Sequence record: PZ445428.1
Strand: one strand, 5' to 3'
Source: a phage
Length of the DNA stretch: 64,000 nt
Part shown: positions 1 through 64,000 of the stretch, piece by piece
How positions within the stretch are numbered: the first letter of the stretch is position 1
Layout: every line of letters begins with the position of its first letter
Program-made: the position numbers and the translations under genes
The notes under the pieces: generated by a model
What the model was told of the DNA's origin: nothing
Databases searched by the model: none
The model's input: the letters and a program-made list of their open reading frames with translations, nothing else

Positions 1-162
1 GTTTGTAAACTTGTATTCGGCATAATTTCGTAGACTTAAAATTCCTAGATATTCTGCCAGTTGTCTATTAGACAGTTTGCGTGGATTATCAACTATCGTT
101 GATTCATTCAAAATGAATGAGGAGCCGACCAGCAATTGGTGAGCATCAGGCTCTGCAAGCAT
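1..162 (-). CDS. hypothetical protein, partial (continues beyond window start); HTH-like segment LSNRQLAEYLGIL
   Basis: Minus-strand frame is stop-free from 258 down to 1; ATG at 162, or possible ATT start at 240 placed 9 nt after GAGGAG. Two tandem promoters lie upstream. Absent from ORF track because it is truncated. Confidence 0.4.
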   Translation of the reverse strand, partial: MLAEPDAHQLLVGSSFILNESTIVDNPRKLSNRQLAEYLGILSLRNYAEYKFTN

Positions 163-269
163 TCTATTAAATAACTTAACAATCAGGTCGGAATTTCCTC
201 TAGCTAGTAAGTATAGCTTTTCATAGTCGAAGAATTTAATTTTTGTTTTCTCCTCGAATTTATGTATAT

Positions 270-299
270 ATTATACTAGATTTCGAGAGAATTTAGCAA
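270..299 (-). promoter_or_regulatory. sigma70-type early promoter (TTGCTA-18-TATAAT)
   Basis: Reverse complement reads TTGCTAaattctctcgaaatctagTATAAT followed by ATAAATTCGAGGAG. Confidence 0.6.
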
Positions 300-370
300 G
301 TACAATTTTTATTTTTCTGCTTCGGACTTTCTTATCAATCCGAAACTTTCTCTCTCAAATTTATGTATAT

Positions 371-399
371 ATTATACAATAATTATGAACTGTTGCCAA
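371..399 (-). promoter_or_regulatory. sigma70-type promoter (TTGGCA-17-TATAAT), tandem with 270-299
   Basis: Reverse complement reads TTGGCAacagttcataattattgTATAAT; shares a 20-bp direct repeat (aatttatgtatatattatac) with the promoter at 241-260. Confidence 0.5.
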
Positions 400-1735
400 A
401 TGCAATTTTAGCTAACTGTACTGCTTTCTCCGGAGTCATAGTAATAGTTTTCCATGCATTATTGCGATACACGGCCATACGTCCGGAAGCCTGTCTTAAA
501 CCAGTGCCACCTTTCATAATTAGGTCTACTACTATCGGATCTAACTTCCCATCAACTATACGTTGTACACGACCTGCTAACTGTTCTATTAACGATTCGT
601 TATTAATGAGACTTCCCATTATTAAACAAGACAGCTCGTTAAGAGAAATACCTTCGGAGAAGATACTTTGTGCAGCAGCAAGACAACATGGACCACCTTC
701 TGCTACTTCCTTCTGGATTCGCAGACGATCATCGAGTGGAGTTGCACCAATAATCTCGTAGGTTGTAACACCTCGCTGAGACAGTGCTTCTAGTATCGTT
801 TGTATTAGTTCTGTCCTGTCACTCACAAACAGAACCTTATGTCCCATGTTCACATACAGATGCGCCAGATTAATAATAGTCTGACGATATTCAGGGTTAG
901 AATACACATCATTAGCACGTAAAGCCCACGGAACGTTCTGGTTTCCAGACAATTCAACCGGTACGGAGTACCTGTGGATTGTAGGAGCGACAGTATTATT
1001 AACCGGAGGGCTAAAGATCTTATATCCAAAGAAATCTTTGAACATAACCTGCAAACCATCCTTACGTTTTAACGTACCGGATAGCCCAATCTTGTAGCGG
1101 GCACAGGAAATTTCCAAGAAATTAGTAAATGTAGTTGCAACACAATGGTGAACTTCATCCACAATAACTGTTCCAAACACTTTGGACAGCTGATTAGCGT
1201 GTTTATTTACTGTTTGTATATTACTAACCACAATAGGTGGGTCAATATTATACTTTCCTGAACCAATAACTCCAGGTTCAAACCCAAACCATTTACGAAC
1301 TTCGGCCATCCACATTTCACGGATGGAAGTATTCGTACAGATTACCAGAGTTTTCTGTCCAAACTTATACGCAAGTGCTAATGCTAGGATAGTTTTACCA
1401 AATCCTGGCTTACCATTGATAATGCAGGTATCATCACACTCTTCATAAATAGGTAACTGATCTTCTTCACGCAGTTTAAAAGATGGTTCTGGAATATAAA
1501 CCGGAGCCAATGTGCGTTTATCAACCAGTTCGTACTTCACTCCCTTAGCATCTAGTAAATCCAGACGTGTAATGGGAATCCACTTAATCTCTTTAGCAAC
1601 AACACCGCTATTCTTATACATAATAGGGTATTTACTTGTCATTGTCTCGACATGGTAAGTGGTTTGCTTACTACAATAATCCCAAAGTTCATCATCGGGC
1701 TTGAAATAGGCTTTATTAGATATAACAACCTTCAT
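383..1735 (-). CDS. SF2 DNA helicase (T5 D10-like)
   Basis: Walker A GKPGFGKT and DEVH box VIVDEVHH in a 450-aa ORF adjacent to the DNA polymerase. Confidence 0.8.
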   Translation of the reverse strand: MKVVISNKAYFKPDDELWDYCSKQTTYHVETMTSKYPIMYKNSGVVAKEIKWIPITRLDLLDAKGVKYELVDKRTLAPVYIPEPSFKLREEDQLPIYEECDDTCIINGKPGFGKTILALALAYKFGQKTLVICTNTSIREMWMAEVRKWFGFEPGVIGSGKYNIDPPIVVSNIQTVNKHANQLSKVFGTVIVDEVHHCVATTFTNFLEISCARYKIGLSGTLKRKDGLQVMFKDFFGYKIFSPPVNNTVAPTIHRYSVPVELSGNQNVPWALRANDVYSNPEYRQTIINLAHLYVNMGHKVLFVSDRTELIQTILEALSQRGVTTYEIIGATPLDDRLRIQKEVAEGGPCCLAAAQSIFSEGISLNELSCLIMGSLINNESLIEQLAGRVQRIVDGKLDPIVVDLIMKGGTGLRQASGRMAVYRNNAWKTITMTPEKAVQLAKIAFGNSS

Positions 1736-2229
1736 AATTTTATTCTAAGTCTAGGAATTTCAGGCTCCTCTTGATGGACTTGATAAATAACAGGGCTATT
1801 ATTTACCAGAATATAGCTTATATAAGCTGGTACACTAGAAAGCACGAATGGATACGGAACCTTCGCTACGTAACATTGATACTTTCCATTATAAATTCTT
1901 GCAGAATGCAGAACTTTCGCAGTCACAACATCATAGAACGTAGTTTTCTTCCAGTTAATAAGATTTCCATCAGAATCTATAAACTGGGTACGTTTCGATC
2001 CCACTAACTGGGACAGCATTGATATTCTACCACGAATAGGATAGAGTTTGTAAGGTAATTCCTTTCGTTCCTCGTATAGAACAAGCCTACGTTGAGAAAA
2101 TGTGCCAGGCAACTTCCTGTTATCCAGCACATATTTGTTATATCTTGTAGTTATTACGGAATAATCACCTTCTTGCTCAATTCTTTCAAAAGCCCGCAGT
2201 GCGTATACGGGCAGTTTGAAATTAAGCAC
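1732..2229 (-). CDS. hypothetical protein
   Basis: 165-aa ORF between polymerase and helicase; stop/start overlaps with both neighbours. Confidence 0.55.
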   Translation of the reverse strand: MLNFKLPVYALRAFERIEQEGDYSVITTRYNKYVLDNRKLPGTFSQRRLVLYEERKELPYKLYPIRGRISMLSQLVGSKRTQFIDSDGNLINWKKTTFYDVVTAKVLHSARIYNGKYQCYVAKVPYPFVLSSVPAYISYILVNNSPVIYQVHQEEPEIPRLRIKL

Positions 2230-4789
2230 CGAGAATCCTTTTCACGTTATCCAGATCTTTACATACAGCGATAAACTTATCATCCTTGTACTTGCTGTGG
2301 TCTGGATGCTCTTTATCCATAGCTGCTAACTTCTTGTATTCGAAGTCTGCGTCTAATAATACACCCTTAACATAACGAGTATATTCATCATCATCGATAC
2401 ACGCAATAGACGGGTGCTGTTTCTTCATCTTACCGCAGGAGTAGTCACGAGAACCCCCAGCTTCGGAGTCAGAATCAATACCGATTGGGCAATCAGGAAT
2501 ACTGATACCACGGTCTTTCTGAATGTTACGAATCAGAATCTGGTTATACTGCTCAATCAGATCTTCACGTACAATGGCAACCACGGAGTCGTGAACCAAC
2601 ATGACGATCTTCATCTCCTTTCCTAGACCCAGGGACAGGATTTCTTCATCAGCATCAATAGCACCTAATAGGAGACTGTCAGAAGATGCAGACTGAATGA
2701 TTGCGTTAAATCCAGAACGGATTTCTTCACCCTGAACACCACGATCTTCGGAGTGGATGTTGTGAAGACGACGTTTACGACCAAAGTGACTATAGATGAA
2801 TCCAAAGTTCTTGATCTGATCGTGGCACTTATCAATCCAACGCTTAAGCTGAGGGAACTGACCGAAGTAAGTTTCGATGTAATCTTTCGCATCTGCAACA
2901 GTACATTCAGTGAACGGTTCACCAGTTTTAGCTGCTTGCTCAAGCAATGCTTCGTTAACAGAATGAGCTACCTTAGCTGGGCCAGAACCATACAGAATAC
3001 CGAAGGTAATTGCCTTAGCTGCCTGACGCAGGGCTGGGAACAGTTTCTTAACATCACGTGGTTCACAGGATAACTTAAATACCATGTGGGCGATGTTAGA
3101 GTGGAAGTCAGGATACTTATCCGGCTCATTTTTCATGTTGATGAATACTTGTTGCATGTTTCTGTCACCAGACAGTACAGCAGCATAGTAAACTTCAGCA
3201 GTTGTTAAGTCCCATGCGATTACACGATATCCAGGTGGTGCAACTACACAACCCTTGATAATAGATTCATCACGAGGTAACTGTTGCAAGTTCAGTTTAC
3301 CAGAAGAACTCAGACGACCAGAAGTAGTCATGTGTTCGTGGAAACCTGTACGGATGCAACCATCGGCATCGATACTCAGAAGAATCTTCTCAACATAAGT
3401 AGAGATCAGCTTAGTCAGCTTACGAATCTCTAGCAGAGTCTTAGCAATCGGATGTTGAGTTGCTAATTCATTCAGAGCTTCTGCGTTCGTAGAATCTGCA
3501 CCAGTATCCGTCAACTTACCAGTTGGAGCCAAACCAACATAATCGAACAGAAGAACACGGAGCTGCTTAACAGAGTTCGGGTTAAACGCTTCATTCTGAT
3601 CCTGTTCTAGTTGCTTAACTTCTGGATAAGTATACAGATGCTCACGAGCCTTATTCAGACGATGAGTCAATTGATACTGAGCTTCTTTCAGACGATCTAC
3701 GGAAATAGGTACACCACGATCTTCAACACGTTGCAGGAATACACAACCGGGCATCAGAACTTCGTAATACAGATCACGCAGTTTCTCGTTCTTCTCAATC
3801 TTCGGTAAGAAGAAATTGTGCAGACGCAGAGTCGCATCGGTATCCTTCGCAGCATATGGCCACATAATATCAAATGGAATCAGATCATAGCTGAAATCCT
3901 CTTTCTTGATCTTATGCGCTTTGCAATAATCGTCCTTGAACTTATCGAGTTCAAAGTCGTAGTCACCCATGTCAGTATACTTCATAGCCAAAGATTTCAG
4001 GCCGTGAGTACCACGACGTTCATCGAGAACATAGTGCTGTAACATGGTATCATGAAGTCTACGCTCTTTACTTGCTTTCTCGAAGGAAAGTCCTAGATGG
4101 TAGGAGTAAAAGTGCATATCGAACTTCAAGTTATGGAAAACAATGTCATGCTTCTCACTGTCCAGGATCTTCTGGAGATAATGGACTGTCACTTCCGTAA
4201 GCACATCGGCATCAATATAAACACCCTGATACTCTTGGTGAGAAATGGAAACACCAAGCAGATAACCATCACGGCAATACAGAGCCGAGGTTTCGGAGTC
4301 AAATGCGATCGGGCCGATAACCATGGTATACACCATCTTGATGTATTCTTCGGCTTCATCAGGATCTGTAATCGGGCGATAATCACCAGCTTTAGCAATT
4401 TTCTCCCGACCATTAATAATGTCATGAATGCTTTCAACAGTTGCTTCAAAGACTGGTTTCATTTCAGGTTTAAAGTGTAACTGGGCTGGACTAATACTTG
4501 CAATCCAGTTCGCATAGCCATTATGCTCTACACGTTTACCGGTATAATCACCAATACCTTTCTTGCCTGCAAAATACAGGAAAGGTTCAGCACCAACTAG
4601 TACAACAAAATCGTAATCATTCGGATCGAATGGATTCTCTGGAGTTCCAATGGTAATATGCTTTTTCAGCAAACGCCCAGATAACTTCTCGTTACACATA
4701 TGGAATACATCAACTTCCTCACCGTAAAGCTGGAAGTGTTTATCATAACGAGTATTATTTAGAGCTTTATCAACTACTGCAATTTTCAA
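2222..4789 (-). CDS. DNA polymerase, family A, with 3'-5' exonuclease domain
   Basis: 855 aa; exo motif FDSETSALY; Pol I-like motif B RQAAKAITFGILYGSG; motif C LVHDS. Confidence 0.95.
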   Translation of the reverse strand: MKIAVVDKALNNTRYDKHFQLYGEEVDVFHMCNEKLSGRLLKKHITIGTPENPFDPNDYDFVVLVGAEPFLYFAGKKGIGDYTGKRVEHNGYANWIASISPAQLHFKPEMKPVFEATVESIHDIINGREKIAKAGDYRPITDPDEAEEYIKMVYTMVIGPIAFDSETSALYCRDGYLLGVSISHQEYQGVYIDADVLTEVTVHYLQKILDSEKHDIVFHNLKFDMHFYSYHLGLSFEKASKERRLHDTMLQHYVLDERRGTHGLKSLAMKYTDMGDYDFELDKFKDDYCKAHKIKKEDFSYDLIPFDIMWPYAAKDTDATLRLHNFFLPKIEKNEKLRDLYYEVLMPGCVFLQRVEDRGVPISVDRLKEAQYQLTHRLNKAREHLYTYPEVKQLEQDQNEAFNPNSVKQLRVLLFDYVGLAPTGKLTDTGADSTNAEALNELATQHPIAKTLLEIRKLTKLISTYVEKILLSIDADGCIRTGFHEHMTTSGRLSSSGKLNLQQLPRDESIIKGCVVAPPGYRVIAWDLTTAEVYYAAVLSGDRNMQQVFINMKNEPDKYPDFHSNIAHMVFKLSCEPRDVKKLFPALRQAAKAITFGILYGSGPAKVAHSVNEALLEQAAKTGEPFTECTVADAKDYIETYFGQFPQLKRWIDKCHDQIKNFGFIYSHFGRKRRLHNIHSEDRGVQGEEIRSGFNAIIQSASSDSLLLGAIDADEEILSLGLGKEMKIVMLVHDSVVAIVREDLIEQYNQILIRNIQKDRGISIPDCPIGIDSDSEAGGSRDYSCGKMKKQHPSIACIDDDEYTRYVKGVLLDADFEYKKLAAMDKEHPDHSKYKDDKFIAVCKDLDNVKRILGA

Positions 4790-4851
4790 ATTTAGTCTCC
4801 TTTTGGTAAGTAAGTATAACTTCAGTGTTTCTTCTCTAACTTACCAATATA

Positions 4852-5742
4852 TTATACCAAATCTTTAAGCGATTCAGCAACTAAAATTTCAATACGTTGT
4901 GCTAACGTATCGATCTCTTCTTTATTAAGATCACCTGGGTCTTTTCCTTCAGGAAGAAGGAAGTTACCAACTACAGGTGTTAAACGTGTTTTTGTACGGA
5001 TTAATTTAGCCAATGCTTGGGCAGCTTTATTACCCGAAGCATCGTTATCTAGTAAGATAACTACTACTCTAACTCCAGCAATAATATATGGGCTGAACTT
5101 ATCTGCAATGTTATCAGAAGTAAACTGATGTGTACCAAAGCAACAAGAGGCATAGTTTATCCCATTATCTTCTAGGTTCAACATATCAAAGATGCCTTCA
5201 ACTAGAACGAGAACTGGAGTATTATATCGTACAGGAAAAATCGGGGGTGAAACTTGTTTAGGTTTTACTAAGTATTTAGGAGGGGCAGAACTGTTTATAG
5301 AACGACCCAGGAATAGGATATTACGTCCAACAGCATCTGTTATTGGGAACACGATTCTGCCTTCCCAGTCTGCTTGATGTTGGAAAGCAAAATATTTCTT
5401 CAAGGTCTTAGAACTGATACCTCGGAAATCACCTTCGAAAAGGTAAGCAGATTCAGGAATTGCAAGATTCGTAGATCCATTCCTGATCTCTGAAATCTTT
5501 TTACGTACTTGTGACAATCTTGGTGACTGTCTGTACTGAGTCTCATTAAAATAATGGTAAATGCTCGGTATACCTTTACCGAAGCCGCAACTCAAGCAAT
5601 GCATAACTCCTGATTCAGGATCAATACGTAAACTTGGGTGCTTATCATCATGATCTGGGTTGAGACAACAGATGAGGATGTCCCCACCTGTGTCTTTGTA
5701 TTCAATGCCTTTCAGATCAAGTAGTTCTGTTATCCTACTCAT
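4852..5742 (-). CDS. DNA primase (DnaG-like, zinc finger plus TOPRIM)
   Basis: Zinc-binding CLNPDHDDKHPS...HCLSCGFG; TOPRIM motifs VLVEGIFDMLN and ILLDNDASG. Confidence 0.85.
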   Translation of the reverse strand: MSRITELLDLKGIEYKDTGGDILICCLNPDHDDKHPSLRIDPESGVMHCLSCGFGKGIPSIYHYFNETQYRQSPRLSQVRKKISEIRNGSTNLAIPESAYLFEGDFRGISSKTLKKYFAFQHQADWEGRIVFPITDAVGRNILFLGRSINSSAPPKYLVKPKQVSPPIFPVRYNTPVLVLVEGIFDMLNLEDNGINYASCCFGTHQFTSDNIADKFSPYIIAGVRVVVILLDNDASGNKAAQALAKLIRTKTRLTPVVGNFLLPEGKDPGDLNKEEIDTLAQRIEILVAESLKDLV

Positions 5743-7211
5743 ATATCTTTGGCCTCTTCACCTGAGGAATTTTCTGGTTTTTCTTTCTTAGCACGTTTAG
5801 GTTGGGCTGGTTTATCCTTCTCGATCGGAATAACAAATTCAGCTTCCATTTGAGTGATATCTTCCATTGCCAAGTTAGTAGTGTTATCCATTCGTAGAGT
5901 TTCCCAGTTCATCTTAGGCATAAACTTCACACTATCAGAGGAACGAGTCTTAACGAAGTCAAACATAATAGCACCCTGACCATTATCAGCTTTAGCAGCA
6001 TTAAGGTTGGCAGCCATGTCTGCGGAATCAAGGATACCTTTAGACATACGAGTTCTACCGTCTTGATCAATCTGGTAAGGAGCTACACCAGCAACATTAT
6101 GTTTCTGGCATATAGATTTGAAAGATGAACTTACAACCATCTGCTCTTTCCAGTCATACATGTCAATGGTTTTGGAATCTGGAAGTCTAGTCTGGTTAAT
6201 GTAGTCCAGTAGAGCTACAGTAACTTTATCACCATACTTAGCAACTAGTTTGTTTAGTTCTACGTCTACTGTAGTAATGGAGAGTTCGGGATCATACACA
6301 ACGATCATTGGAGTATGTAACTCATGACTTTCTAACAGCTTACTTTCCATATCATAGAAGTCGCTCATTCTAGCCATTGTGTACTGCTTAACGAAGTTAT
6401 CGAAAAGTTCTTCACCACCATTAAACATTCTAGCCCTAGTTCTTGCTAATCTCAAAAGAGGAGCGCCATCAAGGGTGTTGTTACGCATTGCCAGTGCAGA
6501 TACACCAGCTAACATTGCTAAATTACGCCTAAACACTTCGTGCTCTTTCATCTCAATTGAGAAATATGGAGCAATGTCTCCATTCAAATATTGCTGAACC
6601 TGTATGTTTGAACAGATAATGGATTTACCAGTACCACGCCAACCACCAAGCAGTAACGTTTCTGTACGAGCTAAACCAATTTGCGCGTCGAACTCATTAC
6701 AAATACCAAGAGCAATCATGTTAAGTTTGGTATCTTCTTCTCTCTGGAAAATACGCATTGTGTCTGCGTTGAATACCTTTCCAGTATTCGTTACTTTCTC
6801 TTCTAATTTTAAGTGAAGGGAGGCAACCCTGTTGAGAATTTCTCCCTGATCCAGCATTGTTAAATCTTGAAGCACGTCTGTTTCTAGAAGTTTCAGGAAT
6901 AGATCCTGTGTATATTCAGCTTCTAGGACTTCAAGTGCCTGTTCCATGCTCACTTCTGGAATTTGAGTGTTAGCTAAGACGACTAGAGCTTGAGAAAGGC
7001 GGGCGTTCCTGTTGGCCTCAAGCATAAGTGCGTCAATGGACGGCATTGCGTTATATTTTTTATAATAATTCTGGACGGCTTGGTAAATTGAGGAGAAAGC
7101 GTCATTAAAATGATCTTTATGCAGTTTTGAGAATGTTTCCAATGCTATTTGTTTCTGTTCAGAAGCCAGAAGCATCTTCAACACTACAGCTTGCACGTTA
7201 AACAAGGTCAT
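5739..7211 (-). CDS. DnaB-like replicative helicase (RecA-fold ATPase)
   Basis: P-loop GGWRGTGKS; track start 7262 lies inside a terminator hairpin, so the start is moved to the Met at 7211 (AGGAG just upstream). Confidence 0.65.
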   Translation of the reverse strand: MTLFNVQAVVLKMLLASEQKQIALETFSKLHKDHFNDAFSSIYQAVQNYYKKYNAMPSIDALMLEANRNARLSQALVVLANTQIPEVSMEQALEVLEAEYTQDLFLKLLETDVLQDLTMLDQGEILNRVASLHLKLEEKVTNTGKVFNADTMRIFQREEDTKLNMIALGICNEFDAQIGLARTETLLLGGWRGTGKSIICSNIQVQQYLNGDIAPYFSIEMKEHEVFRRNLAMLAGVSALAMRNNTLDGAPLLRLARTRARMFNGGEELFDNFVKQYTMARMSDFYDMESKLLESHELHTPMIVVYDPELSITTVDVELNKLVAKYGDKVTVALLDYINQTRLPDSKTIDMYDWKEQMVVSSSFKSICQKHNVAGVAPYQIDQDGRTRMSKGILDSADMAANLNAAKADNGQGAIMFDFVKTRSSDSVKFMPKMNWETLRMDNTTNLAMEDITQMEAEFVIPIEKDKPAQPKRAKKEKPENSSGEEAKDI

Positions 7212-7244
7212 TCTCCTTTGCACGCTTTCGTGCCTTCTAAATGC

Positions 7245-7277
7245 AAAAAGGGGAAGGAGCATAGCCCCCTCCCCTTA
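7245..7277 (-). terminator. intrinsic terminator downstream of 7294-8061 gene
   Basis: Minus-strand RNA forms GGGGA...TCCCC stem followed by TTTTT. Confidence 0.5.
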
Positions 7278-7293
7278 GGTTTAATTTACCAGA

Positions 7294-8061
7294 TTATTCA
7301 GCAGCCGCAGCTTTTGCATCCAGTTTAGCACGCTTAGCAGCACCATCATAGTCCTTAGCAACCAGACCACGACGAGACAGCATAGATTTAACACCGCGCT
7401 CAGACTTACCAGTTTTCTCAGCGATATCAGCAACAGTCATGTTAGCCAGATCCAGACCTTCTAACAGATCTTCGCGAGTTTTAGCGCTTGAAGTTTCCTG
7501 TACCGGCATTGCAGCGATACGACCTTCACGAAGCAGGCTCAGAGCTTTACCACGGATCTGCTTGATATTGCGACCGAAGTGAGCAGCGATAGCTTCAATA
7601 GTTGCACCAGCAACAACCTGATTAACGAAATCAGTTTCTTCGTCAGGAGTGAAGGAACGAACGGCAGCAGCTTTTTCAGTTGGCTTAACAGCAGCAGTCA
7701 TTTCCAGACTCAGAATCTTACCCTGTACCTGCTTAGCACCGAACTGACCACCAGCTACAGCAGCAGCGATTTCAGCGTAGGTATACTGACCAGCATGAGA
7801 GTTCAGGAAATCAACCAGTTCAGCTTCCTGCTCAGGAGTCCACGGGGATTTCTGTACTTCGTTAGCTTTCTGTACTTCGAAGCCTTCTTTACGCAGCTTA
7901 GAACCAACAGAGCGGGCGGTTACGTCCTTGCCAGTTTCAGCAGCCAGTTCTACAGCGATAGCAGCAACTTGTTCTTGAGAGATTACAGCTACACCCAGAG
8001 CAACGGCTTTAGCTTTCAGAGACTCGGTTACACCTTCTACGTTCCAGTTCAGTTTAGACAT
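7294..8061 (-). CDS. DNA-binding protein with four tandem HTH-like repeats
   Basis: 255 aa, Ala-rich; four repeats of the form acidic-x-[TI]xxEIAxxxGxxxxxV[RK]xKxxSLxRxG. Confidence 0.6.
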   Translation of the reverse strand: MSKLNWNVEGVTESLKAKAVALGVAVISQEQVAAIAVELAAETGKDVTARSVGSKLRKEGFEVQKANEVQKSPWTPEQEAELVDFLNSHAGQYTYAEIAAAVAGGQFGAKQVQGKILSLEMTAAVKPTEKAAAVRSFTPDEETDFVNQVVAGATIEAIAAHFGRNIKQIRGKALSLLREGRIAAMPVQETSSAKTREDLLEGLDLANMTVADIAEKTGKSERGVKSMLSRRGLVAKDYDGAAKRAKLDAKAAAAE

Positions 8062-8063
8062 TA

Positions 8064-8837
8064 TTATTTTTTCTCCAATAGTTCTTTAATCGACAGGATT
8101 TCTATCCCATTCGTTTCGGCTTTCTTATAAGATGAGGAAGAACGCTTTGATTCATCCTCACAGATGAGGTAGTTTACGTCTTTGGTAACGGACTTCTTAA
8201 CCGTATATCCTAGACTTTCTAAGTAGTTTGTTGCATCCGTTCTATTTGCAAAATCTTGCAAAGAACCGGTAATACATACCACGATTCCGTTCGGTTGAGC
8301 AACTAAATCATCGATAAAGATGATATCAGCTTTTGTGCCCCGAATACCAGAACTAAATTTCCATGGTAGTTCGATAACATCCTTGCCTTGTGGGGAATTT
8401 AGCCAGGCTTTATAATTTTCTCCAGCTTTGCCGTCAGCCTTAACATCATTAAAACTAATGCAACCCTGGGATAGCTTTTTAGCAGCAACCTCTCCAATCA
8501 GAGGGATTCCTAAAGAACCGAGAACTGAACCAAAGTCAATGTCTCCGCGAACCTTAGTATTTAACTCGCTAATTAACTTAGCGGCAACCTTACTTCCCAC
8601 AGCTCCGACCAAATCTTCTTCGGTCAGGTAAAACAGTTCTGAGATCTTAGTCAGTTCCAGCTTTTCAATTGTTTTCGGGCCAAAGCCCTTTAACTTCATC
8701 TTTGTGCAGAAGTTCTCAATTAACTTACTTGACTGAGCTGGACAGTTGGACTTATTCCGACAGAATAATTGTCCGTTGACAAGATCTAGCTTAGAACCAC
8801 AAGAGGGACATTGTGTTGGAATTTCGATTTTCATCAA
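8064..8837 (-). CDS. ligB: NAD-dependent DNA ligase, C-terminal subunit (Zn finger, HhH, BRCT)
   Basis: CPSCGSKLDLVNGQLFCRNKSNCPAQ zinc finger followed by HhH-like and BRCT-like segments; located downstream of the adenylation subunit. Confidence 0.75.
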   Translation of the reverse strand: MMKIEIPTQCPSCGSKLDLVNGQLFCRNKSNCPAQSSKLIENFCTKMKLKGFGPKTIEKLELTKISELFYLTEEDLVGAVGSKVAAKLISELNTKVRGDIDFGSVLGSLGIPLIGEVAAKKLSQGCISFNDVKADGKAGENYKAWLNSPQGKDVIELPWKFSSGIRGTKADIIFIDDLVAQPNGIVVCITGSLQDFANRTDATNYLESLGYTVKKSVTKDVNYLICEDESKRSSSSYKKAETNGIEILSIKELLEKK

Positions 8838-8864
8838 ATTTCTTCCTTATCAATTTATATAACT

Positions 8865-8893
8865 ATTATAGCAAGTATTTAAGCATTTAGCAA
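8865..8893 (-). promoter_or_regulatory. sigma70 promoter between the two ligase genes
   Basis: Reverse complement reads TTGCTAaatgcttaaatacttgcTATAAT then ATAAATTGATAAGGAAG. Confidence 0.6.
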
Positions 8894-9040
8894 CTACAAT
8901 TTTAACTAACTTTGCTTACCCTCGCCATAACTTTCTATCCCTCAACTGAATGATAATAGTATATACCTAAGCGGCGAAAATGTCAATAACCACTTTATAA
9001 TTCCGACATGGGAAACGGGTAGCAAAGGGTTATGAATTAC

Positions 9041-10054
9041 TTAATCTACTCGCTCTACAATACATGGGATTACACCACCAGCACGAATCACTCGAATCTG
9101 GCAACCGATCTCTAAATCGAGAGCGTTAATGTAATCAACGTTATTGAGAGTTGCTTTAATAATCTTGGCATCGTCAATAATTACCGGTTCGAAATATCCA
9201 ACAGGAGTTACTTTACCAGAAGCCCCTACCTGCCACTCAACTTTGAGAAGAGTTGTAATTTCGCCTTCTTCATCTTGTTTAATTGCATAAGCACCACGAG
9301 GATGTTTATTTGTCCAACCTTCACGGAAGAATTTGTTGTTGTCATTAATACGAACAACTTTACCATCCATTGGATACCAGTTGAAGTAGTTTTTAATATT
9401 CAGTACAGTGATGAAATCTTCGTTAGCTAACCAAGACATATCATCTAAGTAAGAGCCTGTAATACCTACAGAATCTTCGGAACACTGAATACCATAAGCT
9501 ACAAAGATCAATCCACCTTCCGCAATACGTTCGATGAAGTCATCTTCTTCTTTTAAGTTAATAGCACCAGAAGCGTAGTTACGTTTGTTTTCTACTTCTT
9601 TAGTGATAAGAACTTCACCAGTGATTTGAGTTGGTACTTTCTGAGAAATCTTTTTCGGAATGTTCAGCAATCTAACGTTGCTTGTGACATCATTTCCTAG
9701 AATACCATTACCACGAGTTAACGCTTGAACAAACGTTCCGTCGATATACAACAGAGAAATTGCGCAACCGTCTAGCTTATCAGTTTCTACATCATCAAGA
9801 GTAGTGAATGGAGCTTTATCACCCCGATCGAAGTAAACTTTCTGCAAAGAATACATACGATACAGATGTGGGATATCACCTTTCGGACCGATGGCATCTT
9901 CCGCTGTTGGGAAACGTTTAAGCAGACGATCATACTCAGCATCAGAGATAATACTATAACCCTGATAATACGCTTCTTGACAACGTTGGATAAACTCTTT
10001 TACATTATTCATCGTCGGCGATTTCCATCTTGAGTTCTTTATTATACTGCGCAA
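9041..10054 (-). CDS. ligA: NAD-dependent DNA ligase, N-terminal adenylation/OB subunit
   Basis: KxDG adenylation motif in VETDKLDGCAISLLY; 337 aa. Confidence 0.8.
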   Translation of the reverse strand: MRSIIKNSRWKSPTMNNVKEFIQRCQEAYYQGYSIISDAEYDRLLKRFPTAEDAIGPKGDIPHLYRMYSLQKVYFDRGDKAPFTTLDDVETDKLDGCAISLLYIDGTFVQALTRGNGILGNDVTSNVRLLNIPKKISQKVPTQITGEVLITKEVENKRNYASGAINLKEEDDFIERIAEGGLIFVAYGIQCSEDSVGITGSYLDDMSWLANEDFITVLNIKNYFNWYPMDGKVVRINDNNKFFREGWTNKHPRGAYAIKQDEEGEITTLLKVEWQVGASGKVTPVGYFEPVIIDDAKIIKATLNNVDYINALDLEIGCQIRVIRAGGVIPCIVERVD

Positions 10055-10205
10055 CCATACCAGCTAAATCAGCAGATTCTTTCAGAAACGCATCTCTGTA
10101 CGCTTTTTGATTTACTGTGCCGATACTATCTTGATATTTAATGCGAGCCATTGAAAGCAAATTAAGTTTTGCTTGAATTTTGGGAAGTGTTACTGTCATT
10201 GCCAT
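10005..10205 (-). CDS. hypothetical small protein
   Basis: Start moved to ATG at 10205, 6 nt after GAGAGGA of the promoter module; overlaps the ligA start. Confidence 0.4.
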   Translation of the reverse strand: MAMTVTLPKIQAKLNLLSMARIKYQDSIGTVNQKAYRDAFLKESADLAGMVAQYNKELKMEIADDE

Positions 10206-10234
10206 AATTGATCCTCTCATCAATTTATATAAAT

Positions 10235-10263
10235 ATTATATATTAAAATTGAGCTGAAAGCAA
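10235..10263 (-). promoter_or_regulatory. sigma70 early promoter
   Basis: Reverse complement reads TTGCTTtcagctcaattttaataTATAAT then ATAAATTGATGAGAGGA. Confidence 0.6.
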
Positions 10264-10290
10264 GTACATTTATAAAGAAAAAGCCAAGAA

Positions 10291-10599
10291 CTATTCAGTC
10301 TTGGCTTTGAGTTCCTCAGCTCTTTTCTGAACTTCGGCAAGAACCTCAGATTCACTAAGGATTTGCGTAAAAGCATAGAATAGCTGTGAAGTAGTTTCTA
10401 GAGTGTACGGAAAAGAGAAGCCGGATTTCGTTGGAAACCATTCTCCAGTAATATCCTGGAGCCAATATCTAATTCCCATGTATAGATTCCCACGAAATTC
10501 AGATACTGTCAATCTTACTTGTTCACCTTCCTTTTCCCATAGAAGGATTGACTGATCATCAATGTGTCCTTCATAGTTTTGGTTTACCTGATCGCTCAT
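10291..10599 (-). CDS. hypothetical protein
   Basis: 102-aa ORF. Confidence 0.5.
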   Translation of the reverse strand: MSDQVNQNYEGHIDDQSILLWEKEGEQVRLTVSEFRGNLYMGIRYWLQDITGEWFPTKSGFSFPYTLETTSQLFYAFTQILSESEVLAEVQKRAEELKAKTE

Positions 10600-10649
10600 T
10601 TACGTTTCTCAAATAGACAAAAAGCCCCATATAGGGGCTAATTGCTTTC

Positions 10650-10946
10650 TTATCGGCCTACTGGAGAAGCACGATCTAACTCTGACTGAAGGCTCGTAAT
10701 GCGACGAACTTTCGCAACAGGAATGAAACGGAAGCTATCGTTAGTACGGGAGAAAACGAGGATCTCGTCGTCTTTATCCTTACGAATACGTTCACGTTTA
10801 ATGCGCTCTGCTAGGTATTTATCCTGAGCAGGATCAAACTCCATCGTACCCTGAAGATACGTGGTTCCTTTCTGACGCAGTTTCTCATAATGGAGATAAA
10901 ACTCACCAAATTTGTTGCATTGTGCAATGATTTCAGCTTTATTCAT
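10650..10946 (-). CDS. hypothetical protein
   Basis: 98-aa ORF. Confidence 0.5.
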   Translation of the reverse strand: MNKAEIIAQCNKFGEFYLHYEKLRQKGTTYLQGTMEFDPAQDKYLAERIKRERIRKDKDDEILVFSRTNDSFRFIPVAKVRRITSLQSELDRASPVGR

Positions 10947-10983
10947 AACTGTATTTCCTTGTGTGGTGGATTTATCTTGAGAA

Positions 10984-11394
10984 TTATTTAGTGATAGCTC
11001 GGACAGCTTCTGCCAGATGAGCAGCTGCTTTACCAGTCAGCTTGTCGATAATCGCTGAATCCAGGAAGTCTGGAGCCAGACCTGCATCAGAGAATGCAGA
11101 CAGAAGATCGGCATGAGCCTGAGCTTTAGAAGTACGAGAACCGCCAGAAGCTTTTTCTCCAGTAGATGCAGTTGATTTGGAAGCAGAGCCAGCAGCTTTC
11201 TTGATATACAGACCCGCTTTAGTCAACTTCATACGGAAGCCGTTCGGAGTTACACCGTTTTCCTGAGCGATTTCGCTAACAATTTCCATGCTAACGCCCG
11301 GACGCTCATCTTCTGGGAATTGCTCCATACGAGCAACGTAATCGGAAGACATTTTTTCGAACAGTTCATCAGTCCACTGAGTTGGAGTAGTCAT
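10984..11394 (-). CDS. hypothetical protein
   Basis: 136-aa ORF downstream of the promoter at 11453-11481. Confidence 0.5.
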   Translation of the reverse strand: MTTPTQWTDELFEKMSSDYVARMEQFPEDERPGVSMEIVSEIAQENGVTPNGFRMKLTKAGLYIKKAAGSASKSTASTGEKASGGSRTSKAQAHADLLSAFSDAGLAPDFLDSAIIDKLTGKAAAHLAEAVRAITK

Positions 11395-11452
11395 ATTTTT
11401 GAATTTCCTTAATTAAGAATTAAACAGAATAGTTCTTTCAAACTATGAGAAT

Positions 11453-11481
11453 ATTATATCAAGAATTACAGGATTAAGCAA
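11453..11481 (-). promoter_or_regulatory. sigma70 early promoter
   Basis: Reverse complement reads TTGCTTaatcctgtaattcttgaTATAAT. Confidence 0.55.
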
Positions 11482-11731
11482 CTGAAATTTTTCAGTAACT
11501 GCTACACATCAAGCTCAACGATCTCCCAATCATCGGCCAGTGCTTCTTCTAGGGTCAGCTCACACACTTCGTCACTAGGCATTAGTGACGTATCGGAGGG
11601 CATCCACACGTACTGGCGTACGGTGTTGCTATCTACGAAGAATTTCAGGATTACTGTGTAATCCTTGTTGTTTTCCCAACTAGTCCGCTGGAGATATTTT
11701 TACGTCTCTAGCTTTTAACAGATCAGTTAAT

Positions 11732-12436
11732 TTACTCGCTGCGTCTTCCTTTTTCTTTATCAAGTTTCAGGGCAGCCTTAACAGCTTCATTAACTAACGT
11801 GATTACTTCTTCACGAGTATATTTGAAACCTAAAGCCTTAACATCGACTCCCAGCTCTTGCAGATGTTTTACAGAAGCTAATTCGTAGTTCATATAATGA
11901 ACGTTCTGTTGTTTACCCTCGCTTAACAACCAAACACGATAAGCTCCTACCGGATTAGTCAATGCTTTCTTAACTTCACCGATACACTGATAGCCAGGAA
12001 CCCAAACAAGCTCACCAACTTCAAATTCTTCTGCCATTGCATCATCTGGAACCAGCGGTGGATTCAACGGATCAACGATATCATTGATACGAAGCAGAGC
12101 ACCATAACGTTCAAGGACAGATTTAACCATAGCTACAGAACGATAGTTACGATCGGCAATTTCTTCGAAAGAATCACCAGATAAATACTGTTCAATTACG
12201 TTTGCGAGCTCAACACCTTGAATTAGTGTGCCACGCTTCTTTTTCTTCATTTCCGCGACTTGAACTTGGCGATCCTGCCATTCTTCAATCATTCGTTCCA
12301 TCGTCGGGTTAGAAGAAACTCCCAGCATTTCACAAGCAGCTTTCTTCGTTCCACCGTTCTCTAGATGTTCAATAACCTTCTTGAATACATCATCGGAGAT
12401 TTCGTGGATTTGCTTTTTTCTACGAGAACCAGCCAT
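11732..12436 (-). CDS. hypothetical protein transcribed from N25-like promoter
   Basis: 234 aa beginning MAGSRRKKQ; start context matches the first gene downstream of T5 promoter N25. Confidence 0.6.
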   Translation of the reverse strand: MAGSRRKKQIHEISDDVFKKVIEHLENGGTKKAACEMLGVSSNPTMERMIEEWQDRQVQVAEMKKKKRGTLIQGVELANVIEQYLSGDSFEEIADRNYRSVAMVKSVLERYGALLRINDIVDPLNPPLVPDDAMAEEFEVGELVWVPGYQCIGEVKKALTNPVGAYRVWLLSEGKQQNVHYMNYELASVKHLQELGVDVKALGFKYTREEVITLVNEAVKAALKLDKEKGRRSE

Positions 12437-12467
12437 TTAAATACTCCTCTCTCAAATTTATGAATCT

Positions 12468-12496
12468 ATTATACAGAAAATTTTTGCAAGATGCAA
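12468..12496 (-). promoter_or_regulatory. T5 N25-like strong early promoter
   Basis: Reverse complement reads TTGCATcttgcaaaaattttctgTATAATAGATTCATAAATTTGAGAGAGAGGAG, nearly identical to the classical T5 PN25 sequence. Confidence 0.7.
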
Positions 12497-12504
12497 ATAA
12501 ATTT

Positions 12505-12738
12505 TTACGATTCCTTGAGCAAAGAAGCCAGCTCAGCATAAACTTTATCTAACTCAAATCCAACGCGAAGGGACACACGAGTCTTCCGTTGTTTCAGAAG
12601 CCATATAGATACGTTAGGGATACCAGCGAGACGAGGTGGTACAACCCTACATAACTTTTCCGCAGTGTCATATCCGGAACGTTTACTCTCTTTTACGGGG
12701 AACTTCCTTGTTTCCCATTTTTTATTCTTCGCTGTCAT
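12505..12738 (-). CDS. hypothetical basic protein
   Basis: Start moved to internal Met with GGGAG 6 nt upstream; the track start would overlap the upstream gene by 68 nt. Confidence 0.45.
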   Translation of the reverse strand: MTAKNKKWETRKFPVKESKRSGYDTAEKLCRVVPPRLAGIPNVSIWLLKQRKTRVSLRVGFELDKVYAELASLLKES

Positions 12739-15577
12739 TTCTAGCTCCCAGTTCTGCCAAAGCCTCTTCATGCATCTGACGTTCTTCATCAGTCATGAAC
12801 TTAACTGGAATCGGCATACACTCGATCTTACAGTAAGTTCTGTACCAGTCCACAATCTTTTCTGTATCCAAATCCTTTCCGATACCCATCATTCCCAAGT
12901 ACATACGAGCATACTTTGGGTTTGCACTCTGACCTGTTTTAAGGAAGAAATCTTTCTTCTTACCTTTCAGAGCTTCGATAAATGGTTTGATTGTGACATT
13001 TGAACACTTCTTAATATCTTCCCAGAACATCTCGTGCATCTTATGGAAGAATGCAGCCCGATCGTTTGGTTTATCCTTGATATACTGTTCAACATGTTCA
13101 ACTGTTACATCTTTAATAGAATCAAGATGATAGTAACGAACTAGCAGAAGTTTTGCTTCATAAGCATCAGCATGACGTGGTGCACAATAATCAGGAGTTG
13201 AGTGCAGGATAGCTTTAATTCGCTCTTCTGTGTACTCTTTGTTTGCACCTTCGATAGTCCCCCAGCTTTCACTGAAGATATCAATAGTCGCACCCTGATC
13301 AAGCAGATAATAGCGTAGAGTACTAGTATAATTCCTAGACTCCAGCTCACGACGACGTGCATAAAGTTGCTGTGCTAACTCAATCCAACCTTCGTCAATA
13401 TTATACTGCTCGGAACCCGCAGAAAATCCACTTGTAGACTTATCAATAAAGTAATAGATATTCTGAGCACCACGGTCGCGCCTGATTGCTTGAAAACGCA
13501 TGTTTGGCGCTTGGTTACTGGTTCGAGTAATAACGAATACGTTATCGAAATAGTTAAAGTCAACCCCACTCGTTACAGAGGGACTACATAATAAACAATC
13601 AATCTGCTGATCAATTAGCTCATTAGTTGTGTAATCCAGAATACGACGAATATCCACATCTGATGTGGAATTTGAGTGAATTTCTTTAACTAACGCACCA
13701 GTATTACGACGTAACGCCATACCTTTTTCGTTCAGTTCATCCGGACCACAGTCAGATACTAGGATAGATTTCTCACCCATCTCTAGAGATGTTTGTAAGG
13801 CAACCCAAATGCTGGATTCATCAGGGAACTCATAAGCATGAGCTTTTGCCAGCATTTTACGGTGATGATTATAGAACGCTACCGGTTTATCAAAGTCGAT
13901 CAGAGAGCCATAGGCTTCAATCGTTTCAGCACTAATATCACCATCAGACAGAATAACTGTTTTAGCTGTCATGAGAATATCACGAAGAACCTGAATACAT
14001 TCACGACGGTTCTTAACAACTGGAGCAAACAACAGGTCATTCATTACCGCGTCACATTCATCGATAAAGATTGTATCAATCTGACCAACAAAACTCTTGA
14101 ATTTATGGATTGAGTGAATCGTAGTTGACATACGATCAATCGCACCACGCTTGAAGTTCAGCATATCTACAGACTTATCATACTGACCAGCACTAAATTT
14201 CTTTGCGTTTGAAGATACCAGAGCACGAGTGTTTGTTACCGCGATGAAATTCCCAGGAAGAACGCCAGCATCCAGCCACTTCGTTACCGCCGTAGTTTTA
14301 CCTGTACCAAGACTTGCCTTAACAAATGTTAGGTGATCTTTTGGAGGTACAATGTTAATCTTCAGATATGGGACTTCCGCTGGAGAATCCGTATTTAACT
14401 GTTTTAGAGGAACACCTTTCAAGTTTTGTGGAATATCTCTACGACTATTGTTAACAAACGCTTTTAACGCCTGTTTACGACCGTTATTGAAGTAATCCTG
14501 AATATTACGACTATTATCTTTAGTTGCAATGTATTCAGACAAGGCAGGTTTAATCTCACGTTCTAACCACGCAAAATCAACACCATCCTCTAACGCTCGG
14601 TGATATAGTTTTGGAATAATACGCAGGTACACTCCATCCTCAGCTTCTTCTAATTCGCTGATGGTTTCCTCTACTTTTTCAGAAGCAGCCTTCTTACCTT
14701 TGATTTGATCGAGTAAAGAGTAGAACTCTTCTTTGAACTCACCCCTAGTTGTTTCATAGTCAACTAGGTTGTTTGGCAGATTTACTTTCGAACCCTTAAC
14801 ATACACAAGGCGTGGCTTATTCTCCGCTTTAAACGGATCAACTATACCATCGCTAAATAAAGGGTCGGCAAAATAGTGAAGCTGTACAGAAGAATAATAA
14901 GCTAAGTCAGCAATATCAAAACCATACTTTTGCTTACTACTATCGTTGATAGACGTAAATAAGAACTTTAACTGTCCCTGCGTCACCTTAACATTAGATT
15001 CCAGCATTAAGTGCATTCGGATACCTGATTTTAATCCAGCCGAAGACGATGCATGAGCAATAAACCCTGCATCAAGAGGAAACATATCCTCACTAATACT
15101 ATGTAACATCTTAATGATATGACGTGCCATGCCAACAAGATTAAACTTGTCGTAACCACCAGTATCCTGAATACCATCCACGTCCATTGCAATAATGTGA
15201 CTAGGATTAGAAACGTTAAAGTTTCCACGAGTACGACGGACATTATCCTTTGGAGCCAAACATTTACCACGAATAGCCACAATATGAGGATCTTGGGTTA
15301 GCCTACGCATAATAGGCAGCATTTCAGCAAGGCTTTGCGGGTCAAGCTCTTCAAGTACATCAAATTTGAAGGGCATGGAAGCTGGTTTACCTTCCGGATG
15401 CTCTTTCGAGAATCGCTTAGCAAAGGTGTAATCTTCCACTTTAATTTCTTTCCAGATGCCTGTTGCTTTATCTCTGGAAAATCCTGCATGACCTTGTAGG
15501 ATTGAGAACACAACAATACTCCTATGCTGGTTATTCGAATACTTTTCTTTAGGACTATTCAAAAAAGAATAGAACAA
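12722..15577 (-). CDS. large P-loop NTPase, helicase or replication-initiator-like
   Basis: 951 aa; Walker A LGTGKTTAV and Walker B FIDECDAV in the central region; N-terminal MDVDG segment may be primase-like. Confidence 0.65.
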   Translation of the reverse strand: MFYSFLNSPKEKYSNNQHRSIVVFSILQGHAGFSRDKATGIWKEIKVEDYTFAKRFSKEHPEGKPASMPFKFDVLEELDPQSLAEMLPIMRRLTQDPHIVAIRGKCLAPKDNVRRTRGNFNVSNPSHIIAMDVDGIQDTGGYDKFNLVGMARHIIKMLHSISEDMFPLDAGFIAHASSSAGLKSGIRMHLMLESNVKVTQGQLKFLFTSINDSSKQKYGFDIADLAYYSSVQLHYFADPLFSDGIVDPFKAENKPRLVYVKGSKVNLPNNLVDYETTRGEFKEEFYSLLDQIKGKKAASEKVEETISELEEAEDGVYLRIIPKLYHRALEDGVDFAWLEREIKPALSEYIATKDNSRNIQDYFNNGRKQALKAFVNNSRRDIPQNLKGVPLKQLNTDSPAEVPYLKINIVPPKDHLTFVKASLGTGKTTAVTKWLDAGVLPGNFIAVTNTRALVSSNAKKFSAGQYDKSVDMLNFKRGAIDRMSTTIHSIHKFKSFVGQIDTIFIDECDAVMNDLLFAPVVKNRRECIQVLRDILMTAKTVILSDGDISAETIEAYGSLIDFDKPVAFYNHHRKMLAKAHAYEFPDESSIWVALQTSLEMGEKSILVSDCGPDELNEKGMALRRNTGALVKEIHSNSTSDVDIRRILDYTTNELIDQQIDCLLCSPSVTSGVDFNYFDNVFVITRTSNQAPNMRFQAIRRDRGAQNIYYFIDKSTSGFSAGSEQYNIDEGWIELAQQLYARRRELESRNYTSTLRYYLLDQGATIDIFSESWGTIEGANKEYTEERIKAILHSTPDYCAPRHADAYEAKLLLVRYYHLDSIKDVTVEHVEQYIKDKPNDRAAFFHKMHEMFWEDIKKCSNVTIKPFIEALKGKKKDFFLKTGQSANPKYARMYLGMMGIGKDLDTEKIVDWYRTYCKIECMPIPVKFMTDEERQMHEEALAELGARNDSEE

Positions 15578-16010
15578 CTATTACTAACGTCAACACAAAT
15601 ATTAATCATCATCAAGCAGTATGGATAAGTTACCATACCTCAGTGCTGTGCTCTCTATACTCATATCCAGAATAGAAATTAGGTCTATCGGCCGCTAAGC
15701 CATTTCTATTTGTCCTCACTATCCTATTGGTAGGTGACTACTGGACGTGTTACCATTCGCAGCTCTTTTCGTTCGCACCCCCATAAAAGCCTCTCCCTAT
15801 CTAACGAAGCTAATATGCACGGTTTGGATTTACCTTTCCGAATTCAGGGTACACAGATCACTTAATTGACAACCAACTAATATCGTATAAACATTAGTAA
15901 TAGTTAAAACAACCTTTAATGGGGCAGCCGAACTGTTCCGTATTGCGGATTGTAAACAAGAAAAATTAGTAAAATCAATTTTTACTAATGTCTCTCAATT
16001 CAATATAAAT

Positions 16011-16040
16011 ATTATATCAACTTTTGGAGCATCCTGCAAG
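16011..16040 (-). promoter_or_regulatory. sigma70 promoter facing the ORF-free region 15578-16010
   Basis: Reverse complement reads TTGCAGgatgctccaaaagttgaTATAAT. Confidence 0.5.
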
Positions 16041-16130
16041 TAAAATTTTCCCGACGGTGCTATCAGTGGCCTTGAGTACGGAGAAAACCGAGCCAAAGTG
16101 ACTCGGTAATCAGGATTGTGCTAAGGAAAA

Positions 16131-16538
16131 TCAATCATCATTTAGACCTGGAACATAGATTCCAATACGGTTTAATTGATGTTTGGCTTCTTCGAGAATA
16201 TCTGGAGTGTACTCCCAAATATCATCTTCCACAAATAACAAATAAGGGGACTCACCTGTTTCGGGGTCACGTGTAATGGCGTAACCGCGTGGGTGGAACA
16301 GGGAGAAGTTTAGGGCAACAATAAGACCCATACGAGATAGCTCATTCCAGTGCATCTCAAAATCTACAGGAACATCATTTTGATCTCTACTGGTAACAAA
16401 GATTCCTAGACAAGGATCTGTCGGGTCAGTAAAGGGGAAAGTTACACTAACCTTTTCAACCCCCAACCAACGTGCAAGGAGCCCTTCAGCCCGCTCCACT
16501 AAACTAGGATCAATAAGACGCCAAGATACTTGTTCCAT
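16131..16538 (-). CDS. hypothetical protein, paralog of 16549-16977
   Basis: C-terminal half aligns with the neighbour: WNELSRMGLIVALNFSLF against WKELDYMGLVFALNYKLF, both ending IPGL/VPGL. Confidence 0.6.
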   Translation of the reverse strand: MEQVSWRLIDPSLVERAEGLLARWLGVEKVSVTFPFTDPTDPCLGIFVTSRDQNDVPVDFEMHWNELSRMGLIVALNFSLFHPRGYAITRDPETGESPYLLFVEDDIWEYTPDILEEAKHQLNRIGIYVPGLNDD

Positions 16539-16548
16539 TCTGCCTCCT

Positions 16549-16977
16549 TTAAGCAGTTAAACCAGGGATCTGATAGCCGAAATGACGCAGCTTCTGGATA
16601 CCCTCATTTATTTCTTCGGGCGAATAATGCCAGCCCTCACGTTCATTTACCTGGAAAGCCGGAGCCTCCCCATTACGATAGTTTACTATCAAACGATGTT
16701 TAATAGGCATGAACAGTTTGTAGTTCAATGCAAAAACCAATCCCATGTAGTCCAGTTCTTTCCAGTCTACAATCTCTTCTACCCCATCTTCCAACATTAC
16801 ACTGATACCAATGCAGCTAGCTTCATCAGAGTCTGAAGTAAACGCGAAAGCAATCTCATTATTCTCACACCAAATCTTGAGAGTATTAATGGCTTCCTCA
16901 AACAGATTATCCGGCAGAGAACGCCAGAAGTTGATAAGAAGTGGATTGATATTGGTTTCAAATAGGTTATTAAACAT
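16549..16977 (-). CDS. hypothetical protein, paralog of 16131-16538
   Basis: Tandem duplicate, 142 aa. Confidence 0.6.
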   Translation of the reverse strand: MFNNLFETNINPLLINFWRSLPDNLFEEAINTLKIWCENNEIAFAFTSDSDEASCIGISVMLEDGVEEIVDWKELDYMGLVFALNYKLFMPIKHRLIVNYRNGEAPAFQVNEREGWHYSPEEINEGIQKLRHFGYQIPGLTA

Positions 16978-16979
16978 AG

Positions 16980-17519
16980 CTATACCTTTAAGTTTTGAAG
17001 GGCTTTACACATTGCAAGATCAGGACTAAACTCCAGCATATAGCTGATAGCATTCAGATCCTGCATATTTATTCCAGTTCTACCATTGACAATAACTGTT
17101 GGATACTGGTACATCATAGCTCCAGCATCATCTAGGACACACCAGTGCTTGAGTTTGTACTTTTCCACAAACCGAAGAACAGAATTGCCTCTAGATAATC
17201 CACCACCAGTAAAATCAGTAGTACCAAGAAAACGATCAACCAGACCTAACGCGGTCATGATCTCAACATTCTCCACCTCGTTACGTACTGTAAACCATGA
17301 TGAAACCCCAACAATCATTATACCGGATGGTTTTAAGAAGTTCTGGAAAGCCTGTAGTAAAGGTTTGAAAACCCAGTCTCCACCAAAGAAGATCTTCTCT
17401 TCATCTGGAGCATGGTGGTGAGAGATGCTCGAATTGAGCACCCCATCAATATCCAGAAAAATAATTGGAGTATTACTTAGATCCACCGGATTTGTCCCAT
17501 TGCAGAGTTTTAGCTTCAT
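16980..17519 (-). CDS. HAD-superfamily phosphatase-like protein
   Basis: HAD motif I FLDIDGVL; motif II VGVSSW; later VLDDAG. Confidence 0.6.
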   Translation of the reverse strand: MKLKLCNGTNPVDLSNTPIIFLDIDGVLNSSISHHHAPDEEKIFFGGDWVFKPLLQAFQNFLKPSGIMIVGVSSWFTVRNEVENVEIMTALGLVDRFLGTTDFTGGGLSRGNSVLRFVEKYKLKHWCVLDDAGAMMYQYPTVIVNGRTGINMQDLNAISYMLEFSPDLAMCKALQNLKV

Positions 17520-17658
17520 CGGAGAAAGGAATATGGTAGTCTACCTTACCCTTACCAAACATAGCCGCCAAAAATACAGTATAGATAGTAATCATACCAA
17601 TCAGGTTTACAGTCCACACCAATACTTTCCAGATACCCTTAAAAATCTTCTTCACCAT
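17473..17658 (-). CDS. hypothetical small membrane protein
   Basis: 61 aa with one hydrophobic helix; overlaps the HAD gene start. Confidence 0.35.
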   Translation of the reverse strand: MVKKIFKGIWKVLVWTVNLIGMITIYTVFLAAMFGKGKVDYHIPFSDEAKTLQWDKSGGSK

Positions 17659-17821
17659 ATTCTTCCTCCTTAATCAGGAATTCTTTCCATTCTGCTGTAT
17701 CCTCATAGATAACGCAGAAATCATCACTCTTGCACGAGAAATCATCAGTAGCATATTCAAAACGGTAGCACCAACTACCATCTGGCCATACTAAAAGATC
17801 ACACATGCTTTTGCGGTGCAT
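17639..17821 (-). CDS. hypothetical small acidic protein
   Basis: 60-aa ORF overlapping neighbours by about 20 nt. Confidence 0.35.
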   Translation of the reverse strand: MHRKSMCDLLVWPDGSWCYRFEYATDDFSCKSDDFCVIYEDTAEWKEFLIKEEEYGEEDF

Positions 17822-18575
17822 AAATAGTTCCTTCCATAAAAGCCCCTACTTGGCCAATAAAGTGTTTGTTACCAAAAACTTCGGCAGCCCCAGCACGCCA
17901 TACAGTAACACCACGTTTCTCATACAAGGACTGTTCTAAGTAGTTGATAGTTGGGTTAACAACCATCATCTTAGTACCCCGTGCCACCGCAGGAAATAGT
18001 TCCCAGTTGAAGTTGATAACTTGGTTACTGCACCCAACCACGATAACCATATCATTAGCCGTAAGACTATCGAAAGTAGCGTTCATCAAAGCGTATTCAG
18101 GGGCTACTTCACCGAAGAATACAACGTTAGGCTTAGCCCAATAAAACTCATCAGGATCTATGGCAGTATAACCCACATCTAGGATATACTCTTTTCGATC
18201 TGGCAATTCCTTAATACGAACTTCTGGTAAATAACCATGAACGTGTAGAACTTCACTTTTTGGCACACCAGCCCTTTCCAGTAGATCATCCACGTTAGTA
18301 GTGATGTTCAGTACAGTCTCTGGATATCGTTGGAACCACTCCCCAATGCGGAGATGCGCAATGTTAGGTTCAACAGTCTGCAATTCCTGACGACGCTTGT
18401 TGTAGAACTCGTGGGTTTTCCAGTAGAACTGTCCACGGAAAGCATGAATATCACATACTTCTTCCAGATCGTATTCATCCCACATTGCCTTGCCACTAGC
18501 AGTATCTGTACGGAATGCACGGATACCACTATCAACACTTAAACCTGCACCACTAACAATAATTAGTCTACGCAT
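17799..18575 (-). CDS. SIR2-family (sirtuin-like) NAD-dependent protein
   Basis: N-terminal IVSGAGLSVDSGIRAFR matches the sirtuin GAGxSxxxGIPxFR NAD-binding motif. Confidence 0.65.
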   Translation of the reverse strand: MRRLIIVSGAGLSVDSGIRAFRTDTASGKAMWDEYDLEEVCDIHAFRGQFYWKTHEFYNKRRQELQTVEPNIAHLRIGEWFQRYPETVLNITTNVDDLLERAGVPKSEVLHVHGYLPEVRIKELPDRKEYILDVGYTAIDPDEFYWAKPNVVFFGEVAPEYALMNATFDSLTANDMVIVVGCSNQVINFNWELFPAVARGTKMMVVNPTINYLEQSLYEKRGVTVWRAGAAEVFGNKHFIGQVGAFMEGTIYAPQKHV

Positions 18576-18813
18576 TTTTCACCTGCTCTCGGAAATTTTG
18601 ACCAATACTATCTAATAGCTCAGCTAATTCTTTATTACCTTTTTCTACTAAGGTATTAGCAATAACTTCCAGCATAGTAGCACAAGATTCAACACCATCT
18701 TTGTAACCAGTTTCCCAGTGTTTCATTAAAACACCCTGAAACTCTTCATTGAGCTTGTTTAGGTCAATGAGGCTAACATTTTCACTTGGTAGCTTCTGAC
18801 TCGAGAATGCCAT
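18568..18813 (-). CDS. hypothetical protein
   Basis: Start moved to ATG at 18813, 9 nt after GGAGG; the upstream part of the track ORF looks non-coding. Confidence 0.45.
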   Translation of the reverse strand: MAFSSQKLPSENVSLIDLNKLNEEFQGVLMKHWETGYKDGVESCATMLEVIANTLVEKGNKELAELLDSIGQNFREQVKNA

Positions 18814-18985
18814 ACAGTTTGTCCTCCAGTTCCATAATACGATTTTCATAGGAAGCACGCAGCTTCTCGATGGATAAAGCACGAACCGTAACCTCATCTG
18901 AGTTAATCGCCAGTTGAGCGAGGTCTTCCGTTTCCATGCGGCCATTGTAAATTAAGCGATATTTAAGATGTTTTACGTTTTTCAT
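18782..18985 (-). CDS. hypothetical protein
   Basis: 67-aa ORF. Confidence 0.45.
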   Translation of the reverse strand: MKNVKHLKYRLIYNGRMETEDLAQLAINSDEVTVRALSIEKLRASYENRIMELEDKLYGILESEATK

Positions 18986-18994
18986 TCTTCTTCC

Positions 18995-19276
18995 TTAGTT
19001 CTGTACTGTAAATGCGTTTTTATCGGCATGAGCATTATAAGGATCATTCATGCGATAGATTTTCACAGCTTTAGTAGACCCTTTTGATTCTTCATAATCA
19101 ATCCAGAGCCACTTGTCTTTGCCTACATAATGTACCCGAAATTTCTTAACTTTCTTATCGTTCCACGTTGCTACAACTCTACGATAATCAAAGCCACCTA
19201 ACCAATCAAGAGCCTTACGTTCTTCACTAGGCTCTCCCAAATGTGAAACGTCCACTTTAGGAAGCAATTCGCTCAT
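18995..19276 (-). CDS. hypothetical protein
   Basis: 93 aa, downstream of the N25-like promoter at 19295-19323. Confidence 0.55.
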   Translation of the reverse strand: MSELLPKVDVSHLGEPSEERKALDWLGGFDYRRVVATWNDKKVKKFRVHYVGKDKWLWIDYEESKGSTKAVKIYRMNDPYNAHADKNAFTVQN

Positions 19277-19294
19277 AGCTTTCTCCTCTCAAAT

Positions 19295-19323
19295 TTATAA
19301 ATCTATTATACACAAATTTTTAG
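19295..19323 (-). promoter_or_regulatory. N25-like early promoter
   Basis: Reverse complement reads TTGCTTTCAGctaaaaatttgtgTATAATAGATTTATAAATTTGAGAGGAG. Confidence 0.65.
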
Positions 19324-19357
19324 CTGAAAGCAAATAAAATAAAAGCCAGGTCGACTA
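19322..19357 (-). terminator. intrinsic terminator after nrdD
   Basis: Minus-strand RNA forms AGCCAGGT...ACCTGGCT hairpin followed by TTTTATTTT. Confidence 0.6.
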
Positions 19358-19375
19358 GCAACCTGGCTGATTCAC

Positions 19376-21250
19376 TTATTTAGCGCGAACGTCTCTATGT
19401 TTCACTCGACCCATAACCTCATGTTGTTTACCAGGGTTAAAAGGACGTGCTCCTGGGTTCCCAAGATAACCACAAACTCGACGAGTTACCTCTAAAGTTT
19501 CAGGATCATGGTTTCCACAGATAGGACATTTGAATCCATCCTCAGAAGCGATAGTCTCACCCAAGAATCCACACTCACCACAGGAATCTACGGGGGTATT
19601 AATACCGAAGTAATGAACCTTACTTGCAGCATAATTAATAACCCATTCCAATGCATCAGGGAATTTCTTCATATCAGGTAATTCCACATAGGAAATGCAC
19701 CCACCAGAAGCAATTGGGGTAAAGTTAGACTCATAATCAAACTTCACGTTTGGAGCAACCTTACGTTCCACATCAAGGTGATGTGAGTTAGTATAGTATC
19801 CTTTACCAAGAATATCTTCATGCTCTGGGAAATATTCACGGTCTAGACGACAGAAGCGATCACATAGGGATTCAGAAGGCGTTGCATACAAACTGTACCC
19901 TAACTGAGTTTCTTCCTTCTTCTGATCTGCACGATCACGCATATATTGTAAAACACGCTGTACAAACTTAATGCAGGTGTCAGACATTGTATCTACATCC
20001 TTACCAAACATAAACTGTAACATTTCATGGCAGCCAATGTACCCTAGTGATACAGAAGCACGCTTGTAGAAATGATCAAACACATATTCATCGGGCCCCA
20101 GACGTAATCCAAAGGCTCCTGACATATAGAGGATGGGCGCAGCTTTAGCTTGAATGTATTTTAAGCGATCAACCCTCCACTCCAATGCTTTAAGTGCAGT
20201 ATCAACACGCAGCTCAAGCAGATCGAAAAACAGATCAATATCTCCATCGGCTTCGATAGCGATTCGAGGAAGGTTTACAGAAACGACACCTAAGTTATTA
20301 CGACCTGATGTTTCTCCATCTTCCGCAGCAGCTAAGAATGAGCGGCAGCCCATAGAAACTTTGTAGTCTCCAGTAACTTCAACTACCTTATCATAGCTGA
20401 TATAGTCAGGATACATACGTTCGGCAGTACACTTCATAGCTAACTTCTTGATATCGTAGTTTACATCACCAGGTTTCATATTAACGCCATCACGAAGTAC
20501 AAATACCAGTTTAGGGAAGATTGCAGTACGTTTATTGATACCCAGACCATCCATACGTACTTCTAGGATTGCTTTCTGTACAAGACGAGCTTCCCAAGAA
20601 GTTCCTAAACCAAAGCCAAAGGTGATAAAAGGACTCTGACCATTAGAGTTGAACATCGTATTGATCTCATACTCTAGACCCTGACAGGCGTCGTAAACTT
20701 CTTTCTCAGTCATTTCCGTAGCCATTACAGATGCTTTGGCTTCGTCCTTAGTCCAACGCTTAGCGAACGCATGGTTCTTATCATAAGATTTACGAACGTA
20801 AGGGGCTAATACTTCATCAAGACGGTCAACAGAAGTACCGCCATATTGATGGGAGCTAACCTGAGTAATAATCTGAGCTGTAATAGCAGCCGCAGTAGTG
20901 ATAGAATTTGGCGTACTGATTTCAGCATTACCAACCTTCATACCATTCTTCAACATATCTTCCAAAGCAACGAGGCAACAGTTAGTCATACCTAAAGCTG
21001 CATAGTCAGCATCGTGGAAGTGAATATCACCAATCATATGAGCATTTCGAATCTGAATCGGCATTTCTTCTAGAATCAGATACTTACTCAACTCACCTGC
21101 TAGCATATCCCTTTGAGTAGGGAAGCGTTCTGAAGGTTTATTGGCGTTATTAAACAGCAGCTCTTCATCTGCTGAACCTTCGATAATTTCCTTGCAGTTT
21201 GTAATTAAAGACTGCATTCTTTTAATCTTCATCTGATCATTGTGATTCAT
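19376..21250 (-). CDS. nrdD: anaerobic ribonucleoside-triphosphate reductase (class III)
   Basis: 624 aa; C-terminal Cys cluster and glycyl-radical motif RVCGYLG. Confidence 0.9.
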   Translation of the reverse strand: MNHNDQMKIKRMQSLITNCKEIIEGSADEELLFNNANKPSERFPTQRDMLAGELSKYLILEEMPIQIRNAHMIGDIHFHDADYAALGMTNCCLVALEDMLKNGMKVGNAEISTPNSITTAAAITAQIITQVSSHQYGGTSVDRLDEVLAPYVRKSYDKNHAFAKRWTKDEAKASVMATEMTEKEVYDACQGLEYEINTMFNSNGQSPFITFGFGLGTSWEARLVQKAILEVRMDGLGINKRTAIFPKLVFVLRDGVNMKPGDVNYDIKKLAMKCTAERMYPDYISYDKVVEVTGDYKVSMGCRSFLAAAEDGETSGRNNLGVVSVNLPRIAIEADGDIDLFFDLLELRVDTALKALEWRVDRLKYIQAKAAPILYMSGAFGLRLGPDEYVFDHFYKRASVSLGYIGCHEMLQFMFGKDVDTMSDTCIKFVQRVLQYMRDRADQKKEETQLGYSLYATPSESLCDRFCRLDREYFPEHEDILGKGYYTNSHHLDVERKVAPNVKFDYESNFTPIASGGCISYVELPDMKKFPDALEWVINYAASKVHYFGINTPVDSCGECGFLGETIASEDGFKCPICGNHDPETLEVTRRVCGYLGNPGARPFNPGKQHEVMGRVKHRDVRAK

Positions 21251-21279
21251 TATATTCTCCTTCTCTAACTAAGACTACT

Positions 21280-21308
21280 ATTATAGCTCATTTGAAGGCG
21301 TATGTCAA
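21280..21308 (-). promoter_or_regulatory. consensus sigma70 promoter for nrdD
   Basis: Reverse complement reads TTGACAtacgccttcaaatgagcTATAAT. Confidence 0.6.
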
Positions 21309-21366
21309 TATAAATTTTCTAAAGAGCTAAGTAACTTGATCTGGCTCAATTTTTGGAAAATTGTTG

Positions 21367-21396
21367 TTGACACCTTACCCTATTTTATACTATAAT
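21367..21396 (+). promoter_or_regulatory. consensus sigma70 promoter, divergent from the nrdD promoter
   Basis: TTGACAccttaccctattttatacTATAAT. Confidence 0.55.
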
Positions 21397-21508
21397 CCCG
21401 CGCCCATGTACGCGATATAAAATGATTATCTAGTATCATACATCTCCCTCTATAAGCAAGCAAATTTTTTATTTAACTGCAATGTCATAGGCTTATTTAA
21501 AATTGTAG

Positions 21509-21537
21509 TTGCTTTTTACTGTAGATATTGGTATAAT
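21509..21537 (+). promoter_or_regulatory. sigma70 promoter for phoH
   Basis: TTGCTTtttactgtagatattggTATAAT. Confidence 0.55.
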
Positions 21538-21610
21538 ATATTTGTAAGTTGATAAACAAGATCTTTTTGTTGATCCTCTGTTAGCGAAGTACACTATAGG
21601 AGTGTTATTT

Positions 21611-22360
21611 ATGGGAAAACTGCGTCAGAAAAGAGAAACCCGTAACGGGTCAAGAAAGCGTAACAGCAACTACGAAGATAACATTATTCAGGGAAACTTC
21701 TCTGATTTTGCTATTCCCGTTGCTAAGTCCCTAGAAGGTAAAAACAAAGAGCAAAAATCATATATCAATATGATCAAGAACAACACCATTACCGTTGGTA
21801 TTGGTGAACCAGGTACGGGTAAGACTTTTATCCCTTCCGTTCTTGCTGCTCAGGAACTTACTAATCCTCGCTCTAATATTGAGCAAGTGATTTTAGTGCG
21901 TCCTAACGAACCTCTAGGCAAATCTCTTGGGATGCTACCGGGTGACCTGGCTGAGAAGCTAGAACCTTGGCTGGAACCGATTGCAGATGGCATGAAATGG
22001 GCTATAGGTGATCAGGCATATAAAGGGTATGTAGAACGTCAGAAAGTTAAATTCCTGGCTATCGAGCATGCTCGTGGACGAACTTTCAACAACTCCTATG
22101 TGATTGTCGATGAAGCTCAGAATATCTCAGTCGAAGCAATGATCTGTCTCCTAACTCGTGTAGGACAAGATTGTCGCTTAGTCATTTGCGGAGATATCGC
22201 TCAGAAAGACATTAAGGGTGACTCAGGCTTAGCACTTCTAATGGAAGTGTATAAGAGGTATGATTACTCTCCATTCTCAATGATTGAACTTATTGAGAAC
22301 GTACGTTCCCGAGAATCTAAAGCATTCTATGACATCTTTAAAGAGATGGGGCTGGTGTAA
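21611..22360 (+). CDS. phoH: PhoH-like ATPase
   Basis: Walker A GIGEPGTGKTF and Walker B VIVDEAQN; start moved to ATG after TAGGAG. Confidence 0.85.
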   Translation: MGKLRQKRETRNGSRKRNSNYEDNIIQGNFSDFAIPVAKSLEGKNKEQKSYINMIKNNTITVGIGEPGTGKTFIPSVLAAQELTNPRSNIEQVILVRPNEPLGKSLGMLPGDLAEKLEPWLEPIADGMKWAIGDQAYKGYVERQKVKFLAIEHARGRTFNNSYVIVDEAQNISVEAMICLLTRVGQDCRLVICGDIAQKDIKGDSGLALLMEVYKRYDYSPFSMIELIENVRSRESKAFYDIFKEMGLV

Positions 22361-22361
22361 T

Positions 22362-22604
22362 ATGGGAAATGTCGTACATCTACATCGCAAAACTAAAATT
22401 CACCGCACTTCGCTGAGTGCTGCAAACATGATTACCCGTAAAGAGGGTGAAGAAAGTCCTAAGACTTCTCTAGCATGGAAAATTGTAGCCTCTAATCCAA
22501 ATCGACCGTTCAACTATAATGAATTGAATACTTCCGTAGATATTTTAATGGCTAAGGAAATACGAGAGAAATTAAGAGATATGGCCGATAAAATTAAACG
22601 GTAA
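22362..22604 (+). CDS. hypothetical protein
   Basis: 80 aa; ATG directly after phoH stop. Confidence 0.45.
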   Translation: MGNVVHLHRKTKIHRTSLSAANMITRKEGEESPKTSLAWKIVASNPNRPFNYNELNTSVDILMAKEIREKLRDMADKIKR

Positions 22605-22609
22605 GACAG

Positions 22610-22645
22610 ATGAGCCTGGGTATGAAAATATCCGGGCTCTTTTTA
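22610..22645 (+). terminator. intrinsic terminator
   Basis: GAGCCTGG...CCGGGCTC hairpin followed by TTTTTA. Confidence 0.5.
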
Positions 22646-22660
22646 TCTGTAAAATTGTAC

Positions 22661-22689
22661 TTGCATAATGACTCAAAACAAAGTAGAAT
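22661..22689 (+). promoter_or_regulatory. sigma70 promoter for nrdA
   Basis: TTGCATaatgactcaaaacaaagTAGAAT. Confidence 0.45.
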
Positions 22690-22727
22690 ATTTCCTAAAT
22701 CCTGAGAACTACAAAAAGGAAACTGCA

Positions 22728-25061
22728 ATGGACTTTCGAATCACAAAAGTAATTAAACGCGACGGTACGATCCAGGACTTTGCTCCTGAAAAACTCAACG
22801 ACTGGGCTGCGTGGGCATGTAAGAATGCTAACGTTAGCTGGTCTGCCGTAGTTATGGCTGCACTGAAAAATCTACCTAAAGGGGTTGTAGATTCCGATAC
22901 ACTTCAAGATGTATTAATCAAAGCAGCAGAAGGTTTGATCAAAGATAACCCTGCGTATGATGAAGTAGCGAAGGAATTACGTCTTGCACAGATGCGTAAA
23001 CGCCTGTATGATTCCTATGAACCACCTTCTTTACGTTTCTTCCATGACCACATGGTTAAAGTTGGGGCTTGGGAAGATATGAGTGCATGGATTTCCGATG
23101 AACAGTTTGACGCTTTGAATGGTGTTATTGATCATGAACGTGATCGTCTCTTCACTAGCGGTGGTCTGAAACAGTTCTTCGATAAGTATTCCCGTCGTAA
23201 TATCGCAACTGGCGAAATTTACGAAACCCCGCAATTTGCCTACATGGGTATGGCAATGGCGATGTTATCTCAACCTAACTGGACAATTCTGGATGCAATC
23301 GACCTCTACAATGCAATGTCGCTCCATAAAATCAACGTTCCTACTCCGCCACTGGTTGGTCTGCGCTCTAGTGACCGTGGATTTGCTAGTTGCTGCCTCG
23401 TGGATTCCACGGACACGCTGGATTCAATCGACACAGCCGAGCACATCGTTTTCAAAATGGTCGCAGCCAGAGCGGGAATCGGGTATCATCTTGAAAGCCG
23501 ATCAATTGCTGATCCGGTGCGAAATGGGGCGTTCCCGCATTCCGGAAAACTGCCATATTATAGACACATCGACCGTTCAGTAAAAGCGAACACTCAGCAA
23601 ACCCGTGGTGGTTCTGCTACTGTATCTTATCCGTACTTCGATCCTGAAATCATTCAGTTGATGCAGGTTAAACAGCAACGTGCTACAGACGAGAACAAAA
23701 TCGATAAGATGGACTACTCTCTGAGCTTTAACAACCTTCTATTGAAACGTTATCTGAAAAACGAAGATATTACGCTCATGTCTTACTTCTATGCACCAGA
23801 AGTCCACGAAGCGTTTTATGGGGAAGATGAGGCTAAGTTTGAAGAAATCTATGTGGCAGCGGAGAAACGTGTGGCATCTCTTACAAAGATCGACCACGAA
23901 GGAAAAACAATTCCAGCAGCTCCTAAAATCCCTGCAAAAGAAATCCTAGATACTTGGTTACGTATCCGTATGGAAACAGGTCGTATGTACGCTCATCACA
24001 TTGGGGAATCTAACCGTCATGGTAACTTCCTTGACCCGATTCGTATGACCAACCTTTGTGTAGAGATTACCCAGCCAACTCGTCCATTCCAGCACATTAC
24101 GGAACTGTACAAAACTCCAGATCAACTGGATGATATGCGTCCAGAAGATATTGGTGAAGTATCTCTGTGTAACCTGGGTGGTGTTGTTCTAGGCCGTATG
24201 AGTTCTCTGGCAGAATGGGAGAAAACTTGCTACATCCTTCTGAAATTCGTTGATACTATCATTGAAATTCAGGACTATCCGTTCCCAACTATGGAATACA
24301 CGGCTAAGAAGCGTCGTAACGTAGGTATTGGTCTGATGAATGCAGCAGGTGCAATGGCAGCAGAAGGTCTGGCTTACGAAGGTGAAGAAGCTCGTAACTG
24401 GATTCACCGTGAAGCTGAGAAGCTCTCTTACTTCCTGCATAAAGCCTCTGTACGTCTGGCAAAAGAACAAGGTGCATGTGATTGGTTTAACCGTACCAAA
24501 CCTTCTCAAGGAACTCTGGTAATCGACACCTATAAGAAAACTGTTGATGAACTGGTATCCGTAGGTCTAGAAATGGATTGGGAATCTCTGCGTGCAGATA
24601 TCCTGAAATACGGTATGCGTAACTCTGTTCTGACAGCTCAGATGCCTGGTGAAAGTTCTTCTGTACTGTTAGGTGTTACCAACTCAATTGAGCCACCTCG
24701 TAAGATTGTATCTATCAAGGGTAGTGCAGTGAACAAAGTAATTGCAATTGCTCCAGGTGCAACTGATTGGGATACTCTCATGAGCTATAAACTAGCCTAT
24801 GATGTAGATCGCATTGAGTGGATCAAGTGGGTAGCAACTATGCAGAAATTCTTCAGCCAGTCTATTAGTACGAACATGTACTATGACTACACCAAGTTTG
24901 AGAATGAAATCATTCCTGGCCCAGTAGTAGTTCGTGATTTCATGACTGCTGTTAAGTACGGATGGAAGACTTGGTACTACGCTAACTTCAACACTGAAAA
25001 CGGTGGTGGAGCAGGTGAAGAAGCCGCAGCTGGTTGTGCATCAGGTGGTTGCCAACTTTAA
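22728..25061 (+). CDS. nrdA: ribonucleoside-diphosphate reductase alpha subunit (class Ia)
   Basis: ATP-cone start MDFRITKVIKRDG; active-site TNLCVEI; C-terminal CASGGCQL. Confidence 0.9.
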   Translation: MDFRITKVIKRDGTIQDFAPEKLNDWAAWACKNANVSWSAVVMAALKNLPKGVVDSDTLQDVLIKAAEGLIKDNPAYDEVAKELRLAQMRKRLYDSYEPPSLRFFHDHMVKVGAWEDMSAWISDEQFDALNGVIDHERDRLFTSGGLKQFFDKYSRRNIATGEIYETPQFAYMGMAMAMLSQPNWTILDAIDLYNAMSLHKINVPTPPLVGLRSSDRGFASCCLVDSTDTLDSIDTAEHIVFKMVAARAGIGYHLESRSIADPVRNGAFPHSGKLPYYRHIDRSVKANTQQTRGGSATVSYPYFDPEIIQLMQVKQQRATDENKIDKMDYSLSFNNLLLKRYLKNEDITLMSYFYAPEVHEAFYGEDEAKFEEIYVAAEKRVASLTKIDHEGKTIPAAPKIPAKEILDTWLRIRMETGRMYAHHIGESNRHGNFLDPIRMTNLCVEITQPTRPFQHITELYKTPDQLDDMRPEDIGEVSLCNLGGVVLGRMSSLAEWEKTCYILLKFVDTIIEIQDYPFPTMEYTAKKRRNVGIGLMNAAGAMAAEGLAYEGEEARNWIHREAEKLSYFLHKASVRLAKEQGACDWFNRTKPSQGTLVIDTYKKTVDELVSVGLEMDWESLRADILKYGMRNSVLTAQMPGESSSVLLGVTNSIEPPRKIVSIKGSAVNKVIAIAPGATDWDTLMSYKLAYDVDRIEWIKWVATMQKFFSQSISTNMYYDYTKFENEIIPGPVVVRDFMTAVKYGWKTWYYANFNTENGGGAGEEAAAGCASGGCQL

Positions 25062-25069
25062 TAAAACTA

Positions 25070-25096
25070 AGGAGATCTTCGGGTCTCCTTTTTCTT
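25070..25096 (+). terminator. intrinsic terminator with UUCG tetraloop
   Basis: AGGAGATC-ttcg-GGTCTCCT followed by TTTTCTTT. Confidence 0.65.
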
Positions 25097-25107
25097 TGAA
25101 ATTTTAC

Positions 25108-25136
25108 TTGCTAATCGCGACCTGATTTGCTATAAT
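25108..25136 (+). promoter_or_regulatory. sigma70 promoter for the HNH endonuclease gene
   Basis: TTGCTAatcgcgacctgatttgcTATAAT. Confidence 0.6.
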
Positions 25137-25160
25137 ATCTCTATATTAAGGAGATATACT

Positions 25161-25679
25161 GTGAAACCTCAATTAACAAAAGAATTTCTAGAGAAATACC
25201 TAGAACTCAGAGAAGATACACTCTATTGGAAGCCAAGAGAAACTAACAAGGGTGGATTTAACACTAGATTTGCTGGAAAACCTGTAGGAGCCGTCAATGG
25301 AAATGGCTACCTATGCTTCCGACTTAATGTGGAAGGTTATAGATGGGAGTTAAGAAATCATGTAGTAATCTTCTGTCTCTATTATGGATATTACCCTACT
25401 AAGACAGTAGATCATAAAGATACAAATAAACTTAATAACCACCCTTTAAGTCTAAGGGAATCAACCGATGCTGGTAACGCCCAAAATAGAGGAGCTGGTA
25501 AAAACAATACTCATGGGCATAAAAACCTAGAGCCTCTTAGTTCAGGAAACTGGAGGGTTAGGATAACACACAACGGTACTGTTTATAGATCTTCCGCAAT
25601 GCCTTTAGAAAAAGCTCTAGAACATAGAGATATTAAACTTAAAGAATTTCATGGTGAATACGCTAATAATGGAGAATAA
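25161..25679 (+). CDS. HNH homing endonuclease, free-standing between nrdA and nrdB
   Basis: GTG start after AAGGAGA; NUMOD-like YWKPRE...GYLCFRL and HNH region TVDHKDTNKLNNHPLSLRE. Confidence 0.7.
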   Translation: MKPQLTKEFLEKYLELREDTLYWKPRETNKGGFNTRFAGKPVGAVNGNGYLCFRLNVEGYRWELRNHVVIFCLYYGYYPTKTVDHKDTNKLNNHPLSLRESTDAGNAQNRGAGKNNTHGHKNLEPLSSGNWRVRITHNGTVYRSSAMPLEKALEHRDIKLKEFHGEYANNGE

Positions 25680-25682
25680 TTA

Positions 25683-26828
25683 ATGACAACCTTACTAAAT
25701 CTGAACTGGAATCCTGATTCTGAAGAGCTATTTCTGGGTGATGCTTTGGGAGTAGCAGACTATGTTCGTGTTGCTCATCCAGAGCTAGAACGACTTGCAC
25801 TATTGCAGAGGAGCCAGTTTTGGACTGAAACAGAAATCAGTCTAGAAAGTGACAAAAAGCAATGGCCTAATCTCCCAAGAGAAATACAAGAAATCACTCT
25901 GCTGAATTTAGCTTGGCAGGTTCAAACAGATTCATTTATTAGTAGAGCACCAGAAGCCGCAGTACTTCCTTTGGTTAGTCGCCCTGAGTTAGAGGGAATG
26001 CTAAAGCAGTGGAGCTACTTCGAAGATCTGCACAGCCGTGCTTATAGCAACATTATCCGTAACGTTCTGACTGATCCAGCAGAATTTATCGATTCTGTTA
26101 CAAAAAACCAAGAAGCATTCGCACGTATCGCTGATTCCGTAGAACTGTTCGATGAACTGTATCAATTAGGTCAGTATTTCATCGCAGTACGTGACCATCG
26201 TGGTGACAATACTTATCCAGAAACCGAGTTTCCTGAAGTTAAACGTGAAACTCAGGCTAAACTGTTAGATGCCTATTTTGCAATCTATGGTCTGGAAGCA
26301 ATGCAGTTCTACGCATCTTTTGCTTGTACCTTTGCTCTAGCAGAAAACGATATTCTGCAAGGTATTGCTAAGAACCTGCAATTGATTGCTAAAGATGAAG
26401 CTCTGCATACTCAAATGTCCAAAGCAGTTATCCAGATCATGTTCCAGCAGTTCGACCAAGATCTGATTGATGAAGCTCTGGCTAAAGCACCAGCGCAGCT
26501 TTTGAAAACTCTGCAAACTGAAATCAACTGGGGCCACTTTATCTTTAAAGGCCGTAGTCTGATTGGTCTGAACGCAGAACTTCTGGAAGAATACCTTTAC
26601 TTTGTAGGACGTAACGCATTTATGCATATTGGCGTAGAATGGCCGAGCAATCTGCCAGTAATTACTAAGAACCCAATTCCGTGGATCATGAACTGGCTGG
26701 ATACTACCTCTTTACAACCTGCTCCACAGGAAATCCAGATTGGTGCAGCTTATCGTGTAGGTCAGGTAACTGAGACTTCAACTGATACCTTGAAAGACCT
26801 GGGTAATGAATTTGAGGGCATGTTCTAA
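25683..26828 (+). CDS. nrdB: ribonucleoside-diphosphate reductase beta subunit
   Basis: 381 aa; di-iron ligand motif KDEALHT. Confidence 0.9.
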   Translation: MTTLLNLNWNPDSEELFLGDALGVADYVRVAHPELERLALLQRSQFWTETEISLESDKKQWPNLPREIQEITLLNLAWQVQTDSFISRAPEAAVLPLVSRPELEGMLKQWSYFEDLHSRAYSNIIRNVLTDPAEFIDSVTKNQEAFARIADSVELFDELYQLGQYFIAVRDHRGDNTYPETEFPEVKRETQAKLLDAYFAIYGLEAMQFYASFACTFALAENDILQGIAKNLQLIAKDEALHTQMSKAVIQIMFQQFDQDLIDEALAKAPAQLLKTLQTEINWGHFIFKGRSLIGLNAELLEEYLYFVGRNAFMHIGVEWPSNLPVITKNPIPWIMNWLDTTSLQPAPQEIQIGAAYRVGQVTETSTDTLKDLGNEFEGMF

Positions 26829-27364
26829 TGATAGCAGCAATCTATGCAACTGGGCCGAAAGGGGAGTTCGGCCTCAATGGTAGACTCCCTTGGGGTTCCT
26901 TCAAAGAGGAACTAGATATATTTTATGCCACACTAGATTCTCTAGCACCTGATAACATCATCATTGGTGCAGGTACGTGGTTGGGCTTTCCTGAAACGCT
27001 TCAAAAGCGGATTTTAGGGGATTCTGATCTGTTTATTTATGCCAATGCCCACAAGCCTTTACCAGAAACTATTGGGTGCCCTACTCGAATTACTAGCATT
27101 GGGTATACTTTGCCTGAATTCTTTAAGGAAGAAGTAACAGTAGTATTGGGCGGAGCAGCTTTGCTCCTAGAGATGTATGCTAAAAATCACTTAGACATGG
27201 CATATGTTTCGACAATCGCATCAGCAACACCATTATCAGCTGATGTACACTTGCATCCACATATTACTATGACTAACTCGATGGCAACCAGAATGGAGTA
27301 TGCATCAGGGGAGAATGCGGATAAAACCCTTTCCTTCCTACAGGAGCTGGTAACGTTTAAATGA
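26828..27364 (+). CDS. folA: dihydrofolate reductase
   Basis: N-terminus [22 protein letters not shown] and VVLGGAALL resemble FolA; ATGA overlap with nrdB. Confidence 0.65.
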
Positions 27365-28215
27365 AACAATATATTGAAACAGGAAAACGTATTCTCGAAG
27401 AAGGTCAGTGGGTAACTAATCCTAGAACAGGTGTACGTTGCCTCACTATTATTGATGCAGATTTCACTTTTAATGTGGGGGCTAATGAATTTCCTCTTAT
27501 TACTACTCGTAAGGCATTTGCAAAACAAGCAATAATGGAAATGATTGGCTATCTACGTGGTTATGACTCCGCAGCACAATTCCGCGATATCGGGGTTAAT
27601 ACGTGGAACGCTAATGCAAATGAAAACCTTGCATGGTTGGATAATCCATATCGTAAAGGCGAGGATGATATGGGACGGGTCTATGGTGTTCAAGGACGTC
27701 ATTGGACAAACTCTGATGGTCTTATGTTTGACCAATTATCCAAGATCTATCGTAACCTGAAAAGAGGGATTGATGATCGTGGGGAAATTCTAACTTTCTG
27801 GAATCCGGGGGAGTTCTCAAAGGGCTGCTTGCGTCCTTGTATGCACACCCATCAGTTCTCTATTCTAGGTGATACCTTATATCTGAATTCATTTCAGAGG
27901 TCTAATGACTTCCTGCTAGGCCAGGTATTTAACATGGTTCAATGCTACGCTTTGCTTGCAATCATGGCTCAAATCACTGGATATAAACCTGGGATCGCTC
28001 GCCAAAAGATCGTGAATCTTCACATCTATGAGAATCAGTATGAAGTTCTAATGGAACACAAACAGTTTGATCGTGAACCTTTTGAGCCGCCTCATCTGAT
28101 TATTAATCCAGATATTCGAACTTTGGATGATGTATTAACTTGGGTAAGTAAGGATGATTTTACTGTTCGTGGCTATGAACATCATCCTGCTATTGCATAT
28201 CCATTTACGGTGTAA
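27361..28215 (+). CDS. thyA: thymidylate synthase
   Basis: [15 protein letters not shown] start, PLITTRK, and active-site Cys in [10 protein letters not shown] resemble ThyA. Confidence 0.85.
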
Positions 28216-28218
28216 CAT

Positions 28219-28572
28219 ATGTTAATTATACTATTATTTGTAATATTCTTTCTAAAACATTTTATGGCCGATTATCCTCTCCAAACACCATATATGCTAA
28301 GAAAGACTCATAAAATAGGGTGGAAACTTCCATTATTAACCCATTCTCTAGTACATGCTGTATTAACATTTGCAATTCTAATTCTATTCACATCACTAGG
28401 GATGGCTATAGCTTTAGCTATTATGGAATTAATTTTACACTTTATTATAGATTATTGGAAAGCACAACGCTGTAAGTACGCTATAAGCGATGCTAAGTTT
28501 TGGATAGCTTTAGGATTTGATCAGTTACTGCACTATCTGACATACGCCTTAATAATCTTGATTATAATCTAA
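28219..28572 (+). CDS. hypothetical integral membrane protein
   Basis: 117 aa, strongly hydrophobic. Confidence 0.5.
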   Translation: MLIILLFVIFFLKHFMADYPLQTPYMLRKTHKIGWKLPLLTHSLVHAVLTFAILILFTSLGMAIALAIMELILHFIIDYWKAQRCKYAISDAKFWIALGFDQLLHYLTYALIILIII

Positions 28573-28577
28573 CTCAA

Positions 28578-28601
28578 ATAGCCCTTCGGGGCTATTATAT
28601 T
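28578..28601 (+). terminator. intrinsic terminator with UUCG tetraloop
   Basis: ATAGCCC-ttcg-GGGCTAT followed by a T-rich run. Confidence 0.55.
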
Positions 28602-28611
28602 TAAATTTCAT

Positions 28612-28640
28612 TTGCTTACTGAGTGAAATTCAAATATAAT
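28612..28640 (+). promoter_or_regulatory. sigma70 early promoter
   Basis: TTGCTTactgagtgaaattcaaaTATAAT. Confidence 0.6.
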
Positions 28641-28664
28641 ATATTTTATAAATTGGAGACACCT

Positions 28665-28919
28665 ATGGGACTCTTTAAAAAGAAAGTTTATTTAACACAA
28701 AGTCAAGAACGCAGGTTCTTAACTCTGTCTCAGTATTATCACTTACCTTTCGATCATTTCGTAGAACGGGCGATAGAACAATTCCTAGAAAAGGAACTAA
28801 GGGCAATAAGACCCGAACCGCCAAGAGTACCCAATGATGCACAGAGAGGCCACCCACGTATTCCTCCTATGCCGCCAATTCCTCAGGCGACTAGGGTCAT
28901 TGTAGAGGGCGAAAAATAA
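28665..28919 (+). CDS. hypothetical protein
   Basis: Start moved to ATG after GGAGAC; the track start lies inside the promoter. Confidence 0.45.
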   Translation: MGLFKKKVYLTQSQERRFLTLSQYYHLPFDHFVERAIEQFLEKELRAIRPEPPRVPNDAQRGHPRIPPMPPIPQATRVIVEGEK

Positions 28920-29188
28920 TGTCTATTCTTTTATCTGCTTTAGAAGCAAAACAAAATACTATTGCTGTTATTAAACAGGAAGTAATTGACCTAGAATCAC
29001 TTATTGCCGTAGAGATTGATAAAGCAATCAAAGAAAAAGAATTTAACTGCCATATTCAGGGATTAACTGAATATTCAGAAAACGCCAGAAACAGCGTTAT
29101 GCAACGACTTACTAAACTAGGCTATATCGTAGAGGCTAAGTATGAGCAGCGTGAAGGTTTTTGGCTTGAAATTGACTGGAGCAAATAA
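28919..29188 (+). CDS. hypothetical protein
   Basis: 89-aa ORF with ATG overlapping the upstream stop. Confidence 0.5.
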   Translation: MSILLSALEAKQNTIAVIKQEVIDLESLIAVEIDKAIKEKEFNCHIQGLTEYSENARNSVMQRLTKLGYIVEAKYEQREGFWLEIDWSK

Positions 29189-29664
29189 TGTCGGTTTTCC
29201 ACATATATACAGATGGTGCATGTAAAGGTAATCCTGGGTTAGGCGCTTGGGGTTTTGTAGTATATGATCCTACTGATGAACGTTTAGGTTCTAAATCCGG
29301 TTTTAATCCAAAAACCACAAATAATGAGATGGAACTCACAGCTATTGTTGAAGTTCTACGTTGGGCTACTAAAAATGATAAGCGCCCAGCTATGATCTAC
29401 ACTGACTCTACATACTGTAAAAATGGCATGGAAAGCTGGGTTTTCTCCTGGCAGAAAAAAGGCTGGAAGAAAGCCGATGGAGAAGCCCCTCTTAACCTAG
29501 AGTTGTGGAAAGAAGCATTCTCATTACTACAAAAATACATAAACTTCCACGACACCACACCGACCTTCGTTAAAGTCAAGGGGCACTCAGGTGGTCCTAG
29601 AAATGACGAAGTAGACGCTCTATGTAATACAGTTATAACAGAGCAAGAGTTAGCTGAGATGTAA
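29188..29664 (+). CDS. rnhA: ribonuclease H
   Basis: FTDGACKGNPGLGAWG, TTNNEMEL, YTDSTY, KGHSG and DEVDALC align with E. coli RNase HI. Confidence 0.85.
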   Translation: MSVFHIYTDGACKGNPGLGAWGFVVYDPTDERLGSKSGFNPKTTNNEMELTAIVEVLRWATKNDKRPAMIYTDSTYCKNGMESWVFSWQKKGWKKADGEAPLNLELWKEAFSLLQKYINFHDTTPTFVKVKGHSGGPRNDEVDALCNTVITEQELAEM

Positions 29665-29684
29665 TAAATAAATTAAAAATTCAG

Positions 29685-29713
29685 TTGCTTAAAGCCCTCG
29701 ATTTTAGTATAAT
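29685..29713 (+). promoter_or_regulatory. sigma70 early promoter
   Basis: TTGCTTaaagccctcgattttagTATAAT; spacer GCCCTC is complementary to the downstream GAGGAGGGC. Confidence 0.6.
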
Positions 29714-29740
29714 ATTCATATTGAAAGTGAGGAGGGCTTT

Positions 29741-30019
29741 ATGCGAATTTATAACTCAAATTCATTAGGTTTCAAACCATTGAGAAAACGTGCACAATCT
29801 CCGCGTCAGATCAGAAAGGCTAATATCGGAGAACCAGAAACGCGTCTTCCGCCACCTCCTGAACAACGTTTAGTTTATCTAGACGAGGAATTGGCAGAAC
29901 GTGAACGTAAAGCTCAAGAAGAAATTGAGCGTAAGAAGATGTGTACTGCTCCGGCATATAATAAAGGTGCATATCAATACGTTTCTGATGAAGAACAAGC
30001 TAAGATGGTCGGCAGATAA
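29741..30019 (+). CDS. hypothetical protein
   Basis: 92-aa ORF. Confidence 0.5.
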   Translation: MRIYNSNSLGFKPLRKRAQSPRQIRKANIGEPETRLPPPPEQRLVYLDEELAERERKAQEEIERKKMCTAPAYNKGAYQYVSDEEQAKMVGR

Positions 30020-30035
30020 TTTTTAAAAAATTCAT

Positions 30036-30064
30036 TTGCTAAACGCTTCAAAATCTCGTATAAT
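30036..30064 (+). promoter_or_regulatory. sigma70 early promoter
   Basis: TTGCTAaacgcttcaaaatctcgTATAAT. Confidence 0.6.
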
Positions 30065-30102
30065 ATACTTCATAAATTGATCAACAAAAAGGAAAATAAA
30101 TA

Positions 30103-30618
30103 ATGGCTAAGCAGAAAAACGCAAAAACTCAGGCAGCTCCAGCAGTTAAGACTTTCCCGCAGACCGAAGCTAATCGTAAGGCTCGTCTGGAACGTCATCT
30201 GCGTAAGCATCCTGAAGATGTTCAGGCTGCACAAGCTCTGGGTCGTCCGGCTCCTGTTCGTCAGAAACCGAAGGCTAAAAACTCAACCCGAGCTGTAGCT
30301 AAACAGGTTGTGTTCATCAAAGGTGAAGGCCACAAGTCTGTACCTGTAACCCTGGGCTTCAACGGTGGAGCTGAAATGTTCTCCCGTAAGGACATGTCCC
30401 CGAAAGAGTACGAAAAAGCAGTTAATCAGAAACGTAAGCCAATGGCCGACGTATTCCGTGAAACTCGCGGCCAGTTCGGCTCTGTTAAACCGAATATCTT
30501 CGGTGTAGAGTATAGCCGTGACAACGTTCGCGCTCTGTGCTACGGCATTGGCATCAAGTTCACTGGTGCTTCTGATCGTAAATCCGCTAAACCGGCTCGT
30601 AAGCGTAAAGCGAAGTAA
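30103..30618 (+). CDS. hypothetical highly basic protein
   Basis: 171 aa, Lys/Arg-rich, possibly nucleic-acid binding. Confidence 0.55.
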   Translation: MAKQKNAKTQAAPAVKTFPQTEANRKARLERHLRKHPEDVQAAQALGRPAPVRQKPKAKNSTRAVAKQVVFIKGEGHKSVPVTLGFNGGAEMFSRKDMSPKEYEKAVNQKRKPMADVFRETRGQFGSVKPNIFGVEYSRDNVRALCYGIGIKFTGASDRKSAKPARKRKAK

Positions 30619-30676
30619 TGATTGATGGGGCGAAAGCCCCATATACTAACTCTCTTTCTAACTAAGGATATTTTTT

Positions 30677-30892
30677 ATGTTCTCTAAGAAACCACGTTCC
30701 GTTACTGAAATCGTTGCTTCCTTTACCACAATTACTGACGAACTTCAAGCTCGTATTGATGCTGATCAGAAAACCGCTGCTGAAATTCAGAAACAGCAGG
30801 AAGAACTTGCTCTGAAATTGGCTGAAACCAATAAGAGCGAAAAATCTGCTCAAACTATTAAGGAAAACATCCTTAAACTGCTGGGTAAGTAA
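30677..30892 (+). CDS. hypothetical protein
   Basis: 71-aa ORF, helical. Confidence 0.45.
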   Translation: MFSKKPRSVTEIVASFTTITDELQARIDADQKTAAEIQKQQEELALKLAETNKSEKSAQTIKENILKLLGK

Positions 30893-30893
30893 T

Positions 30894-31154
30894 ATGAGAC
30901 ATAATAACTCACGTATTATGTCTGGTATGCTTCAACGACTATTTAACGATGGAGCGGTGAGGGCTTATCGGACAGACATTACCAATATTTGGAAACTAGA
31001 GTTTAGGTTATCAGATGATTCCGAAGCCATAAACAACCGTACCTTTACTTGGTATGAATTTGAAGATGAAGTTCAGCAGTTTAGCGAGGGTTACTTTGTA
31101 ACACCTGGAGAAGCTCAGGCTGCCCTAGAGCACTACTGTAGGACTTATCTCTGA
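30894..31154 (+). CDS. hypothetical protein
   Basis: 86-aa ORF. Confidence 0.45.
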   Translation: MRHNNSRIMSGMLQRLFNDGAVRAYRTDITNIWKLEFRLSDDSEAINNRTFTWYEFEDEVQQFSEGYFVTPGEAQAALEHYCRTYL

Positions 31155-31193
31155 TATACTAGGGGGCGAAAGCCCCTCTCATTTGGAGAAACT

Positions 31194-31409
31194 ATGCGTA
31201 ACTTCGTTGCAAAGAATGATTTTAACCGTGCTAGCACTCATAAGTCTGCTAGAGATTATACTCGTCTTTCTAAACATGAGCTTCTAGAAGAAATCATGGA
31301 AGAAAACTGGGATGTTAATGAAAATGGAACAGACCTGTTTGAAGAAGAAGAAATTCCCTTGAAAGACCCCAAGCAGTGGGAGTCTAACAAAGAGACCACT
31401 CTTTGTTAG
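31194..31409 (+). CDS. hypothetical acidic protein
   Basis: 71-aa ORF. Confidence 0.45.
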   Translation: MRNFVAKNDFNRASTHKSARDYTRLSKHELLEEIMEENWDVNENGTDLFEEEEIPLKDPKQWESNKETTLC

Positions 31410-31433
31410 TTTTCTACACAATAAGGATAAGTT

Positions 31434-32135
31434 ATGAAAGTAAAACCATTTGGTATGCTGGACATTGAATCCCTAGGGACTCCAGATAACTGTGGAACAA
31501 CCCATATCGCAATGCCGTCTTTCGCTTTCGTAGCCATGCACGGAATTGATACAGACCCTGACCTGATCTTCGTAACCCTAGACGTTCAAGATCAACTTAA
31601 TGCAGGTGCTAAAGTTACTGCATCTACATTTGCTTTCTGGATGGATCAGGCTAAAAATAGCCCATCTGCCCTCCACATTATGGAAGCTTTACAAAGCAAA
31701 GGTGCAAAACTCATTGCATTCCGTGATGGTAAACACCAGTGCACTAATGAACTAGGTTCAAACTATGGAGCTTACCTCATGGCTAAGAACATGATGGAAA
31801 TCTTCCTAGACGAAAATGCACTGTACTACGGCAATGGCCCAGAATTTGATATGACTATCTACTCTGCTAATACGTTCCATGCTGGAACTAATGAAGCAGT
31901 CGTTCCATGGAAATTCTGGAATCTGGGTAACGTTCGTTCTTTCCGTAATCTGTGGATGCAAGCAGGTTATAATTACAAAGAACTGGAAGCCGAAGGTGCT
32001 AGCTGGGCTAAGGCTAAAATGGAGAAGATGGACACCATTCGTTATGGAATCTATCCAGTTAAGCATGATCCAGCATTCGATGCATTAGTTGAAAGTTACT
32101 GCGTTGCGCGCATGATCGAAAAAATCAAAATTTGA
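31434..32135 (+). CDS. putative DEDDh-type 3'-5' exonuclease
   Basis: N-terminal MLDIESLG (DxE) and C-terminal YPVKHDPAFDALVESY (H-x4-D). Confidence 0.5.
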   Translation: MKVKPFGMLDIESLGTPDNCGTTHIAMPSFAFVAMHGIDTDPDLIFVTLDVQDQLNAGAKVTASTFAFWMDQAKNSPSALHIMEALQSKGAKLIAFRDGKHQCTNELGSNYGAYLMAKNMMEIFLDENALYYGNGPEFDMTIYSANTFHAGTNEAVVPWKFWNLGNVRSFRNLWMQAGYNYKELEAEGASWAKAKMEKMDTIRYGIYPVKHDPAFDALVESYCVARMIEKIKI

Positions 32136-32136
32136 T

Positions 32137-32165
32137 TTGCTTTCAGCTCCAAAATTCTGTATAAT
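32137..32165 (+). promoter_or_regulatory. N25-like early promoter
   Basis: TTGCTTTCAGctccaaaattctgTATAAT then ATTCATAAATTTGAGA. Confidence 0.65.
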
Positions 32166-32205
32166 ATATTCATAAATTTGAGAAAACAAACAAAAGGAAA
32201 ACACA

Positions 32206-32388
32206 ATGCCAGTATCTAAAAACACTCGTAAAAATGGTAAGAAAGCTACTCGTAACCTGGGCCTGCGTCGTATGGCTGAACGTCAGTCCGGCATCCAGAA
32301 AATCTTTAACGTGCTGAATCGCGCTAATCCAAACATTGATAACAGTTCTGATACTGTTCTGCGCACTCTGCTGGCAATCGGTCTGTAA
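32206..32388 (+). CDS. hypothetical small basic protein
   Basis: 60-aa ORF downstream of promoter and SD. Confidence 0.4.
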   Translation: MPVSKNTRKNGKKATRNLGLRRMAERQSGIQKIFNVLNRANPNIDNSSDTVLRTLLAIGL

Positions 32389-32441
32389 TAGACCGCTTTT
32401 AAAACAAATTCAAATCTCAAACTTCATATAAGGAAGAAATA

Positions 32442-33080
32442 ATGACTACTCGTATGTCTAAAACTCGTGCTCTGGCAACCATCAAGTCTCTGGAAGCTAA
32501 AATCCGTAAAGCCACTGAACAACAGCTTCTGGTTGCAGTTGGTGAAGGTAAAGACCACAACCAAGTTGTTGTTGGTGCTGCAATCGAAGTAGATGCTCTG
32601 TCTACTCGTATTGCGAATGACTTCCAGTCTCTGCTGGATATGATGTCTCAGCGCGATCGCATCAAAGCTGCCCTGATTCAGAGCAACGCAGAAACGATTG
32701 TTGAAATCGGTTCTCGCAAAATGACCGTAGCGGAAGCTATCGAAGCCAAGCGTTCTATGGAACTCAAGGCACAGCTGTTGGCTAACATGCGTAAGCAGTT
32801 CCATGCTGCAACTGTTAAGTTCAACACTCAGAAAGCTCAATTTGATGCTAAGTACGAACGTCTTCAGGATAATATGTCCACCCGTGACAAGAAGACTTCC
32901 GAAGATGAAATCAAAATGCAGATCAACCTGCTGGAACTGAAGCACACTCCGTTCCTGATCGATCCTCTGGGTCTGGAAGCGTTGATCAAGCAGCATGACG
33001 AAGACTATCAGGACTTTGCAACTAACGTTGACTTTGTTCTGTCTGAGTCCAACGCCTCTACTTTCATCGAAGTAGAGTAA
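32442..33080 (+). CDS. hypothetical protein
   Basis: 212 aa; the opposite-strand ORF 32424-32996 is judged a shadow. Confidence 0.55.
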   Translation: MTTRMSKTRALATIKSLEAKIRKATEQQLLVAVGEGKDHNQVVVGAAIEVDALSTRIANDFQSLLDMMSQRDRIKAALIQSNAETIVEIGSRKMTVAEAIEAKRSMELKAQLLANMRKQFHAATVKFNTQKAQFDAKYERLQDNMSTRDKKTSEDEIKMQINLLELKHTPFLIDPLGLEALIKQHDEDYQDFATNVDFVLSESNASTFIEVE

Positions 33081-33463
33081 TGAATTAAAAGTCTAGCAAA
33101 TCGGTAGACGAAAGCCCAAGCATCTTACCTCGCAGCAGCGGTTGAAATACGAGGTTAAATAAGACCGCTGACCATACTATAAAGTATAATCTATTGGAGA
33201 TTATGTTTATTACATCAGACTCTTAATCTGACACGTAAAAACAAAGGTCGTTGGTAGTACCAACACAACTTCAAAGATCAACGCTCAAGTATGAAAGCTG
33301 AAAAGTTAAAAGCACTCAAACTTCTAACCTTCTAAAGCTAAAAGATGCAAAGTATTCGTTGATGATTCAAACCCTAGGTCAAAGGTACATGGCTCATAAG
33401 ATATGGCCTGTGGCGCCTCTAGGCTGTTTATCGGTTTGCTAGTCTCTCAATCTAAAAATGTAT

Positions 33464-33492
33464 TTGCGAAAACACTTTCACTTCTGTATAAT
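33464..33492 (+). promoter_or_regulatory. sigma70 early promoter
   Basis: TTGCGAaaacactttcacttctgTATAAT. Confidence 0.55.
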
Positions 33493-33522
33493 ATATTTTT
33501 AAATTGATGAGACGAGGCTATT

Positions 33523-33840
33523 ATGACTTTCCATATTCTGATTGATGATGTTCGTAACTTAAATGGAATGGATATTATCATTCGAACCCCCGAAGCCGCT
33601 GTTGAGTTTCTGAATACAACCGATACCACTGGTCATTTCGTTTATATGGACAACGATCTGGCTGTAGATGGTATGGAAGGTTATCAAATTCTTCGTTTAC
33701 TCTTAGAATTTGGCCAGAGACCCAAGAAAGTGGTACTAGTAACCTCTAACCCGGTAGCTAAAGAGACCATGCGTAATGATCTCCTAGACGAAGGGTATCA
33801 AGAAAGCCCTAATCGTATTGAGTACGATTGGCCGGAGTAA
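33523..33840 (+). CDS. hypothetical protein with receiver-domain-like acidic pocket
   Basis: ILIDDVR...VYMDNDL...VVLVTSNP arrangement is CheY-like; 105 aa. Confidence 0.45.
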   Translation: MTFHILIDDVRNLNGMDIIIRTPEAAVEFLNTTDTTGHFVYMDNDLAVDGMEGYQILRLLLEFGQRPKKVVLVTSNPVAKETMRNDLLDEGYQESPNRIEYDWPE

Positions 33841-33847
33841 ACAAAAG

Positions 33848-34297
33848 ATGAAGGCAGCACTGCTACTAACTGCTGCCCTAGCCTTTAGCTTTAATAGTCA
33901 TGCCACACATGATGCAAAAGAAATAGAATGTATTGCTAAAAACATCTATTTTGAGAGCCGAGGTGAGGGCACGAAGGGAATGCTCGCAGTTGCACAGGTT
34001 ACTAAAAACCGTGTTAACTCTGGTAAGTTCCCTGATACTTACTGTAAAGTAGTATATCAGTCTAACCAGTTTTCTTGGGTATCCAAGAACCCAAAAGTTG
34101 ATAAAACCGATGAGGCTTGGCAAGTTGCTAAGAATTTAGCTAGAGTGATATACTACGTTGATTTACCACAAGATCCAACACATGGAGCGTTATACTTCCA
34201 TAGTGGTAAAGACAAACCTTATTGGACTAAAGTATTTAAGAAAACAACTAAGATCAAAGGACACACGTTCTATAAACCTGTCTCCCAAGAAACTTAA
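33848..34297 (+). CDS. secreted cell-wall hydrolase (SleB/Hydrolase_2-like)
   Basis: Signal peptide MKAALLLTAALAFSFNSHA; NIYFESRGEGTKGMLAVAQVTKNR motif. Confidence 0.6.
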   Translation: MKAALLLTAALAFSFNSHATHDAKEIECIAKNIYFESRGEGTKGMLAVAQVTKNRVNSGKFPDTYCKVVYQSNQFSWVSKNPKVDKTDEAWQVAKNLARVIYYVDLPQDPTHGALYFHSGKDKPYWTKVFKKTTKIKGHTFYKPVSQET

Positions 34298-34305
34298 AAA
34301 TTCGG

Positions 34306-34334
34306 TTGCTTAATGCTTTAAAAACCTGTATAAT
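34306..34334 (+). promoter_or_regulatory. sigma70 early promoter
   Basis: TTGCTTaatgctttaaaaacctgTATAAT. Confidence 0.6.
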
Positions 34335-34365
34335 ACTTTCATAAATTAATGAGAGGAAGCGAAAC

Positions 34366-34536
34366 ATGAAATCAGTTGTAATTATTGGTGTTAATACTCG
34401 TGGTATTCGTACTACTAAAACTGTTAAAACTGCTAAGATTTCTGATGTTACATCAAACCCTAGCAAGTTTGATTTCGCTAAAGTCTCGGCAGTTATGACT
34501 GAAAAATCTTTTAATCAAACACTGGAAGCAAAATAA
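34366..34536 (+). CDS. hypothetical small protein (56 aa, not in ORF track)
   Basis: ATG after GAGAGGAAG; reads MKSVVIIGVNTRGIRTTK...; stop overlaps next ATG. Confidence 0.4.
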   Translation: MKSVVIIGVNTRGIRTTKTVKTAKISDVTSNPSKFDFAKVSAVMTEKSFNQTLEAK

Positions 34537-34979
34537 TGGAAGAGAATATCCTAGACGTTCTGCGTAGAGCTTTACAAGCATCTAAAGTAAATGGTTCTGA
34601 TAAAGAAGTAGTGAAGAGCTACCAGACTATAATTGGCGATCTTCAGCGGGTAGATAAAGACTTTATCACTTCTGAACAATTTGTAAATTATCTGAAAGCT
34701 CAGTTAAAGAGCATTGAAGCAACTAAAGCAAAACTGCAGGGTGCTGATCTGCAAAACTATAGTCTGCAATCTGCTCAGTATGAATATGTACTTAACAGTT
34801 ATTTAGAGAAGTATCTGCCTCCGCAGATGTCCTCTACTGAAATACGCAATTACTTTGCAGAATTAGTTAAACTGAATCCAGGTATTACCAAAGGTACCCT
34901 GATGAAAGCGATTAAGGAAGAATTTTCTGGTCGTTATGATGGTAAACTTGCAGCTCAAGTTGCTGGCGAATTTAATTAA
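34536..34979 (+). CDS. GatB/YqeY-domain protein
   Basis: C-terminal YLEKYLPPQMSSTEIRNYFAELV...GTLMKAIKEEFSGRYDGKLAAQVAGE resembles the YqeY family. Confidence 0.55.
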   Translation: MEENILDVLRRALQASKVNGSDKEVVKSYQTIIGDLQRVDKDFITSEQFVNYLKAQLKSIEATKAKLQGADLQNYSLQSAQYEYVLNSYLEKYLPPQMSSTEIRNYFAELVKLNPGITKGTLMKAIKEEFSGRYDGKLAAQVAGEFN

Positions 34980-34987
34980 AAATTGAT

Positions 34988-35016
34988 TTGCTAAATGCTT
35001 CAAAAGTTGATATAAT
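34988..35016 (+). promoter_or_regulatory. sigma70 early promoter driving the ORF-free structured region
   Basis: TTGCTAaatgcttcaaaagttgaTATAAT. Confidence 0.6.
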
Positions 35017-35021
35017 AGTTA

Positions 35022-36144
35022 CATAAATTAGAGAGAACAGCGAGCCGATTACGCTGAGTGCAGAATCCCAACCGGAGCGCATTGAATAGAGTCGGTGAGT
35101 TGTACTAGGATTCCTGATTAGAGAGGTTCCAGGCACCGCAGGGTTTACTCTGTACCGCTTCCAGCTATCGATATCAGGAATGAATAGTGCGCAAAACTCG
35201 GGAGCTGTCCCGAAACCTCGTAAACTCTTCTCTCTAATTTAATTAAACGATGGATCTCAGCACGAGCCAGTCACAGTGTGAAACATGGTGCGTGACCCAG
35301 GGGTAGAAGACTAGGAGTTGGCTTGAGAAACCCATGTAACTCCTAACGCTGACCCGTCTAGGTTGCAAATCGAGACATGTGTATATCACAATGAGGTAAG
35401 TGACCATCAAATAGTGGGTAGCGTAATTTTTAGGTGAATGATGGAGGTCTAACGACTGAGGGCATCATCTCGGGATTACCAGCCACGAAATAGTGGGGTG
35501 TCGAACTGACTTATGTAATAACACTGCCGTCCTAGTATAAACGGTAATATCAAGCCGTAACTGGTGGAAGATGTAGGTTCGAATCCTACGGTCGGTAAGA
35601 ATTAGATAACTCGGGCTTATACCGGATAAGCATTCGCTGCGGAAGTACATACTATGACGGTTCAGGAGGTACGCCGCCTGATCAGTATGAGGTTAGAATC
35701 GAAACCGCTAAACCACGAGGAAACCTGACGGCCTCAGCCAAACTCGGAAACTCAGGATCGCTGCTTAGTGCGTGCCCTGTTTTAACCTAGAGACTAAGCA
35801 CTCCAGCTTCGCATCGAAAATCGGAGGTGCGATTCTACTAGACCGCGTAACTATGAGAGGGGGAAATGCTCACATGAAACATGTGACTAATGGTGCACAA
35901 TAGAACAGGTAAACGCGATAAGTCCTGTTGAGTAGCAGCAGAAGGCTGGGAGTCATGACCTGAGCCTAACCGAGTTCTCCACATAGGGAGGACATAACCA
36001 CGAAGTCACCTTGACTTAAACTGGAAGATATTGTCTGACGGCAGGGCTGAAGAGCTTAATCTGAGGGGGCTGACCCTACCTACCGCCGGGTATCTTTAAG
36101 AGCTTTTGAGAGAGTTCTTAAAAATACCTAACAAAATCTATTTT
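35022..36144 (+). ncRNA. candidate structured stable RNA(s) or tRNA-like elements, about 1.1 kb ORF-free
   Basis: No ORF on either strand apart from one spurious minus ORF; higher GC; many hairpins (TAGGAGTT...AACTCCTA; AGAGAGAA...TTCTCTCT about 200 nt apart); T-arm-like GTAGGTTCGAATCCTAC at 35573-35589. Confidence 0.4.
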
Positions 36145-36219
36145 CGGGGTGTAGTCTAAGGGATAGGCAGGAGTCTTCTAAATTCCTTTATGCAGGTTCG
36201 AATCCTGTCACCTCGGCCA
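36145..36219 (+). tRNA. tRNA-Arg (anticodon TCT)
   Basis: Hand-folded cloverleaf: acceptor CGGGGTG/CACCTCG, anticodon loop CTTCTAA, T-arm GCAGG-TTCGAAT-CCTGT, encoded CCA. Confidence 0.8.
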
Positions 36220-36245
36220 ATTTTATTAACTAGTAGGAAAATAAA

Positions 36246-36446
36246 ATGAAAACACGATATATAGTAAAAGCAGTAGGTGAACATTCTCAAGTAAATACCA
36301 CTGATGTTACAGCACTAGCGTTTGAAGTAGTCTCCGGTATAGTTATATTTCATAATGGAGATATTAAAGCACCTGAATTTGCTGTGGATTCTGGCCTGTT
36401 TATTTCTGCCACTAAAGTAACTGTAGTATCTAACTCTTCTAAATAA
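36246..36446 (+). CDS. hypothetical protein
   Basis: 66-aa ORF. Confidence 0.4.
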   Translation: MKTRYIVKAVGEHSQVNTTDVTALAFEVVSGIVIFHNGDIKAPEFAVDSGLFISATKVTVVSNSSK

Positions 36447-36457
36447 TAAGGAAATAT

Positions 36458-37402
36458 ATGTTTACTAAAAACACTAAAGAACTAACTTCTGAACAAAAAG
36501 TAATTCGTACTATTAAACGTTGGGGTGTTGGTGCTGTAGTTGGTCTTGGTGCTCTTATTCTGGCTCTCAATTCCTATACAGTTGTTCAGGACGGTACTGT
36601 AAAGACTCAGACATTCTTGGGTAAAGTTAACCCGAACCCTGTACTGCCAGGGTTTCACATTGTCAACCCATTCGCTTCTTTTGATACTTTTAGTACGAAA
36701 GATATTTCCATGAAACTGGATAAGCTTCAGGTTCCTAGCCAGGATAAGTTTAAGTCCACTGTTGATATTACTGTTATGTTGCAGTTCGATGGTGCTAAAG
36801 CTCCGATGAACCGTGTTAACGCAGGTACTCAGGATCAGGCGCTGAACAAGTATGTTGAAGAGAAGATGCTGTCTACTATCCGTGAATTTGGTAAGTCTGT
36901 ACCGAAAGCACAGGATCTGTTCGACGCTAAGATTCAGGCACAGCTGCAAACTGCAATTCAGCAGGAAGTTGAAGAATATGCTCGTCCTTATGGTTACACC
37001 GTGAAGCAAGTATTCCTTCAGGATATTACACTTCCGCCAGTAATCATGGAACAGGTTCAGAACACAAAAGTTCGTGAAGAACAAGTTAACGCCGCTAAAG
37101 CTGAACTAGCTCGTGTTGAACAAGAAGCACAGCAGAAAGTTAAGCAAGCTGAAGCAGATCGTTCTGCTCGTGAAAACATGGCAGTAGCTAACGAACGTGA
37201 CGCAGATGCTAAACTGTACGCAGCTAAGAAAGAAGCTGAAGCTAACGCCGCACTGCAACGTACCATTACCCCTGAAATGATTCGTTGGAAACAGCTGGAA
37301 GTTGAAATGCTTCGTGCTGAGAAATATCAGGGTGGTGTACCGCAGACTGTAGTTGGTACTGGTTATGATGGCCAGATGATCATGGATATGCGTAACAAGT
37401 AA
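36458..37402 (+). CDS. SPFH/band-7 (stomatin/prohibitin-like) membrane protein
   Basis: N-terminal TM segment, SPFH-like core, long C-terminal coiled coil (EQEAQQKVKQAEADR). Confidence 0.6.
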   Translation: MFTKNTKELTSEQKVIRTIKRWGVGAVVGLGALILALNSYTVVQDGTVKTQTFLGKVNPNPVLPGFHIVNPFASFDTFSTKDISMKLDKLQVPSQDKFKSTVDITVMLQFDGAKAPMNRVNAGTQDQALNKYVEEKMLSTIREFGKSVPKAQDLFDAKIQAQLQTAIQQEVEEYARPYGYTVKQVFLQDITLPPVIMEQVQNTKVREEQVNAAKAELARVEQEAQQKVKQAEADRSARENMAVANERDADAKLYAAKKEAEANAALQRTITPEMIRWKQLEVEMLRAEKYQGGVPQTVVGTGYDGQMIMDMRNK

Positions 37403-37427
37403 TAGACATACGTAACATCTGAAGTAA

Positions 37428-37460
37428 GCCCGCGTTTCCTCCGAGAGCGCGGGCTTTTCT
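37428..37460 (+). terminator. intrinsic terminator after the SPFH gene
   Basis: GCCCGCG...CGCGGGC hairpin followed by TTTTCT. Confidence 0.65.
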
Positions 37461-37474
37461 GTATTTAAGGCAAA

Positions 37475-37510
37475 AGAAAAGCCCCTTACCTTTCGGCAGG
37501 GGCTTTGTTT
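37475..37510. terminator. bidirectional terminator at convergent junction
   Basis: GCCCCT...AGGGGC hairpin flanked by T-runs on both strands. Confidence 0.55.
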
Positions 37511-37720
37511 TTGGTTTAGAACCATACTCTCTTGTTACAGCAACCACCCATACGGGAGACCAATCTTGACTGAAAATCTACTCTAGGGGGCAGGATAAGA
37601 GTAGGCTTAAAGGCAAACGGATTGAACACCGGTATTTGCGTAAACATTGCTGGAGAGCAACAACGTGCTACAGGCATTGGGCAGCATGATGTAGGCTTTC
37701 TACAACACATTTAAACCTCC

Positions 37721-38149
37721 TTAGGAGTTATTCCCATTGTTTTGAGCTTTTGCAATCTGACTCTGGCAGTAGCTGTTAAACTTCCCCATGTAAGAGACAA
37801 GAAGCTTTCCATCCTCTGTTTTAGCGAATTCTTCGAAAAGGGACAATACGGCCTGTCCCTCAGCAGAAACTTGCTGTTGTTGAGGTTGTTGAACCTGCTG
37901 CTGTTGAGGCATTTGCATCTGCTGCTGAGGCTGCATTTGTTGAGGCATTTGCGGCTGCCCGCTCATTTGCTGCATCATCTGCATAGGGTTTACACTTCCA
38001 GGATTCTGCTGGAATTGCTGTTGCATATTCTGAGCTTCTGCCAAACGCTGTTGCAACTGCTGTAGGTAAGGGTTATCCAGACCCGGAACGGGCTGCTGGG
38101 AGCCCATTGGTTGATTAAATCCGTTGTTTACAAAACCATATTTACTCAT
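37721..38149 (-). CDS. Gln/Pro/Met-rich low-complexity protein
   Basis: 142 aa with a long QQMQPQQQMQMPQQQQVQQPQQQQ tract; on the opposite strand to all surrounding genes. Confidence 0.55.
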   Translation of the reverse strand: MSKYGFVNNGFNQPMGSQQPVPGLDNPYLQQLQQRLAEAQNMQQQFQQNPGSVNPMQMMQQMSGQPQMPQQMQPQQQMQMPQQQQVQQPQQQQVSAEGQAVLSLFEEFAKTEDGKLLVSYMGKFNSYCQSQIAKAQNNGNNS

Positions 38150-38170
38150 AATGGGCTCCTCCCCTTAATA

Positions 38171-39166
38171 TTAAGCTGGCAGCTTAGCTTGTAGGCCAGC
38201 CAGCGTCTGAGTGATAGCACCTAGGCTAACAGCGATCTGGTTGATTACCTGACCGTTTGCACCACTACCCTGAGCGATTGCTTCGCGTAGACGACATTCG
38301 TTCAGTTCGTCCTGGATACGCGCAGTAGTTACACCAGCGATCGCAGACTGAAGTTCACAGCAGCACTCAGCAATCTGACGTTCCAGAGAGTTCTGGTTAG
38401 CACACATCTGAGCCTGAACAGCGGCGAACTGGTTGTTTGTCTGGATAGACTGAGCAAAAGAGATCTGTGCAGCATCAAACTTGTCCTGTGCACGAGCGAT
38501 CTGGTTAGCAGCGAAAGCTTGATCCATCTGACGAGAAAGATCGAACTGACCCTGAATAACGTTACGAGTTTCCTGACAGATCTGGTTGGACAGGTTAGCA
38601 CCAGTACCATACACAGTAGTCAGAATCTGTTGAGTGCTAGAAGCTTGAGCAGCACCTACACCATTAACAGCGTTTAGAACAGCACCAGTACCTTGATTTG
38701 CTTCAGTACGAGTAGTGTTGATTGCAGCTAGAATACTTGCAGTATCCTGGTTGGAAAGGATAGCGTCCACAGCAGTTCCCTCAGTGGCAACACCAGCACC
38801 ACGACCTAAACCACCGAAACCACCGAATCCGCCTGTTAATAGAGCACCAATCAGGATAGCTCCGAATAGACCCATACCTTCACCACCGAAAGCACCCTGT
38901 GCAGCAGCTGGGTAACCACCCATCAGACCTGGGAAGCCGCTAGTGAATACGTTTACTGGTTCTTGCATTTTATGTTTCCTATGTTTATGACAGCCCTCAT
39001 GGTCGTCATCTTCTTCATCGTCATCATCGTGATCACGATGTTTCTTTTCGTAGGCTTTGACCTTCTCCCACTTATGTTTGTCTGATTCCTCATGACGTCT
39101 CAGTTCTGCTGCGACTTCACTTACGGTCTCAGGTTTCTTAGTTACTTCATCTGTCATTTTTGACAC
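38171..39166 (-). CDS. hypothetical protein: His/Asp-rich N-terminus, glycine-zipper hydrophobic segment, Ala/Gln-rich C-terminus
   Basis: 331 aa; HRDHDDDDEEDDDHEGCHKHRKHK, then GLFGAILIGALLTGGFGGFGGLG, then a Q/A-rich helical region with CCC cluster. Confidence 0.55.
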   Translation of the reverse strand: MSKMTDEVTKKPETVSEVAAELRRHEESDKHKWEKVKAYEKKHRDHDDDDEEDDDHEGCHKHRKHKMQEPVNVFTSGFPGLMGGYPAAAQGAFGGEGMGLFGAILIGALLTGGFGGFGGLGRGAGVATEGTAVDAILSNQDTASILAAINTTRTEANQGTGAVLNAVNGVGAAQASSTQQILTTVYGTGANLSNQICQETRNVIQGQFDLSRQMDQAFAANQIARAQDKFDAAQISFAQSIQTNNQFAAVQAQMCANQNSLERQIAECCCELQSAIAGVTTARIQDELNECRLREAIAQGSGANGQVINQIAVSLGAITQTLAGLQAKLPA

Positions 39167-39218
39167 CTCCTAGTATATAGAAAATGTGTGTCTCTTTGAT
39201 CACTCATCCATAACATAT

Positions 39219-39248
39219 ACTTTACACTACCCCAGCGAAAATGTCAAG
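39219..39248 (-). promoter_or_regulatory. atypical promoter for the minus-strand island (TTGACA-18-TAAAGT)
   Basis: Reverse complement reads TTGACAttttcgctggggtagtgTAAAGT; lacks the conserved early-promoter downstream box. Confidence 0.35.
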
Positions 39249-39364
39249 GGGTCTTTAAAAATTGCCCCCGGATTTTTATTGGGGTAATAATTTTGGGGTC
39301 TGCCCACTCACCTGCTACCCTTAAGTGCCCTACTATTTTCCTACAAAAAGTTTAAAAATTCGAT

Positions 39365-39392
39365 TGCTTGAACGCTAAATTCTCTGTATAAT
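39365..39392 (+). promoter_or_regulatory. sigma70 early promoter
   Basis: TTGCTTgaacgctaaattctctgTATAAT. Confidence 0.6.
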
Positions 39393-39423
39393 ATATTTAT
39401 AAATTAATGAGAAGGAAGTAAAT

Positions 39424-39888
39424 ATGAACAAGTTCAAAGGCATTCGAGTTATTCCTTGTCTTATTCCTAAAACCTTCAAAAGATTCGCTGAATGGCGTGG
39501 TGATGAAGAAGAACTTAGTCATTGCTTCCATAAATATAAAGAAATAGAGTGTGAACCACGTTTCAATCGTCCAGGTCTTTACATGGATCGTATTAACAAA
39601 GAAGCATGGTACGAACTAGAAATGCTTGATGGTACTATTCGAGCTTTCAGCACAGAATATGAGCATCAAGAATGGGTCTGGAAGTATAAGTACTCTCACG
39701 GTGATCGTATTCTGAACAAAGGCGAATATGAAGAAATGCGCCGTATGTTCCAACTATATAACGTGCCTCTAGAGCAGCAGCCAGATGTATACAGAGCTAG
39801 CCGTGAATACTGGCATGATAAAGCAATAGGACGAGATATGGAGTTGTGTTTACTTCGTTCTTCTAAACGAAAAGCTGAGAAGGAATAA
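39424..39888 (+). CDS. hypothetical protein
   Basis: 154-aa ORF. Confidence 0.5.
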   Translation: MNKFKGIRVIPCLIPKTFKRFAEWRGDEEELSHCFHKYKEIECEPRFNRPGLYMDRINKEAWYELEMLDGTIRAFSTEYEHQEWVWKYKYSHGDRILNKGEYEEMRRMFQLYNVPLEQQPDVYRASREYWHDKAIGRDMELCLLRSSKRKAEKE

Positions 39889-39893
39889 AAATA

Positions 39894-40184
39894 ATGAAAC
39901 ACTACGCAGAACGTGAAATTGATGAATTAGACTTTGCTGGCGGGTTTTATTCCACCCATGTTAGTGCTATGACCGCAGAAGGACTTAATTCTAAGTCGGC
40001 TATTGCGGCAGAATTAGCATTTCGTGATTTTACTATTGCTGAAATGCAAGAGCATATTATGCGACTAGAGAATCAGGTGGATGAACTCCTGAAGCACAAT
40101 GAGGAACTAGGTGAAGATCTCCATGAACTCACAGAAGAACGTGATACTCTTTACATGAAGTTAGCCGGTCATGAATCTTTTTAA
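39894..40184 (+). CDS. hypothetical protein
   Basis: 96-aa ORF. Confidence 0.5.
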   Translation: MKHYAEREIDELDFAGGFYSTHVSAMTAEGLNSKSAIAAELAFRDFTIAEMQEHIMRLENQVDELLKHNEELGEDLHELTEERDTLYMKLAGHESF

Positions 40185-40190
40185 ATTTAT

Positions 40191-40219
40191 TTGCTAAATA
40201 ACTTGAATTTCTATATAAT
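40191..40219 (+). promoter_or_regulatory. sigma70 early promoter
   Basis: TTGCTAaataacttgaatttctaTATAAT then ATAAATTTGAGAGAGGAAG. Confidence 0.6.
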
Positions 40220-40249
40220 ATACTTATAAATTTGAGAGAGGAAGCAAAT

Positions 40250-41314
40250 ATGATTAAGACTGGTCTAGTAATTGGTAAATTCGCACCATTAACTCGTGGT
40301 CATATCAACCTTATTAATACTGCGGCGACAATGTGTGAGCGCGTTATCGTTGTAGTTAGCCACGACAATCGTTGGCTGGATAAGCAAAACTCTAGGGATC
40401 AAGAAGTCCTACAGTTGAAGAATCGTTTACGATGGCTTGAGCAGACTTATGCAGATATTGAGCATGTGGAAATCCACGATCTTATCGAAGATGATATTCC
40501 TGAGTACCCTAATGGATGGGAAGCATATACCAAGATACTCCAGGAGTGTTATGGTATGTATCCTGAAATCACTATCTTTTCTAGTGAAATTGGGTATGAT
40601 GCGGAGTACAAAAAGTATCTGCCAAACTTCGGCCATTATATTGTAGACTCGGAACGCACTCGTGTACCAATCTCTGCTACTATGATTCGTGAGAATCTGA
40701 TGAAGTATTGGGAGTTCCTGCCTAGCATAGTTCGTAAAGACTATGTTCGCAAGGTAGTTGTTATCGGTACTGAAAGCTCTGGCAAGACAACTTTAACAAA
40801 GTATCTTGCGAAGTTATATAATACTTCATGGGTTGAAGAGTATGGTCGTACATACTGTGAAGTTGACTTAGTAGGCAACGAAAGCCTACTGACTAGCGAC
40901 GACTACACGAAGATTGCATTTAGGCACAAAGAGCTAGAGTTTGAAGCAGAATGTACTGCAAATAAGATCATGTTTGTGGATACCAATGCTTTCATTACTG
41001 AGTTCTACCATAGACTCTACGAACATCGTAAGAATCCTGTGGTTACGGCTATTGCGAAAGAAGAACATTACGATTTAGTTATTGTTCTAGCACCTACTGT
41101 GAAGTGGGTAGATGATGGTTTACGTATTAACTCAGATCGTTCTATTACTTCAGAACTATTCGAGCAGATGAAGGAGGAGTTCCCTAACCAATTCCCAGAG
41201 GGACGCACTGTTTATATCGACTCACCGGACTACAAAGTTCGTATGGACGAAGCTGTAAATGCTGTAGACTGGTTAATTCATTATGTTGACGCGGGAGCTA
41301 TCCAATATGACTAA
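40250..41314 (+). CDS. nadR: bifunctional NMN adenylyltransferase / ribosylnicotinamide kinase (NadR-like, no HTH)
   Basis: GKFAPLTRGHINLI, NRLRWL, YPNGWEAY, ISATMIRENLMKYWEFLP and kinase P-loop VVVIGTESSGKTTL align along E. coli NadR. Confidence 0.85.
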   Translation: MIKTGLVIGKFAPLTRGHINLINTAATMCERVIVVVSHDNRWLDKQNSRDQEVLQLKNRLRWLEQTYADIEHVEIHDLIEDDIPEYPNGWEAYTKILQECYGMYPEITIFSSEIGYDAEYKKYLPNFGHYIVDSERTRVPISATMIRENLMKYWEFLPSIVRKDYVRKVVVIGTESSGKTTLTKYLAKLYNTSWVEEYGRTYCEVDLVGNESLLTSDDYTKIAFRHKELEFEAECTANKIMFVDTNAFITEFYHRLYEHRKNPVVTAIAKEEHYDLVIVLAPTVKWVDDGLRINSDRSITSELFEQMKEEFPNQFPEGRTVYIDSPDYKVRMDEAVNAVDWLIHYVDAGAIQYD

Positions 41315-41984
41315 TTATCTTGTAAATGACTTTAAAAACTGGAAACCTCTGGAATATCTGTGGCTGTTCATTGCAGTGGCCTTCATTAGTTTGGCTAACT
41401 ATAATGGTACAGCACTAGATTGGGCAACAGCAATCACCAACGTTGTTTGTGTTATTCTGGTTGCAAAGGGGCGTGTTTCTAACTATGTCTGGGGTTTGGT
41501 AGGTGTTCTGACCTACGGAATTACAGCTCTAAATGCTGATCTTTATGGTAACGCAGCGCTAAACCTGTTGTACTACGTCCCTATGCAGTTCTACGGAATG
41601 TACTTGTGGCATAAAAATAAGCCAAGTAATCTGCCGGATGTTCCAACTAAAGTTCTGACAAAAGCTCAAGCTTTGCTGACTCTAGGGATTTTAGCAGTAG
41701 CAACATTAGGTTATGGTAGTTTCCTTGCTACTACGGCTGATCCATTCCCAATGTTAGACGCATTTACCGCGGTTGGCAGTGTGATTGCTATGTGGCTTAT
41801 GGTTAAGCAGTATGCTGAACAGTGGCTGATCTGGATTGCCATTAACTTTGGTACTGTGTACATCTGGCTTGTAACTGCCCAATCTACGGGTGCATCTTAC
41901 GCAATCCTGGCAATGTGGCTGGTATTCTTAGGTAACTCTATTATGGGAGCCTATAAAGGCTACTTTGTAAGAGTTAACAAGTAA
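41307..41984 (+). CDS. pnuC: nicotinamide riboside transporter PnuC
   Basis: Multi-TM protein; DAFTAVGSVIAMWLMVKQYAEQWLIWIAINFGTVYIWL matches the PnuC conserved core. Confidence 0.8.
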   Translation: MTNYLVNDFKNWKPLEYLWLFIAVAFISLANYNGTALDWATAITNVVCVILVAKGRVSNYVWGLVGVLTYGITALNADLYGNAALNLLYYVPMQFYGMYLWHKNKPSNLPDVPTKVLTKAQALLTLGILAVATLGYGSFLATTADPFPMLDAFTAVGSVIAMWLMVKQYAEQWLIWIAINFGTVYIWLVTAQSTGASYAILAMWLVFLGNSIMGAYKGYFVRVNK

Positions 41985-41993
41985 TTGAATTTA

Positions 41994-42014
41994 TAGCCCT
42001 CTACCTGAGGGCTA
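41994..42014 (+). terminator. hairpin after pnuC
   Basis: AGCCCTC-tacct-GAGGGCT with a weak T-run. Confidence 0.4.
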
Positions 42015-42033
42015 TTATACAGAAAATTTCACT

Positions 42034-42061
42034 TGCTAATTGCCGAAATTTTCTGTATAAT
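42034..42061 (+). promoter_or_regulatory. sigma70 promoter driving tRNAs
   Basis: TTGCTAattgccgaaattttctgTATAAT; tRNA-Ser starts about 15 nt downstream. Confidence 0.6.
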
Positions 42062-42075
42062 ATATTCATAAATTC

Positions 42076-42169
42076 GGAAGATTAACCCTAAAGGTAAGGG
42101 AGTTGTTTGCTAAACAACCAGTAGCTGTGGAGACACGGTGTATCAGTTCGAGTCTGGTATCTTCCTCCA
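42076..42169 (+). tRNA. tRNA-Ser (GCT)
   Basis: Acceptor GGAAGAT/ATCTTCC, anticodon loop TTGCTAA, long variable arm, T-arm ATCAG-TTCGAGT-CTGGT, CCA. Confidence 0.8.
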
Positions 42170-42176
42170 AATTCAT

Positions 42177-42254
42177 GGTTCCTTAGCTCAATCAGGTTAG
42201 AGCATTCCCCTCATAAGGGACAGGTTCTCGGATCATACCCGAGAGGAGCCACCA
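42177..42254 (+). tRNA. tRNA with CAT anticodon (Met or Ile2)
   Basis: Acceptor GGTTCCT/AGGAGCC, D-arm GCTC...GAGC, loop CTCATAA, atypical T-loop ATCATAC, CCA. Confidence 0.65.
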
Positions 42255-42271
42255 ATTAACTAGGAGACTTT

Positions 42272-42460
42272 ATGTCTAAATTCCAAGAACTAATGAGAGA
42301 GTTGGGTGAGCATCGCTGCAAGGATTGTTATGGGTCTGGAGAGCAAAACGATGCAGAGCCTGGAGATACTCGATTCAATAAGTGGACTTGTCCTACCTGC
42401 GAAGGTACAGGTATCAACCCTCTTTACACTATTTCTATCTACGTGGGAATTGCTAAATAA
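42272..42460 (+). CDS. zinc-ribbon small protein
   Basis: CKDCYGSG...CPTCEGTG; 62 aa. Confidence 0.45.
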   Translation: MSKFQELMRELGEHRCKDCYGSGEQNDAEPGDTRFNKWTCPTCEGTGINPLYTISIYVGIAK

Positions 42461-42798
42461 TGGATATTTTTACTACTCCAGCAGTCAACCTTTTAGGTGT
42501 AGGTCTGTTCCAAGCTACCATCTATCGTACTGATGATTCTACTGATGTGGTAATGTTCATCGTACCTGAATTCTTCCTAGAAAAGTTCTTTGAAGAGTTT
42601 GAGCAGTTCCGTGAAGAACATAATGCTCACTCCGATATGGAAGATCTAGCAGCTATGTTCCCTGCAGTTTACGGCTATATCTTTGAAAGTAATGGTCTGG
42701 ATCTTAATAAATCTGAGCTGGTCGAACTTAATTGGGGAATTAGTTTTGAAGTTGGCTCTCCATTCCCCCGATACTTCCAGGGTTTAGAGATCCGCTAA
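42460..42798 (+). CDS. hypothetical protein
   Basis: 112-aa ORF. Confidence 0.5.
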   Translation: MDIFTTPAVNLLGVGLFQATIYRTDDSTDVVMFIVPEFFLEKFFEEFEQFREEHNAHSDMEDLAAMFPAVYGYIFESNGLDLNKSELVELNWGISFEVGSPFPRYFQGLEIR

Positions 42799-42806
42799 GA
42801 TTACAT

Positions 42807-42883
42807 GGGGGTGTAATCGAATTGGCATAGGTACTGGACTTAAAATTCAGGTTTTGTGGGTTCGAATCCCACCACCCCTACCA
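42807..42883 (+). tRNA. tRNA with TAA anticodon (Leu by anticodon, short variable arm)
   Basis: Acceptor GGGGGTG/CACCCCT, loop CTTAAAA, T-arm GTGGG-TTCGAAT-CCCAC, CCA. Confidence 0.6.
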
Positions 42884-42900
42884 AATAAAAGGAAACTGAT

Positions 42901-43068
42901 ATGTATCAGAGACCGTCACCACCAGCTCGAAGATCAAGAGAAACTCTTTTGATGGAGTTGGCGAAAAACTTCAAGGCTAAACTTGAAGACGATAATTTTA
43001 CTACAGATGAAGATATTGACTTCATTTGCAAACTATTAAAAATGAAATTGGAGAAAAAACATGGCTAA
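42901..43068 (+). CDS. hypothetical small protein (55 aa, not in ORF track)
   Basis: ATG after AAAGGAAA; MYQRPSPPARRSRETLL... Confidence 0.35.
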   Translation: MYQRPSPPARRSRETLLMELAKNFKAKLEDDNFTTDEDIDFICKLLKMKLEKKHG

Positions 43069-43267
43069 TCCAGAAGTAGTTACACAGCGTTTGCTGATTA
43101 AAGGTGTAGTAGCTGAAGCAGGTCTTACCGAAGCTGTTGCAGATTTTCAGGCACAGTTCACAGCTATTCTCACCCAAGCTAAAGAAACTGGTGCGGAGGA
43201 GTATGCTGCTGCAACTCTAGCGCTCACGTTAGCTGGACTTGATCTGGCAGAAGAAGCCGGAGTTTAA
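43061..43267 (+). CDS. hypothetical protein
   Basis: 68-aa ORF. Confidence 0.4.
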   Translation: MANPEVVTQRLLIKGVVAEAGLTEAVADFQAQFTAILTQAKETGAEEYAAATLALTLAGLDLAEEAGV

Positions 43268-43297
43268 CTCCTCCAAGCAGAAATTTTAAAAATGTAC

Positions 43298-43327
43298 TTG
43301 CTTTTTACTTAAGATTTCTGCTATAAT
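43298..43327 (+). promoter_or_regulatory. sigma70 early promoter
   Basis: TTGCTT-18 nt-TATAAT. Confidence 0.55.
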
Positions 43328-43356
43328 AGTTATATAAATTGATGAGAGGAATCAGA

Positions 43357-43632
43357 ATGTCAAAACGTGTTACAGCAACTGGTATTGAAAGCTCAGTATG
43401 TAAATCCTGGGGTGGTTGGGAAGGTGAGATTGAATGGCTTTATTTCTACAATGTAGAACTTCTGCCTGAAATTAAAGCCCACTGTATCGAAGCTGGTATG
43501 TCTCCTGATGCTAAAGCAGATATCGAAATTACTATGACTAAACTAGAAGGTCGTGTAATTACTGTTAGTGATGAAGGTGAAGAGGTCTTCGAACTTCCAT
43601 TCACCTTGAAAGTCACTCCTTCGTTTGATTAA
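43357..43632 (+). CDS. hypothetical protein
   Basis: Start moved to ATG after GAGAGGAATCAGA. Confidence 0.5.
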   Translation: MSKRVTATGIESSVCKSWGGWEGEIEWLYFYNVELLPEIKAHCIEAGMSPDAKADIEITMTKLEGRVITVSDEGEEVFELPFTLKVTPSFD

Positions 43633-43640
43633 CTGATACA

Positions 43641-43679
43641 GCACTGAGCAAGTTCTTTAAAATTTGACTTGCTCAGTGC
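43641..43679 (+). terminator. 12-bp perfect inverted repeat overlapping the next promoter -35
   Basis: GCACTGAGCAAG...CTTGCTCAGTGC; the 3' arm contains the TTGCTC -35 element. Confidence 0.45.
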
Positions 43680-43698
43680 CTTAAAACTTGATATAATA
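43669..43698 (+). promoter_or_regulatory. sigma70 promoter driving a small RNA and tRNAs
   Basis: TTGCTCagtgccttaaaacttgaTATAAT. Confidence 0.55.
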
Positions 43699-43721
43699 GT
43701 TATCTAATTTGGAAAACATAT

Positions 43722-43820
43722 CTGAATGAGAAGTAACTAAGCGAGTTGCTTTGAGGGGTAAGGTCAGGATAGCCTGAAATATTCCACCTTGAGTTTAACC
43801 GACTTACTTTTCATTCAAAT
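43722..43820 (+). ncRNA. candidate about 100-nt structured RNA upstream of tRNA-Tyr
   Basis: Terminal stem GAATGAGAAGTAA...TTACTTTTCATTC enclosing about 75 nt; no ORF. Confidence 0.3.
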
Positions 43821-43902
43821 ATGTTGGATTAGTATCGTAGAGGTAGCGAAGCAGACTGTAAATCTGCCGACTCGGAAGGGTCTCGGGTGGTTCGACTCCA
43901 TC
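43812..43902 (+). tRNA. tRNA-Tyr (GTA)
   Basis: Acceptor GTTGGAT/ATCCAAC, anticodon arm GCAGA-CTGTAAA-TCTGC, long variable arm, CCA. Confidence 0.75.
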
Positions 43903-43921
43903 ATCCAACACCAAATTTAAT

Positions 43922-43996
43922 GCACCTATCGTCTATCGGTTAGGACATCAGGTTTTCAACCTGAGAAGCTCGGTTCGATTCCGTGTGGGTGTACCA
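43922..43996 (+). tRNA. tRNA-Glu (TTC)
   Basis: Acceptor GCACCTA/TGGGTGT, anticodon arm TCAGG-TTTTCAA-CCTGA, CCA. Confidence 0.7.
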
Positions 43997-44003
43997 AATT
44001 AAT

Positions 44004-44080
44004 GTTCTGCTAGACAAACAGGTAAAGTCCCTACCCTTTCAAGGTAGGGTTTGCGGGTTCGATCCCCGCACAGAACGCCA
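44004..44080 (+). tRNA. tRNA with TTC anticodon (second Glu-type)
   Basis: Anticodon arm CTACC-CTTTCAA-GGTAG, T-arm GCGGG-TTCGATC-CCCGC, CCA. Confidence 0.6.
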
Positions 44081-44088
44081 TATTCTGC

Positions 44089-44165
44089 ATTCCTAGAGTG
44101 TTACTGGACAGCATGTCGGTCTCCAAAACCGTACGGTCTAGGTTCGAGTCCTAGTAGGTTTGCCA
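44089..44165 (+). tRNA. tRNA-Trp (CCA), acceptor stem with U-U mismatches
   Basis: Anticodon loop CTCCAAA, T-arm CTAGG-TTCGAGT-CCTAG, CCA. Confidence 0.55.
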
Positions 44166-44171
44166 ATATTT

Positions 44172-44246
44172 GCACCTTTAGCTGAGATGGATTAGCGCTT
44201 GCCTGAAGAGCTTGAGAGGTTGGATCGTTACCAACGGGGTGCACCA
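44172..44246 (+). tRNA. tRNA-Phe (GAA)
   Basis: Acceptor GCACCTT/GGGGTGC, D-arm GCTG...TAGC, loop CTGAAGA, CCA. Confidence 0.6.
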
Positions 44247-44263
44247 ATTTGAAGGAGATGCTG

Positions 44264-44536
44264 ATGCATCCTGAAAACTTCTTTATATACTGTACTAGTC
44301 CTTTGCTTAAACGCCGGATTAATAAAGTATATCACTACAGAGCTAGTCAACAGCCTTATATTTATGATTCTAGTGGAGATCACATTCCACTTGAGCAACT
44401 AGGGACTGATTATATGGTTTTGAAGCACTTTAATGAGGCAAAGATCTCAAGCGTTCATAACCGACAAAACTCTAAAACGTGGTGGTATAAGAAGCGTAAG
44501 AAAGGCATCAAATTTCTGAAAAATGTAGTTGCTTAA
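44264..44536 (+). CDS. hypothetical protein
   Basis: Start moved to ATG 6 nt after AAGGAG; the track start is TTG. Confidence 0.45.
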   Translation: MHPENFFIYCTSPLLKRRINKVYHYRASQQPYIYDSSGDHIPLEQLGTDYMVLKHFNEAKISSVHNRQNSKTWWYKKRKKGIKFLKNVVA

Positions 44537-44585
44537 ATCCTTAAAGTTCTGTATAATTATTACATAAATTGAACTGGAGAACTAG

Positions 44586-44774
44586 ATGAAAGCACCTAAA
44601 CCGAAATTAGTTAAGTTCGACTGCTGTGACACTGAAATCTTATTTACTAAGTTTGGTGAATTTAAGATGTGTGAATGTGGAACATGTGGTTACGATCATG
44701 GTGATGGATATTATTGCAGAACCCTCGGGCCTTCTGAACTAATCCACTTCTCATGGCCGGAAAGTAAAGAATAA
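44586..44774 (+). CDS. Cys-rich small protein
   Basis: FDCCDTE...CECGTCGYDHGDGYYC; 62 aa. Confidence 0.45.
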   Translation: MKAPKPKLVKFDCCDTEILFTKFGEFKMCECGTCGYDHGDGYYCRTLGPSELIHFSWPESKE

Positions 44775-44776
44775 TA

Positions 44777-44852
44777 CGACCGTTGGCTGAATGGCTTAGG
44801 CGGGGGCCTGCAAAACCTCCTTATGTGAGTTCGAATCTCATGCGGTCGTCCA
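44777..44852 (+). tRNA. tRNA-Cys (GCA)
   Basis: Acceptor CGACCGT/GCGGTCG, loop CTGCAAA, T-arm GTGAG-TTCGAAT-CTCAT, CCA. Confidence 0.65.
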
Positions 44853-44859
44853 AATTTAT

Positions 44860-44942
44860 GGGTCGTTAGCCAAGCGGTTTGGCGGTGGACTGTTAATCCA
44901 TGTCGAAAGACAACGTAGGTTCGAATCCTGCACGGCCCGCCA
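44860..44942 (+). tRNA. tRNA with GTT anticodon (Asn) and extended variable arm
   Basis: Anticodon arm GTGGA-CTGTTAA-TCCAT, extra arm GTCGAAAGAC, T-arm GTAGG-TTCGAAT-CCTGC, CCA. Confidence 0.6.
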
Positions 44943-44970
44943 TTTTTCACTAAAAACTGAGGAAATAGAT

Positions 44971-45156
44971 ATGACAACTCATGCAATTGCTCGACTAGAA
45001 GCTGATCGCGATAGTATTAAGAACAATATTAAAGTTCGTGATCAAATCATTAAGGTTTTAAAGGCAGAACTGCTTGAAGAACTTCAACATCAAGTAGATC
45101 GTCGTGAGTCTTTAAAAGAAGTCGAGGAAGCTCTGTCTAAACTCAAAGCTGAATAA
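44971..45156 (+). CDS. hypothetical coiled-coil protein
   Basis: 61-aa ORF. Confidence 0.4.
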   Translation: MTTHAIARLEADRDSIKNNIKVRDQIIKVLKAELLEELQHQVDRRESLKEVEEALSKLKAE

Positions 45157-45165
45157 ACAAATTAT

Positions 45166-45242
45166 GCGATCGGGGCTGGCTTGGTAATGGTACTCCCCTG
45201 TCACGGGAGAGAATGTGGGTTCGAATCCCATCGGTCGCGCCA
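45166..45242 (+). tRNA. tRNA-Asp (GTC)
   Basis: Acceptor GCGATCG/CGGTCGC, anticodon arm CTCCC-CTGTCAC-GGGAG, CCA. Confidence 0.8.
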
Positions 45243-45248
45243 AATTAT

Positions 45249-45324
45249 ACATCCATAGCTCAATGGTTAGAGCTACCGCCTCTTAAGCGGAGGGTTCTAG
45301 GTTCAAGTCCTAGTGGGTGTACCA
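45249..45324 (+). tRNA. tRNA-Lys (CTT)
   Basis: Acceptor ACATCCA/TGGGTGT, D-arm GCTC...GAGC, loop CTCTTAA, T-arm CTAGG-TTCAAGT-CCTAG, CCA. Confidence 0.65.
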
Positions 45325-45329
45325 AATAC

Positions 45330-45668
45330 TGGGGTCTTAGCTAATCGGTTAAGCGTCATGGATAGCGGTGAATTCCGGCCTATGAAGGGAGTAACACGTA
45401 GTCTCCCAGACTCCACCAAATTTCAGTGCAGAACACGGAGCTAGCAATTCGGAAGTGCTGACGCGCGATAAGCTGCCTATGTACTTGCAAAGCGGACGTG
45501 TCCTAGACTCGGACTCTTGCACTGAAACCAATTAAACATTCTAGCGTGGTGGAGAGGGGACACCAGCTTGCCGAGGGTAGAAGCTCGTTCGATTCGAGTG
45601 AAAGAATGGTTCTCGTAAATCCGCACAAGTGATAGTAGGTTCAAGTCCTGCCTAGATTGACTTATTAT
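45330..45668 (+). ncRNA. cluster of tRNA-like / structured RNA elements, non-canonical
   Basis: Acceptor-like stems with encoded CCA (GGGGTCT...AGACTCCACCA; TTCAGTG...CACTGAAACCA) and T-arm-like motifs, but no canonical cloverleaf by hand folding. Confidence 0.35.
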
Positions 45669-45742
45669 GCGTCCATAGTTAAAAGGTATAATTTCTGGTT
45701 GCCAACCAGATGTTGAGAGTTCGATTCTCTCTGGCCGCACCA
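45669..45742 (+). tRNA. tRNA-Gly (GCC)
   Basis: Anticodon arm TCTGG-TTGCCAA-CCAGA, T-arm GAGAG-TTCGATT-CTCTC, CCA. Confidence 0.75.
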
Positions 45743-46050
45743 AATTTAGGTTTATGCTTCCTAGAGAACGTACTCCTAAATAAACAAGGCGATGAGTTTC
45801 CGGCCGGTTCTAGTCGCTGAAAATCCTCCCGACCAGGTAGGTGTAGGTAAACGAAAGTTTACTTATTAAGTAAGTCCGACACATCGGCGGGTGTGTTCTA
45901 GTATTTAAAGAAGGTCTCGCAAACTTTCTCGCTAGCATGAGTTCATAGCTCGGTGACTTACCTAATAAGTAAATTTATTAAAAATGTAATTGCTATTTAG
46001 CTTAATTCTCTGTATAATATATTTTATAAAGTGATGAGAAGGAAAGCAAA

Positions 46051-46209
46051 GTGAAATTAAAAATTGCAGATGTACTTATGTGTACTTGGGTAATTCCAAT
46101 CATAATTGTTGGTTTTAACGCAGATATACTTTCCACAGCGTGGAAGATTGTAGGGCTAAGTACAGGGTTCACAATGCTAGGGTTAAGCATGTTGTGGACG
46201 AAAAACTAA
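46051..46209 (+). CDS. hypothetical small hydrophobic peptide (GTG start)
   Basis: 52 codons after promoter and GAGAAGGAAAG; not in ORF track. Confidence 0.3.
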   Translation: MKLKIADVLMCTWVIPIIIVGFNADILSTAWKIVGLSTGFTMLGLSMLWTKN

Positions 46210-46213
46210 TATT

Positions 46214-46290
46214 CTCCGATTAGCTCAATTGGCTAGAGTACACCGTTTGGGGTGGTGGGGTTGAAGGTTCGAGTCCTTCATTGGAGACCA
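46214..46290 (+). tRNA. tRNA-Pro (TGG)
   Basis: Acceptor CTCCGAT/ATTGGAG, anticodon arm CACCG-TTTGGGG-TGGTG, T-arm GAAGG-TTCGAGT-CCTTC, CCA. Confidence 0.8.
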
Positions 46291-46305
46291 AATAAGAGGT
46301 TAATA

Positions 46306-46458
46306 ATGCGTCATTTAAATAGGCAAAAAACAAAAGCACCTAAAAGGTTTAAGACTTGGTGCGGTTGTGATAGAGAACTCGTTTCTCTAGGAGAGAAATG
46401 TTCTGTTTGTGGTGTACGCTTTGTTAAGTTCAAACAAAGATTTAAATTTGCGAGTTAG
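46306..46458 (+). CDS. zinc-ribbon small protein
   Basis: 50 aa, CGCDRE...CSVCG; its 3' end overlaps the 5' end of the next tRNA. Confidence 0.35.
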   Translation: MRHLNRQKTKAPKRFKTWCGCDRELVSLGEKCSVCGVRFVKFKQRFKFAS

Positions 46459-46526
46459 ATCTCTGGTAGAGATCACTAGTCTCATAAGCTAGTAAGAGGT
46501 CGGTTCGATTCCGACACTCGCATCCA
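46449..46526 (+). tRNA. tRNA with CAT anticodon (Met or Ile2)
   Basis: Acceptor TGCGAGT/ACTCGCA, D-arm GATC...GATC, anticodon arm CTAGT-CTCATAA-GCTAG, CCA. Confidence 0.75.
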
Positions 46527-46537
46527 AAAAGTATTAA

Positions 46538-46615
46538 GGGTTGCTAGCTCAACTGGTTTAGAGCACTGGTCTTTTAAACCATAGGTTACAGGTTCGAGTC
46601 CTGTGCAACCCACCA
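46538..46615 (+). tRNA. tRNA-Lys (TTT)
   Basis: Acceptor GGGTTGC/GCAACCC, loop CTTTTAA, T-arm ACAGG-TTCGAGT-CCTGT, CCA. Confidence 0.75.
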
Positions 46616-46619
46616 AATT

Positions 46620-46693
46620 GCTCGGTTAGTTTAATGGGAGAACCCCGTCTTTACACGGCGGTTGCGATAGTTCGATTCTATCACCGAGTACCA
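46620..46693 (+). tRNA. tRNA-Val (TAC)
   Basis: Anticodon arm CCGTC-TTTACAC-GGCGG, T-arm GATAG-TTCGATT-CTATC, CCA. Confidence 0.7.
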
Positions 46694-46717
46694 CTTAACT
46701 AAAATAAGGAATTGCAA

Positions 46718-47077
46718 ATGCAATTATCATCTAAAGTTCAAGGTTTCTTCACACATGCAACAGCAGAATTTGCTATTAGCAAGGGTTGGGACTTTGAGCA
46801 AGAACTTTCTGAGTTCTATAAAGATATAGATATGAATACACCATACATGGCCTTAGCTTCTGGACAAGAGTTCTCAGAAGGTGATCTTTTCAAGGCAAGT
46901 CAAGGCGAGGTAACGCCTGGTTTTGCCGCTTTTTGGAGTGGCTTCACAATTAAAGAAGAAGCTCCAGATGATGATGTATTTATGCAAAGCATGCACTCTG
47001 GGAGTTCTGATATGTTATTCGTTAAAGATGTACGACATATCCAAGAAGTGGTAAAAACGTATTTGCAAAATGCTTAA
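46718..47077 (+). CDS. hypothetical protein
   Basis: Start moved to ATG 7 nt after TAAGGA. Confidence 0.5.
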   Translation: MQLSSKVQGFFTHATAEFAISKGWDFEQELSEFYKDIDMNTPYMALASGQEFSEGDLFKASQGEVTPGFAAFWSGFTIKEEAPDDDVFMQSMHSGSSDMLFVKDVRHIQEVVKTYLQNA

Positions 47078-47331
47078 TTTCTTGTTATAATATTTATATA
47101 AATTGATGGGGAGAAATCCTCATCAAAGTTCACTAAGGTATTAGCTCGACCTAGGACTGGCTGCCACCAAGCACGATCCCTACGACTCGGGAGAAGTTCT
47201 AGATTAGTCCACTAGATTCAGCGGCAACTGAATAGTGTATCGGGTTTGTGAAGAGCGGGTATCCAAGCCTGGCTAATGGCACTGGGTATTACGCACACCG
47301 AGCTAATAGCCTTAGTAAACTTGAAGAATTT

Positions 47332-47406
47332 GGGCGAATAGTGTCAGCGGGAGCACACCAGACTTGCAATCTGGTAGGGAGGGTTCGAGTCCCTCTTTGT
47401 CCACCA
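47332..47406 (+). tRNA. tRNA-Ala (TGC)
   Basis: Acceptor GGGCGAA/TTTGTCC, anticodon arm CCAGA-CTTGCAA-TCTGG, T-arm GAGGG-TTCGAGT-CCCTC, CCA. Confidence 0.75.
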
Positions 47407-47412
47407 AATTTT

Positions 47413-47488
47413 GGGGTCATAGGTTATTTGGTTAAACTTACTGCCTTGCAAGCAGTAGAACTCAGTTCAATTCTGAGTGACTCCACCA
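47413..47488 (+). tRNA. tRNA with TGC anticodon (second Ala-type)
   Basis: Acceptor GGGGTCA/TGACTCC, anticodon arm ACTGC-CTTGCAA-GCAGT, T-arm CTCAG-TTCAATT-CTGAG, CCA. Confidence 0.6.
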
Positions 47489-47507
47489 AACAAATTAAGG
47501 AAATAAT

Positions 47508-47726
47508 ATGGTATTCTTAGCAGCCTCTGTAGTTCTTGCATCTTTAGCGTTAGCTATCTATTTTAGAACTGCTAAAGATTTATCTAAAGAAAAGAAAACT
47601 TTCTTTACTGATTACTCTTGGGGTGCTCCATACGCTATCAATTCTATCAGTCTAGAAGCTATGTTGATAATGGTATTCAGTGGTATAGGTTCTATCGTTG
47701 CTGGATTACTTTTTATTTCTAACTAA
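47508..47726 (+). CDS. hypothetical small membrane protein
   Basis: 72 aa, two hydrophobic segments; AAGGAAA upstream. Confidence 0.45.
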   Translation: MVFLAASVVLASLALAIYFRTAKDLSKEKKTFFTDYSWGAPYAINSISLEAMLIMVFSGIGSIVAGLLFISN

Positions 47727-47733
47727 ACAAAAT

Positions 47734-47814
47734 GGGGATGTGGCGAAATTGGCAGACGCGCTAGATTTAGGTTCTAGTCTTCGGGTGTGGGTTCGAGTCC
47801 CTCCATCCCTACCA
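47734..47814 (+). tRNA. tRNA-Leu (TAG)
   Basis: Acceptor GGGGATG/CATCCCT, anticodon arm CTAGA-TTTAGGT-TCTAG, extended variable arm, CCA. Confidence 0.7.
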
Positions 47815-47834
47815 TTTTAAAATAGGATTAATTA

Positions 47835-47999
47835 ATGTTAAAGATGCCAGTAAAACATATTTGGTTAGCTAGAAATAGGGCTACTAATGAATTTGTCTTT
47901 ATTGATACAGGAATGACATATGATCAACGAATATATGATCTTCTGTATTCCGTGTCTGCTGAAGAAGTACACAAATTAATTCTAAAAGATGCAACATAA
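47835..47999 (+). CDS. hypothetical small protein (54 aa, not in ORF track)
   Basis: ATG after TAGGA; the minus-strand track ORFs here overlap tRNAs and are rejected. Confidence 0.3.
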   Translation: MLKMPVKHIWLARNRATNEFVFIDTGMTYDQRIYDLLYSVSAEEVHKLILKDAT

Positions 48000-48001
48000 T
48001 T

Positions 48002-48094
48002 GGAAGAGCAAATCGACTTGGTGACGAAAACCGCTTGGAAAGTGGCTGACTTGTGAAAGCAGGCTTGAGAGTTCGAATCTCTCTTCTTCCGCCA
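48002..48094 (+). tRNA. class II tRNA, probably Ser (GGA)
   Basis: Acceptor GGAAGAG/TTCTTCC, candidate loop TTGGAAA, long variable arm, T-arm GAGAG-TTCGAAT-CTCTC, CCA; anticodon arm is imperfect. Confidence 0.5.
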
Positions 48095-48101
48095 AACAAT
48101 T

Positions 48102-48191
48102 GGAAGTACGGGCGTAGTGGTATGCAACTAGTCTTGAAAACTAGCCCGCTGTAGCGATATGGTGATGGTTCGACTCCATGTGCTTCCGCCA
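48102..48191 (+). tRNA. tRNA-Ser (TGA)
   Basis: Acceptor GGAAGTA/TGCTTCC, anticodon arm CTAGT-CTTGAAA-ACTAG, long variable arm, CCA. Confidence 0.7.
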
Positions 48192-48196
48192 AATCT

Positions 48197-48327
48197 TGGA
48201 ATATGCCGGAATTGGTAGACGGGACTGCCGAATAGGTTTACTAGGAACATCCACTCCTAGAAATATACCTTAAAAGCGGTTGAGTTAAATGGTCTAACTC
48301 GTGAAGGTTCAAGTCCTTCTATTCCTT
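48197..48327 (+). ncRNA. tRNA-like element, about 131 nt, non-canonical
   Basis: Perfect T-arm GAAGG-TTCAAGT-CCTTC and acceptor-like TGGAATA/TATTCCT, but no CCA and no canonical anticodon arm. Confidence 0.35.
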
Positions 48328-48434
48328 GATACATCAATGGCTCAAAGAGTAACGGTGCACCTTTCTAGAGAATTTCCTGGGCGAGAATCCAGGTGTAATC
48401 AACTAGTCGTTAGTGTGATGAGTTTCGGAGAGCC

Positions 48435-48581
48435 GCCACAATTGAAGATCATTGTCTGTTTGAGTCTACCATTTAGGGTCGTTACTTGTAGCGCCTATCT
48501 GCTAGGTCTAATCACTAGGTAAAGGCATGCAAGCTTCTAGTGTAGAGAGTTCGCTACTCCTCGATGGTTTTCAATTGTGGC
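48435..48581 (+). ncRNA. candidate structured RNA closed by a 12-bp long-range stem
   Basis: GCCACAATTGAA (48435-48446) pairs perfectly with TTCAATTGTGGC (48570-48581); the 3' arm overlaps the tRNA-His 5' end. Confidence 0.3.
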
Positions 48582-48653
48582 TATATCATAATTGGTTAAT
48601 GATCCTGATTGTGAATCAGGCCTATGTGGATTCGAGTTCCACTAGCCACCCCA
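48577..48653 (+). tRNA. tRNA-His (GTG)
   Basis: Acceptor GTGGCTA/TAGCCAC, D-arm TCAT...ATGA, anticodon arm CCTGA-TTGTGAA-TCAGG, CCA. Confidence 0.8.
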
Positions 48654-48659
48654 AATATT

Positions 48660-48734
48660 GCGTCCTTATTTCAACGGAAAGAATGTAAAGCTACGAACTT
48701 TACGATCGGGGTTCGATTCCCTGAGGATGCACCA
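48660..48734 (+). tRNA. tRNA-Arg (ACG)
   Basis: Acceptor GCGTCCT/AGGATGC, anticodon arm TAAAG-CTACGAA-CTTTA, T-arm CGGGG-TTCGATT-CCCTG, CCA. Confidence 0.8.
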
Positions 48735-48758
48735 ATTAACTTAAACAGGAAAATAATA

Positions 48759-48959
48759 ATGGCTGATTTCTGTAAAGAATGCTCTATCGATATGTGGGGC
48801 AAAGATACACAAGATCTTTCTGGTCTTATCACTGAAGCTGAAGTTAAAGAAGGCTATGGTGCTGTAGTAATCTGCGAAGGTTGTGGTATTATCCGTGTTG
48901 ATCATGAAGGCAAACGCCTTGAAGAACCTGAGCCAATCGCAACGGTTCCTGTAGAGTAA
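48759..48959 (+). CDS. zinc-ribbon small protein
   Basis: MADFCKECSID...CEGCG; start moved to ATG after AGGAAA. Confidence 0.45.
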   Translation: MADFCKECSIDMWGKDTQDLSGLITEAEVKEGYGAVVICEGCGIIRVDHEGKRLEEPEPIATVPVE

Positions 48960-48967
48960 CAAATTAT

Positions 48968-49043
48968 TGGGATGTAGATCAATTGGCAGATCGTCGGCCT
49001 CTGACTCCGAAGGTTCCTGGTTCGATCCCAGGCATCCCAGCCA
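48968..49043 (+). tRNA. tRNA-Gln (CTG)
   Basis: Acceptor TGGGATG/CATCCCA, D-arm GATC...GATC, loop CTCTGAC, T-arm CCTGG-TTCGATC-CCAGG, CCA. Confidence 0.7.
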
Positions 49044-49050
49044 AACAATT

Positions 49051-49125
49051 GGAGAATAGTGTAGTGGTTCGCACAACGGCCTTTGACTCCGTTAGTGGTA
49101 GGTTCAATTCCTCCTTCTCCTGCCA
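49051..49125 (+). tRNA. tRNA-Gln (TTG)
   Basis: Acceptor GGAGAAT/TTCTCCT, loop CTTTGAC, T-loop TTCAATT, CCA. Confidence 0.65.
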
Positions 49126-49131
49126 ATTTAT

Positions 49132-49206
49132 GCGTGATTAGTTCAGTGGCTAGAATAACTGGCTTCCAACCAGTAGACACGAGTTCGACTCTCGTATCCC
49201 GCACCA
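49132..49206 (+). tRNA. tRNA-Gly (TCC)
   Basis: Anticodon arm ACTGG-CTTCCAA-CCAGT, T-arm ACGAG-TTCGACT-CTCGT, CCA. Confidence 0.75.
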
Positions 49207-49220
49207 AATAAGGAAACGTT

Positions 49221-49442
49221 ATGCACGTTTTTGAGTTTCGTAATAAAAGCCCCAATAGACGCGTTTTGATTATTGGTGAAACATATCGAGCTTACGAGCA
49301 AGAAGATGGTTCAGTTTTACTAAACGATGAAAAGCAAGGTTATAGCTTTCATCCAGAAGAAACGTATGAAGAGTTTCGTACTAAGTTTCTTTTACCAGAC
49401 TGGCTAGCAGTAGCCGAGCAACGAGAATCCGAAGATGGCTGA
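49221..49442 (+). CDS. hypothetical protein
   Basis: 73-aa ORF after AAGGAAA. Confidence 0.45.
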   Translation: MHVFEFRNKSPNRRVLIIGETYRAYEQEDGSVLLNDEKQGYSFHPEETYEEFRTKFLLPDWLAVAEQRESEDG

Positions 49443-49599
49443 TAACCTGAAACTAAAGGTTGACAAACAGAAGAAACGTGTAGAGATTGAGCTTGGTGAC
49501 GAACGCCTAGCACTATCCTTCGAGTTTCTTCAGCAGTTGGCGATGACAGTAATGTCTGATAAGTCTCCTGTATTTGAAAAAGAAATCCCGTTGAAATGA
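49435..49599 (+). CDS. hypothetical small protein (54 aa, not in ORF track)
   Basis: ATG overlapping the upstream stop; MADNLKLKVDKQKK... Confidence 0.35.
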   Translation: MADNLKLKVDKQKKRVEIELGDERLALSFEFLQQLAMTVMSDKSPVFEKEIPLK

Positions 49600-49609
49600 C
49601 GGGTTTATT

Positions 49610-49684
49610 GCTCCTAAAGCATTGCTGGCGATGCAGTTGCCTTGTAAGCATCTGAACCGGGTTCGATTCCTGGTGGGAGCACCA
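49610..49684 (+). tRNA. tRNA-Thr (TGT)
   Basis: Acceptor GCTCCTA/TGGGAGC, D-arm GCAT...ATGC, loop CTTGTAA, T-arm CCGGG-TTCGATT-CCTGG, CCA. Confidence 0.75.
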
Positions 49685-49758
49685 AATTTAAAAATTCATT
49701 TGCCTTCTCTCTTATTTCTTGTTATAATATTTATATAAATTAATGAGAGGGAAACCAA

Positions 49759-50052
49759 ATGAAACGTTATCTTTCTGTCGTGTTCCAAACTGGTGGTCAG
49801 CGTTATACCTACGAATTTCCAGAGTCTTGGAAAATCAAAGAAGGTGATCAGGTTGTTGTACTGACACCGCGTGAAGGCTTCAAAGTGGTTACGGTTAAAC
49901 AAGTATTTCCTAAAGATCACGAACCATCTAAATCTATTAATTATAAGATGATTCATGGTCTGGTACGAAAAGTACCACGGACGGAAGTTGAAGTAGATAA
50001 AGATGGTGAAGCTAAATACCAGTATACTTCTTACCTAGACGAGATGCGATAA
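49759..50052 (+). CDS. hypothetical protein
   Basis: 97-aa ORF after promoter and GAGAGGGAAACC. Confidence 0.5.
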   Translation: MKRYLSVVFQTGGQRYTYEFPESWKIKEGDQVVVLTPREGFKVVTVKQVFPKDHEPSKSINYKMIHGLVRKVPRTEVEVDKDGEAKYQYTSYLDEMR

Positions 50053-50276
50053 TGAGAATTACCTTTACTGAGAAGATAATATGTAATGGGATTATGATCA
50101 TTACAGCGTGGGAAGGTAAACAATGGTGCAGTATAACGGGTCTTAAAGCAGAAGATCAAACACCAGAAAACATTCTCAAAATAAAACAAAACATGGCAAA
50201 ACATGCTAAACGTCCTGGTGCTCCTAGGAATGGCATACGTTTTGCAGCAAAATGCTCCGATAGTTCAAACGGTTAG
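50052..50276 (+). CDS. hypothetical protein; 3' end overlaps tRNA-Ile
   Basis: 74-aa ORF; last 7 codons overlap the tRNA 5' half. Confidence 0.4.
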   Translation: MRITFTEKIICNGIMIITAWEGKQWCSITGLKAEDQTPENILKIKQNMAKHAKRPGAPRNGIRFAAKCSDSSNG

Positions 50277-50329
50277 AACAGGCGACCGATAATCGTCAAA
50301 TCTTGGTTCGATCCCAAGTTGGAGTACCA
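50254..50329 (+). tRNA. tRNA-Ile (GAT)
   Basis: Acceptor GCTCCGA/TTGGAGT, D-arm GTTC...GAAC, anticodon arm GGCGA-CCGATAA-TCGTC, T-arm CTTGG-TTCGATC-CCAAG, CCA. Confidence 0.75.
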
Positions 50330-50373
50330 AAACAACGGAGAGTCACTACCGTAAGTGTGAAGTTGAAAAATAT

Positions 50374-50449
50374 AGTTAGTTGGCAGATCGGTTATGCACC
50401 TCCTTCATACGGAGCGATCAGAGTGGTTCGATTCCACTACTAACTACCA
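50374..50449 (+). tRNA. tRNA with CAT anticodon (third CAT tRNA)
   Basis: Acceptor AGTTAGT/ACTAACT, loop TTCATAC, T-arm AGTGG-TTCGATT-CCACT, CCA. Confidence 0.7.
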
Positions 50450-50818
50450 AACAGAAGATCAGGCCATAGTGCCAGATCCTGCTGAGAAGAGAGTCCACAT
50501 TCTATAAATGGACGGGCGTGACAGCAGGAAGTAGACTGCAACTCGATGCTATCTAAGAGTATAAATGTAGAAGCTAAGACTTTAGATAGTCATTGTCTTA
50601 GCGTGAGTAATCACGTAGTTGCAACAGACCAGGAAGATCGCAACGTTAAAATCAAAGCTCCTGTGCTTTTCTTCTTAATCGAGACCATCAATCTCACCGG
50701 AATGCTAGCACCCCAACAGTAGCTAGTGATTAAGAGAAAAGCAAACCTGCCTTCCAGTTTTTATCTTGCTTCTGGGTTATCAAAAAGCTGAGCCAATTTC
50801 TAACATCAGGGAGATCTA

Positions 50819-51187
50819 ATGAAAGCATATCAAAGTCTTAAATCCGGCGTAATTAACCTTGTTCATGACAATCAGATCATTCAGCTATACTCTAAAGACG
50901 GCGAACTTAAACAGAAAGTTCTAGTTGAAGATCTAGAAGGTATCACACCTCACTTTGATCCTGAAGCCTTCCGCATCGTGGATGTTAAAGTAGTTCCTCA
51001 AGTCGAGGGTGGTCAACACCTAAATGTCAACGTATTAAGTCGTGATCAGCTTTTGGATGCTCAGAAACATCCTGAAAAATATCCTCAGTTGACCATTCGT
51101 GTCTCTGGTTATGCTGTTCGATTTAATGCACTGACGCGTGAACAACAGAACGACGTTATTAGTCGTACATTTACTCAGGCGATCTAA
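50819..51187 (+). CDS. grcA: autonomous glycyl-radical cofactor (GrcA/YfiD-like)
   Basis: [12 protein letters not shown]...[37 protein letters not shown] is near-identical in pattern to E. coli GrcA, including the RVSGY glycyl-radical motif. Confidence 0.8.
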
Positions 51188-51268
51188 TGGGGTTTGGATA
51201 CGATTTCTCCCAGCTACGCAAGGTAGTCGAGCAAACTCCATTTATCTCCGAAGTTTTAGGAGAACTTA

Positions 51269-51568
51269 GTGGACAGAGCATTAAGACGTCACCACCGTCA
51301 ACGTGTCAAGAACAATCGCAAGAAGTATTGGACAGTCTTCCCTCATGAAGAAAGTCCTAAACGGTTAGGTATTATTACTACCACTCCTTGTATTTGCTCT
51401 TGCTGGATGTGTGGCAACCCACGCAAATACTATAAAAATAGTAAAGCAGCAATGAAAATCTCGGAGATTAAAAAGATGGATTCAGGATATAATGAAATCA
51501 CGTTTACAGGTGGTATCTCTGATGAGTTCGATGGTTTTGTATCACAAGACGTTATCGAAATTATCTAA
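51269..51568 (+). CDS. minimal radical-SAM activase, NrdG-like
   Basis: GTG start; FPHEESPKRLGIITTTPCICSCWMCGNP carries a CxxxCxxC cluster and aligns with the NrdG N-terminus; TFTGGISDEF resembles the SGGDP region. Confidence 0.5.
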   Translation: MDRALRRHHRQRVKNNRKKYWTVFPHEESPKRLGIITTTPCICSCWMCGNPRKYYKNSKAAMKISEIKKMDSGYNEITFTGGISDEFDGFVSQDVIEII

Positions 51569-51634
51569 TTAAATAACAAACCCCGGCTATTGAATAAGTA
51601 GTTGGGGTTTTCTTATATACACAGGATTTTCAAA

Positions 51635-51820
51635 ATGAAAATTTTTAAAGTGAACTACCGTGGACTATGGTTAGGTGGTACAGCTATTGTTGTTGCGGAA
51701 ACTGCGGAAAAAGCAATCGAACTGGCTAGAAACCATAGATCTTCTATAGAGTTTGAAGGTGTGACAGTAGAAGAACTCCCTAGCAGTGGGGTAGTATACA
51801 ACGATAACGGGAATTACTGA
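51635..51820 (+). CDS. hypothetical protein
   Basis: 61 aa from an internal Met. Confidence 0.4.
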   Translation: MKIFKVNYRGLWLGGTAIVVAETAEKAIELARNHRSSIEFEGVTVEELPSSGVVYNDNGNY

Positions 51821-51877
51821 TGTTATATTTTAAAGTTCGACCACATTAAGTTAATTCACAGACTTAATGGAGAAAAT

Positions 51878-52273
51878 ATGAGCCGTACTTATCGCAAACA
51901 ATCTGGAAATCATTACTGGCGTGACAAACATCGTTGCACTTATAACTTCCACAGCACTAATGTGCGTATTCCCTATGTTTACACAGATCGTGAAGGTAAA
52001 CAGTGGAAATACTACAAAGTTCGCTCTAATGAAGCATGGGCTATGTCTTGGGATGAAGTTGATGCAGAAATTCAGGAAGGCATCCTGAATAACGAAAAGA
52101 AAGATGGTCACTGGTGGGATTCTATCAACCAGAGTGTTAAATGGCACTCTAACAAAATGGTTCGACAGGGAAATCGCCGTGAGTTACATCGTGTAATGAA
52201 AGATCCAGAAAATTACGACTACAATCGAGATCACGACCTTCGTAAGAAAGGCATCTGGTGGATCTACGACTAA
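51878..52273 (+). CDS. hypothetical protein
   Basis: 131-aa ORF, Trp/His-rich. Confidence 0.5.
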   Translation: MSRTYRKQSGNHYWRDKHRCTYNFHSTNVRIPYVYTDREGKQWKYYKVRSNEAWAMSWDEVDAEIQEGILNNEKKDGHWWDSINQSVKWHSNKMVRQGNRRELHRVMKDPENYDYNRDHDLRKKGIWWIYD

Positions 52274-52349
52274 TTTCGTAAATAATTCATTTGCTAAAAC
52301 CCTCTCCTTTTGATATAATATTTATATAAATTGATGAGAGGGCTTTGAA

Positions 52350-52622
52350 ATGAAAGAAGCAGAAATTAATGAAATGGCTAGGGTTTTCGTAGTTTCCTAT
52401 ATGCAAGGTAGCTGCAATAGTCTTTTCGATTCAGCAGTAGTATTTCAGGAAGAATTAGCTGAGAAAGGTATACATATGGAAGATACTGAAATTGAGGATC
52501 TTCTGATGGAAGCTGCAAGTAGTGCAGAAGTATTCTTGTGTGATAATTGTGGTTGGTGGTGTCCTGAGCATGACCGTTCTGAAGAAGGCTCTTACTGTTC
52601 TGACTGTGAGGGAGAAGAATAA
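52350..52622 (+). CDS. acidic protein with C-terminal zinc ribbon
   Basis: CDNCGWWCPEH...CSDCEG; 90 aa. Confidence 0.5.
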   Translation: MKEAEINEMARVFVVSYMQGSCNSLFDSAVVFQEELAEKGIHMEDTEIEDLLMEAASSAEVFLCDNCGWWCPEHDRSEEGSYCSDCEGEE

Positions 52623-52918
52623 TGAATAAGTTTACTATTGCACTGATGATTTCCGCAGTTAGTTTCAGTTCTCTGGCATCCACCAAAGTTTCTATGAAAA
52701 ATGGTAATGTTAAAGTTCAGCAGAACGGCATTACCACTGAGTATGGTAAAGTCAGATTAGTAAAGGAGCGTAATGGTAATATAGAAATTATGACCAATAA
52801 AAACTTCTCTACTCCAGCTATTACCATTCAGCGTAACGGTAATATTACTACCCAACGTTCCAACAATTCTGACTCGTTTACTTGTCGTTATGATTGTGGT
52901 GTGGAAGTAGAAGAATGA
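52622..52918 (+). CDS. secreted small protein
   Basis: Signal peptide MNKFTIALMISAVSFSSLA; NGN repeats. Confidence 0.5.
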   Translation: MNKFTIALMISAVSFSSLASTKVSMKNGNVKVQQNGITTEYGKVRLVKERNGNIEIMTNKNFSTPAITIQRNGNITTQRSNNSDSFTCRYDCGVEVEE

Positions 52919-53442
52919 TTACTCAAGAAAGGTTAAAAGAACTGCTAGAGTATAATCCTGAGACAGGACAATTTACTAATAAAATCCTAAGAGGTAGACT
53001 AAAGGTAGGTGCATTTGCAGGCACGTTAAGGTCTGATGGGTATATCCAAATAAGGCTTGATAAAAAAGCATATTATGCACAACAACTAGCTTTCCTATAT
53101 ATGACAGGTATACTTCCAGAGGAAGTTGATCACATTAATAGGATTAGGTCGGATAACAGATGGGTTAATCTTAGAGAATCTAACAGACAAGAAAATAGTA
53201 GAAATCGTAAATCCACTAGTAACTCTGGATACTTAGGTGTGTCTTGGAATACAAAGGCACAGAAATGGCAAGTAATGGTGCGAAATTCCACGGGAAATAA
53301 TATATTTGGTGGTTATTTTAACTATGAAGATTTAGATTATGCCGTTGCTAAAGCTAATGGATTACGACTAGAATTGCATGGAACTCTAGCAGTTATCGAA
53401 GAGTTTAGCGGTTTTCCACAAGAAAGAGAGAGAAGAACGTGA
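52915..53442 (+). CDS. HNH homing endonuclease with AP2-like DNA-binding domain
   Basis: EVDHINRIRSDNRWVNLRESNRQEN (HNH) and YLGVSWNTKAQKWQVMV (AP2-like); start moved to ATG overlapping the upstream stop. Confidence 0.7.
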   Translation: MITQERLKELLEYNPETGQFTNKILRGRLKVGAFAGTLRSDGYIQIRLDKKAYYAQQLAFLYMTGILPEEVDHINRIRSDNRWVNLRESNRQENSRNRKSTSNSGYLGVSWNTKAQKWQVMVRNSTGNNIFGGYFNYEDLDYAVAKANGLRLELHGTLAVIEEFSGFPQERERRT

Positions 53443-53732
53443 AAGAAATAAACTTAAACAGTTACGCGAGGATTCTAGCGACGGAACCAGTTCTGGAGTT
53501 CCTTCGTAAAGAACATACTGAATTCTGGCAAGAGTACAGCTTTGAGCATGGTTCAGAAGCAGCCGCAGCCTTTGCTAGAAAAAGAATTGACGAGTATGTT
53601 GACCCAGTAATTACTGATGGATTTATCAAGATGCCCCTTTGGGATCTGATGCAAAAATTCGGTGACACAATGGTAATGGGACGAGTTCCTTACTTCACTG
53701 AAATCTACTTTGACGAAAAGGATATTAAATGA
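53439..53732 (+). CDS. hypothetical protein
   Basis: 97-aa ORF. Confidence 0.5.
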   Translation: MKEINLNSYARILATEPVLEFLRKEHTEFWQEYSFEHGSEAAAAFARKRIDEYVDPVITDGFIKMPLWDLMQKFGDTMVMGRVPYFTEIYFDEKDIK

Positions 53733-54013
53733 TTGTTTCTCCGTTTGCTCTTTGGTTTATTATTGGTGCAGTCGTTGCGATTTACAGCTGTGTTGACGAT
53801 GTGTTCTTCTCGAAAAACAAGGCTGTATTGTTAGAGCATATGCGGCGAACTTCCTCAGATATCTTAACCTTCTTTGGTGAGGAAAAGGCATACAAGATCG
53901 CTCTAGCAATATTTATTATATTTGACACATTATTCGGGCCGGTAGCTCTCTACGGATTCTATCGTAAAACCCGCAAGATGAAACAACTCAAAGCTGAATA
54001 CTTTGGGAAGTAA
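53729..54013 (+). CDS. hypothetical membrane protein
   Basis: 94 aa, two hydrophobic helices. Confidence 0.5.
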   Translation: MIVSPFALWFIIGAVVAIYSCVDDVFFSKNKAVLLEHMRRTSSDILTFFGEEKAYKIALAIFIIFDTLFGPVALYGFYRKTRKMKQLKAEYFGK

Positions 54014-54130
54014 AGAACTCGCGTAGGACCGAGTTAGTGTCACCTACTAACGTTACGGAGGGGAGTCGTGCCCCCGACAGGCAAAAGTGGTGAGTTGGTC
54101 GCTGACCTCAATTTTAACTTAGGAGCTAAC

Positions 54131-54475
54131 ATGACTTTTCTTTTAATTATTCTTGTTGCATGGCTGTTGATCGGAGCTGGTTATGCAATTGCACTTACTC
54201 GTCATCTTGATGAATACTCCGCTGAGTGGTTTGTAAAGTATCTACGACTAGACGATAAAGCTGAATCTTTTTCTAGTGAAGATGAACGAAAAGCTGTTAT
54301 GGAAATGACCCCGAAGCAATGTTTACGTTACATGCGTGTTGTTGGCTTCTTTGGTCTATTATTCCTTGGGCCGATTGGTACTACAATCGCCCCGTACAAA
54401 GAAACAGTTGCCGACATCAAACTATGGAGAACTGCTGGATCGCTACGTCGTGCTAGAGAATTGAGTACCAAATAA
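54131..54475 (+). CDS. hypothetical membrane protein
   Basis: Start moved to ATG after TTAGGAGCTAAC; N-terminal TM helix. Confidence 0.45.
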   Translation: MTFLLIILVAWLLIGAGYAIALTRHLDEYSAEWFVKYLRLDDKAESFSSEDERKAVMEMTPKQCLRYMRVVGFFGLLFLGPIGTTIAPYKETVADIKLWRTAGSLRRARELSTK

Positions 54476-54509
54476 GATTGATCTCAAATCAACTTACTAG
54501 CAAAACAAT

Positions 54510-54545
54510 AATGACAAAGCCCAGCCTGCACTTTTGCGACTGGGC
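54510..54545 (+). terminator. intrinsic terminator
   Basis: GCCCAG...CTGGGC hairpin followed by TATTTTT. Confidence 0.45.
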
Positions 54546-54627
54546 TATTTTTGTAATAAAATTTCAGTTGCGTAGATGCCCAAAGTCTTGTATAATATGT
54601 TTATAGATTGAGGCAAAAGGATAATTT

Positions 54628-55326
54628 ATGAGAATCATTTCAAAGTTTAATGATGTTTATGATTTACAGAACAGTTTATTTGACCCCGACCGTGTTTGGG
54701 AACGTAAATCAGACGAGATTCTGGTAAAAGTAACTGAAGATGTAGAAAAGAACATCGTTCATGATCGCCAAGTATTTCAAGAAGGCTCTATGTCCTTCCG
54801 CGGTGACTTCGAGTATCATGTAAATCCACTATTCGTTGCAGGTGAAGTGTACTGGTTACATGGGTTATACTGCTGGCATCCAAAATTCAGCTTCAAAACG
54901 TTTAATCTCGATGCAGTGTTCGACAAAATGGAAGAAATGGGATTACACGCTCGCTCTTACTTACTAGACAAAAGTCGTGGTGATGTTCGAGAATCCATGC
55001 GAGATATGCTGATTGAGGCAAAACCAAAAGCAGAACGTATCTTATCTGAGCTGAGAGTACCGATTGCGTATGTGAAGGGTATTAAGAAGAACGACAACGA
55101 TGATATTCGTAACTTCGTTATTCAGACCAACATTCGTTTCCATCAGTCAGGTATTCCGTGGCAGGAAATTGAAAGTAACTTATATCGTTTACACCAAGTT
55201 CTCGAACAGTATATCTTCGGAGTGCTAGGAACTGGTGAGCCTGATATGATCACCGTATCAGATAAAGACAGGTTAGCAGCTCATGGTTTCGATACAAAAA
55301 CTTCTTTCAGGAATATGGCAAGGTAA
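54628..55326 (+). CDS. hypothetical protein
   Basis: 232-aa ORF after promoter TTGCGT-17-TATAAT. Confidence 0.55.
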   Translation: MRIISKFNDVYDLQNSLFDPDRVWERKSDEILVKVTEDVEKNIVHDRQVFQEGSMSFRGDFEYHVNPLFVAGEVYWLHGLYCWHPKFSFKTFNLDAVFDKMEEMGLHARSYLLDKSRGDVRESMRDMLIEAKPKAERILSELRVPIAYVKGIKKNDNDDIRNFVIQTNIRFHQSGIPWQEIESNLYRLHQVLEQYIFGVLGTGEPDMITVSDKDRLAAHGFDTKTSFRNMAR

Positions 55327-55732
55327 GTGGTATATTCTGGGAGCTGGACTAGCGATAGGCATCGGATTTGGTGCTTATCATCTAGTAAATAAGGTAGAGA
55401 CTTTAGCAGGAGATCTAGCGGTAGCTACTAAAAAGATCTCAACTCTAGAAACTTCCTTAAACAAGGTGAAAGCAGAGAGTGAACAGCGTGAAACACGCAT
55501 GAATCAATACTTCACTTTCCACAACATTTCACAACAAGATCTTGATAAAAAGATCGCCCAGCTTGATAAAGCTCTTAGTCGTCAAGACATTATAGCTGCA
55601 AAGCCTGGACTGGTAACATTAATAGCTAAAAAGCAGAGTAAAGAGTTCGAGGAAAGATTAGCATGTTTAACTGGAAACTTGGAATACTGCTCGCAGCCGC
55701 AATCACCGTCACAGGCTGCGCAGAAACGGTAG
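55283..55732 (+). CDS. candidate i-spanin-like protein (N-terminal TM plus coiled coil)
   Basis: TM segment WYILGAGLAIGIGFGAYHLV followed by heptad-rich region; 3' end overlapped out-of-frame by the lipoprotein gene. Confidence 0.4.
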   Translation: MVSIQKLLSGIWQGKWYILGAGLAIGIGFGAYHLVNKVETLAGDLAVATKKISTLETSLNKVKAESEQRETRMNQYFTFHNISQQDLDKKIAQLDKALSRQDIIAAKPGLVTLIAKKQSKEFEERLACLTGNLEYCSQPQSPSQAAQKR

Positions 55733-56016
55733 TACCAGAGCCGTCACATGAGTTAAAGCAAGCCCATGTGGATTGGCCTAAAGGACTTCAGCCTTGTAGC
55801 TTTGATTTCAAATTCGAAAAGAAACTAGCTACAAATGGTGAAGATGGCGTAGTAGTTGTTGTACCGTATAAAGATTGGAATATGTTAGCGAAATGTCGTG
55901 AGGCAGAATTTTCGTATATTTCAAGACTGACTAGTATGGTTTGCTTCTACCGCCAAGATTTACAAGAACAACGTTGCTTAGTTTACTATCCACCCATTAC
56001 AAATAGGAAAGATTAA
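55663..56016 (+). CDS. lipoprotein, candidate o-spanin-like
   Basis: Signal peptide with lipobox LAAAITVTGC; five further Cys; overlaps the upstream gene by about 70 nt in another frame. Confidence 0.4.
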   Translation: MFNWKLGILLAAAITVTGCAETVVPEPSHELKQAHVDWPKGLQPCSFDFKFEKKLATNGEDGVVVVVPYKDWNMLAKCREAEFSYISRLTSMVCFYRQDLQEQRCLVYYPPITNRKD

Positions 56017-56762
56017 TGTCAGTATTAGTCGGTTTACATGGTGAGGCTGGTGCGGGGAAAGATACCGTAGCAAAATTGATGTTAGAATGGTGCAATGATA
56101 CGTTCCCAACGTATTTAGCCCGCCAATACAGTTTTGCTAAACCCGTTTACGAACTTGCATCCGTAATCCTCGGGGTAACTCCAGAGTTTCTGGGAGAGCG
56201 CAGGGGAAAAGAGGTTAGTCAATGGTTTAATGTGACTCAATCTCAATTGGAGCGAGCTAGGGATGTGTGGTTTAAATACGGAATCGACAAATATGAAGAC
56301 TTCTCGTACGTTTGGCCGATTTTTGAAGGAAAATACCTTGATCCTCAGCAGCTTATCAGTCAGGAGGAAGCACTATATAGTGTATTTATCTCCCCAAGAA
56401 AGATGCTACAGCTTGTAGGTACTGAGTTAGGAAGGCAGCTGGTGCATGAACGCATTTGGCTCATAATTCTGGAGCAATCCATCGCTAAAGACGACCCAGA
56501 CGTCGCCGTAGTAACAGATGTGAGATTCCCTAATGAAGGAGAGTTGATCAGAGAAACAAATCGTCTAGATATGGATTCTCTGTTAGTAAATGTCGTACCC
56601 GCGGAACGTGAATATACTATAAAGACAAACCATCCGTCAGAAAATGGTATTCCCGTTAAATACATTACTCACGAATTTGTTAATACATTCGAGGGTATGC
56701 ACAACCTTAAACTAGAAGTAAATAACTTCTGTGACTTAGAGCTAGAACCACTAGTTGGATAA
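56016..56762 (+). CDS. deoxynucleoside monophosphate kinase
   Basis: P-loop GLHGEAGAGKDT of the T4 gp1 type. Confidence 0.6.
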   Translation: MSVLVGLHGEAGAGKDTVAKLMLEWCNDTFPTYLARQYSFAKPVYELASVILGVTPEFLGERRGKEVSQWFNVTQSQLERARDVWFKYGIDKYEDFSYVWPIFEGKYLDPQQLISQEEALYSVFISPRKMLQLVGTELGRQLVHERIWLIILEQSIAKDDPDVAVVTDVRFPNEGELIRETNRLDMDSLLVNVVPAEREYTIKTNHPSENGIPVKYITHEFVNTFEGMHNLKLEVNNFCDLELEPLVG

Positions 56763-56775
56763 TTAAAGGATCACT

Positions 56776-57375
56776 ATGACTAATAAGAAAGAAGAGAAGA
56801 CTAACCTGTTTCACACTGTTCGCCAATCTAACGAATATACCTTTTTCTTTGACGAAGAATTAGGTTCACCAGATGAGTATCGTGATCTTTCAATGATACT
56901 GATGCAGGCTGGTGAAGAAGATGAAATTAATCTGATGATTAATGGGCCTGGTGGTTATGTTGATACTGCTGCACAGCTATCTAACCTGATTGCCAACTGT
57001 CGTGGAACGGTTATTGGACACCTGCTCGGTCCTAGTGCCTCTGCTTACTGCACAATCTTCCTGTCTTGCCACGGTTGGGTTGTACATCCACATGCTACGC
57101 TTATGGGACATACGTTCTCTGGCGGATTCTGTGAGAAAGGTCAAGAAATCAAGAAAGCCTATGAATCTTACAACCAGTTCGTAGAAGATATGATGCTCGA
57201 TGTTTACTTCCCGTTCTTCTCCATCGATGAAATCGAGGATATGGTAAAAGAGAATAAAAATATCTATCTCGACAGCAAAGAAATCAATAAGCGTATTGAA
57301 GTATTGGCGAACTATCGCAAAGAGCAGTACAGTAAAGCTCAATGCCCTCATCCAGAAGAACATGGAGAAGTGTAA
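56776..57375 (+). CDS. ClpP/S14-family peptidase-like protein
   Basis: INGPGGYVDTAAQLSNLI, GPSASAYCTIFL and MGHTFSGGF align with ClpP catalytic-core segments. Confidence 0.6.
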   Translation: MTNKKEEKTNLFHTVRQSNEYTFFFDEELGSPDEYRDLSMILMQAGEEDEINLMINGPGGYVDTAAQLSNLIANCRGTVIGHLLGPSASAYCTIFLSCHGWVVHPHATLMGHTFSGGFCEKGQEIKKAYESYNQFVEDMMLDVYFPFFSIDEIEDMVKENKNIYLDSKEINKRIEVLANYRKEQYSKAQCPHPEEHGEV

Positions 57376-57385
57376 GTAATTTTAA

Positions 57386-57416
57386 GCCAGAGTTTAACGA
57401 CTCTGGCTTTTCTTTT
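57386..57416 (+). terminator. intrinsic terminator
   Basis: GCCAGAG...CTCTGGC hairpin followed by TTTTCTTTT. Confidence 0.7.
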
Positions 57417-57531
57417 GCCTAAAATTCTTCTTGACAACGATAAAAAATTGTGCTCCAGAAGTGAACTTTAAAAACACGTTGTAATTTTCCTCTAGACTTA
57501 GTATAATGGTAATGGTTAGAGGAGGTTACAA

Positions 57532-58188
57532 GTGGAAAAGTTTCTACAACTATTAACGGTACTGCTCCAAGAAGCGAAAGATCCAGCTTCGCTTCTAAAA
57601 CGTCTGCTAACTATCTTAGTTGCTGTCATTATTTTCTTATTTGTTAGTAATACTAGCGAGGTGATGTCATTTTTAAAGACTTTCTCCACGTCTGCGGTTT
57701 TACAGGATGTTCAAACCCAAAGGATCGATAACTTTCCTAATATAGCTCGAGAAAAGAGTATGGTGCTTTTCTCGCAAACGGGTGCGGATGCTGTTTTTGT
57801 AGTCAAGTATAAACCCGATGCTATTAATGATTATTCCAACATTATCGCATGGGAGAGCAATGCGCAATTAGATAGGGCTGACTTGGCCGATAAAGCAGTA
57901 AATAAGACGTCTGAAATGTATAGACGTCACCTGGAAGGCTTTAACTACGCTTCGGACTTAACTGTAAAGATTAATAAATATATGGGGGCAAATATCCCTA
58001 CGTTTAAGAACGTTACATTTAATTATATTTACACGTGTCCGTATTTCAACCTGAATAATATCTACGCTGGATATGTAGGTATTGCATGGAAGGATAAACC
58101 CGTAGATACAGCTGACTCGGAACAATTTAACGAGTACTTAACAAAGCTTTGCTCACCGCAGCAAAGATCATTAGGTAGATCTATATGA
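57532..58188 (+). CDS. holin-like membrane protein
   Basis: GTG start; N-terminal TM LLTILVAVIIFLFV; immediately upstream of and overlapping the endolysin gene. Confidence 0.5.
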   Translation: MEKFLQLLTVLLQEAKDPASLLKRLLTILVAVIIFLFVSNTSEVMSFLKTFSTSAVLQDVQTQRIDNFPNIAREKSMVLFSQTGADAVFVVKYKPDAINDYSNIIAWESNAQLDRADLADKAVNKTSEMYRRHLEGFNYASDLTVKINKYMGANIPTFKNVTFNYIYTCPYFNLNNIYAGYVGIAWKDKPVDTADSEQFNEYLTKLCSPQQRSLGRSI

Positions 58189-58598
58189 GTTTTAAATTTG
58201 GTAAAAATAGCGAAAAACAACTTGCTACTGTAAAACCCGAGCTACAAAAGGTAGCTCGGAGAGCATTAGAACTGTCTCCTTACGATTTTACTATCGTTCA
58301 AGGGATTCGTACTGTTGCTCAAAGTGCCCAAAACATTGCTAATGGCACATCATTCCTCAAAGATCCTAGTAAGAGTAAACACGTTACTGGAGATGCAATC
58401 GATTTTGCACCATATATTAATGGTAAGATTGATTGGAACGATCTTGAGGCATTTTGGGCTGTTAAGAAGGCTTTCGAACAAGCTGGAAAAGAATTGGGCG
58501 TGAAACTTCGTTTCGGGGCTGACTGGAATGCATCTAACGATTATCGTGATGAAATTCAACGTGGTACCTACGACGGTGGTCATGTAGAATTGGTTTAA
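58185..58598 (+). CDS. endolysin, M15-family L-alanyl-D-glutamate peptidase
   Basis: 137 aa; zinc-ligand motifs SKHVTGDAIDF and DGGHVEL; matches the size and family of the T5 endolysin. Confidence 0.8.
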   Translation: MSFKFGKNSEKQLATVKPELQKVARRALELSPYDFTIVQGIRTVAQSAQNIANGTSFLKDPSKSKHVTGDAIDFAPYINGKIDWNDLEAFWAVKKAFEQAGKELGVKLRFGADWNASNDYRDEIQRGTYDGGHVELV

Positions 58599-58610
58599 AT
58601 AGTAAGGTAA

Positions 58611-58631
58611 GGCGGGGTTCTCCCGCCTTTT
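58611..58631 (+). terminator. intrinsic terminator after endolysin
   Basis: GGCGGG-gttct-CCCGCC followed by TTTT. Confidence 0.65.
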
Positions 58632-58673
58632 AAAGCAAAGGGGGCTTTAATAACTTAATGATAGGAGAAAGCC

Positions 58674-59090
58674 ATGTTTGCAGAACTATTCACAATGACG
58701 CTATTAGGTATCTGGAAAATAAGTCTGATAGTGTTCGTCTTAATGATAATTTTAACTATAGTCGCACTAGTCACCCAAAATGACCTACTAAAAAGAGTCA
58801 TCCAAGGGCTAGAGTATATAATTATGGGCACATTCGGTGTTTGCAAATGTAAATGCCAGAGGAATACGAAATATTGTTGGTTATGGATGGAATTAGAAAG
58901 CTGTCTATCTGTCGCCTTGGCTGTCTCATTCGGTATGATTCTTATGGCCCTTACTCTAGCACTGATACCATTAATGCTGGCTGGGGGAGTCACGGCTTAT
59001 TTCACTCTTTTCTCCCCTATACTTATGTATTCAATCTACCCAATCACTATGTTCTTAGTGAGGAAGAGATTCCCGCATATTGCACATTAA
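58674..59090 (+). CDS. hypothetical multi-pass membrane protein
   Basis: 138 aa, three or four TM segments; AGGAGAAAGCC upstream. Confidence 0.5.
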   Translation: MFAELFTMTLLGIWKISLIVFVLMIILTIVALVTQNDLLKRVIQGLEYIIMGTFGVCKCKCQRNTKYCWLWMELESCLSVALAVSFGMILMALTLALIPLMLAGGVTAYFTLFSPILMYSIYPITMFLVRKRFPHIAH

Positions 59091-59163
59091 GATAAAAAAG
59101 TAATTGACTTCCTGCTTAAATTTTTATATAATATATGTATAAATTGAATCAGAGGAGTTCACT

Positions 59164-59574
59164 ATGTCAGATCGTTTCTATACTCAGATGGCCAACCATT
59201 ACAATATGGCTCCGTATGAATTGAACATCGCATTACGTGACCTCGATTCACCAGAGCGTCAGAAACTTGAGAAAAAGGCGGGAATTCGTATGTCTAGCAA
59301 GGGCAAAAAACTTACTCGTATTGACTTAAATACTATGCTAATGGAAGAGCTTGGCAGAAACATTGAAGGTCAAAAACTGCCTCTCAATGTGTTAGAATTG
59401 ATGCTGGATAAAGTCAAGAAGAAAACTTATAAGAAAGTAGAAGTACCAGAAGGCAGGCTAAAAGCCCCTTATCAGGCTGCTGTATCCGAGTGCTTGGGAG
59501 CTACTTTAGATATGAGCACTGCGACTGTTAAAGTAATGAAGGCATTTTTGGAGGCCATTAATAAACATGAGTAA
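59164..59574 (+). CDS. hypothetical protein
   Basis: 136-aa ORF after promoter TTGACT...TATAAT. Confidence 0.5.
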   Translation: MSDRFYTQMANHYNMAPYELNIALRDLDSPERQKLEKKAGIRMSSKGKKLTRIDLNTMLMEELGRNIEGQKLPLNVLELMLDKVKKKTYKKVEVPEGRLKAPYQAAVSECLGATLDMSTATVKVMKAFLEAINKHE

Positions 59575-59857
59575 ATTAGTATATCTGTTAAAGGGATCTA
59601 CCTGCAATCCGTGCAAACTTTTCGAGCCTGTGTTCGATAAAGTAGTGGATGAATACAGTTTGGAAGTCCATAAGGAAACTGATAATACTGAGCTAATGCA
59701 GAAGTTTGGTGTACGCCAAGTTCCTGTTGTGGTTCTAGCAGATCGTCTCCCGAACGGTCGTATTGAGGCTAATCATATTATGGTTGGTCGTCAGCTTCGT
59801 AAAGAAACTATGCACGAGGCTATCAAAACATTCCTGGAAGATAATCCAGAAGATTAA
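59567..59857 (+). CDS. thioredoxin/glutaredoxin-like protein
   Basis: CNPC dithiol motif near N-terminus and later VPVVVL element; 96 aa. Confidence 0.5.
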   Translation: MSKLVYLLKGSTCNPCKLFEPVFDKVVDEYSLEVHKETDNTELMQKFGVRQVPVVVLADRLPNGRIEANHIMVGRQLRKETMHEAIKTFLEDNPED

Positions 59858-59864
59858 TAATTCA

Positions 59865-59896
59865 ACCCAGATCTTAGCTGATCTGGGTTTTTTATT
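59865..59896 (+). terminator. intrinsic terminator
   Basis: ACCCAGATC...GATCTGGGT hairpin followed by TTTTTTATT. Confidence 0.75.
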
Positions 59897-59961
59897 AGTT
59901 GCTAAACGCTAAAATTTTTGATATAATATACATATAAATTGATGAGAGGAGTATCAAATAA

Positions 59962-60342
59962 ATGAATTACGCTTACTTAATAATCCATAATAACGTAGTT
60001 TGTGGTACTCGCGCTGTCGAAATGGGTATCACAGAAGAAAAGTATAACTCTTTGTCTGAATCGGAGCAAGAATACTATGTCGAACAAGCTGCTTGGGAAT
60101 ATGCTGAAGCTTATCCCGAAGAACGTGAAGGCCGCGTTACTATTGTTGTGTCTTTGGGCTTGGTTGGCTGTGATACCGAAGTTGATACAGATTTAGAAAC
60201 GCTTGAAGAATGGGAAGAGCTAGATATTGGCGAACAAAACGCTATTATCAAAACATCTTTCTGGGAAGCAGTAGACTGCCATGTAGTCTTTGAGCCTAAC
60301 GATAACGAAGCTGAAAAGCACACTAATTGGATGACTCGATAA
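59962..60342 (+). CDS. hypothetical acidic protein
   Basis: 126-aa ORF after promoter TTGCTA-17-TATAAT. Confidence 0.5.
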   Translation: MNYAYLIIHNNVVCGTRAVEMGITEEKYNSLSESEQEYYVEQAAWEYAEAYPEEREGRVTIVVSLGLVGCDTEVDTDLETLEEWEELDIGEQNAIIKTSFWEAVDCHVVFEPNDNEAEKHTNWMTR

Positions 60343-61205
60343 TGAAAAAAGAATTTAATGTACATGAAACGCTGGTAGTTCCTGATACCGCTAACCTGTT
60401 CTTCGTAGGTGATATTCATGGTTGCCATGATATGCTGGAAGATGCACTCAAACTAGCAGGATACAAGGATCGTCGTGACTATGTTGTTTGCGTTGGTGAT
60501 CTAATCGACCGTGGTAAGCAGAATTTACAGGTTCTAGCGAAGTTCCTTTACAACCCACGTTTCCGCAGCGTTCGTGGCAATCATGATCAGTTTATGATTG
60601 GTGGCGACTATGCCAACTGGATGTACAACGGTGGTAGTTGGGCAATGAATGATATGGATACTGATACCATTAAGGGTATTGCAGCAGATATGGCTGAAAA
60701 ACTTCCAGTATTCATGACTATTCTGCATCGTGGCAAGAAGTATGGCGTAGTTCATGGTGGTGTCCCATTCCAATATAAGGATAATGGGAATGATGTACAT
60801 AAACCTAACTGGGATACTATCATTCAGACTATCGAAGCCAGCAAACTCGATAAGAATGATCATCCAGCATATTACATCGAGCCTTATCTGTGGGATCGTG
60901 ATGTAATTCAGGAAATTGGGTTCAATCTGGCACGTCAAGGTGCTACAGATGAGTATTTCCAGCGGTACGCTAGCTTTAAGGCAGAATTAGTAATGGAAGT
61001 ACCTCCGGTGGATGGTGTGGATTTCGTATTCCATGGTCATACTGGTGTTCCATATCCAATTCTGTACCAGAACCGTGTTTACCTCGATACTGGCGGTGTT
61101 TTCAACGGCAAGTTGACGGTTGCGCAAGTTAGTGATGATGCTAACAAAATTATAACGTTTACCACAGATCGTGATGATAGCTGTGGTGTGCAGAGGGTTC
61201 TCTAA
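60342..61205 (+). CDS. Ser/Thr protein phosphatase (calcineurin-like)
   Basis: GDIHGCHD, GDLIDRG and GNHD motifs. Confidence 0.75.
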   Translation: MKKEFNVHETLVVPDTANLFFVGDIHGCHDMLEDALKLAGYKDRRDYVVCVGDLIDRGKQNLQVLAKFLYNPRFRSVRGNHDQFMIGGDYANWMYNGGSWAMNDMDTDTIKGIAADMAEKLPVFMTILHRGKKYGVVHGGVPFQYKDNGNDVHKPNWDTIIQTIEASKLDKNDHPAYYIEPYLWDRDVIQEIGFNLARQGATDEYFQRYASFKAELVMEVPPVDGVDFVFHGHTGVPYPILYQNRVYLDTGGVFNGKLTVAQVSDDANKIITFTTDRDDSCGVQRVL

Positions 61206-61579
61206 TGGAACGCGAAGAACGTTACATAGTTATAAAGCTAGCCGATATTGAGAAAGCCCTAGAATTAGGGCATATCAATCAAAGCAACATTACTACGCTA
61301 GAGCATATCGTTACTAAGATATGGTATAGTCGTAATCAGCGTGGTAAAGAGGATCTCAAAACTGTCGTGGTAGAACAAGATTGGCCTGAATATGAAAAAG
61401 TTTGGGAAATGCTTGAAGAACGGGATGAAAAAGAAGACTATGCCAACTCTGAGTATAATAGTGGGTGGGATAATGCATTAATGCATATAGGTAGTGGCGA
61501 GAAACCTTACCTAATAAGAGGTATTAGCCCTTACGCTACAGGTTGGAATACTTATATGAAATCCTTGAGGAATGAATAA
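61205..61579 (+). CDS. hypothetical protein
   Basis: 124-aa ORF. Confidence 0.5.
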   Translation: MEREERYIVIKLADIEKALELGHINQSNITTLEHIVTKIWYSRNQRGKEDLKTVVVEQDWPEYEKVWEMLEERDEKEDYANSEYNSGWDNALMHIGSGEKPYLIRGISPYATGWNTYMKSLRNE

Positions 61580-62202
61580 TGAAAGTTAAATTCTGGTCGG
61601 ATTTGCACTTAGACCACCCAGGGACATTACGTTTCCGTCCATGGTTTAAGAACATGAAAGAGCACGATGAATATATTCTGGATACCCTATCCAAGCACAT
61701 CGGCAAGCGTACTAAGCTCGTCCTGCTAGGAGACATTGCAGTAGGTCGTGAAGGTCTGGCAAAATTAAAATCGGTTATCTACAACGTGCCGAACCAACTT
61801 ATCCTGGGCAACCATGATGCTGAACGTCAGGGTCTGCGTATTAAAGATCTTGTAGACGTTTACGATGATATTCAGGCTCTAGGTAAGCAGACTGGTGGTG
61901 GCAAGAAGTTCTGGCTGTCACACTGCCCATTGCACGAAGCTGAACTTCGGGGTAAGGTAAACATCCACGGACACGTTCACACCAATTCTGTACGTGACCA
62001 ACGTTATATCAACGTTTCATTTGAAATGAGCAAGACACCGATTACTCTAGAAGATATCGTGTCTGGTAAGTATCAGACGTGGAACAAGATTGTTGACCCA
62101 ATTACTGGTGTTGTATCTGAAATTAGCCAAGATATGGTTGATATCCTTAGTAAGGGGTTTACTTTCGCTGATGGACACCCTGTGAGGACTAACAATGTTT
62201 GA
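61579..62202 (+). CDS. calcineurin-like metallophosphoesterase
   Basis: DLHLDH, LGDIAVG, GNHD and GHVH motifs. Confidence 0.65.
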   Translation: MKVKFWSDLHLDHPGTLRFRPWFKNMKEHDEYILDTLSKHIGKRTKLVLLGDIAVGREGLAKLKSVIYNVPNQLILGNHDAERQGLRIKDLVDVYDDIQALGKQTGGGKKFWLSHCPLHEAELRGKVNIHGHVHTNSVRDQRYINVSFEMSKTPITLEDIVSGKYQTWNKIVDPITGVVSEISQDMVDILSKGFTFADGHPVRTNNV

Positions 62203-62296
62203 TTTTGATGGAATGGCTCGTGAAATATTTATTGCGATAGCAATAGTAGTTCTTATTTCTTTCTTCACTGGCCTAGGAATAGGCCTTTTATTTTAA
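62195..62296 (+). CDS. hypothetical 33-aa hydrophobic peptide
   Basis: MFDFDGMAREIFIAIAIVVLISFFTGLGIGLLF; below the ORF-track size cut-off. Confidence 0.25.
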   Translation: MFDFDGMAREIFIAIAIVVLISFFTGLGIGLLF

Positions 62297-62363
62297 AACT
62301 TCAGTTGCTAAAATGCTTTAATTTCTGTATAATTACTTTATAAATTGATGAGAAGGAATCAAA

Positions 62364-62795
62364 ATGCAAAAGGTTGATAAAGCACTCTTAATCGCAGCAG
62401 CAGATAAGTTTGAACAAGTTAAAGCTACTTTTAGAGCAGTCTTCCAGACCTATGTTCAAGACAAATCAAACCCTATTTCTGAACGTTTGATGATGTGGGA
62501 ATGTTTTGCTTGTAATGCTCTGCTAATTTCCGATTATAAGGGAGAAGTATCTGAGGAGTTACACGAGATCTTTATTAATGAAGATACTCCACGCTATCAG
62601 TTAGTGAACTTCCAAGATCTGGCTGAGCAAGTTATTCCTGATGATCTTTGGGACAAGTATTACGGTGATCCTGAAGAAGATGGTATGGAACCTGAGAAGT
62701 GCATCGAACTGATCTGTAAAGATCATCCGCATATTGCGGAAAAGTTTGAAGCGGTATTTGCTTCTGAGTTCTCCGGTTTTGTGAATGACTGGTAA
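62364..62795 (+). CDS. hypothetical protein
   Basis: 143-aa ORF after promoter TTGCTA...TATAAT. Confidence 0.5.
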   Translation: MQKVDKALLIAAADKFEQVKATFRAVFQTYVQDKSNPISERLMMWECFACNALLISDYKGEVSEELHEIFINEDTPRYQLVNFQDLAEQVIPDDLWDKYYGDPEEDGMEPEKCIELICKDHPHIAEKFEAVFASEFSGFVNDW

Positions 62796-62873
62796 TTAAT
62801 TTAAAAATTCACTTGCTTGATGCTTCAAAATGCTGTATAATAGCTTCATAAATTAATGAGAGAGGATTCAAAC

Positions 62874-63125
62874 ATGGAAAACATGACTAAAAACGAAATG
62901 GCAAACGTATTGGCTATCCTGCTGGATATGCAGGGTCTGGAAGGTCAGCTGATGAAGATGTCCATTCCGGCAATGAAGAAGATGTATGATTCTCTGAACA
63001 AGAACGCTATGGCATTCAACCTCGCTAAACAAGAAGCACGTTTTGCGAAAGAGCATCAGGCAACTGCCGAACGTCGTGCAGCTTCCTTTGAGCGTGAAGT
63101 TAAACAACTGAAAGGTAAGAAATAA
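62874..63125 (+). CDS. hypothetical protein
   Basis: Start moved to ATG after GAGAGGATTCAAAC. Confidence 0.45.
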   Translation: MENMTKNEMANVLAILLDMQGLEGQLMKMSIPAMKKMYDSLNKNAMAFNLAKQEARFAKEHQATAERRAASFEREVKQLKGKK

Positions 63126-63523
63126 TGACTAATGGAAAATTCTTACTTGTACTAGGGCTGAATGCTCTAGTTTCTATAGCTATCACACTCGGTGTTACTG
63201 ATTTTATGCTCAACCAACATGAGAAGAAGGAAGCACTTGAGCAAGTATATATTAGCCCTGAAATTAAAGCACAGGCAGAACGTAATAAAATGCTCGCAGA
63301 AGCAAACCTTGTGCTTAATCAAGCAGAGTTTGATAAAGCTCTCTCGATATATTCAGGTGCTAAAATAAAAGATGCGCATGTGCTAAAGGATTTAGAAGAA
63401 ATAAAGCATCAAATTGAAGAGGCCAAAAGATTTTGTAAATCAATTGACCAATCTTTAGAAAAAATCACGTTCTATAGAACTATAAGCCCATATATTGAGT
63501 GTGGTCATGGAGTAGTTAAATGA
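63125..63523 (+). CDS. hypothetical membrane-anchored protein
   Basis: 132 aa, N-terminal hydrophobic segment. Confidence 0.5.
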   Translation: MTNGKFLLVLGLNALVSIAITLGVTDFMLNQHEKKEALEQVYISPEIKAQAERNKMLAEANLVLNQAEFDKALSIYSGAKIKDAHVLKDLEEIKHQIEEAKRFCKSIDQSLEKITFYRTISPYIECGHGVVK

Positions 63524-63801
63524 TAACAGAAATTCTAATTGGATTGCTAGTAATTACAACGATAGCAGCAATCGGTGGTATAATTGGCATCATTAATGCC
63601 AGTAAAAATATGGAAGCTATGAAGCTTACTAATGAAGGGTTACACAAACGTCTGGTCGAACAAGAAGAAGCTATTGAAATGGCTCAGCGAAGATCAGATA
63701 TTCTTAAAGATAAACTAACAACTGTCGAGTCTCTGGCCGGAAACGTTAAACTGCCTGTTAAAATATTACGTGCACAGATTATTACGGAGATTAAGAAATG
63801 A
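63520..63801 (+). CDS. hypothetical membrane-anchored protein
   Basis: 93 aa, N-terminal TM helix. Confidence 0.5.
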   Translation: MITEILIGLLVITTIAAIGGIIGIINASKNMEAMKLTNEGLHKRLVEQEEAIEMAQRRSDILKDKLTTVESLAGNVKLPVKILRAQIITEIKK

Positions 63802-64000
63802 TTATGTTCCTCCTAGCGATGTATCTTGTTGTTATTGCGGTTCTGGTTCAAAAGTACCACACCTGGACTATTAAGAACGTTGCAAAAGTAGCACTGTTTA
63901 TTATTCCAGTTCCGGTTCTTATCGTTGCCTTAGTTCTCACGATGATTGCGGGTAAGATCACCAAGACTAACGTTAAACGTATTATCGACGAAATACAGCA
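63798..64000 (+). CDS. hypothetical membrane protein, partial (runs off window end)
   Basis: ATG overlapping upstream stop; MIMFLLAMYLVVIAVLV... Confidence 0.4.
   Translation, partial: MIMFLLAMYLVVIAVLVQKYHTWTIKNVAKVALFIIPVPVLIVALVLTMIAGKITKTNVKRIIDEIQ

Follow-up and report, generated by a model that had tools for sequence, protein, structure and literature searches.

A probable recent pseudogene of a small early T5-like gene between D2 and D3 in Escherichia phage TrudiGerster (Bas27)

The DNA stretch analysed in this work (64,000 nucleotides, sequence record PZ445428.1, hereafter the window) carries on its minus strand, between the genes D2 and D3, a short region in which very little has been annotated. 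A 401-nt query around this locus was 100% identical to Escherichia phage TrudiGerster (BASEL phage Bas27, MZ501108 / NC_105114), a T5-like phage classified in Demerecviridae, Markadamsvirinae, Epseptimavirus. The upstream gene D2 (11732-12436, minus strand) is intact and encodes 234 aa, according to the ORF list and to the annotations of TrudiGerster, bobsandoy, SH9 and T5. Between D2, described in the GenBank record as "putative helicase", and D3, the only annotated feature is a 35-aa ORF with a GTG start (11502..11609, minus strand), which appears as the hypothetical protein bas27_0043 in both GenBank and RefSeq. D2 itself is labelled "putative helicase" or "helicase" in several records; Pfam finds no helicase domain in this protein, and its only match is a weak N-terminal one to HTH_28 (E 8e-4, below threshold).

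A stop-free frame of 65 sense codons (11505..11699, minus strand), with the translation KYLQRTSWENN...EIVELDV, has been found in this region. It is bounded upstream by a TAA at 11702-11700 and closed by the TAG stop codon of the gene at 11504-11502, which is common to all the relatives. The peptide that had been given for this frame in the earlier note, LQRTSWENNKDYTVILKFFVDSNTVRQYVWMPSDTSLMPSDEVCELTLEEALADDWEIVELDV, reads on the minus strand exactly as quoted, and the frame extends two codons further (KY + LQRTSWENNKDYTVILKFFVDSNTVRQYVWMPSDTSLMPSDEVCELTLEEALADDWEIVELDV). The other features described there were also reproduced. The possible starts are all located in the middle of the frame, the first in-frame ATG, GTG or TTG being the GTG at 11609-11607, followed by the ATG at 11603-11601; the 20 nt upstream of these codons (CAACACCGTACGCCAGTAC) contain no purine-rich stretch that could act as a Shine-Dalgarno sequence; and a comparison of all three minus-strand frames placed D2 in a different frame. 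By itself, a length of 65 codons would be within reach of chance, because mechanical ORFs of 64-112 aa, located inside or antisense to real genes, occur close by in the ORF list of this AT-rich DNA. It is the homology that makes this frame real. The 65-aa fragment covers residues 14-78 of a 78-aa protein that is intact in related phages, with 95-97% identity to their 65 C-terminal residues, and it matches the family phrog_643 with an E value of 6.2e-15 (1.5e-19 for an intact relative, profile positions 1-75 of 84). The homologs on which the earlier note had made its reading depend were found by tblastn in 438 phage records, and in 434 of them at least 80% of the gene is covered in one piece. 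An RNA gene at the locus was also considered and rejected, as Rfam and tRNA searches of 11300-11900 / 11000-12200 gave no match.

All 16 related loci that were read contain an intact gene in the form of an uninterrupted ORF of 76-87 aa. In every one of them the GTG start overlaps the D2 stop within GTGAGTAA, whose TAA ends D2, and an AAAGGAA Shine-Dalgarno sequence is located 5-6 nt upstream of the GTG. A 237-nt CDS is annotated in this same position in the Salmonella phages bobsandoy and SH9, with an 8-nt overlap with the end of D2 and a product of 78 aa (VSKLTDLLKAGDVKYLQRTSWENNKDYTV...EIVELDV). The T5 counterpart is ORF103 (AAX12040.1, 83 aa), flanked by ORF102 (D2) and the putative early promoter T5P34. 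The slot of this parent gene is thus the early region between D2 and D3, as found in the annotations of TrudiGerster, bobsandoy, SH9 and T5 and in the gene maps of the contigs L004, L005 and L006. Translation of the small gene is coupled to the end of D2 in the relatives and, given the position of ORF103 between ORF102 and T5P34, the parent is early and shares its transcript with D2. It is also a real protein-coding gene under purifying selection, because the pN/pS values among intact copies are 0.06-0.17. Both ends of the protein are almost invariant in the parent family, and the middle is generally hypervariable. Two length variants of the parent protein were observed: in phage smaug (NC_102114) a 15-nt tandem duplication (VRQYVWRQYMW, annotated as repeat_region) makes it 83 aa long, in frame, and in one 77-kb metagenomic contig (P0010) an 11-aa internal in-frame deletion leaves 67 aa.

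The window copy has been aligned with its five closest loci, which are the Logan contigs L005 and L006, the NCBI assembly contig L004, bobsandoy and SH9. L005 and L006 are the closest relatives, about 99% identical to the window. Four changes of the window were absent from all five loci. A T-to-C substitution at 11738 (minus strand) has converted the former start codon (11737..11739, minus strand), which is GTG in all 16 related loci, into GCG, and is synonymous in the overlapping D2 gene (AGT to AGC, Ser). A G-to-A substitution at 11709 (minus strand) has changed codon 11 (11707..11709, minus strand) from GGA/GGG (Gly) in the relatives to AGA (Arg), and Gly11 is nearly invariant, being kept in at least 90% of the family. 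An extra A (A4 to A5; 11701-11697, minus strand) breaks the gene into two parts by a +1 shift of frame after codon 14. The fourth change, A-to-G at 11664 (minus strand), is synonymous. All five closest loci have four A (GTAAAATAT) where the window has five, and in the survey of the 16 related loci GTAAAATAT was found in 14 and GTCAAATAT in one, T5 being different in sequence at this point. The window allele was matched only by the two TrudiGerster records among GenBank phages.

As a result of the shift, the N-terminal fragment in the original frame (11683..11739, minus strand) reads (A)SKLTDLLKARDVK followed by the out-of-frame residues ISPAD, compared with VSKLTDLLKAGDVKYLQR... in the relatives, and is closed by a TAG at 11682-11680 (minus strand). 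The TAA upstream of the 65-codon frame also arose through the shift, and the ORF list contains no in-frame start ahead of 11609. The C-terminal two thirds of the gene have no lesion of their own, and the Shine-Dalgarno sequence AAAGGAAG (11745..11752, minus strand), which lies within the coding region of D2, 5 nt ahead of the former start, is still intact, with its AAAGGAA core conserved in all related loci. Within the remnant, an 8-bp inverted repeat (AGGATTAC-ACA-GTAATCCT, 11647-11665) was flagged on the plus strand by a terminator scan. The A-to-G change at 11664 adds one pair to its stem in comparison with the relatives (AAAGATTAC...), probably by coincidence.

The region 11502-11739 (minus strand) is thus very probably a recently inactivated pseudogene of a small early gene of T5-like phages (Demerecviridae, ORF103 in T5, phrog_643), and of the two options raised in the earlier note, the pseudogene remnant is the one borne out, by the intact 78-aa gene found here in the relatives and by the GCG start and 1-nt insertion of the window copy. 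In the relatives, translation of the small gene starts at the GTG overlapping the D2 stop, behind AAAGGAA. In Bas27, three lesions in the first 39 nt (the GCG start, the Gly11 to Arg change and the extra A after codon 14) have disrupted this arrangement, so that the first 14 codons run into the TAG, and the other 65 codons are left without a start and with a TAA directly upstream. We infer that no protein is made from the locus in Bas27, and that the phage can do without the gene on E. coli K-12, which the record names as its host. As a phenomenon this is ordinary: a multiply hit recent pseudogene of a near-universal T5-like gene. The GTG-started uninterrupted ORF of about 75-87 codons is missing from the window copy, which for this reason is a pseudogene of the T5 ORF103 / phrog_643 family and not a functional member of it.

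The decay is recent, because the closest relatives differ by only about 0.4% in the flanks. Between 11981 and 8502, 13 differences separate the window from L005: 8 in the flanks (about 3.2 kb) and 5 in the 238-nt gene. Four of these five are on the side of the window, and they all fall within 75 nt. The number of changes in the gene exceeds the flank expectation, which fits a relaxed constraint after inactivation, although this excess is only modest under neutrality of the entire gene, and the clustering was noticed post hoc. When the frame was corrected, the window copy showed pN/pS values of 0.06-0.08 against copies at 14-40% synonymous divergence, and the remnant still looks protein-like because of these low values and of the recent inactivation. 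A jump in divergence from L005 was also observed inside D2, from about 0.4% (13 differences in 3.5 kb, 8502-11981) to about 4.6% (69 in 1.5 kb, 11981-13484), which looks like a recombination or mosaic boundary near 11981.

Other explanations of the broken reading frame have been weighed against inactivation. The gene might be intact in the real phage and the lesions be sequencing or assembly errors of the deposited genome, which seems very unlikely. The frameshift lies within a homopolymer (A4 versus A5) and the sequence comes from a single independent assembly, the RefSeq record being a duplicate of the GenBank one; however, five A make a short run for an error of this type, and four independent differences within 75 nt, three of them substitutions, are untypical of consensus errors. 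Were the extra A a consensus error, the GCG start and the Gly11 to Arg change would moreover persist, and the GCG start would disable the gene by itself. The exact 23-mer across the A5 run is absent from the IMG/VR and JGI metagenomes, an absence that is uninformative because the intact 22-mer is nearly absent from them too (0 and 3 matches). It is very unlikely that a low level of full-length protein is obtained by recoding, from a non-canonical or upstream start combined with a ribosomal or transcriptional +1 slip on the A-run. A tRNA-Lys +1 slip on A-AAA-A (11701-11697) would join both frames exactly, and an in-frame TTG at 11763-11761 is present (27-aa ORF, 11680..11763), but this TTG is inside D2, has no Shine-Dalgarno sequence at a useful distance and is replaced by a TAG in SH9. 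In addition, the real start is mutated, the Gly11 to Arg change also strikes a conserved residue, and five A's are too few for efficient slippage. The two-frame arrangement was found in none of the 16 related loci, 15 of which have no A5 run here, that of T5 being in frame, and nothing points to a programmed event. Programmed +1/-1 frameshift genes of phages, such as those of the tail assembly chaperones or SPO1 gp10.2-11.1, also have two overlapping frames at a short homopolymer, but in those genes the relatives share the shift and each frame has a function, whereas the shift in the window is confined to a single genome and its upstream frame is start-less. The non-canonical start proposed as the second option in the earlier note was not supported either: a TAA lies directly upstream of the frame, the upstream fragment is start-less, and all relatives use the GTG with its Shine-Dalgarno sequence. 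As no start serves either fragment in the three minus-strand frames, a non-canonical start or recoding was rejected.

It is equally hard to credit that the 35-aa C-terminal ORF (GTG 11609, bas27_0043) yields a shortened micro-protein that still functions. This ORF is open, begins with GTG, is annotated in GenBank and still contains LTLEEALADDWEIVELDV, the motif conserved best in the family; against this, neither its GTG nor the following ATG is preceded by a Shine-Dalgarno sequence, no relative has a separate start there, and the product would have neither the N-terminal helix nor the invariant R18/W21 motif, and less than half of the predicted beta-sheet. With the locus read as an inactivated gene, bas27_0043 is the C-terminal tail of a frameshifted gene, the longest ATG-, GTG- or TTG-started piece that was left of it, and most likely an artefact of the gene caller. 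The TrudiGerster record should therefore carry a pseudogene feature over 11502-11739 instead of this hypothetical protein.

Several other features were observed in the neighbourhood. Directly after the remnant, where T5 annotates the early promoter T5P34 ahead of D3, the sequence TTGCTT-17 nt-TATAAT is present (11453-11481, minus strand), and a short hairpin (ACTGAAA/TTTCAGT, 11481-11496, minus strand) overlaps its -35 end; none of the aligned relatives differs in this stretch. Further on, a 102-aa protein with a PC4 domain (ssDNA-binding transcriptional coactivator p15, E 1.5e-8), labelled "transcriptional regulator" in relatives, is encoded at 10291-10599 (minus strand), and downstream of its gene is that for the A subunit of the NAD-dependent DNA ligase, which is typically split in T5-like phages (9041-10054, minus strand). 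On the other side of D2, a gene coding for a 152-aa HNH_3 endonuclease is located in bobsandoy and L004 between the primase/origin-binding gene and D2 (window 12437-12721; L002:338-796; L004:1777-2235), and is absent from TrudiGerster, SH9 and L005. Immediately upstream of the locus, these phages are polymorphic for the presence of a homing endonuclease.

With regard to the function of the parent family, PHROGs names phrog_643 "transcriptional regulator", and RefSeq often labels the orthologues likewise. A Pfam search revealed no DNA-binding domain in the family, a literature search found no experimental paper behind the label, and a search of NCBIfam gave no match; the label derives solely from the PHROG name. 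The only Pfam signal is PF11195 (Tad2-like, DUF2829), which is full-length and falls below the 25-bit gathering cut-off. The scores were 18.7-19.2 bits for intact relatives and 16.9 bits for the remnant, compared with 85.8 bits for the positive control, the Tad2 of phage SPO1, identified as gp34.65 (PDB 8sme). This sub-threshold match was found in 22 of the 27 family members (best E 1.7e-4). A profile-profile comparison has been carried out with a Tad2 alignment of 53 sequences. The comparison of the T5-like family with Tad2 by hhalign gave a probability of 65% (P 6e-5; a low mact was used for a full-length co-linear alignment) and a score of 28.9 that was reached by none of 200 column shuffles (maximum 20.7). 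At low stringency, hhalign pairs LLKaGDVKYLQRDsW with LeaLK.G.kVaR.GW and TLdEALADDWEIV with QTDVLAEDW.iV. In the reverse search, SPO1 Tad2 matched phrog_643 with an E value of 8e-4.

The AF2 models of the parent protein (pLDDT 68 and 78) show a helix at the N-terminus and, after it, an antiparallel sheet of 4-5 strands. The fold described for Tad2 is a helix alpha1 followed by an antiparallel beta1-beta5 sheet (bioRxiv 10.1101/2023.05.01.538930), with which the topology predicted for the parent family would agree. Other searches gave no sign of Tad2: Foldseek found no match, and the family profile retrieved no Tad2 chain among PDB sequences, where the only match, to FhuE, was due to chance (E 0.86). 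It also retrieved no DUF2829 protein from 1.84 billion representatives, among which it matched 6 clusters, five of T5-like family members and one of a spurious repeat protein. In the literature search, no paper linking Tad2 with T5-like phages and no paper discussing this TrudiGerster gene was found; the BF23 paper mentions Bas27 only for restriction and BREX sensitivity.

Taken together, the chances are somewhat better than even that the parent family and Tad2 share ancestry or fold. That the parent protein is a divergent Tad2/DUF2829-like binder of small molecules (immune signals), that is, a signal sponge, is a more tentative proposal, on balance doubtful. It is likewise conceivable, with the odds rather against it, that the family has diverged strongly within the Tad2/DUF2829 fold and might sequester an immune signalling nucleotide; its members occur in nearly all T5-like phages and only there. 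The gene is kept by about 99% of sequenced T5-like phages and is inferred to be dispensable on E. coli K-12, as is typical of accessory or counter-defence genes, and Bas27 carries a natural null allele of it. If the proposed function were true, Bas27 would offer a naturally occurring null mutant, already at hand in a phage collection that is widely distributed, for hosts with Thoeris, CBASS or type III CRISPR. Should the resemblance to Tad2 prove genuine, Bas27 could be set beside an almost identical relative that has kept the gene, as an isogenic-like pair provided by nature.

Among known systems, the nearest to the window copy are the orthologues of T5 ORF103 in Tequintavirus and Epseptimavirus (phrog_643, pVOG VOG3968), which share its genomic slot and are intact, whereas the window copy is start-less and frameshifted. 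Tad2/DUF2829 proteins (Bacillus phage SPO1 gp34.65, ModTad2, AcrIIA7) are, like the parent family, small phage proteins, of about 80-90 aa. Tad2 is an anti-defence sponge against Thoeris, a homotetramer that binds gcADPR. Of the ligand-contacting and invariant residues of SPO1 Tad2, T65, W73, S76 and Q77 have no aligned counterpart in the parent family according to hhalign; W73 contacts gcADPR in Tad2, and if the parent family were a sponge, its ligand might be one other than 1''-3' gcADPR because W73, S76 and Q77 are missing. Both families share, in co-linear order, an N-terminal motif (L..LK.G..v.R..W) and a C-terminal one (..LA.DW.IV), in which R22, W25, D84 and W85 of SPO1 Tad2 correspond to R18, W21, D70 and W71 of the parent family.

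What the first reader, a model, noticed from the sequence alone, without database searches (positions are those of the whole stretch)
15578..16130. 550-bp ORF-free region downstream of a promoter, with a perfect 10-bp palindrome
In a densely packed replication block there is a 550-bp gap with no ORF on either strand. A minus-strand promoter (16011-16040) reads into it and a perfect inverted repeat ATTAGTAAAA-tcaat-TTTTACTAAT sits about 25 nt downstream of the -10. Candidate replication origin, operator or non-coding RNA.
Basis: seen in the sequence. Interest (0 to 1): 0.5.

Follow-up and report, generated by a model that had tools for sequence, protein, structure and literature searches.

The report
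Structured leader RNA before T5-type replication helicase
The "empty" 0.6-kb gap in this T5-like phage is transcribed from a strong early promoter into a roughly 490-nucleotide, intricately folded RNA that sits in front of the replication-initiator helicase gene; it is kept across much of the phage family, matches no described RNA family, and the palindrome is simply its first hairpin.

Summary
The window is Escherichia phage TrudiGerster (Bas27), a T5-like Demerecviridae phage. There is a 619-bp CDS-free gap (15512-16130), a T5-early-type promoter on the minus strand (-35 at 16039-16034, -10 at 16016-16011), and a perfect 10-bp palindrome (15965-15989).

The gap is not empty. It is the ~494-nt leader of the gene for the UL9-like "origin-binding" helicase (T5.108, the D2 of Wong et al. 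2013). Across 25 relatives, 97 proposed base pairs are 98.5% maintained. Twenty-five pairs carry compensatory double changes, against 5-7 in slid controls. G·U pairs make up 17% of cells, and the opposite strand pairs only 81.8%, so the folded strand has the minus-strand (RNA-sense) sequence.

- The fold has a 5' hairpin P1 (the palindrome), a second hairpin P2, and a long-range rod (P3/P4) closing a ~200-nt head.
- The head exists in two versions only ~40% identical, yet they keep the same helices.
- A CU-UAGC-GG hairpin is the most widely conserved element, from T5 to Proteus and Aeromonas phages.

There is no conserved ORF, no Rfam match, and no description in the searched literature. Function is unproven. 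The best guess is a cis-acting regulatory or processing leader for the helicase. Rivals are an origin or primer RNA and a free ncRNA.

The parts
16080..16106 (-). Intrinsic terminator closing the upstream operon (DUF7415 / HAD_SAK_2 / Sir2-like genes). Stem CCGAGTCA, loop CTT, stem TGGCTCGG, then TTTTCTCC.
   Evidence: Read. The homologous site in T5 is annotated 'putative rho-independent transcription terminator' at 58952-58976. Distant relatives have other hairpin plus T-run sequences at this position.
16011..16039 (-). T5-early-type sigma-70 promoter: -35 TTGCAG (16039-16034), 17-nt spacer, -10 TATAAT (16016-16011). The inferred transcription start is near 16004.
   Evidence: class of 5 promoters with TATAAT-N12-TTGAGAG. 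(a promoter is retained in all 34 relatives). (annotated promoter in T5). The start site is inferred by analogy with the T5 PN25 promoter, recalled from memory, and is not measured.
15958..15996 (-). P1, the 5' hairpin of the leader (GAGAGACAUUAGUAAAA / UUUUACUAAUUUUUCUU).
   Evidence: I3; helix 1, 98% of cells paired. Other lineages keep a hairpin with different sequences: TTAGACAA/TTGTCTAA in DU_PP_V and TTAGGCG/CGCCTAA in Providencia-type phages.
15909..15953 (-). P2 hairpin carrying the near-invariant block AUACGGAACAGUUNGGCUGCCCCAU ('island 2', 15918-15944).
   Evidence: helix 2: 99% paired, but almost no variation, so it is supported by conservation rather than covariation. One search shows P1-P2 is 95% identical where the helicase coding sequence is 81%.
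15875..15906 (-). 5' arm of the long-range helix P3. It pairs with 15575-15607, about 300 nt away.
   Evidence: I2: 15 nt, 93% complementary. helices 3-5, with compensatory changes: A-U in the window phage, G·U in T5, G-C in the second head type. DU_PP_V has GAUUAUUAUACAG / CUGUAUAAUAAUU at the same position.
15575..15607 (-). 3' arm of the long-range helix P3.
   Evidence: Same as for the 5' arm.
15643..15861 (-). P4 helix (15851-15861 with 15643-15651, conserved AU bulge) enclosing the ~200-nt multi-helix 'head'. The head occurs in two sequence types ~40% identical that keep the same helices.
   Evidence: helices 6-13 (4 of 9 P4 pairs have double changes).. Read by eye (not confirmed by the naive check): the Klebsiella type has UUG·AU·CUAGAA / UUCUAG·CAA and the Providencia type CUAACCACAU / AUGUGGUUAG.
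15672..15709 (-). Hairpin with covarying outer stem (AUAGAAAU / AUUUCUAU) holding the invariant small hairpin GGCU-UAGC-GGCC (15690-15701). This is the most widely conserved element.
   Evidence: helices 11-12 (6 of 8 outer pairs have double changes). (motif present in T5-likes, DU_PP_V, Klebsiella-, Providencia-, Proteus- and Aeromonas-phage gaps). (single copy in the window).
15620..15640 (-). Last hairpin of the domain, between the 3' arms of P4 and P3. Its sequence is replaced by GGGGAAGUUGCCACCCC in the other head type.
   Evidence: helix 14: 2 of 3 pairs have double changes.
15540..15574 (-). Conserved box GUUCUAUUC-UUUUUU-GAAUAGUCCUAAAGAAA with a small hairpin (15555-15572), between the structured domain and the ribosome-binding site.
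   Evidence: helix 15. Other lineages keep a hairpin here with different sequences: CUAUC/GAUAG, CUUUCC/GGAAAG, CCUG/CAGG.
15509..15523 (-). Shine-Dalgarno GGAG (15522-15519) and GTG start codon (15511-15509) of the helicase gene.
   Evidence: invariant in all T5-like relatives.
12722..15511 (-). 929-aa UL9-like SF2 helicase, also annotated 'replication origin binding protein' or 'DNA primase'. It is the ortholog of T5.108, the D2 of Wong et al. 2013. It is the only neighbour of the gap conserved across the family.
   Evidence: Pfam Herpes_ori_bp, residues 387-533.. PMC3632103. (a gap upstream of this gene in six further genera).

Best explanation
The gap encodes a large structured RNA. Host RNA polymerase starts at the T5-early promoter near 16004 on the minus strand. 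It transcribes a ~494-nt leader that continues into the gene for the UL9-like replication helicase (T5.108/D2).

The leader folds as follows:
- P2, a second highly conserved hairpin.
- A long imperfect rod made by sequences ~300 nt apart (P3 and P4).
- A ~200-nt multi-helix head closed by that rod, whose best-conserved feature is a CU-UAGC-GG hairpin.
- A small hairpin ahead of the Shine-Dalgarno.

Shown here: the promoter class, the absence of coding potential, the fold and its strand, and the family-wide linkage to the helicase gene.

Inferred: the RNA acts in cis on the helicase message. It would set its stability, processing or translation. The conserved UAGC hairpin would be a binding site for a protein or a tertiary contact. 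The long P3/P4 duplex would be a likely double-strand-specific (RNase III-type) processing stalk that could release the head as a separate RNA.
For: Transcription unit:
- A terminator, then a promoter, then no further conserved promoter or terminator before the start codon in T5-like phages.
- The promoter is kept in all 34 relatives and belongs to a five-member promoter class in the window.

Structure:
- RNAalifold finds 102 pairs, 28 of them with compensatory changes.
- On a 97-pair structure, 98.5% of 2414 cells pair.
- 25 pairs have double-sided changes, against 5-7 when partners are slid by 1-3 columns.
- The covariation score is 0.241 against 0.04-0.07, and 0 of 500 shuffles reach the observed values.
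- Compensation is seen at several separate splits: the two head types, the L044 subgroup, L055, and DU_PP_V.

Strand:
- Sense pairs 98.5% against 81.8% for antisense, and 17% of cells are G·U.
- Alignment folding energy is -183 for sense against -150 for antisense.
- Single-sequence energy is -120 against -93 kcal/mol, with z = -2.9.

Selection:
- P1-P2 is 95% identical where the adjacent coding sequence is 81%.
- The head is ~40% identical yet keeps its helices.

Family-wide pattern:
- The same architecture sits at the same distances in a Klebsiella-phage type with different helix sequences.
- ORF-free gaps of 0.5 to more than 1.4 kb lie upstream of the same gene in Pectobacterium, Klebsiella, Providencia, Proteus, Vibrio and Aeromonas phages.
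- Folding z-scores are -3.8 for the Proteus phage and -3.1 for the Aeromonas phage.

No conserved ORF was found.
Against: - No transcript, 5' end or 3' end has been measured. The start site is inferred.
- The cis-regulatory role is inference. The predicted pairing of nt 52-66 with the start-codon region never varies among T5-likes and is largely broken in DU_PP_V, so it has no covariation support.
- In Aeromonas and some Vibrio phages a strong terminator separates the non-coding stretch from the helicase gene. In a Proteus phage a consensus promoter separates them. This fits a self-standing RNA, or an origin, better than a translational leader.
- The Vibrio phage Skimmer gap shows no folding signal (z = 0.0) and lacks the conserved motifs, so homology across the whole family is not established.
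- Covariation cannot separate RNA from the displaced non-template DNA strand, which has the same sequence.
- The structure tested was derived from the same sequences, which favours it in the controls.
Confidence: 0.5

Rival explanations
1. Replication origin that works through its transcript. The early promoter fires into an AT-rich stretch. The structured RNA, or the displaced DNA strand with the same sequence, forms a persistent R-loop or hairpin platform. The adjacent UL9-like helicase is loaded there and leading-strand synthesis is primed. This would resemble ColE1 RNA II or the phage T4 uvsY and gene 34 origins.
For: - The only conserved neighbour of the gap across the family is the initiator-like helicase gene. 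Origins usually lie in or next to the initiator gene (general knowledge).
- The T5 copy lies at 59.05-59.54 kb of 121.75 kb, which is 48.5-48.9%. Davison states that T5 origins map near the centre of the molecule (bioRxiv 10.1101/866236).
- The helicase is proposed to be the replication initiator, and its amber mutants make no DNA (PMC3632103).
- The promoter-P1 segment is the most AT-rich 100 bp of the region, at 22% GC.
- Distant relatives end the non-coding transcript with a terminator before the helicase gene.
- A ~500-nt structured transcript with lineage-specific, compensated divergence is what ColE1-type pre-primers look like (recalled knowledge).
Against: - No iterons or repeated boxes exist. 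All repeats found are accounted for by RNA helices.
- The one UL9 Box-I-like 9-mer occurs in only one head type.
- No plus-strand (antisense) promoter-like site was found in the gap.
- The cumulative GC-skew minimum lies at ~21.5 kb, where gene orientation flips, not at the gap.
- In T5-likes the transcript appears to run on into the helicase gene.
Confidence: 0.2
2. A self-standing, trans-acting large non-coding RNA. It would be made from the leader by processing in T5-likes, or by its own terminator in other genera. It would bind a host or phage factor, for example as a decoy against a defence system or as a scaffold. Its position next to the helicase gene would be historical.
For: - Terminators (Aeromonas and Vibrio phages) or a second promoter (Proteus phage) separate it from the helicase gene.
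- The long P3/P4 duplex resembles processing stalks that excise stable RNAs (inference).
- The head diverges very fast (~40% identity) while the flanks stay 95% identical. This is as expected for a molecule in an arms race or co-evolving with a partner.
- An optional 96-nt extra domain is present in 51 of ~533 genomes.
- Size and complexity match large phage-borne RNAs of unknown function (recalled: GOLLD, ROOL).
Against: - No terminator or conserved processing signal lies between the domain and the start codon in T5-likes.
- The strict linkage to one gene over large evolutionary distance argues for a functional tie.
- There is no match to any known large RNA family.
Confidence: 0.2
3. The palindrome is a double-stranded DNA operator for a dimeric phage or host repressor, such as the helix-turn-helix proteins nearby, sitting just downstream of the promoter. 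The rest of the gap would be spacer.
For: - It is a perfect 10-bp palindrome centred ~27 nt downstream of the inferred start, a position from which a bound protein could block elongation.
- The ends TTAG...CTAA recur in three lineages.
Against: - Twenty-two of 25 relatives carry a change that keeps RNA pairing (G·U) but breaks DNA symmetry.
- Other lineages replace the inner half-sites with unrelated self-complementary sequence. The TTAG-CTAA spacing changes (15, 18 and 17 nt), and in a Proteus phage the order is reversed.
- The helix extends to 16 pairs only on the RNA-sense strand.
- It does not explain covariation across the other 400 nt.
Confidence: 0.05
4. Non-functional spacer, a decayed gene, or unannotated small proteins.
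For: Some deposited annotations place 33-43-aa ORFs in the gap, or extend the helicase ORF into it.
Against: - These ORFs are not conserved in position.
- The 43-aa antisense ORF has no counterpart in the other head type, and its variable sites are spread 4/7/6 over the three codon positions.
- Frame-breaking indels are common.
- Compensatory base-pair changes and segments more conserved than the coding sequence show selection on the nucleic acid.
Confidence: 0.03

Closest known systems
ColE1/pMB1 RNA II pre-primer (plasmid origin RNA)
   Same: - A ~500-nt transcript from a strong sigma-70 promoter.
- An elaborate conserved secondary structure.
- It sits beside replication functions.
- Related replicons differ by compensated changes.
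   Different: - No antisense (RNA I-type) promoter was found.
- The transcript runs into a protein-coding gene.
- No origin has been mapped here.
- There is no sequence or Rfam similarity.
Phage T4 R-loop origins (uvsY and gene 34 origins) and the T7 primary origin
   Same: - A phage promoter followed by an AT-rich, easily unwound stretch.
- The transcript serves replication initiation.
- The element lies in a lytic phage that brings its own replisome.
   Different: - Those origins are not known for a large covarying RNA fold.
- Here the AT-rich part is only the first ~50 nt.
- There is no experimental link to initiation in T5.
Herpes simplex virus oriS/oriL with the UL9 origin-binding helicase
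   Same: - The adjacent gene is the closest characterised relative of UL9 (PMC3632103).
- There is an AT-rich-centred palindrome in a non-coding region between genes.
- UL9 also recognises a single-stranded hairpin form of its origin (recalled knowledge).
   Different: - UL9 boxes flanking the AT spacer are absent. A single Box-I-like 9-mer lies ~200 nt away and only in one head type.
- The similarity of the phage protein to UL9 is limited to the helicase core.
Autoregulatory leader RNAs of phage replication genes (T4 gene 32 pseudoknot, T4 gene 43 operator hairpin)
   Same: A structured 5' leader in front of an early replication gene. It is a plausible site for feedback on translation.
   Different: - Those operators are under 100 nt, whereas this leader is ~490 nt with a 300-nt closed domain.
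- No binding protein is known.
Large phage-associated structured RNAs of unknown function (GOLLD, ROOL)
   Same: - Several hundred nucleotides long, with many helices.
- Carried by phages.
- Supported by covariation, with function unknown.
   Different: - No covariance-model match.
- Not next to tRNA genes; the tRNA array is ~20 kb away.
- Tied instead to a helicase gene, and apparently part of an mRNA.
RNase III processing stalks (rRNA precursors, T7 early mRNA)
   Same: Long imperfect duplexes formed by sequences flanking a structured RNA. P3+P4 form roughly 35-50 bp with small interruptions.
   Different: Cleavage has not been shown, and no sequence rule could be tested.

Membership tests
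Any Rfam 15 family (including riboswitches, GOLLD, ROOL, tmRNA, RNase P, 6S, group I/II introns) | A covariance-model score at or above the family's gathering threshold. | tested here: not met
   - No hit in the gap at gathering thresholds, and only chance-level hits of 21 bits or less at E up to 10.
- The same holds for the other head type, the insertion-bearing form, T5, DU_PP_V, and the Klebsiella, Providencia, Proteus, Vibrio and Aeromonas loci.
- No tRNA or tmRNA.
T5 early sigma-70 promoter class | A -35/-10 pair with 17-nt spacing plus the conserved initial transcribed sequence (TATAAT-N12-TTGAGAG). | tested here: met
   - TTGCAG-17-TATAAT followed by ATTTATATTGAATTGAGAG.
- Five such sites in the window against 0.08 expected.
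- The T5 record annotates a promoter at the homologous place.
Structured non-coding RNA (generic) | Base pairs maintained by compensatory substitutions beyond controls, with strand asymmetry (G·U). | tested here: met
Structured non-coding RNA (generic) | The region is transcribed, with a detectable RNA of defined ends. | not testable with these tools
   No expression data were available, and literature searches found none for this region.
Riboswitch / cis-regulatory leader | An expression platform: a terminator or Shine-Dalgarno-sequestering helix that alternates with the sensor fold and is supported by covariation. | tested here: inconclusive
   - RNAalifold proposes UCCU (15554-15551) pairing with the SD, and nt 52-66 pairing with the start region.
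- These pairs do not vary in T5-likes and mostly fail in DU_PP_V.
- Other lineages have different local SD hairpins.
ColE1-type primer RNA origin | An antisense regulator promoter (RNA I) within the first ~100 nt. | tested here: not met
   No plus-strand promoter-like site in 15000-17000. This is a weak test, by consensus scan only.
ColE1-type primer RNA origin | A persistent RNA:DNA hybrid and RNase H-generated primer end at the origin. | not testable with these tools
   Requires R-loop mapping and mapping of the RNA-to-DNA transition point.
Iteron-type or UL9-type DNA origin | Repeated initiator-binding boxes (direct or inverted) flanking an AT-rich unwinding element, conserved among phages with near-identical initiators. 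| tested here: not met
   - Only short two-copy repeats exist, all of them arms of RNA helices.
- CGTTCGCAC occurs once and only in one head type, although the helicases are ~90% identical.
Replication origin (any type) | A copy-number peak or initiation point mapped to the locus. | not testable with these tools
   Only indirect evidence exists: the central genome position. GC skew is uninformative, because it follows gene orientation.
Protein-coding gene / small ORF | An ORF conserved in position, with amino-acid conservation and a codon-position substitution bias. | tested here: not met
   plus the frame-breaking indels.

The most novel reading that the evidence does not exclude
The gap is a new class of large origin-associated RNA. 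In this reading, T5-family phages start replication at the centre of the genome by transcribing a ~0.5-kb (up to more than 1 kb) folded RNA next to the initiator gene. The UL9-like helicase would recognise this RNA, or the displaced strand it exposes, through the conserved UAGC hairpin and the head. The two very different head types would be specificity variants that keep co-infecting relatives from using each other's initiator. This would identify the still-undefined T5 origin, and it would be the first ColE1-like structured primer or organiser RNA in a large lytic phage.
Probability: 0.15. Interest if true: 0.85.

Novelty: new variant of a known kind. Interest (0 to 1): 0.62.

Why it matters
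T5 is a classical model phage, yet its replication origin and the control of its initiator helicase are undefined.

A covariation-supported ~490-nt RNA directly upstream of that gene has gone unannotated in more than 500 sequenced relatives. Where annotated at all, it is mis-annotated as small ORFs or as an N-terminal extension.

- It gives a concrete, testable object for two open questions: where and how T5-family replication starts, and how early replication genes are regulated.
- It adds a candidate new family to the short list of very large structured RNAs carried by phages.
- Its two deeply divergent but isostructural head versions offer a natural experiment in RNA structure evolution.
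- In practice, genome annotators should stop calling ORFs in this gap, and phage engineers should avoid using it as a "neutral" insertion site.

Tried and rejected
- **Known RNA families:** Rfam scans of the window, the gap at permissive thresholds, and ten related loci found nothing. The tRNA/tmRNA scan found nothing in the gap.
- **Small ORFs and an N-terminal extension of the helicase:** rejected.
- **Mobile element bounded by inverted repeats (the P3 arms):** rejected. The internal helices also covary, and pairing is strand-asymmetric.
- **DNA operator at the palindrome:** rejected (see rival explanations).
- **UL9 Box-I motif:** present once, but only in one head type, so treated as coincidence.
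- **DnaA-box-like TTATCCATA at 15633-15625:** read and not conserved in relatives.
- **GC skew as an origin marker:** uninformative.
- **Kissing interaction between the two conserved islands (GGCUGC with GCGGCC):** not supported in the Klebsiella or Providencia types (read).
- **Long-range pairing of nt 52-66 with the start codon:** no covariation.
- **Metagenome pattern scan for more relatives:** Only one (L151) also carried the second motif, so the rest were treated as chance matches.
- **Small covariance model of the UAGC hairpin (R1):**
  - It recovered its own seed sequences (window, L069) and also the Providencia-type L076.
  - It recovered the Klebsiella and DU_PP_V copies only weakly.
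  - It missed the Proteus and Aeromonas copies.
  - It found no second copy in the window.
- **Co-variation of a helicase segment (aa ~358-395) with the head type:** one evolutionary event only, so not used as evidence.
- **Literature:** searches for a T5 origin, transcriptome or leader RNA found no description of this region. Bourguignon et al. 1976 is not held.
Full report
**What the window is**

The region is 100% identical to Escherichia phage TrudiGerster (Bas27, MZ501108; Epseptimavirus, Demerecviridae), a T5-like phage. Window position equals record position minus 32480. All genes around the finding lie on the minus strand.

- The downstream gene (12722-15511) is a 929-aa protein. Its only Pfam hit is the herpesvirus origin-binding-protein family, over the helicase core.
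- It is the ortholog of T5.108. Wong et al. 2013 characterised this protein as D2: a bipolar SF2 helicase most similar to HSV UL9, proposed to be the replication initiator, with DNA-negative amber mutants (PMC3632103).
- Upstream lie two DUF7415 paralogs, an RNA-repair-type HAD protein and a Sir2-like protein.

**Checking the observation**

- **The gap is real.** The deposited CDS starts at GTG 15511 behind GGAG (15522-15519). The open frame that reaches 15577 is not coding, because close relatives differ there by 1-2-nt indels. The non-coding stretch is therefore 15512-16130 (619 bp).
- **The promoter is real.** It has -35 TTGCAG at 16039-16034, a 17-nt spacer and -10 TATAAT at 16016-16011. 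It belongs to a class of five promoters in the window that also share the first transcribed bases, TATAAT-N12-TTGAGAG (0.08 expected by chance). The T5 GenBank record annotates a terminator and a promoter at the homologous places and nothing in the 470 bp that follow. A hairpin plus T-run at 16106-16080 ends the upstream operon.
- **The palindrome is real.** It lies at 15965-15989. It is one of five distinct perfect 10-bp hairpin repeats in the window, against about 0.5 expected.

**What the gap contains**

Homologous gaps exist in 533 phage records. Aligning representatives showed an unusual pattern.

- The first ~100 nt after the promoter are about 95% identical among T5-like phages. The last ~70 nt before the start codon are 82-91% identical. 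The neighbouring coding sequence is only about 81% identical in the most distant of these comparisons.
- The central ~300 nt occur in two versions that are only ~40% identical.
- Short islands remain invariant inside the divergent part, notably GGCUUAGCGGCC. The sequences flanking such islands are different but self-complementary in every lineage.
- RNAalifold on 25 leaders (both versions plus Pectobacterium phage DU_PP_V) predicted 102 pairs, 28 of them with compensatory double substitutions.

I tested a 97-pair structure in 15 helices with the counting tool.

| Measure | Proposed structure | Controls |
|---|---|---|
| Cells forming standard pairs | 98.5% of 2414 | 92.6% in shuffles; 34-51% with slid partners |
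| Pairs with double-sided changes | 25 | 5-7 (slid) |
| Covariation score | 0.241 | 0.04-0.07 (slid) |
| Shuffles reaching the observed values | 0 of 500 | not applicable |

- Compensation occurs at several separate branches, not only between the two head versions. Examples are U-A to C-G in P4 and two swaps in the island stem within the L044 subgroup, two swaps in L055, and several in DU_PP_V.
- Caveat: the structure was derived from these same sequences, which helps it in both controls.

**Which strand folds**

- Seventeen percent of paired cells are G·U.
- The mirrored structure on the opposite strand pairs only 81.8% of cells, against 98.5%.
- The alignment folding energy is -183 against -150.
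- The single-sequence energy is -120 against -93 kcal/mol.

The folded molecule therefore has the sequence of the minus strand. That is the transcript made from the promoter, or in principle the displaced non-template DNA strand.

**Anatomy (minus strand, 5' to 3')**

| Element | Window coordinates | Notes |
|---|---|---|
| Inferred start | ~16004 | By analogy with T5 PN25; not measured |
| P2 | 15953-15909 | Carries the near-invariant AUACGGAACAGUUNGGCUGCCCCAU |
| P3 | 15906-15875 with 15607-15575 | Long-range helix |
| P4 | 15861-15851 with 15651-15643 | Conserved AU bulge |
| Head | 15652-15850 | About 200 nt, multi-helix, closed by the P3-P4 rod |
| UAGC hairpin | 15701-15690, in stem 15709-15672 | GGCU-UAGC-GGCC; 6 of 8 outer pairs show double changes |
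| Last hairpin | 15640-15620 | Between the 3' arms of P4 and P3 |
| Conserved box | 15574-15540 | Small hairpin at 15572-15555 |
| SD and start | 15522-15519; 15511-15509 | GGAG and GTG |

Coordinates were computed.

- The palindrome is perfect in only two of 25 relatives. In 22 it holds a G·U.
- Other lineages have a hairpin at the same place with unrelated sequence and a different stem length.
- The four copies of the TTACTAAT/ATTAGTAA motif found by the repeat finder are simply the arms of P1 and P3.

**Range across the family**

- A Klebsiella-phage type (helicase 78% identical) has P3, P4 and the island hairpin at the same distances from the promoter, with different helix sequences.
- Providencia-type phages have the 5' hairpin, a P4-like helix and the UAGC hairpin. 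Proteus phages have the 5' hairpin and the UAGC hairpin motif, which the small covariance model R1 nevertheless did not recover.
- The Proteus gap is 820 bp, folds with z = -3.8, and has a second consensus promoter just before the helicase gene.
- Aeromonas phage TS3 (helicase 27% identical) has at least 1.4 kb without an ORF above 55 aa. It has three UUAGCGG hairpins, z = -3.1, and a strong terminator before the helicase gene.
- Vibrio phages also have 0.5-0.7-kb gaps, but without the motifs. The one folded showed no signal (z = 0.0), so homology there is open.
- The genes upstream of the gap are not conserved across genera. The helicase gene downstream always is.

**What it is not**

- No Rfam family matches any version, and there is no tRNA or tmRNA.
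- No ORF is conserved. The 43-aa antisense ORF annotated in some records has no counterpart in the other head version and shows no codon-position bias.
- There are no iterons.
- The HSV UL9 Box-I core CGTTCGCAC occurs once in the whole window, inside the gap, which is striking. It is restricted to one head version, although the helicases are ~90% identical, so I treat it as coincidence.
- The cumulative GC-skew minimum is at ~21.5 kb, where gene orientation flips, not at the gap.
- Literature searches found no description of this region.

**How it most likely works**

Shown:

- A conserved early promoter.
- A non-coding sequence under strong selection for a specific, strand-specific fold.
- Constant linkage to the initiator-like helicase gene.

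Inferred:

- In T5-like phages the RNA is the leader of the helicase mRNA, because no conserved terminator or promoter intervenes.
- It acts in cis on that message.
- P1 may protect the 5' end.
- The UAGC hairpin, conserved from T5 to the Aeromonas phage, is the likeliest ligand or tertiary-contact site.
- The long P3/P4 duplex looks like a double-strand-specific processing stalk that could release the head.

I give this reading 0.5. I give about 0.85 to the narrower statement that the gap encodes a functional structured RNA.

Two rivals remain serious.

- **An origin that works through its transcript (0.2).**
  - It is favoured by the position next to the initiator gene and at 48.5-48.9% of the T5 genome, where origins were mapped (bioRxiv 10.1101/866236), and by the terminators in distant relatives.
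  - It is disfavoured by the lack of boxes and by recombitron data suggesting replication from one end (PMC10055335).
- **A free trans-acting RNA (0.2).** It is favoured by those same terminators, by the fast-evolving head, and by an optional 96-nt extra domain present in 51 genomes.

**Comparison with known systems and novelty**

- The element works like a structured leader or, possibly, a ColE1-type or T4-type origin transcript. It resembles GOLLD and ROOL in scale.
- It fails the tested membership features of each of these. It matches no covariance model, shows no antisense promoter, and has neither initiator boxes nor a covariation-supported expression platform.
- It is best filed as a new, unnamed RNA family of a known general kind. 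It is unannotated in the records examined here, including T5 itself.

**Verdict**

Interest is moderately high (0.62). It rests on a robust and previously undescribed structured RNA in a classical model phage, discounted for the unknown function and the absence of expression data.

Noticed in passing
window ~15957 (between P1 and P2); L007 1049-1145, L057 1958-2045: An optional ~96-nt insertion, predicted to fold on its own and flanked by AAGAAAAA direct repeats, sits between P1 and P2 of the leader in 51 of ~533 T5-like genomes. Those examined include phages of both head types. There is always one copy per genome.
   Followed up: partly
L004 (phage oselot) 1049-1079; L013 (KKP_3822), same site: The same junction after P1 carries AAAATTAGCA-repeat expansions in oselot, where it is annotated repeat_region, and a poly-A expansion in KKP_3822. 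It is a length-variable hotspot.
   Followed up: no
window 15770-15778 (+): CGTTCGCAC, the core of the HSV UL9 Box I site, occurs once in the 64-kb window, inside the gap next to the UL9-like helicase gene. It is present in all phages with this head type, including T5, but absent from the other head type and from more distant relatives.
   Followed up: partly
window 352-376 (-), 12449-12473 (-), 15992-16016 (-), 19286-19310 (-), 40214-40238 (+): Five promoters share TATAAT-N12-TTGAGAG (0.08 expected). This is the T5 early-promoter class with a conserved initial transcribed sequence, and it gives a quick map of early transcription units in the window.
   Followed up: partly
window 16131-18575 (-): The operon ending at the gap encodes two DUF7415 paralogs, a HAD domain of the 'Swiss Army Knife RNA repair' type, and a Sir2-like protein. 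In several relatives the DUF7415 proteins are mis-annotated as tail tube proteins.
   Followed up: partly
L082 (Aeromonas phage vB_AdhS_TS3) 1-1508: At least 1.4 kb upstream of the helicase gene has no ORF above 55 aa and folds with z = -3.1. It holds three UUAGCGG hairpins (about 397, 643 and 1218) and a strong terminator at 1381-1425. It may be a much larger version of the same RNA.
   Followed up: partly
L081 (Vibrio phage PG07) ~1130-1305: The gap upstream of the helicase gene holds two ~95-nt direct repeats. This is either iteron-like or a duplicated RNA domain. The T5-type motifs are absent.
   Followed up: no
L002, L003 (phages vB_SenS-3, Sw2) 1-1735; L005 (MM-1) 883-1248: Deposited annotations extend the helicase ORF ~40 codons into the leader, or-50-aa ORFs in the gap. 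Frame-breaking indels among close relatives show that these calls are spurious. The product name also varies between DNA primase, primase C, origin-binding protein and helicase.
   Followed up: yes
L005 (phage MM-1) 1336-1788; also L051, L061, L073: In MM-1 an HNH homing endonuclease gene lies just upstream of the leader. MM-1, L051, L061 and L073 carry a different promoter sequence (TTGCAAGGGAGTATTATTTTATAGTATAAT) while the leader is unchanged.
   Followed up: no
window 14330-14440 (-), helicase residues ~358-395: The linker just before the Walker A motif is the helicase segment that differs most between phages carrying the two head types: 61-65% identity, against 82-86% within a type. This is a single event, so it is only a hint of co-evolution.
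   Followed up: partly
window 35525-50449 (+): An array of 29 tRNA genes, including a tRNA with anticodon ACT called Ser by ARAGORN. It lies about 20 kb from the finding.
   Followed up: no

What the first reader, a model, noticed from the sequence alone, without database searches (positions are those of the whole stretch)
16131..16977. Tandem paralogous genes of unknown function
Two adjacent minus-strand genes (135 and 142 aa) share clear similarity across their C-terminal halves (W[NK]EL..MGL..ALN..LF...IPGL), indicating a local duplication that has been retained.
Basis: seen in the sequence. Interest (0 to 1): 0.4.

Follow-up and report, generated by a model that had tools for sequence, protein, structure and literature searches.

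The report
Ancient tandem DUF7415 paralogues, T5-like phage
Two neighbouring early genes of a T5-like phage are real, ancient duplicates from a widespread phage-only protein family of unknown function; one copy kept the family's conserved signature and the other lost it, which is a useful lead but not a surprise.

Summary
The window is Escherichia phage TrudiGerster (Bas27, T5-like). The genes are bas27_0047 (135 aa) and bas27_0048 (142 aa), orthologues of T5.107 and T5.106. They align over 129 residues, not only the C-terminal halves (34% identity, E=4e-22). Both belong to Pfam DUF7415 and PHROG 2502, so the paralogy is already implicit in public catalogues.

The duplication is old. There is no DNA-level repeat, the pair keeps the same order in Markadamsvirinae, Sugarlandvirus and Eos-like phages, and a tree gives separate upstream and downstream clades. 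Both copies are under purifying selection (dN/dS 0.06-0.35).

They are the last two genes of an early operon that also encodes a Sir2-like protein and a HAD_SAK_2 phosphatase.

AlphaFold models are confident (pLDDT 91-92) and share one topology, with no significant relative among solved structures.

The downstream copy keeps a near-invariant family signature (N77, H82, R90, S97); the upstream copy has lost most of it. In a published T5 knock-down screen only T5.107 was called fitness-relevant, and marginally.

Function is unknown. My best guess, at modest confidence, is a non-enzymatic binding module tied to early DNA and nucleotide metabolism.

The parts
16131..16538 (-). bas27_0047 (p1), 135 aa, the downstream paralogue and orthologue of T5.107. 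It keeps the full DUF7415 signature.
   Evidence: ORF; GenBank CDS; Pfam 93.8 bits; PHROG 2502; AF2 pLDDT 92.1, pTM 0.86; T5 orthologue.
16549..16977 (-). bas27_0048 (p2), 142 aa, the upstream paralogue and orthologue of T5.106. Its signature is degenerate (H to M, R to V, S to A).
   Evidence: ORF; CDS; Pfam 105.5 bits; PHROG 2502; AF2 pLDDT 90.7, pTM 0.84; signature table.
16209..16370 (-). Canonical DUF7415 module of p1 (residues 57-110: strand, helix, hairpin, WEY). It carries N77, H82-P83, R90-D91, G95 and S97-P98.
   Evidence: Pfam on the isolated C half, 57.5 bits; family-wide conservation over 143 representatives; secondary structure.
16624..16779 (-). Homologous but degenerate module of p2 (residues 67-118).
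   Evidence: Pfam on the isolated C half, 51.7 bits; signature table; secondary structure.
16371..16538 (-). N-terminal half of p1 (strand, helix, two strands). Pfam also calls it DUF7415, but my own profiles do not confirm that.
   Evidence: Pfam 40.6 bits on the isolated half; hhalign and hmmsearch of N halves against the C-type module are not significant.
16543..16548 (-). AGGAGG ribosome-binding site for p1, inside the 10-nt gap after the p2 stop codon.
   Evidence: Read directly from the sequence.
16081..16107 (-). Terminator-like hairpin (9-bp stem followed by UUUUCU) that ends the operon.
   Evidence: RNA fold -17.6 kcal/mol, z=-3.5; a terminator is annotated at the same place in T5, Sugarland and AKM_ECS.
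16980..17519 (-). Context: the HAD_SAK_2 phosphatase-like gene (bas27_0049, T5.105 orthologue) immediately upstream. Its stop codon lies 2 nt before the p2 start.
   Evidence: Pfam PF18143, E=9e-19; CDS.
17799..18575 (-). Context: the Sir2-like gene (bas27_0052, T5.102 orthologue). It is the conserved upstream neighbour of the pair across the Demerecviridae loci examined.
   Evidence: Pfam SIR2, E=2e-23; synteny.
19305..19333 (-). Promoter-like site TTGCTT-17 nt-TATAAT just after the nrdD terminator. It is the probable start of the early operon that ends with the pair.
   Evidence: Sequence; T5 records annotate an early promoter at the equivalent site. It fell below the threshold of the consensus scan.

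Best explanation
Shown: bas27_0048 and bas27_0047 are ancient tandem paralogues of the phage-specific DUF7415 family. They are the last two genes of an early operon (Sir2-like, small ORFs, HAD_SAK_2, p2, p1, terminator) that lies between nrdD and the origin-binding/primase gene. Each is predicted to be one compact alpha/beta protein with the order strand-helix-strand-strand-strand-helix-strand-strand-helix. The C half of each is the ~55-residue module that other phages carry as a free 60-110-aa protein or fused to other domains. After the duplication, the downstream copy kept the near-invariant family signature (N77, H82-P83, R90, S97). The upstream copy lost it but stayed under purifying selection. 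Inferred, at modest confidence: these are non-enzymatic binding proteins. The signature face of the downstream copy binds a conserved partner, either a protein or a nucleotide-type ligand connected with DNA replication or nucleotide/RNA-end metabolism early in infection. The upstream copy serves as a degenerate partner or scaffold in a hetero-oligomer, or has drifted to a different target.
For: Paralogy. Family membership. Same order of upstream and downstream copy after Sir2 in Markadamsvirinae, Sugarlandvirus, Eos-like and other T5-like contigs. Two clades in the tree. Purifying selection on both copies (dN/dS 0.06-0.35). Same predicted topology with high confidence. Signature strongly conserved in 143 representatives at 50% identity or less (N 99%, H 94%, S 97%, R 76%). 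All 16 downstream-type proteins keep N77, H82, A87, R90 and S97. Upstream-type proteins that sit beside (or cluster with those that sit beside) a downstream copy lost R90 in 11 of 11 cases and H82 in 9 of 11. T5-like genomes with a single copy keep the full signature. In the CRISPRi-ART screen of T5, T5.107 was called Fit (p=0.02) and T5.106 Not Fit (PMC11879866 supplements). The module is portable, occurring free-standing or at either terminus, fused to Cox, thymidylate kinase, a PF04447 dNTP pyrophosphohydrolase or DUF3850/ASCH. Neighbours recur from nucleic-acid metabolism: between nrdD and nrdG, start overlapping the rnlA stop, next to gpA and Dam/Dcm methylases. There is no match to any enzyme family or fold.
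Against: The T5.107 fitness call is marginal, and the screen also missed T5.108, the origin-binding/replication gene that would be expected to matter. The contexts are heterogeneous: phiCTX-like prophages place the free module in the late operon between L and X. Fusions could merely reflect adjacency in accessory regions. Invariant Asn, His, Arg and Ser could equally form a catalytic or ligand site. Without model coordinates I could not check whether they cluster on one face.
Confidence: 0.4

Rival explanations
1. Anti-defence or host-takeover inhibitor. The module is a small protein binder that blocks a host protein such as an immunity component, adaptor or protease, in the way IraD or anti-CRISPR proteins work. 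The pair would cover two variants of the target.
Confidence: 0.2
2. Small-molecule binder. The module would bind a nucleotide or nucleotide-derived signal, either as a regulatory or sensor domain attached to enzymes or as a free sponge.
For: Invariant polar residues (N, H, R, S, D) sit in a 55-aa module. It is fused to thymidylate kinase, a PF04447 pyrophosphohydrolase and DUF3850/ASCH. Its neighbours include nrdD/nrdG, NUDIX, Sir2 and HAD. The two-module proteins keep only one intact site, like a pseudo-dimer with one active pocket.
Against: No sequence hit and no fold hit in the lists returned points to any nucleotide-binding protein in the PDB, and I saw no Tad- or Acb-type sponge among them. 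No binding data exist. Cox fusions and the late-operon location do not fit obviously.
Confidence: 0.15
3. A very small enzyme whose active site is built by oligomerisation from the His, Arg, Ser and Asn signature. The upstream copy would be a pseudo-enzyme partner.
For: The conservation pattern is that of a catalytic site. One copy per genome always keeps it. The degenerate copy is retained under selection.
Against: There is no similarity to any enzyme family or fold. At about 55 residues the module is very small. From the topology, H82-P83 and the R90-S97 hairpin lie at opposite ends of the strand they flank; this is my inference.
Confidence: 0.07
4. Redundant duplicates kept for dosage, with both copies doing the same job.
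For: They lie in the same operon and have the same predicted fold.
Against: They share only 34% identity. The loss of the signature is asymmetric. The orthologous clades have been separate since before the Demerecviridae lineages split. The knock-down calls in T5 differ.
Confidence: 0.05

Closest known systems
Pfam PF24187 (DUF7415) / PHROG 2502; T5.106 and T5.107 of phage T5
   Same: Both window proteins score far above the family cut-offs. They are 72% (p2) and 65% (p1) identical to T5.106 and T5.107, with the same gene order and operon.
   Different: Nothing differs in kind; these are orthologues. The family has no assigned function and I found no paper naming it. The only functional data are the CRISPRi-ART fitness calls.
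Free-standing single-module DUF7415 proteins (phiCTX orf7, Aeh1p318, the Jiaodavirus gene between nrdD and nrdG, the P2-type gene after A)
   Same: They share the same ~55-aa signature module as the C half of p1.
   Different: They lack the N-terminal half and the C-terminal helix. They are single genes and sit in other genomic contexts, including a late operon.
IraD anti-adaptor / GpW-gp25-like small alpha/beta proteins
AcrIC4 (anti-CRISPR, 8dfo_M)
   Different: Identity is 16%, with no family link and no CRISPR context. The similarity is that of a simple motif.

Membership tests
Pfam PF24187 DUF7415 | HMM score at or above the gathering cut-off of 27 bits | tested here: met
   p1 scores 93.8 bits and p2 105.5 bits. 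The isolated halves score 40.6, 57.5, 57.7 and 51.7 bits.
Pfam PF24187 DUF7415 | Family signature DWNxLSxxGLxxxINxxxLHPxGxAxxRDxxTGxSP, derived here from 143 representatives | tested here: met
   The p1 C half keeps every near-invariant residue. The p2 C half keeps W, G, L and N but has M for H, V for R and A for S. So the feature is met for p1 and only partly for p2.
Pfam PF24187 DUF7415 | The N-terminal half is a second, homologous copy of the module (internal repeat) | tested here: inconclusive
   Pfam matches both halves, and both halves have a strand-helix-strand-strand order. My own profile-profile and profile-sequence tests of N halves against the C-type module are not significant (best E=0.02 over 15 columns, probability 2-3%).
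PHROG 2502 | Full-length HMM match | tested here: met
   E=9.1e-54 over residues 1-134 and E=3.9e-56 over residues 11-142.
GpW/gp25/IraD family | Sequence-profile similarity to IraD | tested here: not met
   hhalign of A2 and of A1 against E. coli IraD gives probability 0.4% and 0.1%.
GpW/gp25/IraD family | Significant structural match | tested here: not met
RRM / RNP-type RNA-binding domain | RNP1 and RNP2 aromatic motifs and a significant profile or fold match | tested here: not met
MazG-like / dATP-dGTP pyrophosphohydrolase (a label on some homologues) | Match to PF04447 or a MazG domain | tested here: not met
   p1 and p2 have no such hit. PF04447 is a separate domain in the fusion proteins P0167 and P0169.
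'Tail tube protein' / 'exonuclease' (labels on orthologues in some GenBank records) | Homology to a tail-tube or exonuclease family, or a position in the structural module | tested here: not met
   Pfam, NCBIfam and PHROG give no support. The genes lie in the early replication and nucleotide-metabolism region.
Known immune-signal sponges (Tad1, Tad2, Acb2) | Sequence or fold homology to solved members | tested here: not met

The most novel reading that the evidence does not exclude
DUF7415 is a previously unrecognised, widely shared phage effector module with its own fold. Its invariant Asn/His/Arg/Ser face would bind one conserved cellular target or nucleotide-type ligand. In T5-like phages it would work as an obligate heterodimer of one intact and one degenerate subunit, needed for normal early DNA or nucleotide metabolism or for evading a common host response.
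Probability: 0.15. Interest if true: 0.6.

Novelty: already known. Interest (0 to 1): 0.33.

Why it matters
These are two of the many conserved 'hypothetical' early genes of T5-like phages. The family occurs in T4-like, T5-like and P2-like phages and in prophages of enterobacteria, Pseudomonas, Aeromonas and Vibrio. It has a sharply conserved signature, no structural relative and no assigned function, and one member (T5.107) shows a measurable fitness effect. The intact copy paired with a degenerate copy gives a natural experimental handle: it points directly to the residues and the gene worth mutating first. Working out the function would annotate hundreds of phage genomes at once. As it stands, though, this is a catalogued domain of unknown function rather than a new kind of system.

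Tried and rejected
- Internal duplication: Pfam hits both halves of each protein. My own hhalign and hmmsearch of N halves against the C-type module found only a 15-column helix match (E about 0.02). I left this as unconfirmed.
- The search for related loci with the diverse module alignment failed because no stretch was conserved enough.
- PADLOC and NCBIfam gave nothing meaningful.
- Rfam and DNA repeats across the locus gave nothing relevant.
- Literature searches for DUF7415, T5.106/T5.107/T5p104/T5p105, the PHROG and VOG identifiers, and T5 with Sir2 and early genes gave no hits. P2 orf91 papers were not informative. A transposon-mutagenesis preprint contained none of the T5-related search terms.
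- The 'tail tube protein', 'exonuclease' and 'MazG-like' labels on homologues are rejected as unsupported.
- The two small ORFs upstream (17473-17658 and 17639-17821) are not paralogues in this window by BLASTP, although a published T5 table files T5.103 and T5.104 under one PHROG.

Full report
**Identity of the window and the genes**

A megablast of 15900-17600 matches Escherichia phage TrudiGerster at 100% identity. This is phage Bas27, accession MZ501108, genus Epseptimavirus, subfamily Markadamsvirinae, family Demerecviridae. The two ORFs are its CDSs bas27_0047 (16131-16538, minus strand, 135 aa; 'p1' below) and bas27_0048 (16549-16977, minus strand, 142 aa; 'p2' below). Both are annotated as hypothetical proteins. 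Their orthologues in phage T5 are:
- T5.107 for p1 (T5p105, also labelled 'Aeh1ORF298c-like')
- T5.106 for p2 (T5p104, also labelled ORF098)

**Checking the observation**

BLASTP aligns the two proteins over 129 residues with 34% identity and E=4e-22. The similarity is colinear and covers both halves:
- N half against N half: E=1e-6
- C half against C half: E=6e-17

Both proteins exceed the Pfam DUF7415 gathering score (93.8 and 105.5 bits against a cut-off of 27) and match PHROG 2502 end to end. NCBIfam, PADLOC and the PDB sequence searches gave nothing meaningful. A six-frame scan of the whole window with three profiles found only these two copies. The genes share no DNA-level repeat, so the duplication is old.

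**Operon context**

The pair closes a minus-strand gene string, in this order:
- A promoter-like TTGCTT-17 nt-TATAAT at 19333-19305, right after the nrdD terminator. T5 records annotate an early promoter at the same place.
- Three small ORFs (bas27_0055, 0054 and 0053).
- A Sir2-like gene (17799-18575; Pfam E=2e-23).
- Two small ORFs.
- A HAD_SAK_2 phosphatase-like gene (16980-17519; E=9e-19).
- p2, then p1.

The HAD stop codon lies 2 nt before the p2 start. An AGGAGG sits in the 10-nt gap between p2 and p1. A 9-bp hairpin followed by UUUUCU (16107-16081) comes after p1; the 61-nt region folds at -17.6 kcal/mol with z=-3.5. T5, Sugarland and AKM_ECS annotate terminators at the same position. 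A non-coding stretch of about 550 nt and the origin-binding/primase gene lie downstream.

**Age and fate of the duplication**

- tblastn finds p1-like sequences in 895 phage records and p2-like sequences in 526. About 520 T5-like records carry both copies as two adjacent places.
- The order Sir2, [HAD], upstream copy, downstream copy, terminator, origin-binding gene is kept in T5, Sugarland, bacteriophage Eos and further T5-like contigs. HAD is present only in some lineages.
- A neighbour-joining tree of 32 two-module proteins separates a downstream-type clade (p1, T5.107, Sugarland, Eos and DU_PP_V copies) from an upstream-type clade (p2, T5.106, Sugarland and Eos upstream copies). The duplication therefore predates the split of these lineages.
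- Both copies are under purifying selection among TrudiGerster, rutana and AKM_ECS. dN/dS is 0.15-0.26 for p1 and 0.06-0.35 for p2.
- Some T5-like genomes have a single copy: DU_PP_V, L027 and L028, with no remnant of a second copy.

**The family and its signature**

An exhaustive profile search returned the maximum of 150 representatives at E below 1e-3. About 20 are two-module proteins from T5-like phages. Most of the rest are 60-110-aa proteins that consist of little more than the C-terminal module. The module also sits at either end of longer proteins.

Across 143 representatives the module reads DWNxLSxxGLxxxINxEILHPLGLAxxRDPETGxSPGxLVxxDGxWEY. Conservation of key residues is N 99%, H 94%, P 92%, S 97%, three Gly at 94-99%, and R 76%.

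p1 keeps all of these: N77, H82, P83, G85, A87, R90, D91, G95, S97, P98. p2 has M for H82, V-N for R90-D91 and A for S97.

The pattern generalises:
- All 16 downstream-type proteins keep N77, H82, A87, R90 and S97.
- Of 11 upstream-type proteins, six were seen directly beside a downstream copy in their loci; the other five I grouped with them by their position in the tree. All 11 have lost R90 and 9 have lost H82.
- Single-copy genomes keep the full signature.

So each genome examined keeps at least one intact module, and the extra copy degenerates at exactly those positions while staying constrained elsewhere.

**Structure**

AlphaFold2 models built with family alignments are confident:
- p1: pLDDT 92.1, pTM 0.86
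- p2: pLDDT 90.7, pTM 0.84

Both have the same order of elements: strand, helix, two strands, strand, broken helix, two strands, helix.

The search results against structure libraries were:
- Foldseek against PDB: best E=0.29.
- BFVD: only DUF7415 proteins.
- hhalign of the family profiles against E. coli IraD: negative.
- Module profile against PDB sequences: only an insignificant RRM loop match at E=1.9.

The fold therefore has no demonstrable relative among solved structures. The afdb50 library could not be searched.

**Is each protein an internal repeat?**

Pfam matches each isolated half above its cut-off (40.6, 57.5, 57.7 and 51.7 bits). Both halves also share a strand-helix-strand-strand order. 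However, my own profiles of the N halves and of the canonical module do not recognise each other. I report this as unresolved. The Pfam model may simply have been built from a mixture of both kinds of segment.

**Clues to function**

Fusion partners of the module:
- Thymidylate kinase (P0087)
- A PF04447 dATP/dGTP pyrophosphohydrolase (P0167 and P0169)
- DUF3850/ASCH (P0177)
- The Cox DNA-binding domain in an E. coli P2-like prophage (P0075)
- A weak ClpX-type zinc finger

Neighbours of the free module:
- Between nrdD and nrdG in Jiaodavirus
- Start overlapping the rnlA stop in Aeh1 and AsFcp_2. There, a homologue of the T5 HAD gene lies four genes upstream, between td and nrdA.1.
- Near a NUDIX gene in Matisse
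- After or before gpA and Dam/Dcm methylases in P2- and 186-like prophages
- Between head gene L and tail gene X in phiCTX-like Pseudomonas prophages

The common theme is early, accessory genes close to replication, nucleotide or RNA-end metabolism. The theme has exceptions.

The only experimental data I found come from the CRISPRi-ART screen of T5 (Adler et al., Nat Microbiol 2025, PMC11879866, supplements):
- T5.107 is one of 17 'Fit' genes and is described as of entirely unknown function (fitness -2.90, p=0.0215).
- T5.106 (p=0.17), the Sir2-like T5.102 and the HAD T5.105 are 'Not Fit'.
- The call for T5.107 is marginal, and even the origin-binding gene T5.108 was not detected.

It still fits the sequence asymmetry: the copy with the intact signature is the one with a phenotype.

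**Interpretation**

The following is shown:
- Real, ancient paralogues
- One family and one predicted fold
- Asymmetric retention of a sharply conserved signature
- Early operon linkage to a Sir2-like gene, and in some lineages to HAD

The following is inferred, with confidence about 0.4. The module is a non-enzymatic binding unit whose signature face recognises a conserved partner linked to early DNA or nucleotide metabolism. The upstream copy is a degenerate partner or scaffold, or a diverged binder.

The rivals are an anti-defence or host-takeover inhibitor (0.2), a nucleotide-type ligand binder or sponge (0.15), a tiny oligomeric enzyme with a pseudo-enzyme partner (0.07) and simple redundancy (0.05). 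None can be excluded with these tools. The decisive experiments and computations are listed separately.

**Novelty and verdict**

The genes are identical to deposited sequences. The family is catalogued in Pfam, PHROG and pVOG, and the paralogy is implicit because both genes fall in the same families. This analysis adds four things: the dating of the duplication, the intact-versus-degenerate asymmetry, the lack of fold relatives, and the link to a published fitness phenotype. The finding is correct and modestly interesting as a lead into a widespread uncharacterised phage module. It is not a new kind of system.

Noticed in passing
window 16980-17519 (-); L007 1982-2488: The gene upstream of the pair is a HAD_SAK_2 phosphatase-like protein (Pfam E=9e-19). 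Yet RefSeq T5.105 and PHROG 18062 label it 'Sir2 (NAD-dependent deacetylase)', which looks like a propagated mis-annotation. The longest ORF is 179 aa, whereas GenBank annotates a shorter start (507 nt).
   Followed up: partly
window 16131-16977 compared with L023 (AKM_ECS) and L022 (rutana): The locus is mosaic. Between TrudiGerster and AKM_ECS, p1 is only 67% identical at protein level while the adjacent p2 is 94% and HAD 95%. An allele exchange with a breakpoint between the two paralogues would explain this.
   Followed up: partly
window 15576-15995: The ~550-nt non-coding stretch between the p1 terminator and the primase/origin-binding gene holds three inverted-repeat pairs that share a TTACTAATGT-type core. 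They may be operator or regulatory sites. Nothing in Rfam matches.
   Followed up: no
L013 (Aeh1) 15958-17360; L005 (AsFcp_2) 2326-3728: In two Aeromonas T4-like phages, the start of the free DUF7415 gene overlaps the stop of RNA ligase 1 (rnlA). The homologue of the T5 HAD gene lies four genes upstream, between td and nrdA.1. This hints at an RNA-repair association.
   Followed up: partly
L012 6001-6360 (E. coli prophage): A P2-like prophage encodes a Cox DNA-binding domain fused to a C-terminal DUF7415 module. It sits next to the integrase and repressor, and upstream of an S8 peptidase plus AAA ATPase pair that looks like defence cargo.
   Followed up: no
window 16371-16538 and 16780-16977 (N halves): The Pfam DUF7415 model scores the N-terminal halves above threshold, although independent profiles of N halves and canonical modules do not detect each other. 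The Pfam seed may mix two segment types.
   Followed up: yes
window 19344-19368 and 19305-19333 (-): The nrdD terminator (10-bp stem plus T-run) is followed within about 10 nt by a promoter-like TTGCTT-17-TATAAT. This compact terminator-promoter junction is conserved with T5.
   Followed up: partly
window 17473-17658 and 17639-17821 (-): The two small overlapping ORFs between HAD and Sir2 show no BLASTP similarity here, although a published T5 table assigns T5.103 and T5.104 to the same PHROG (5116). Only the 60-aa ORF was checked, and it matches PHROG 5116.
   Followed up: partly
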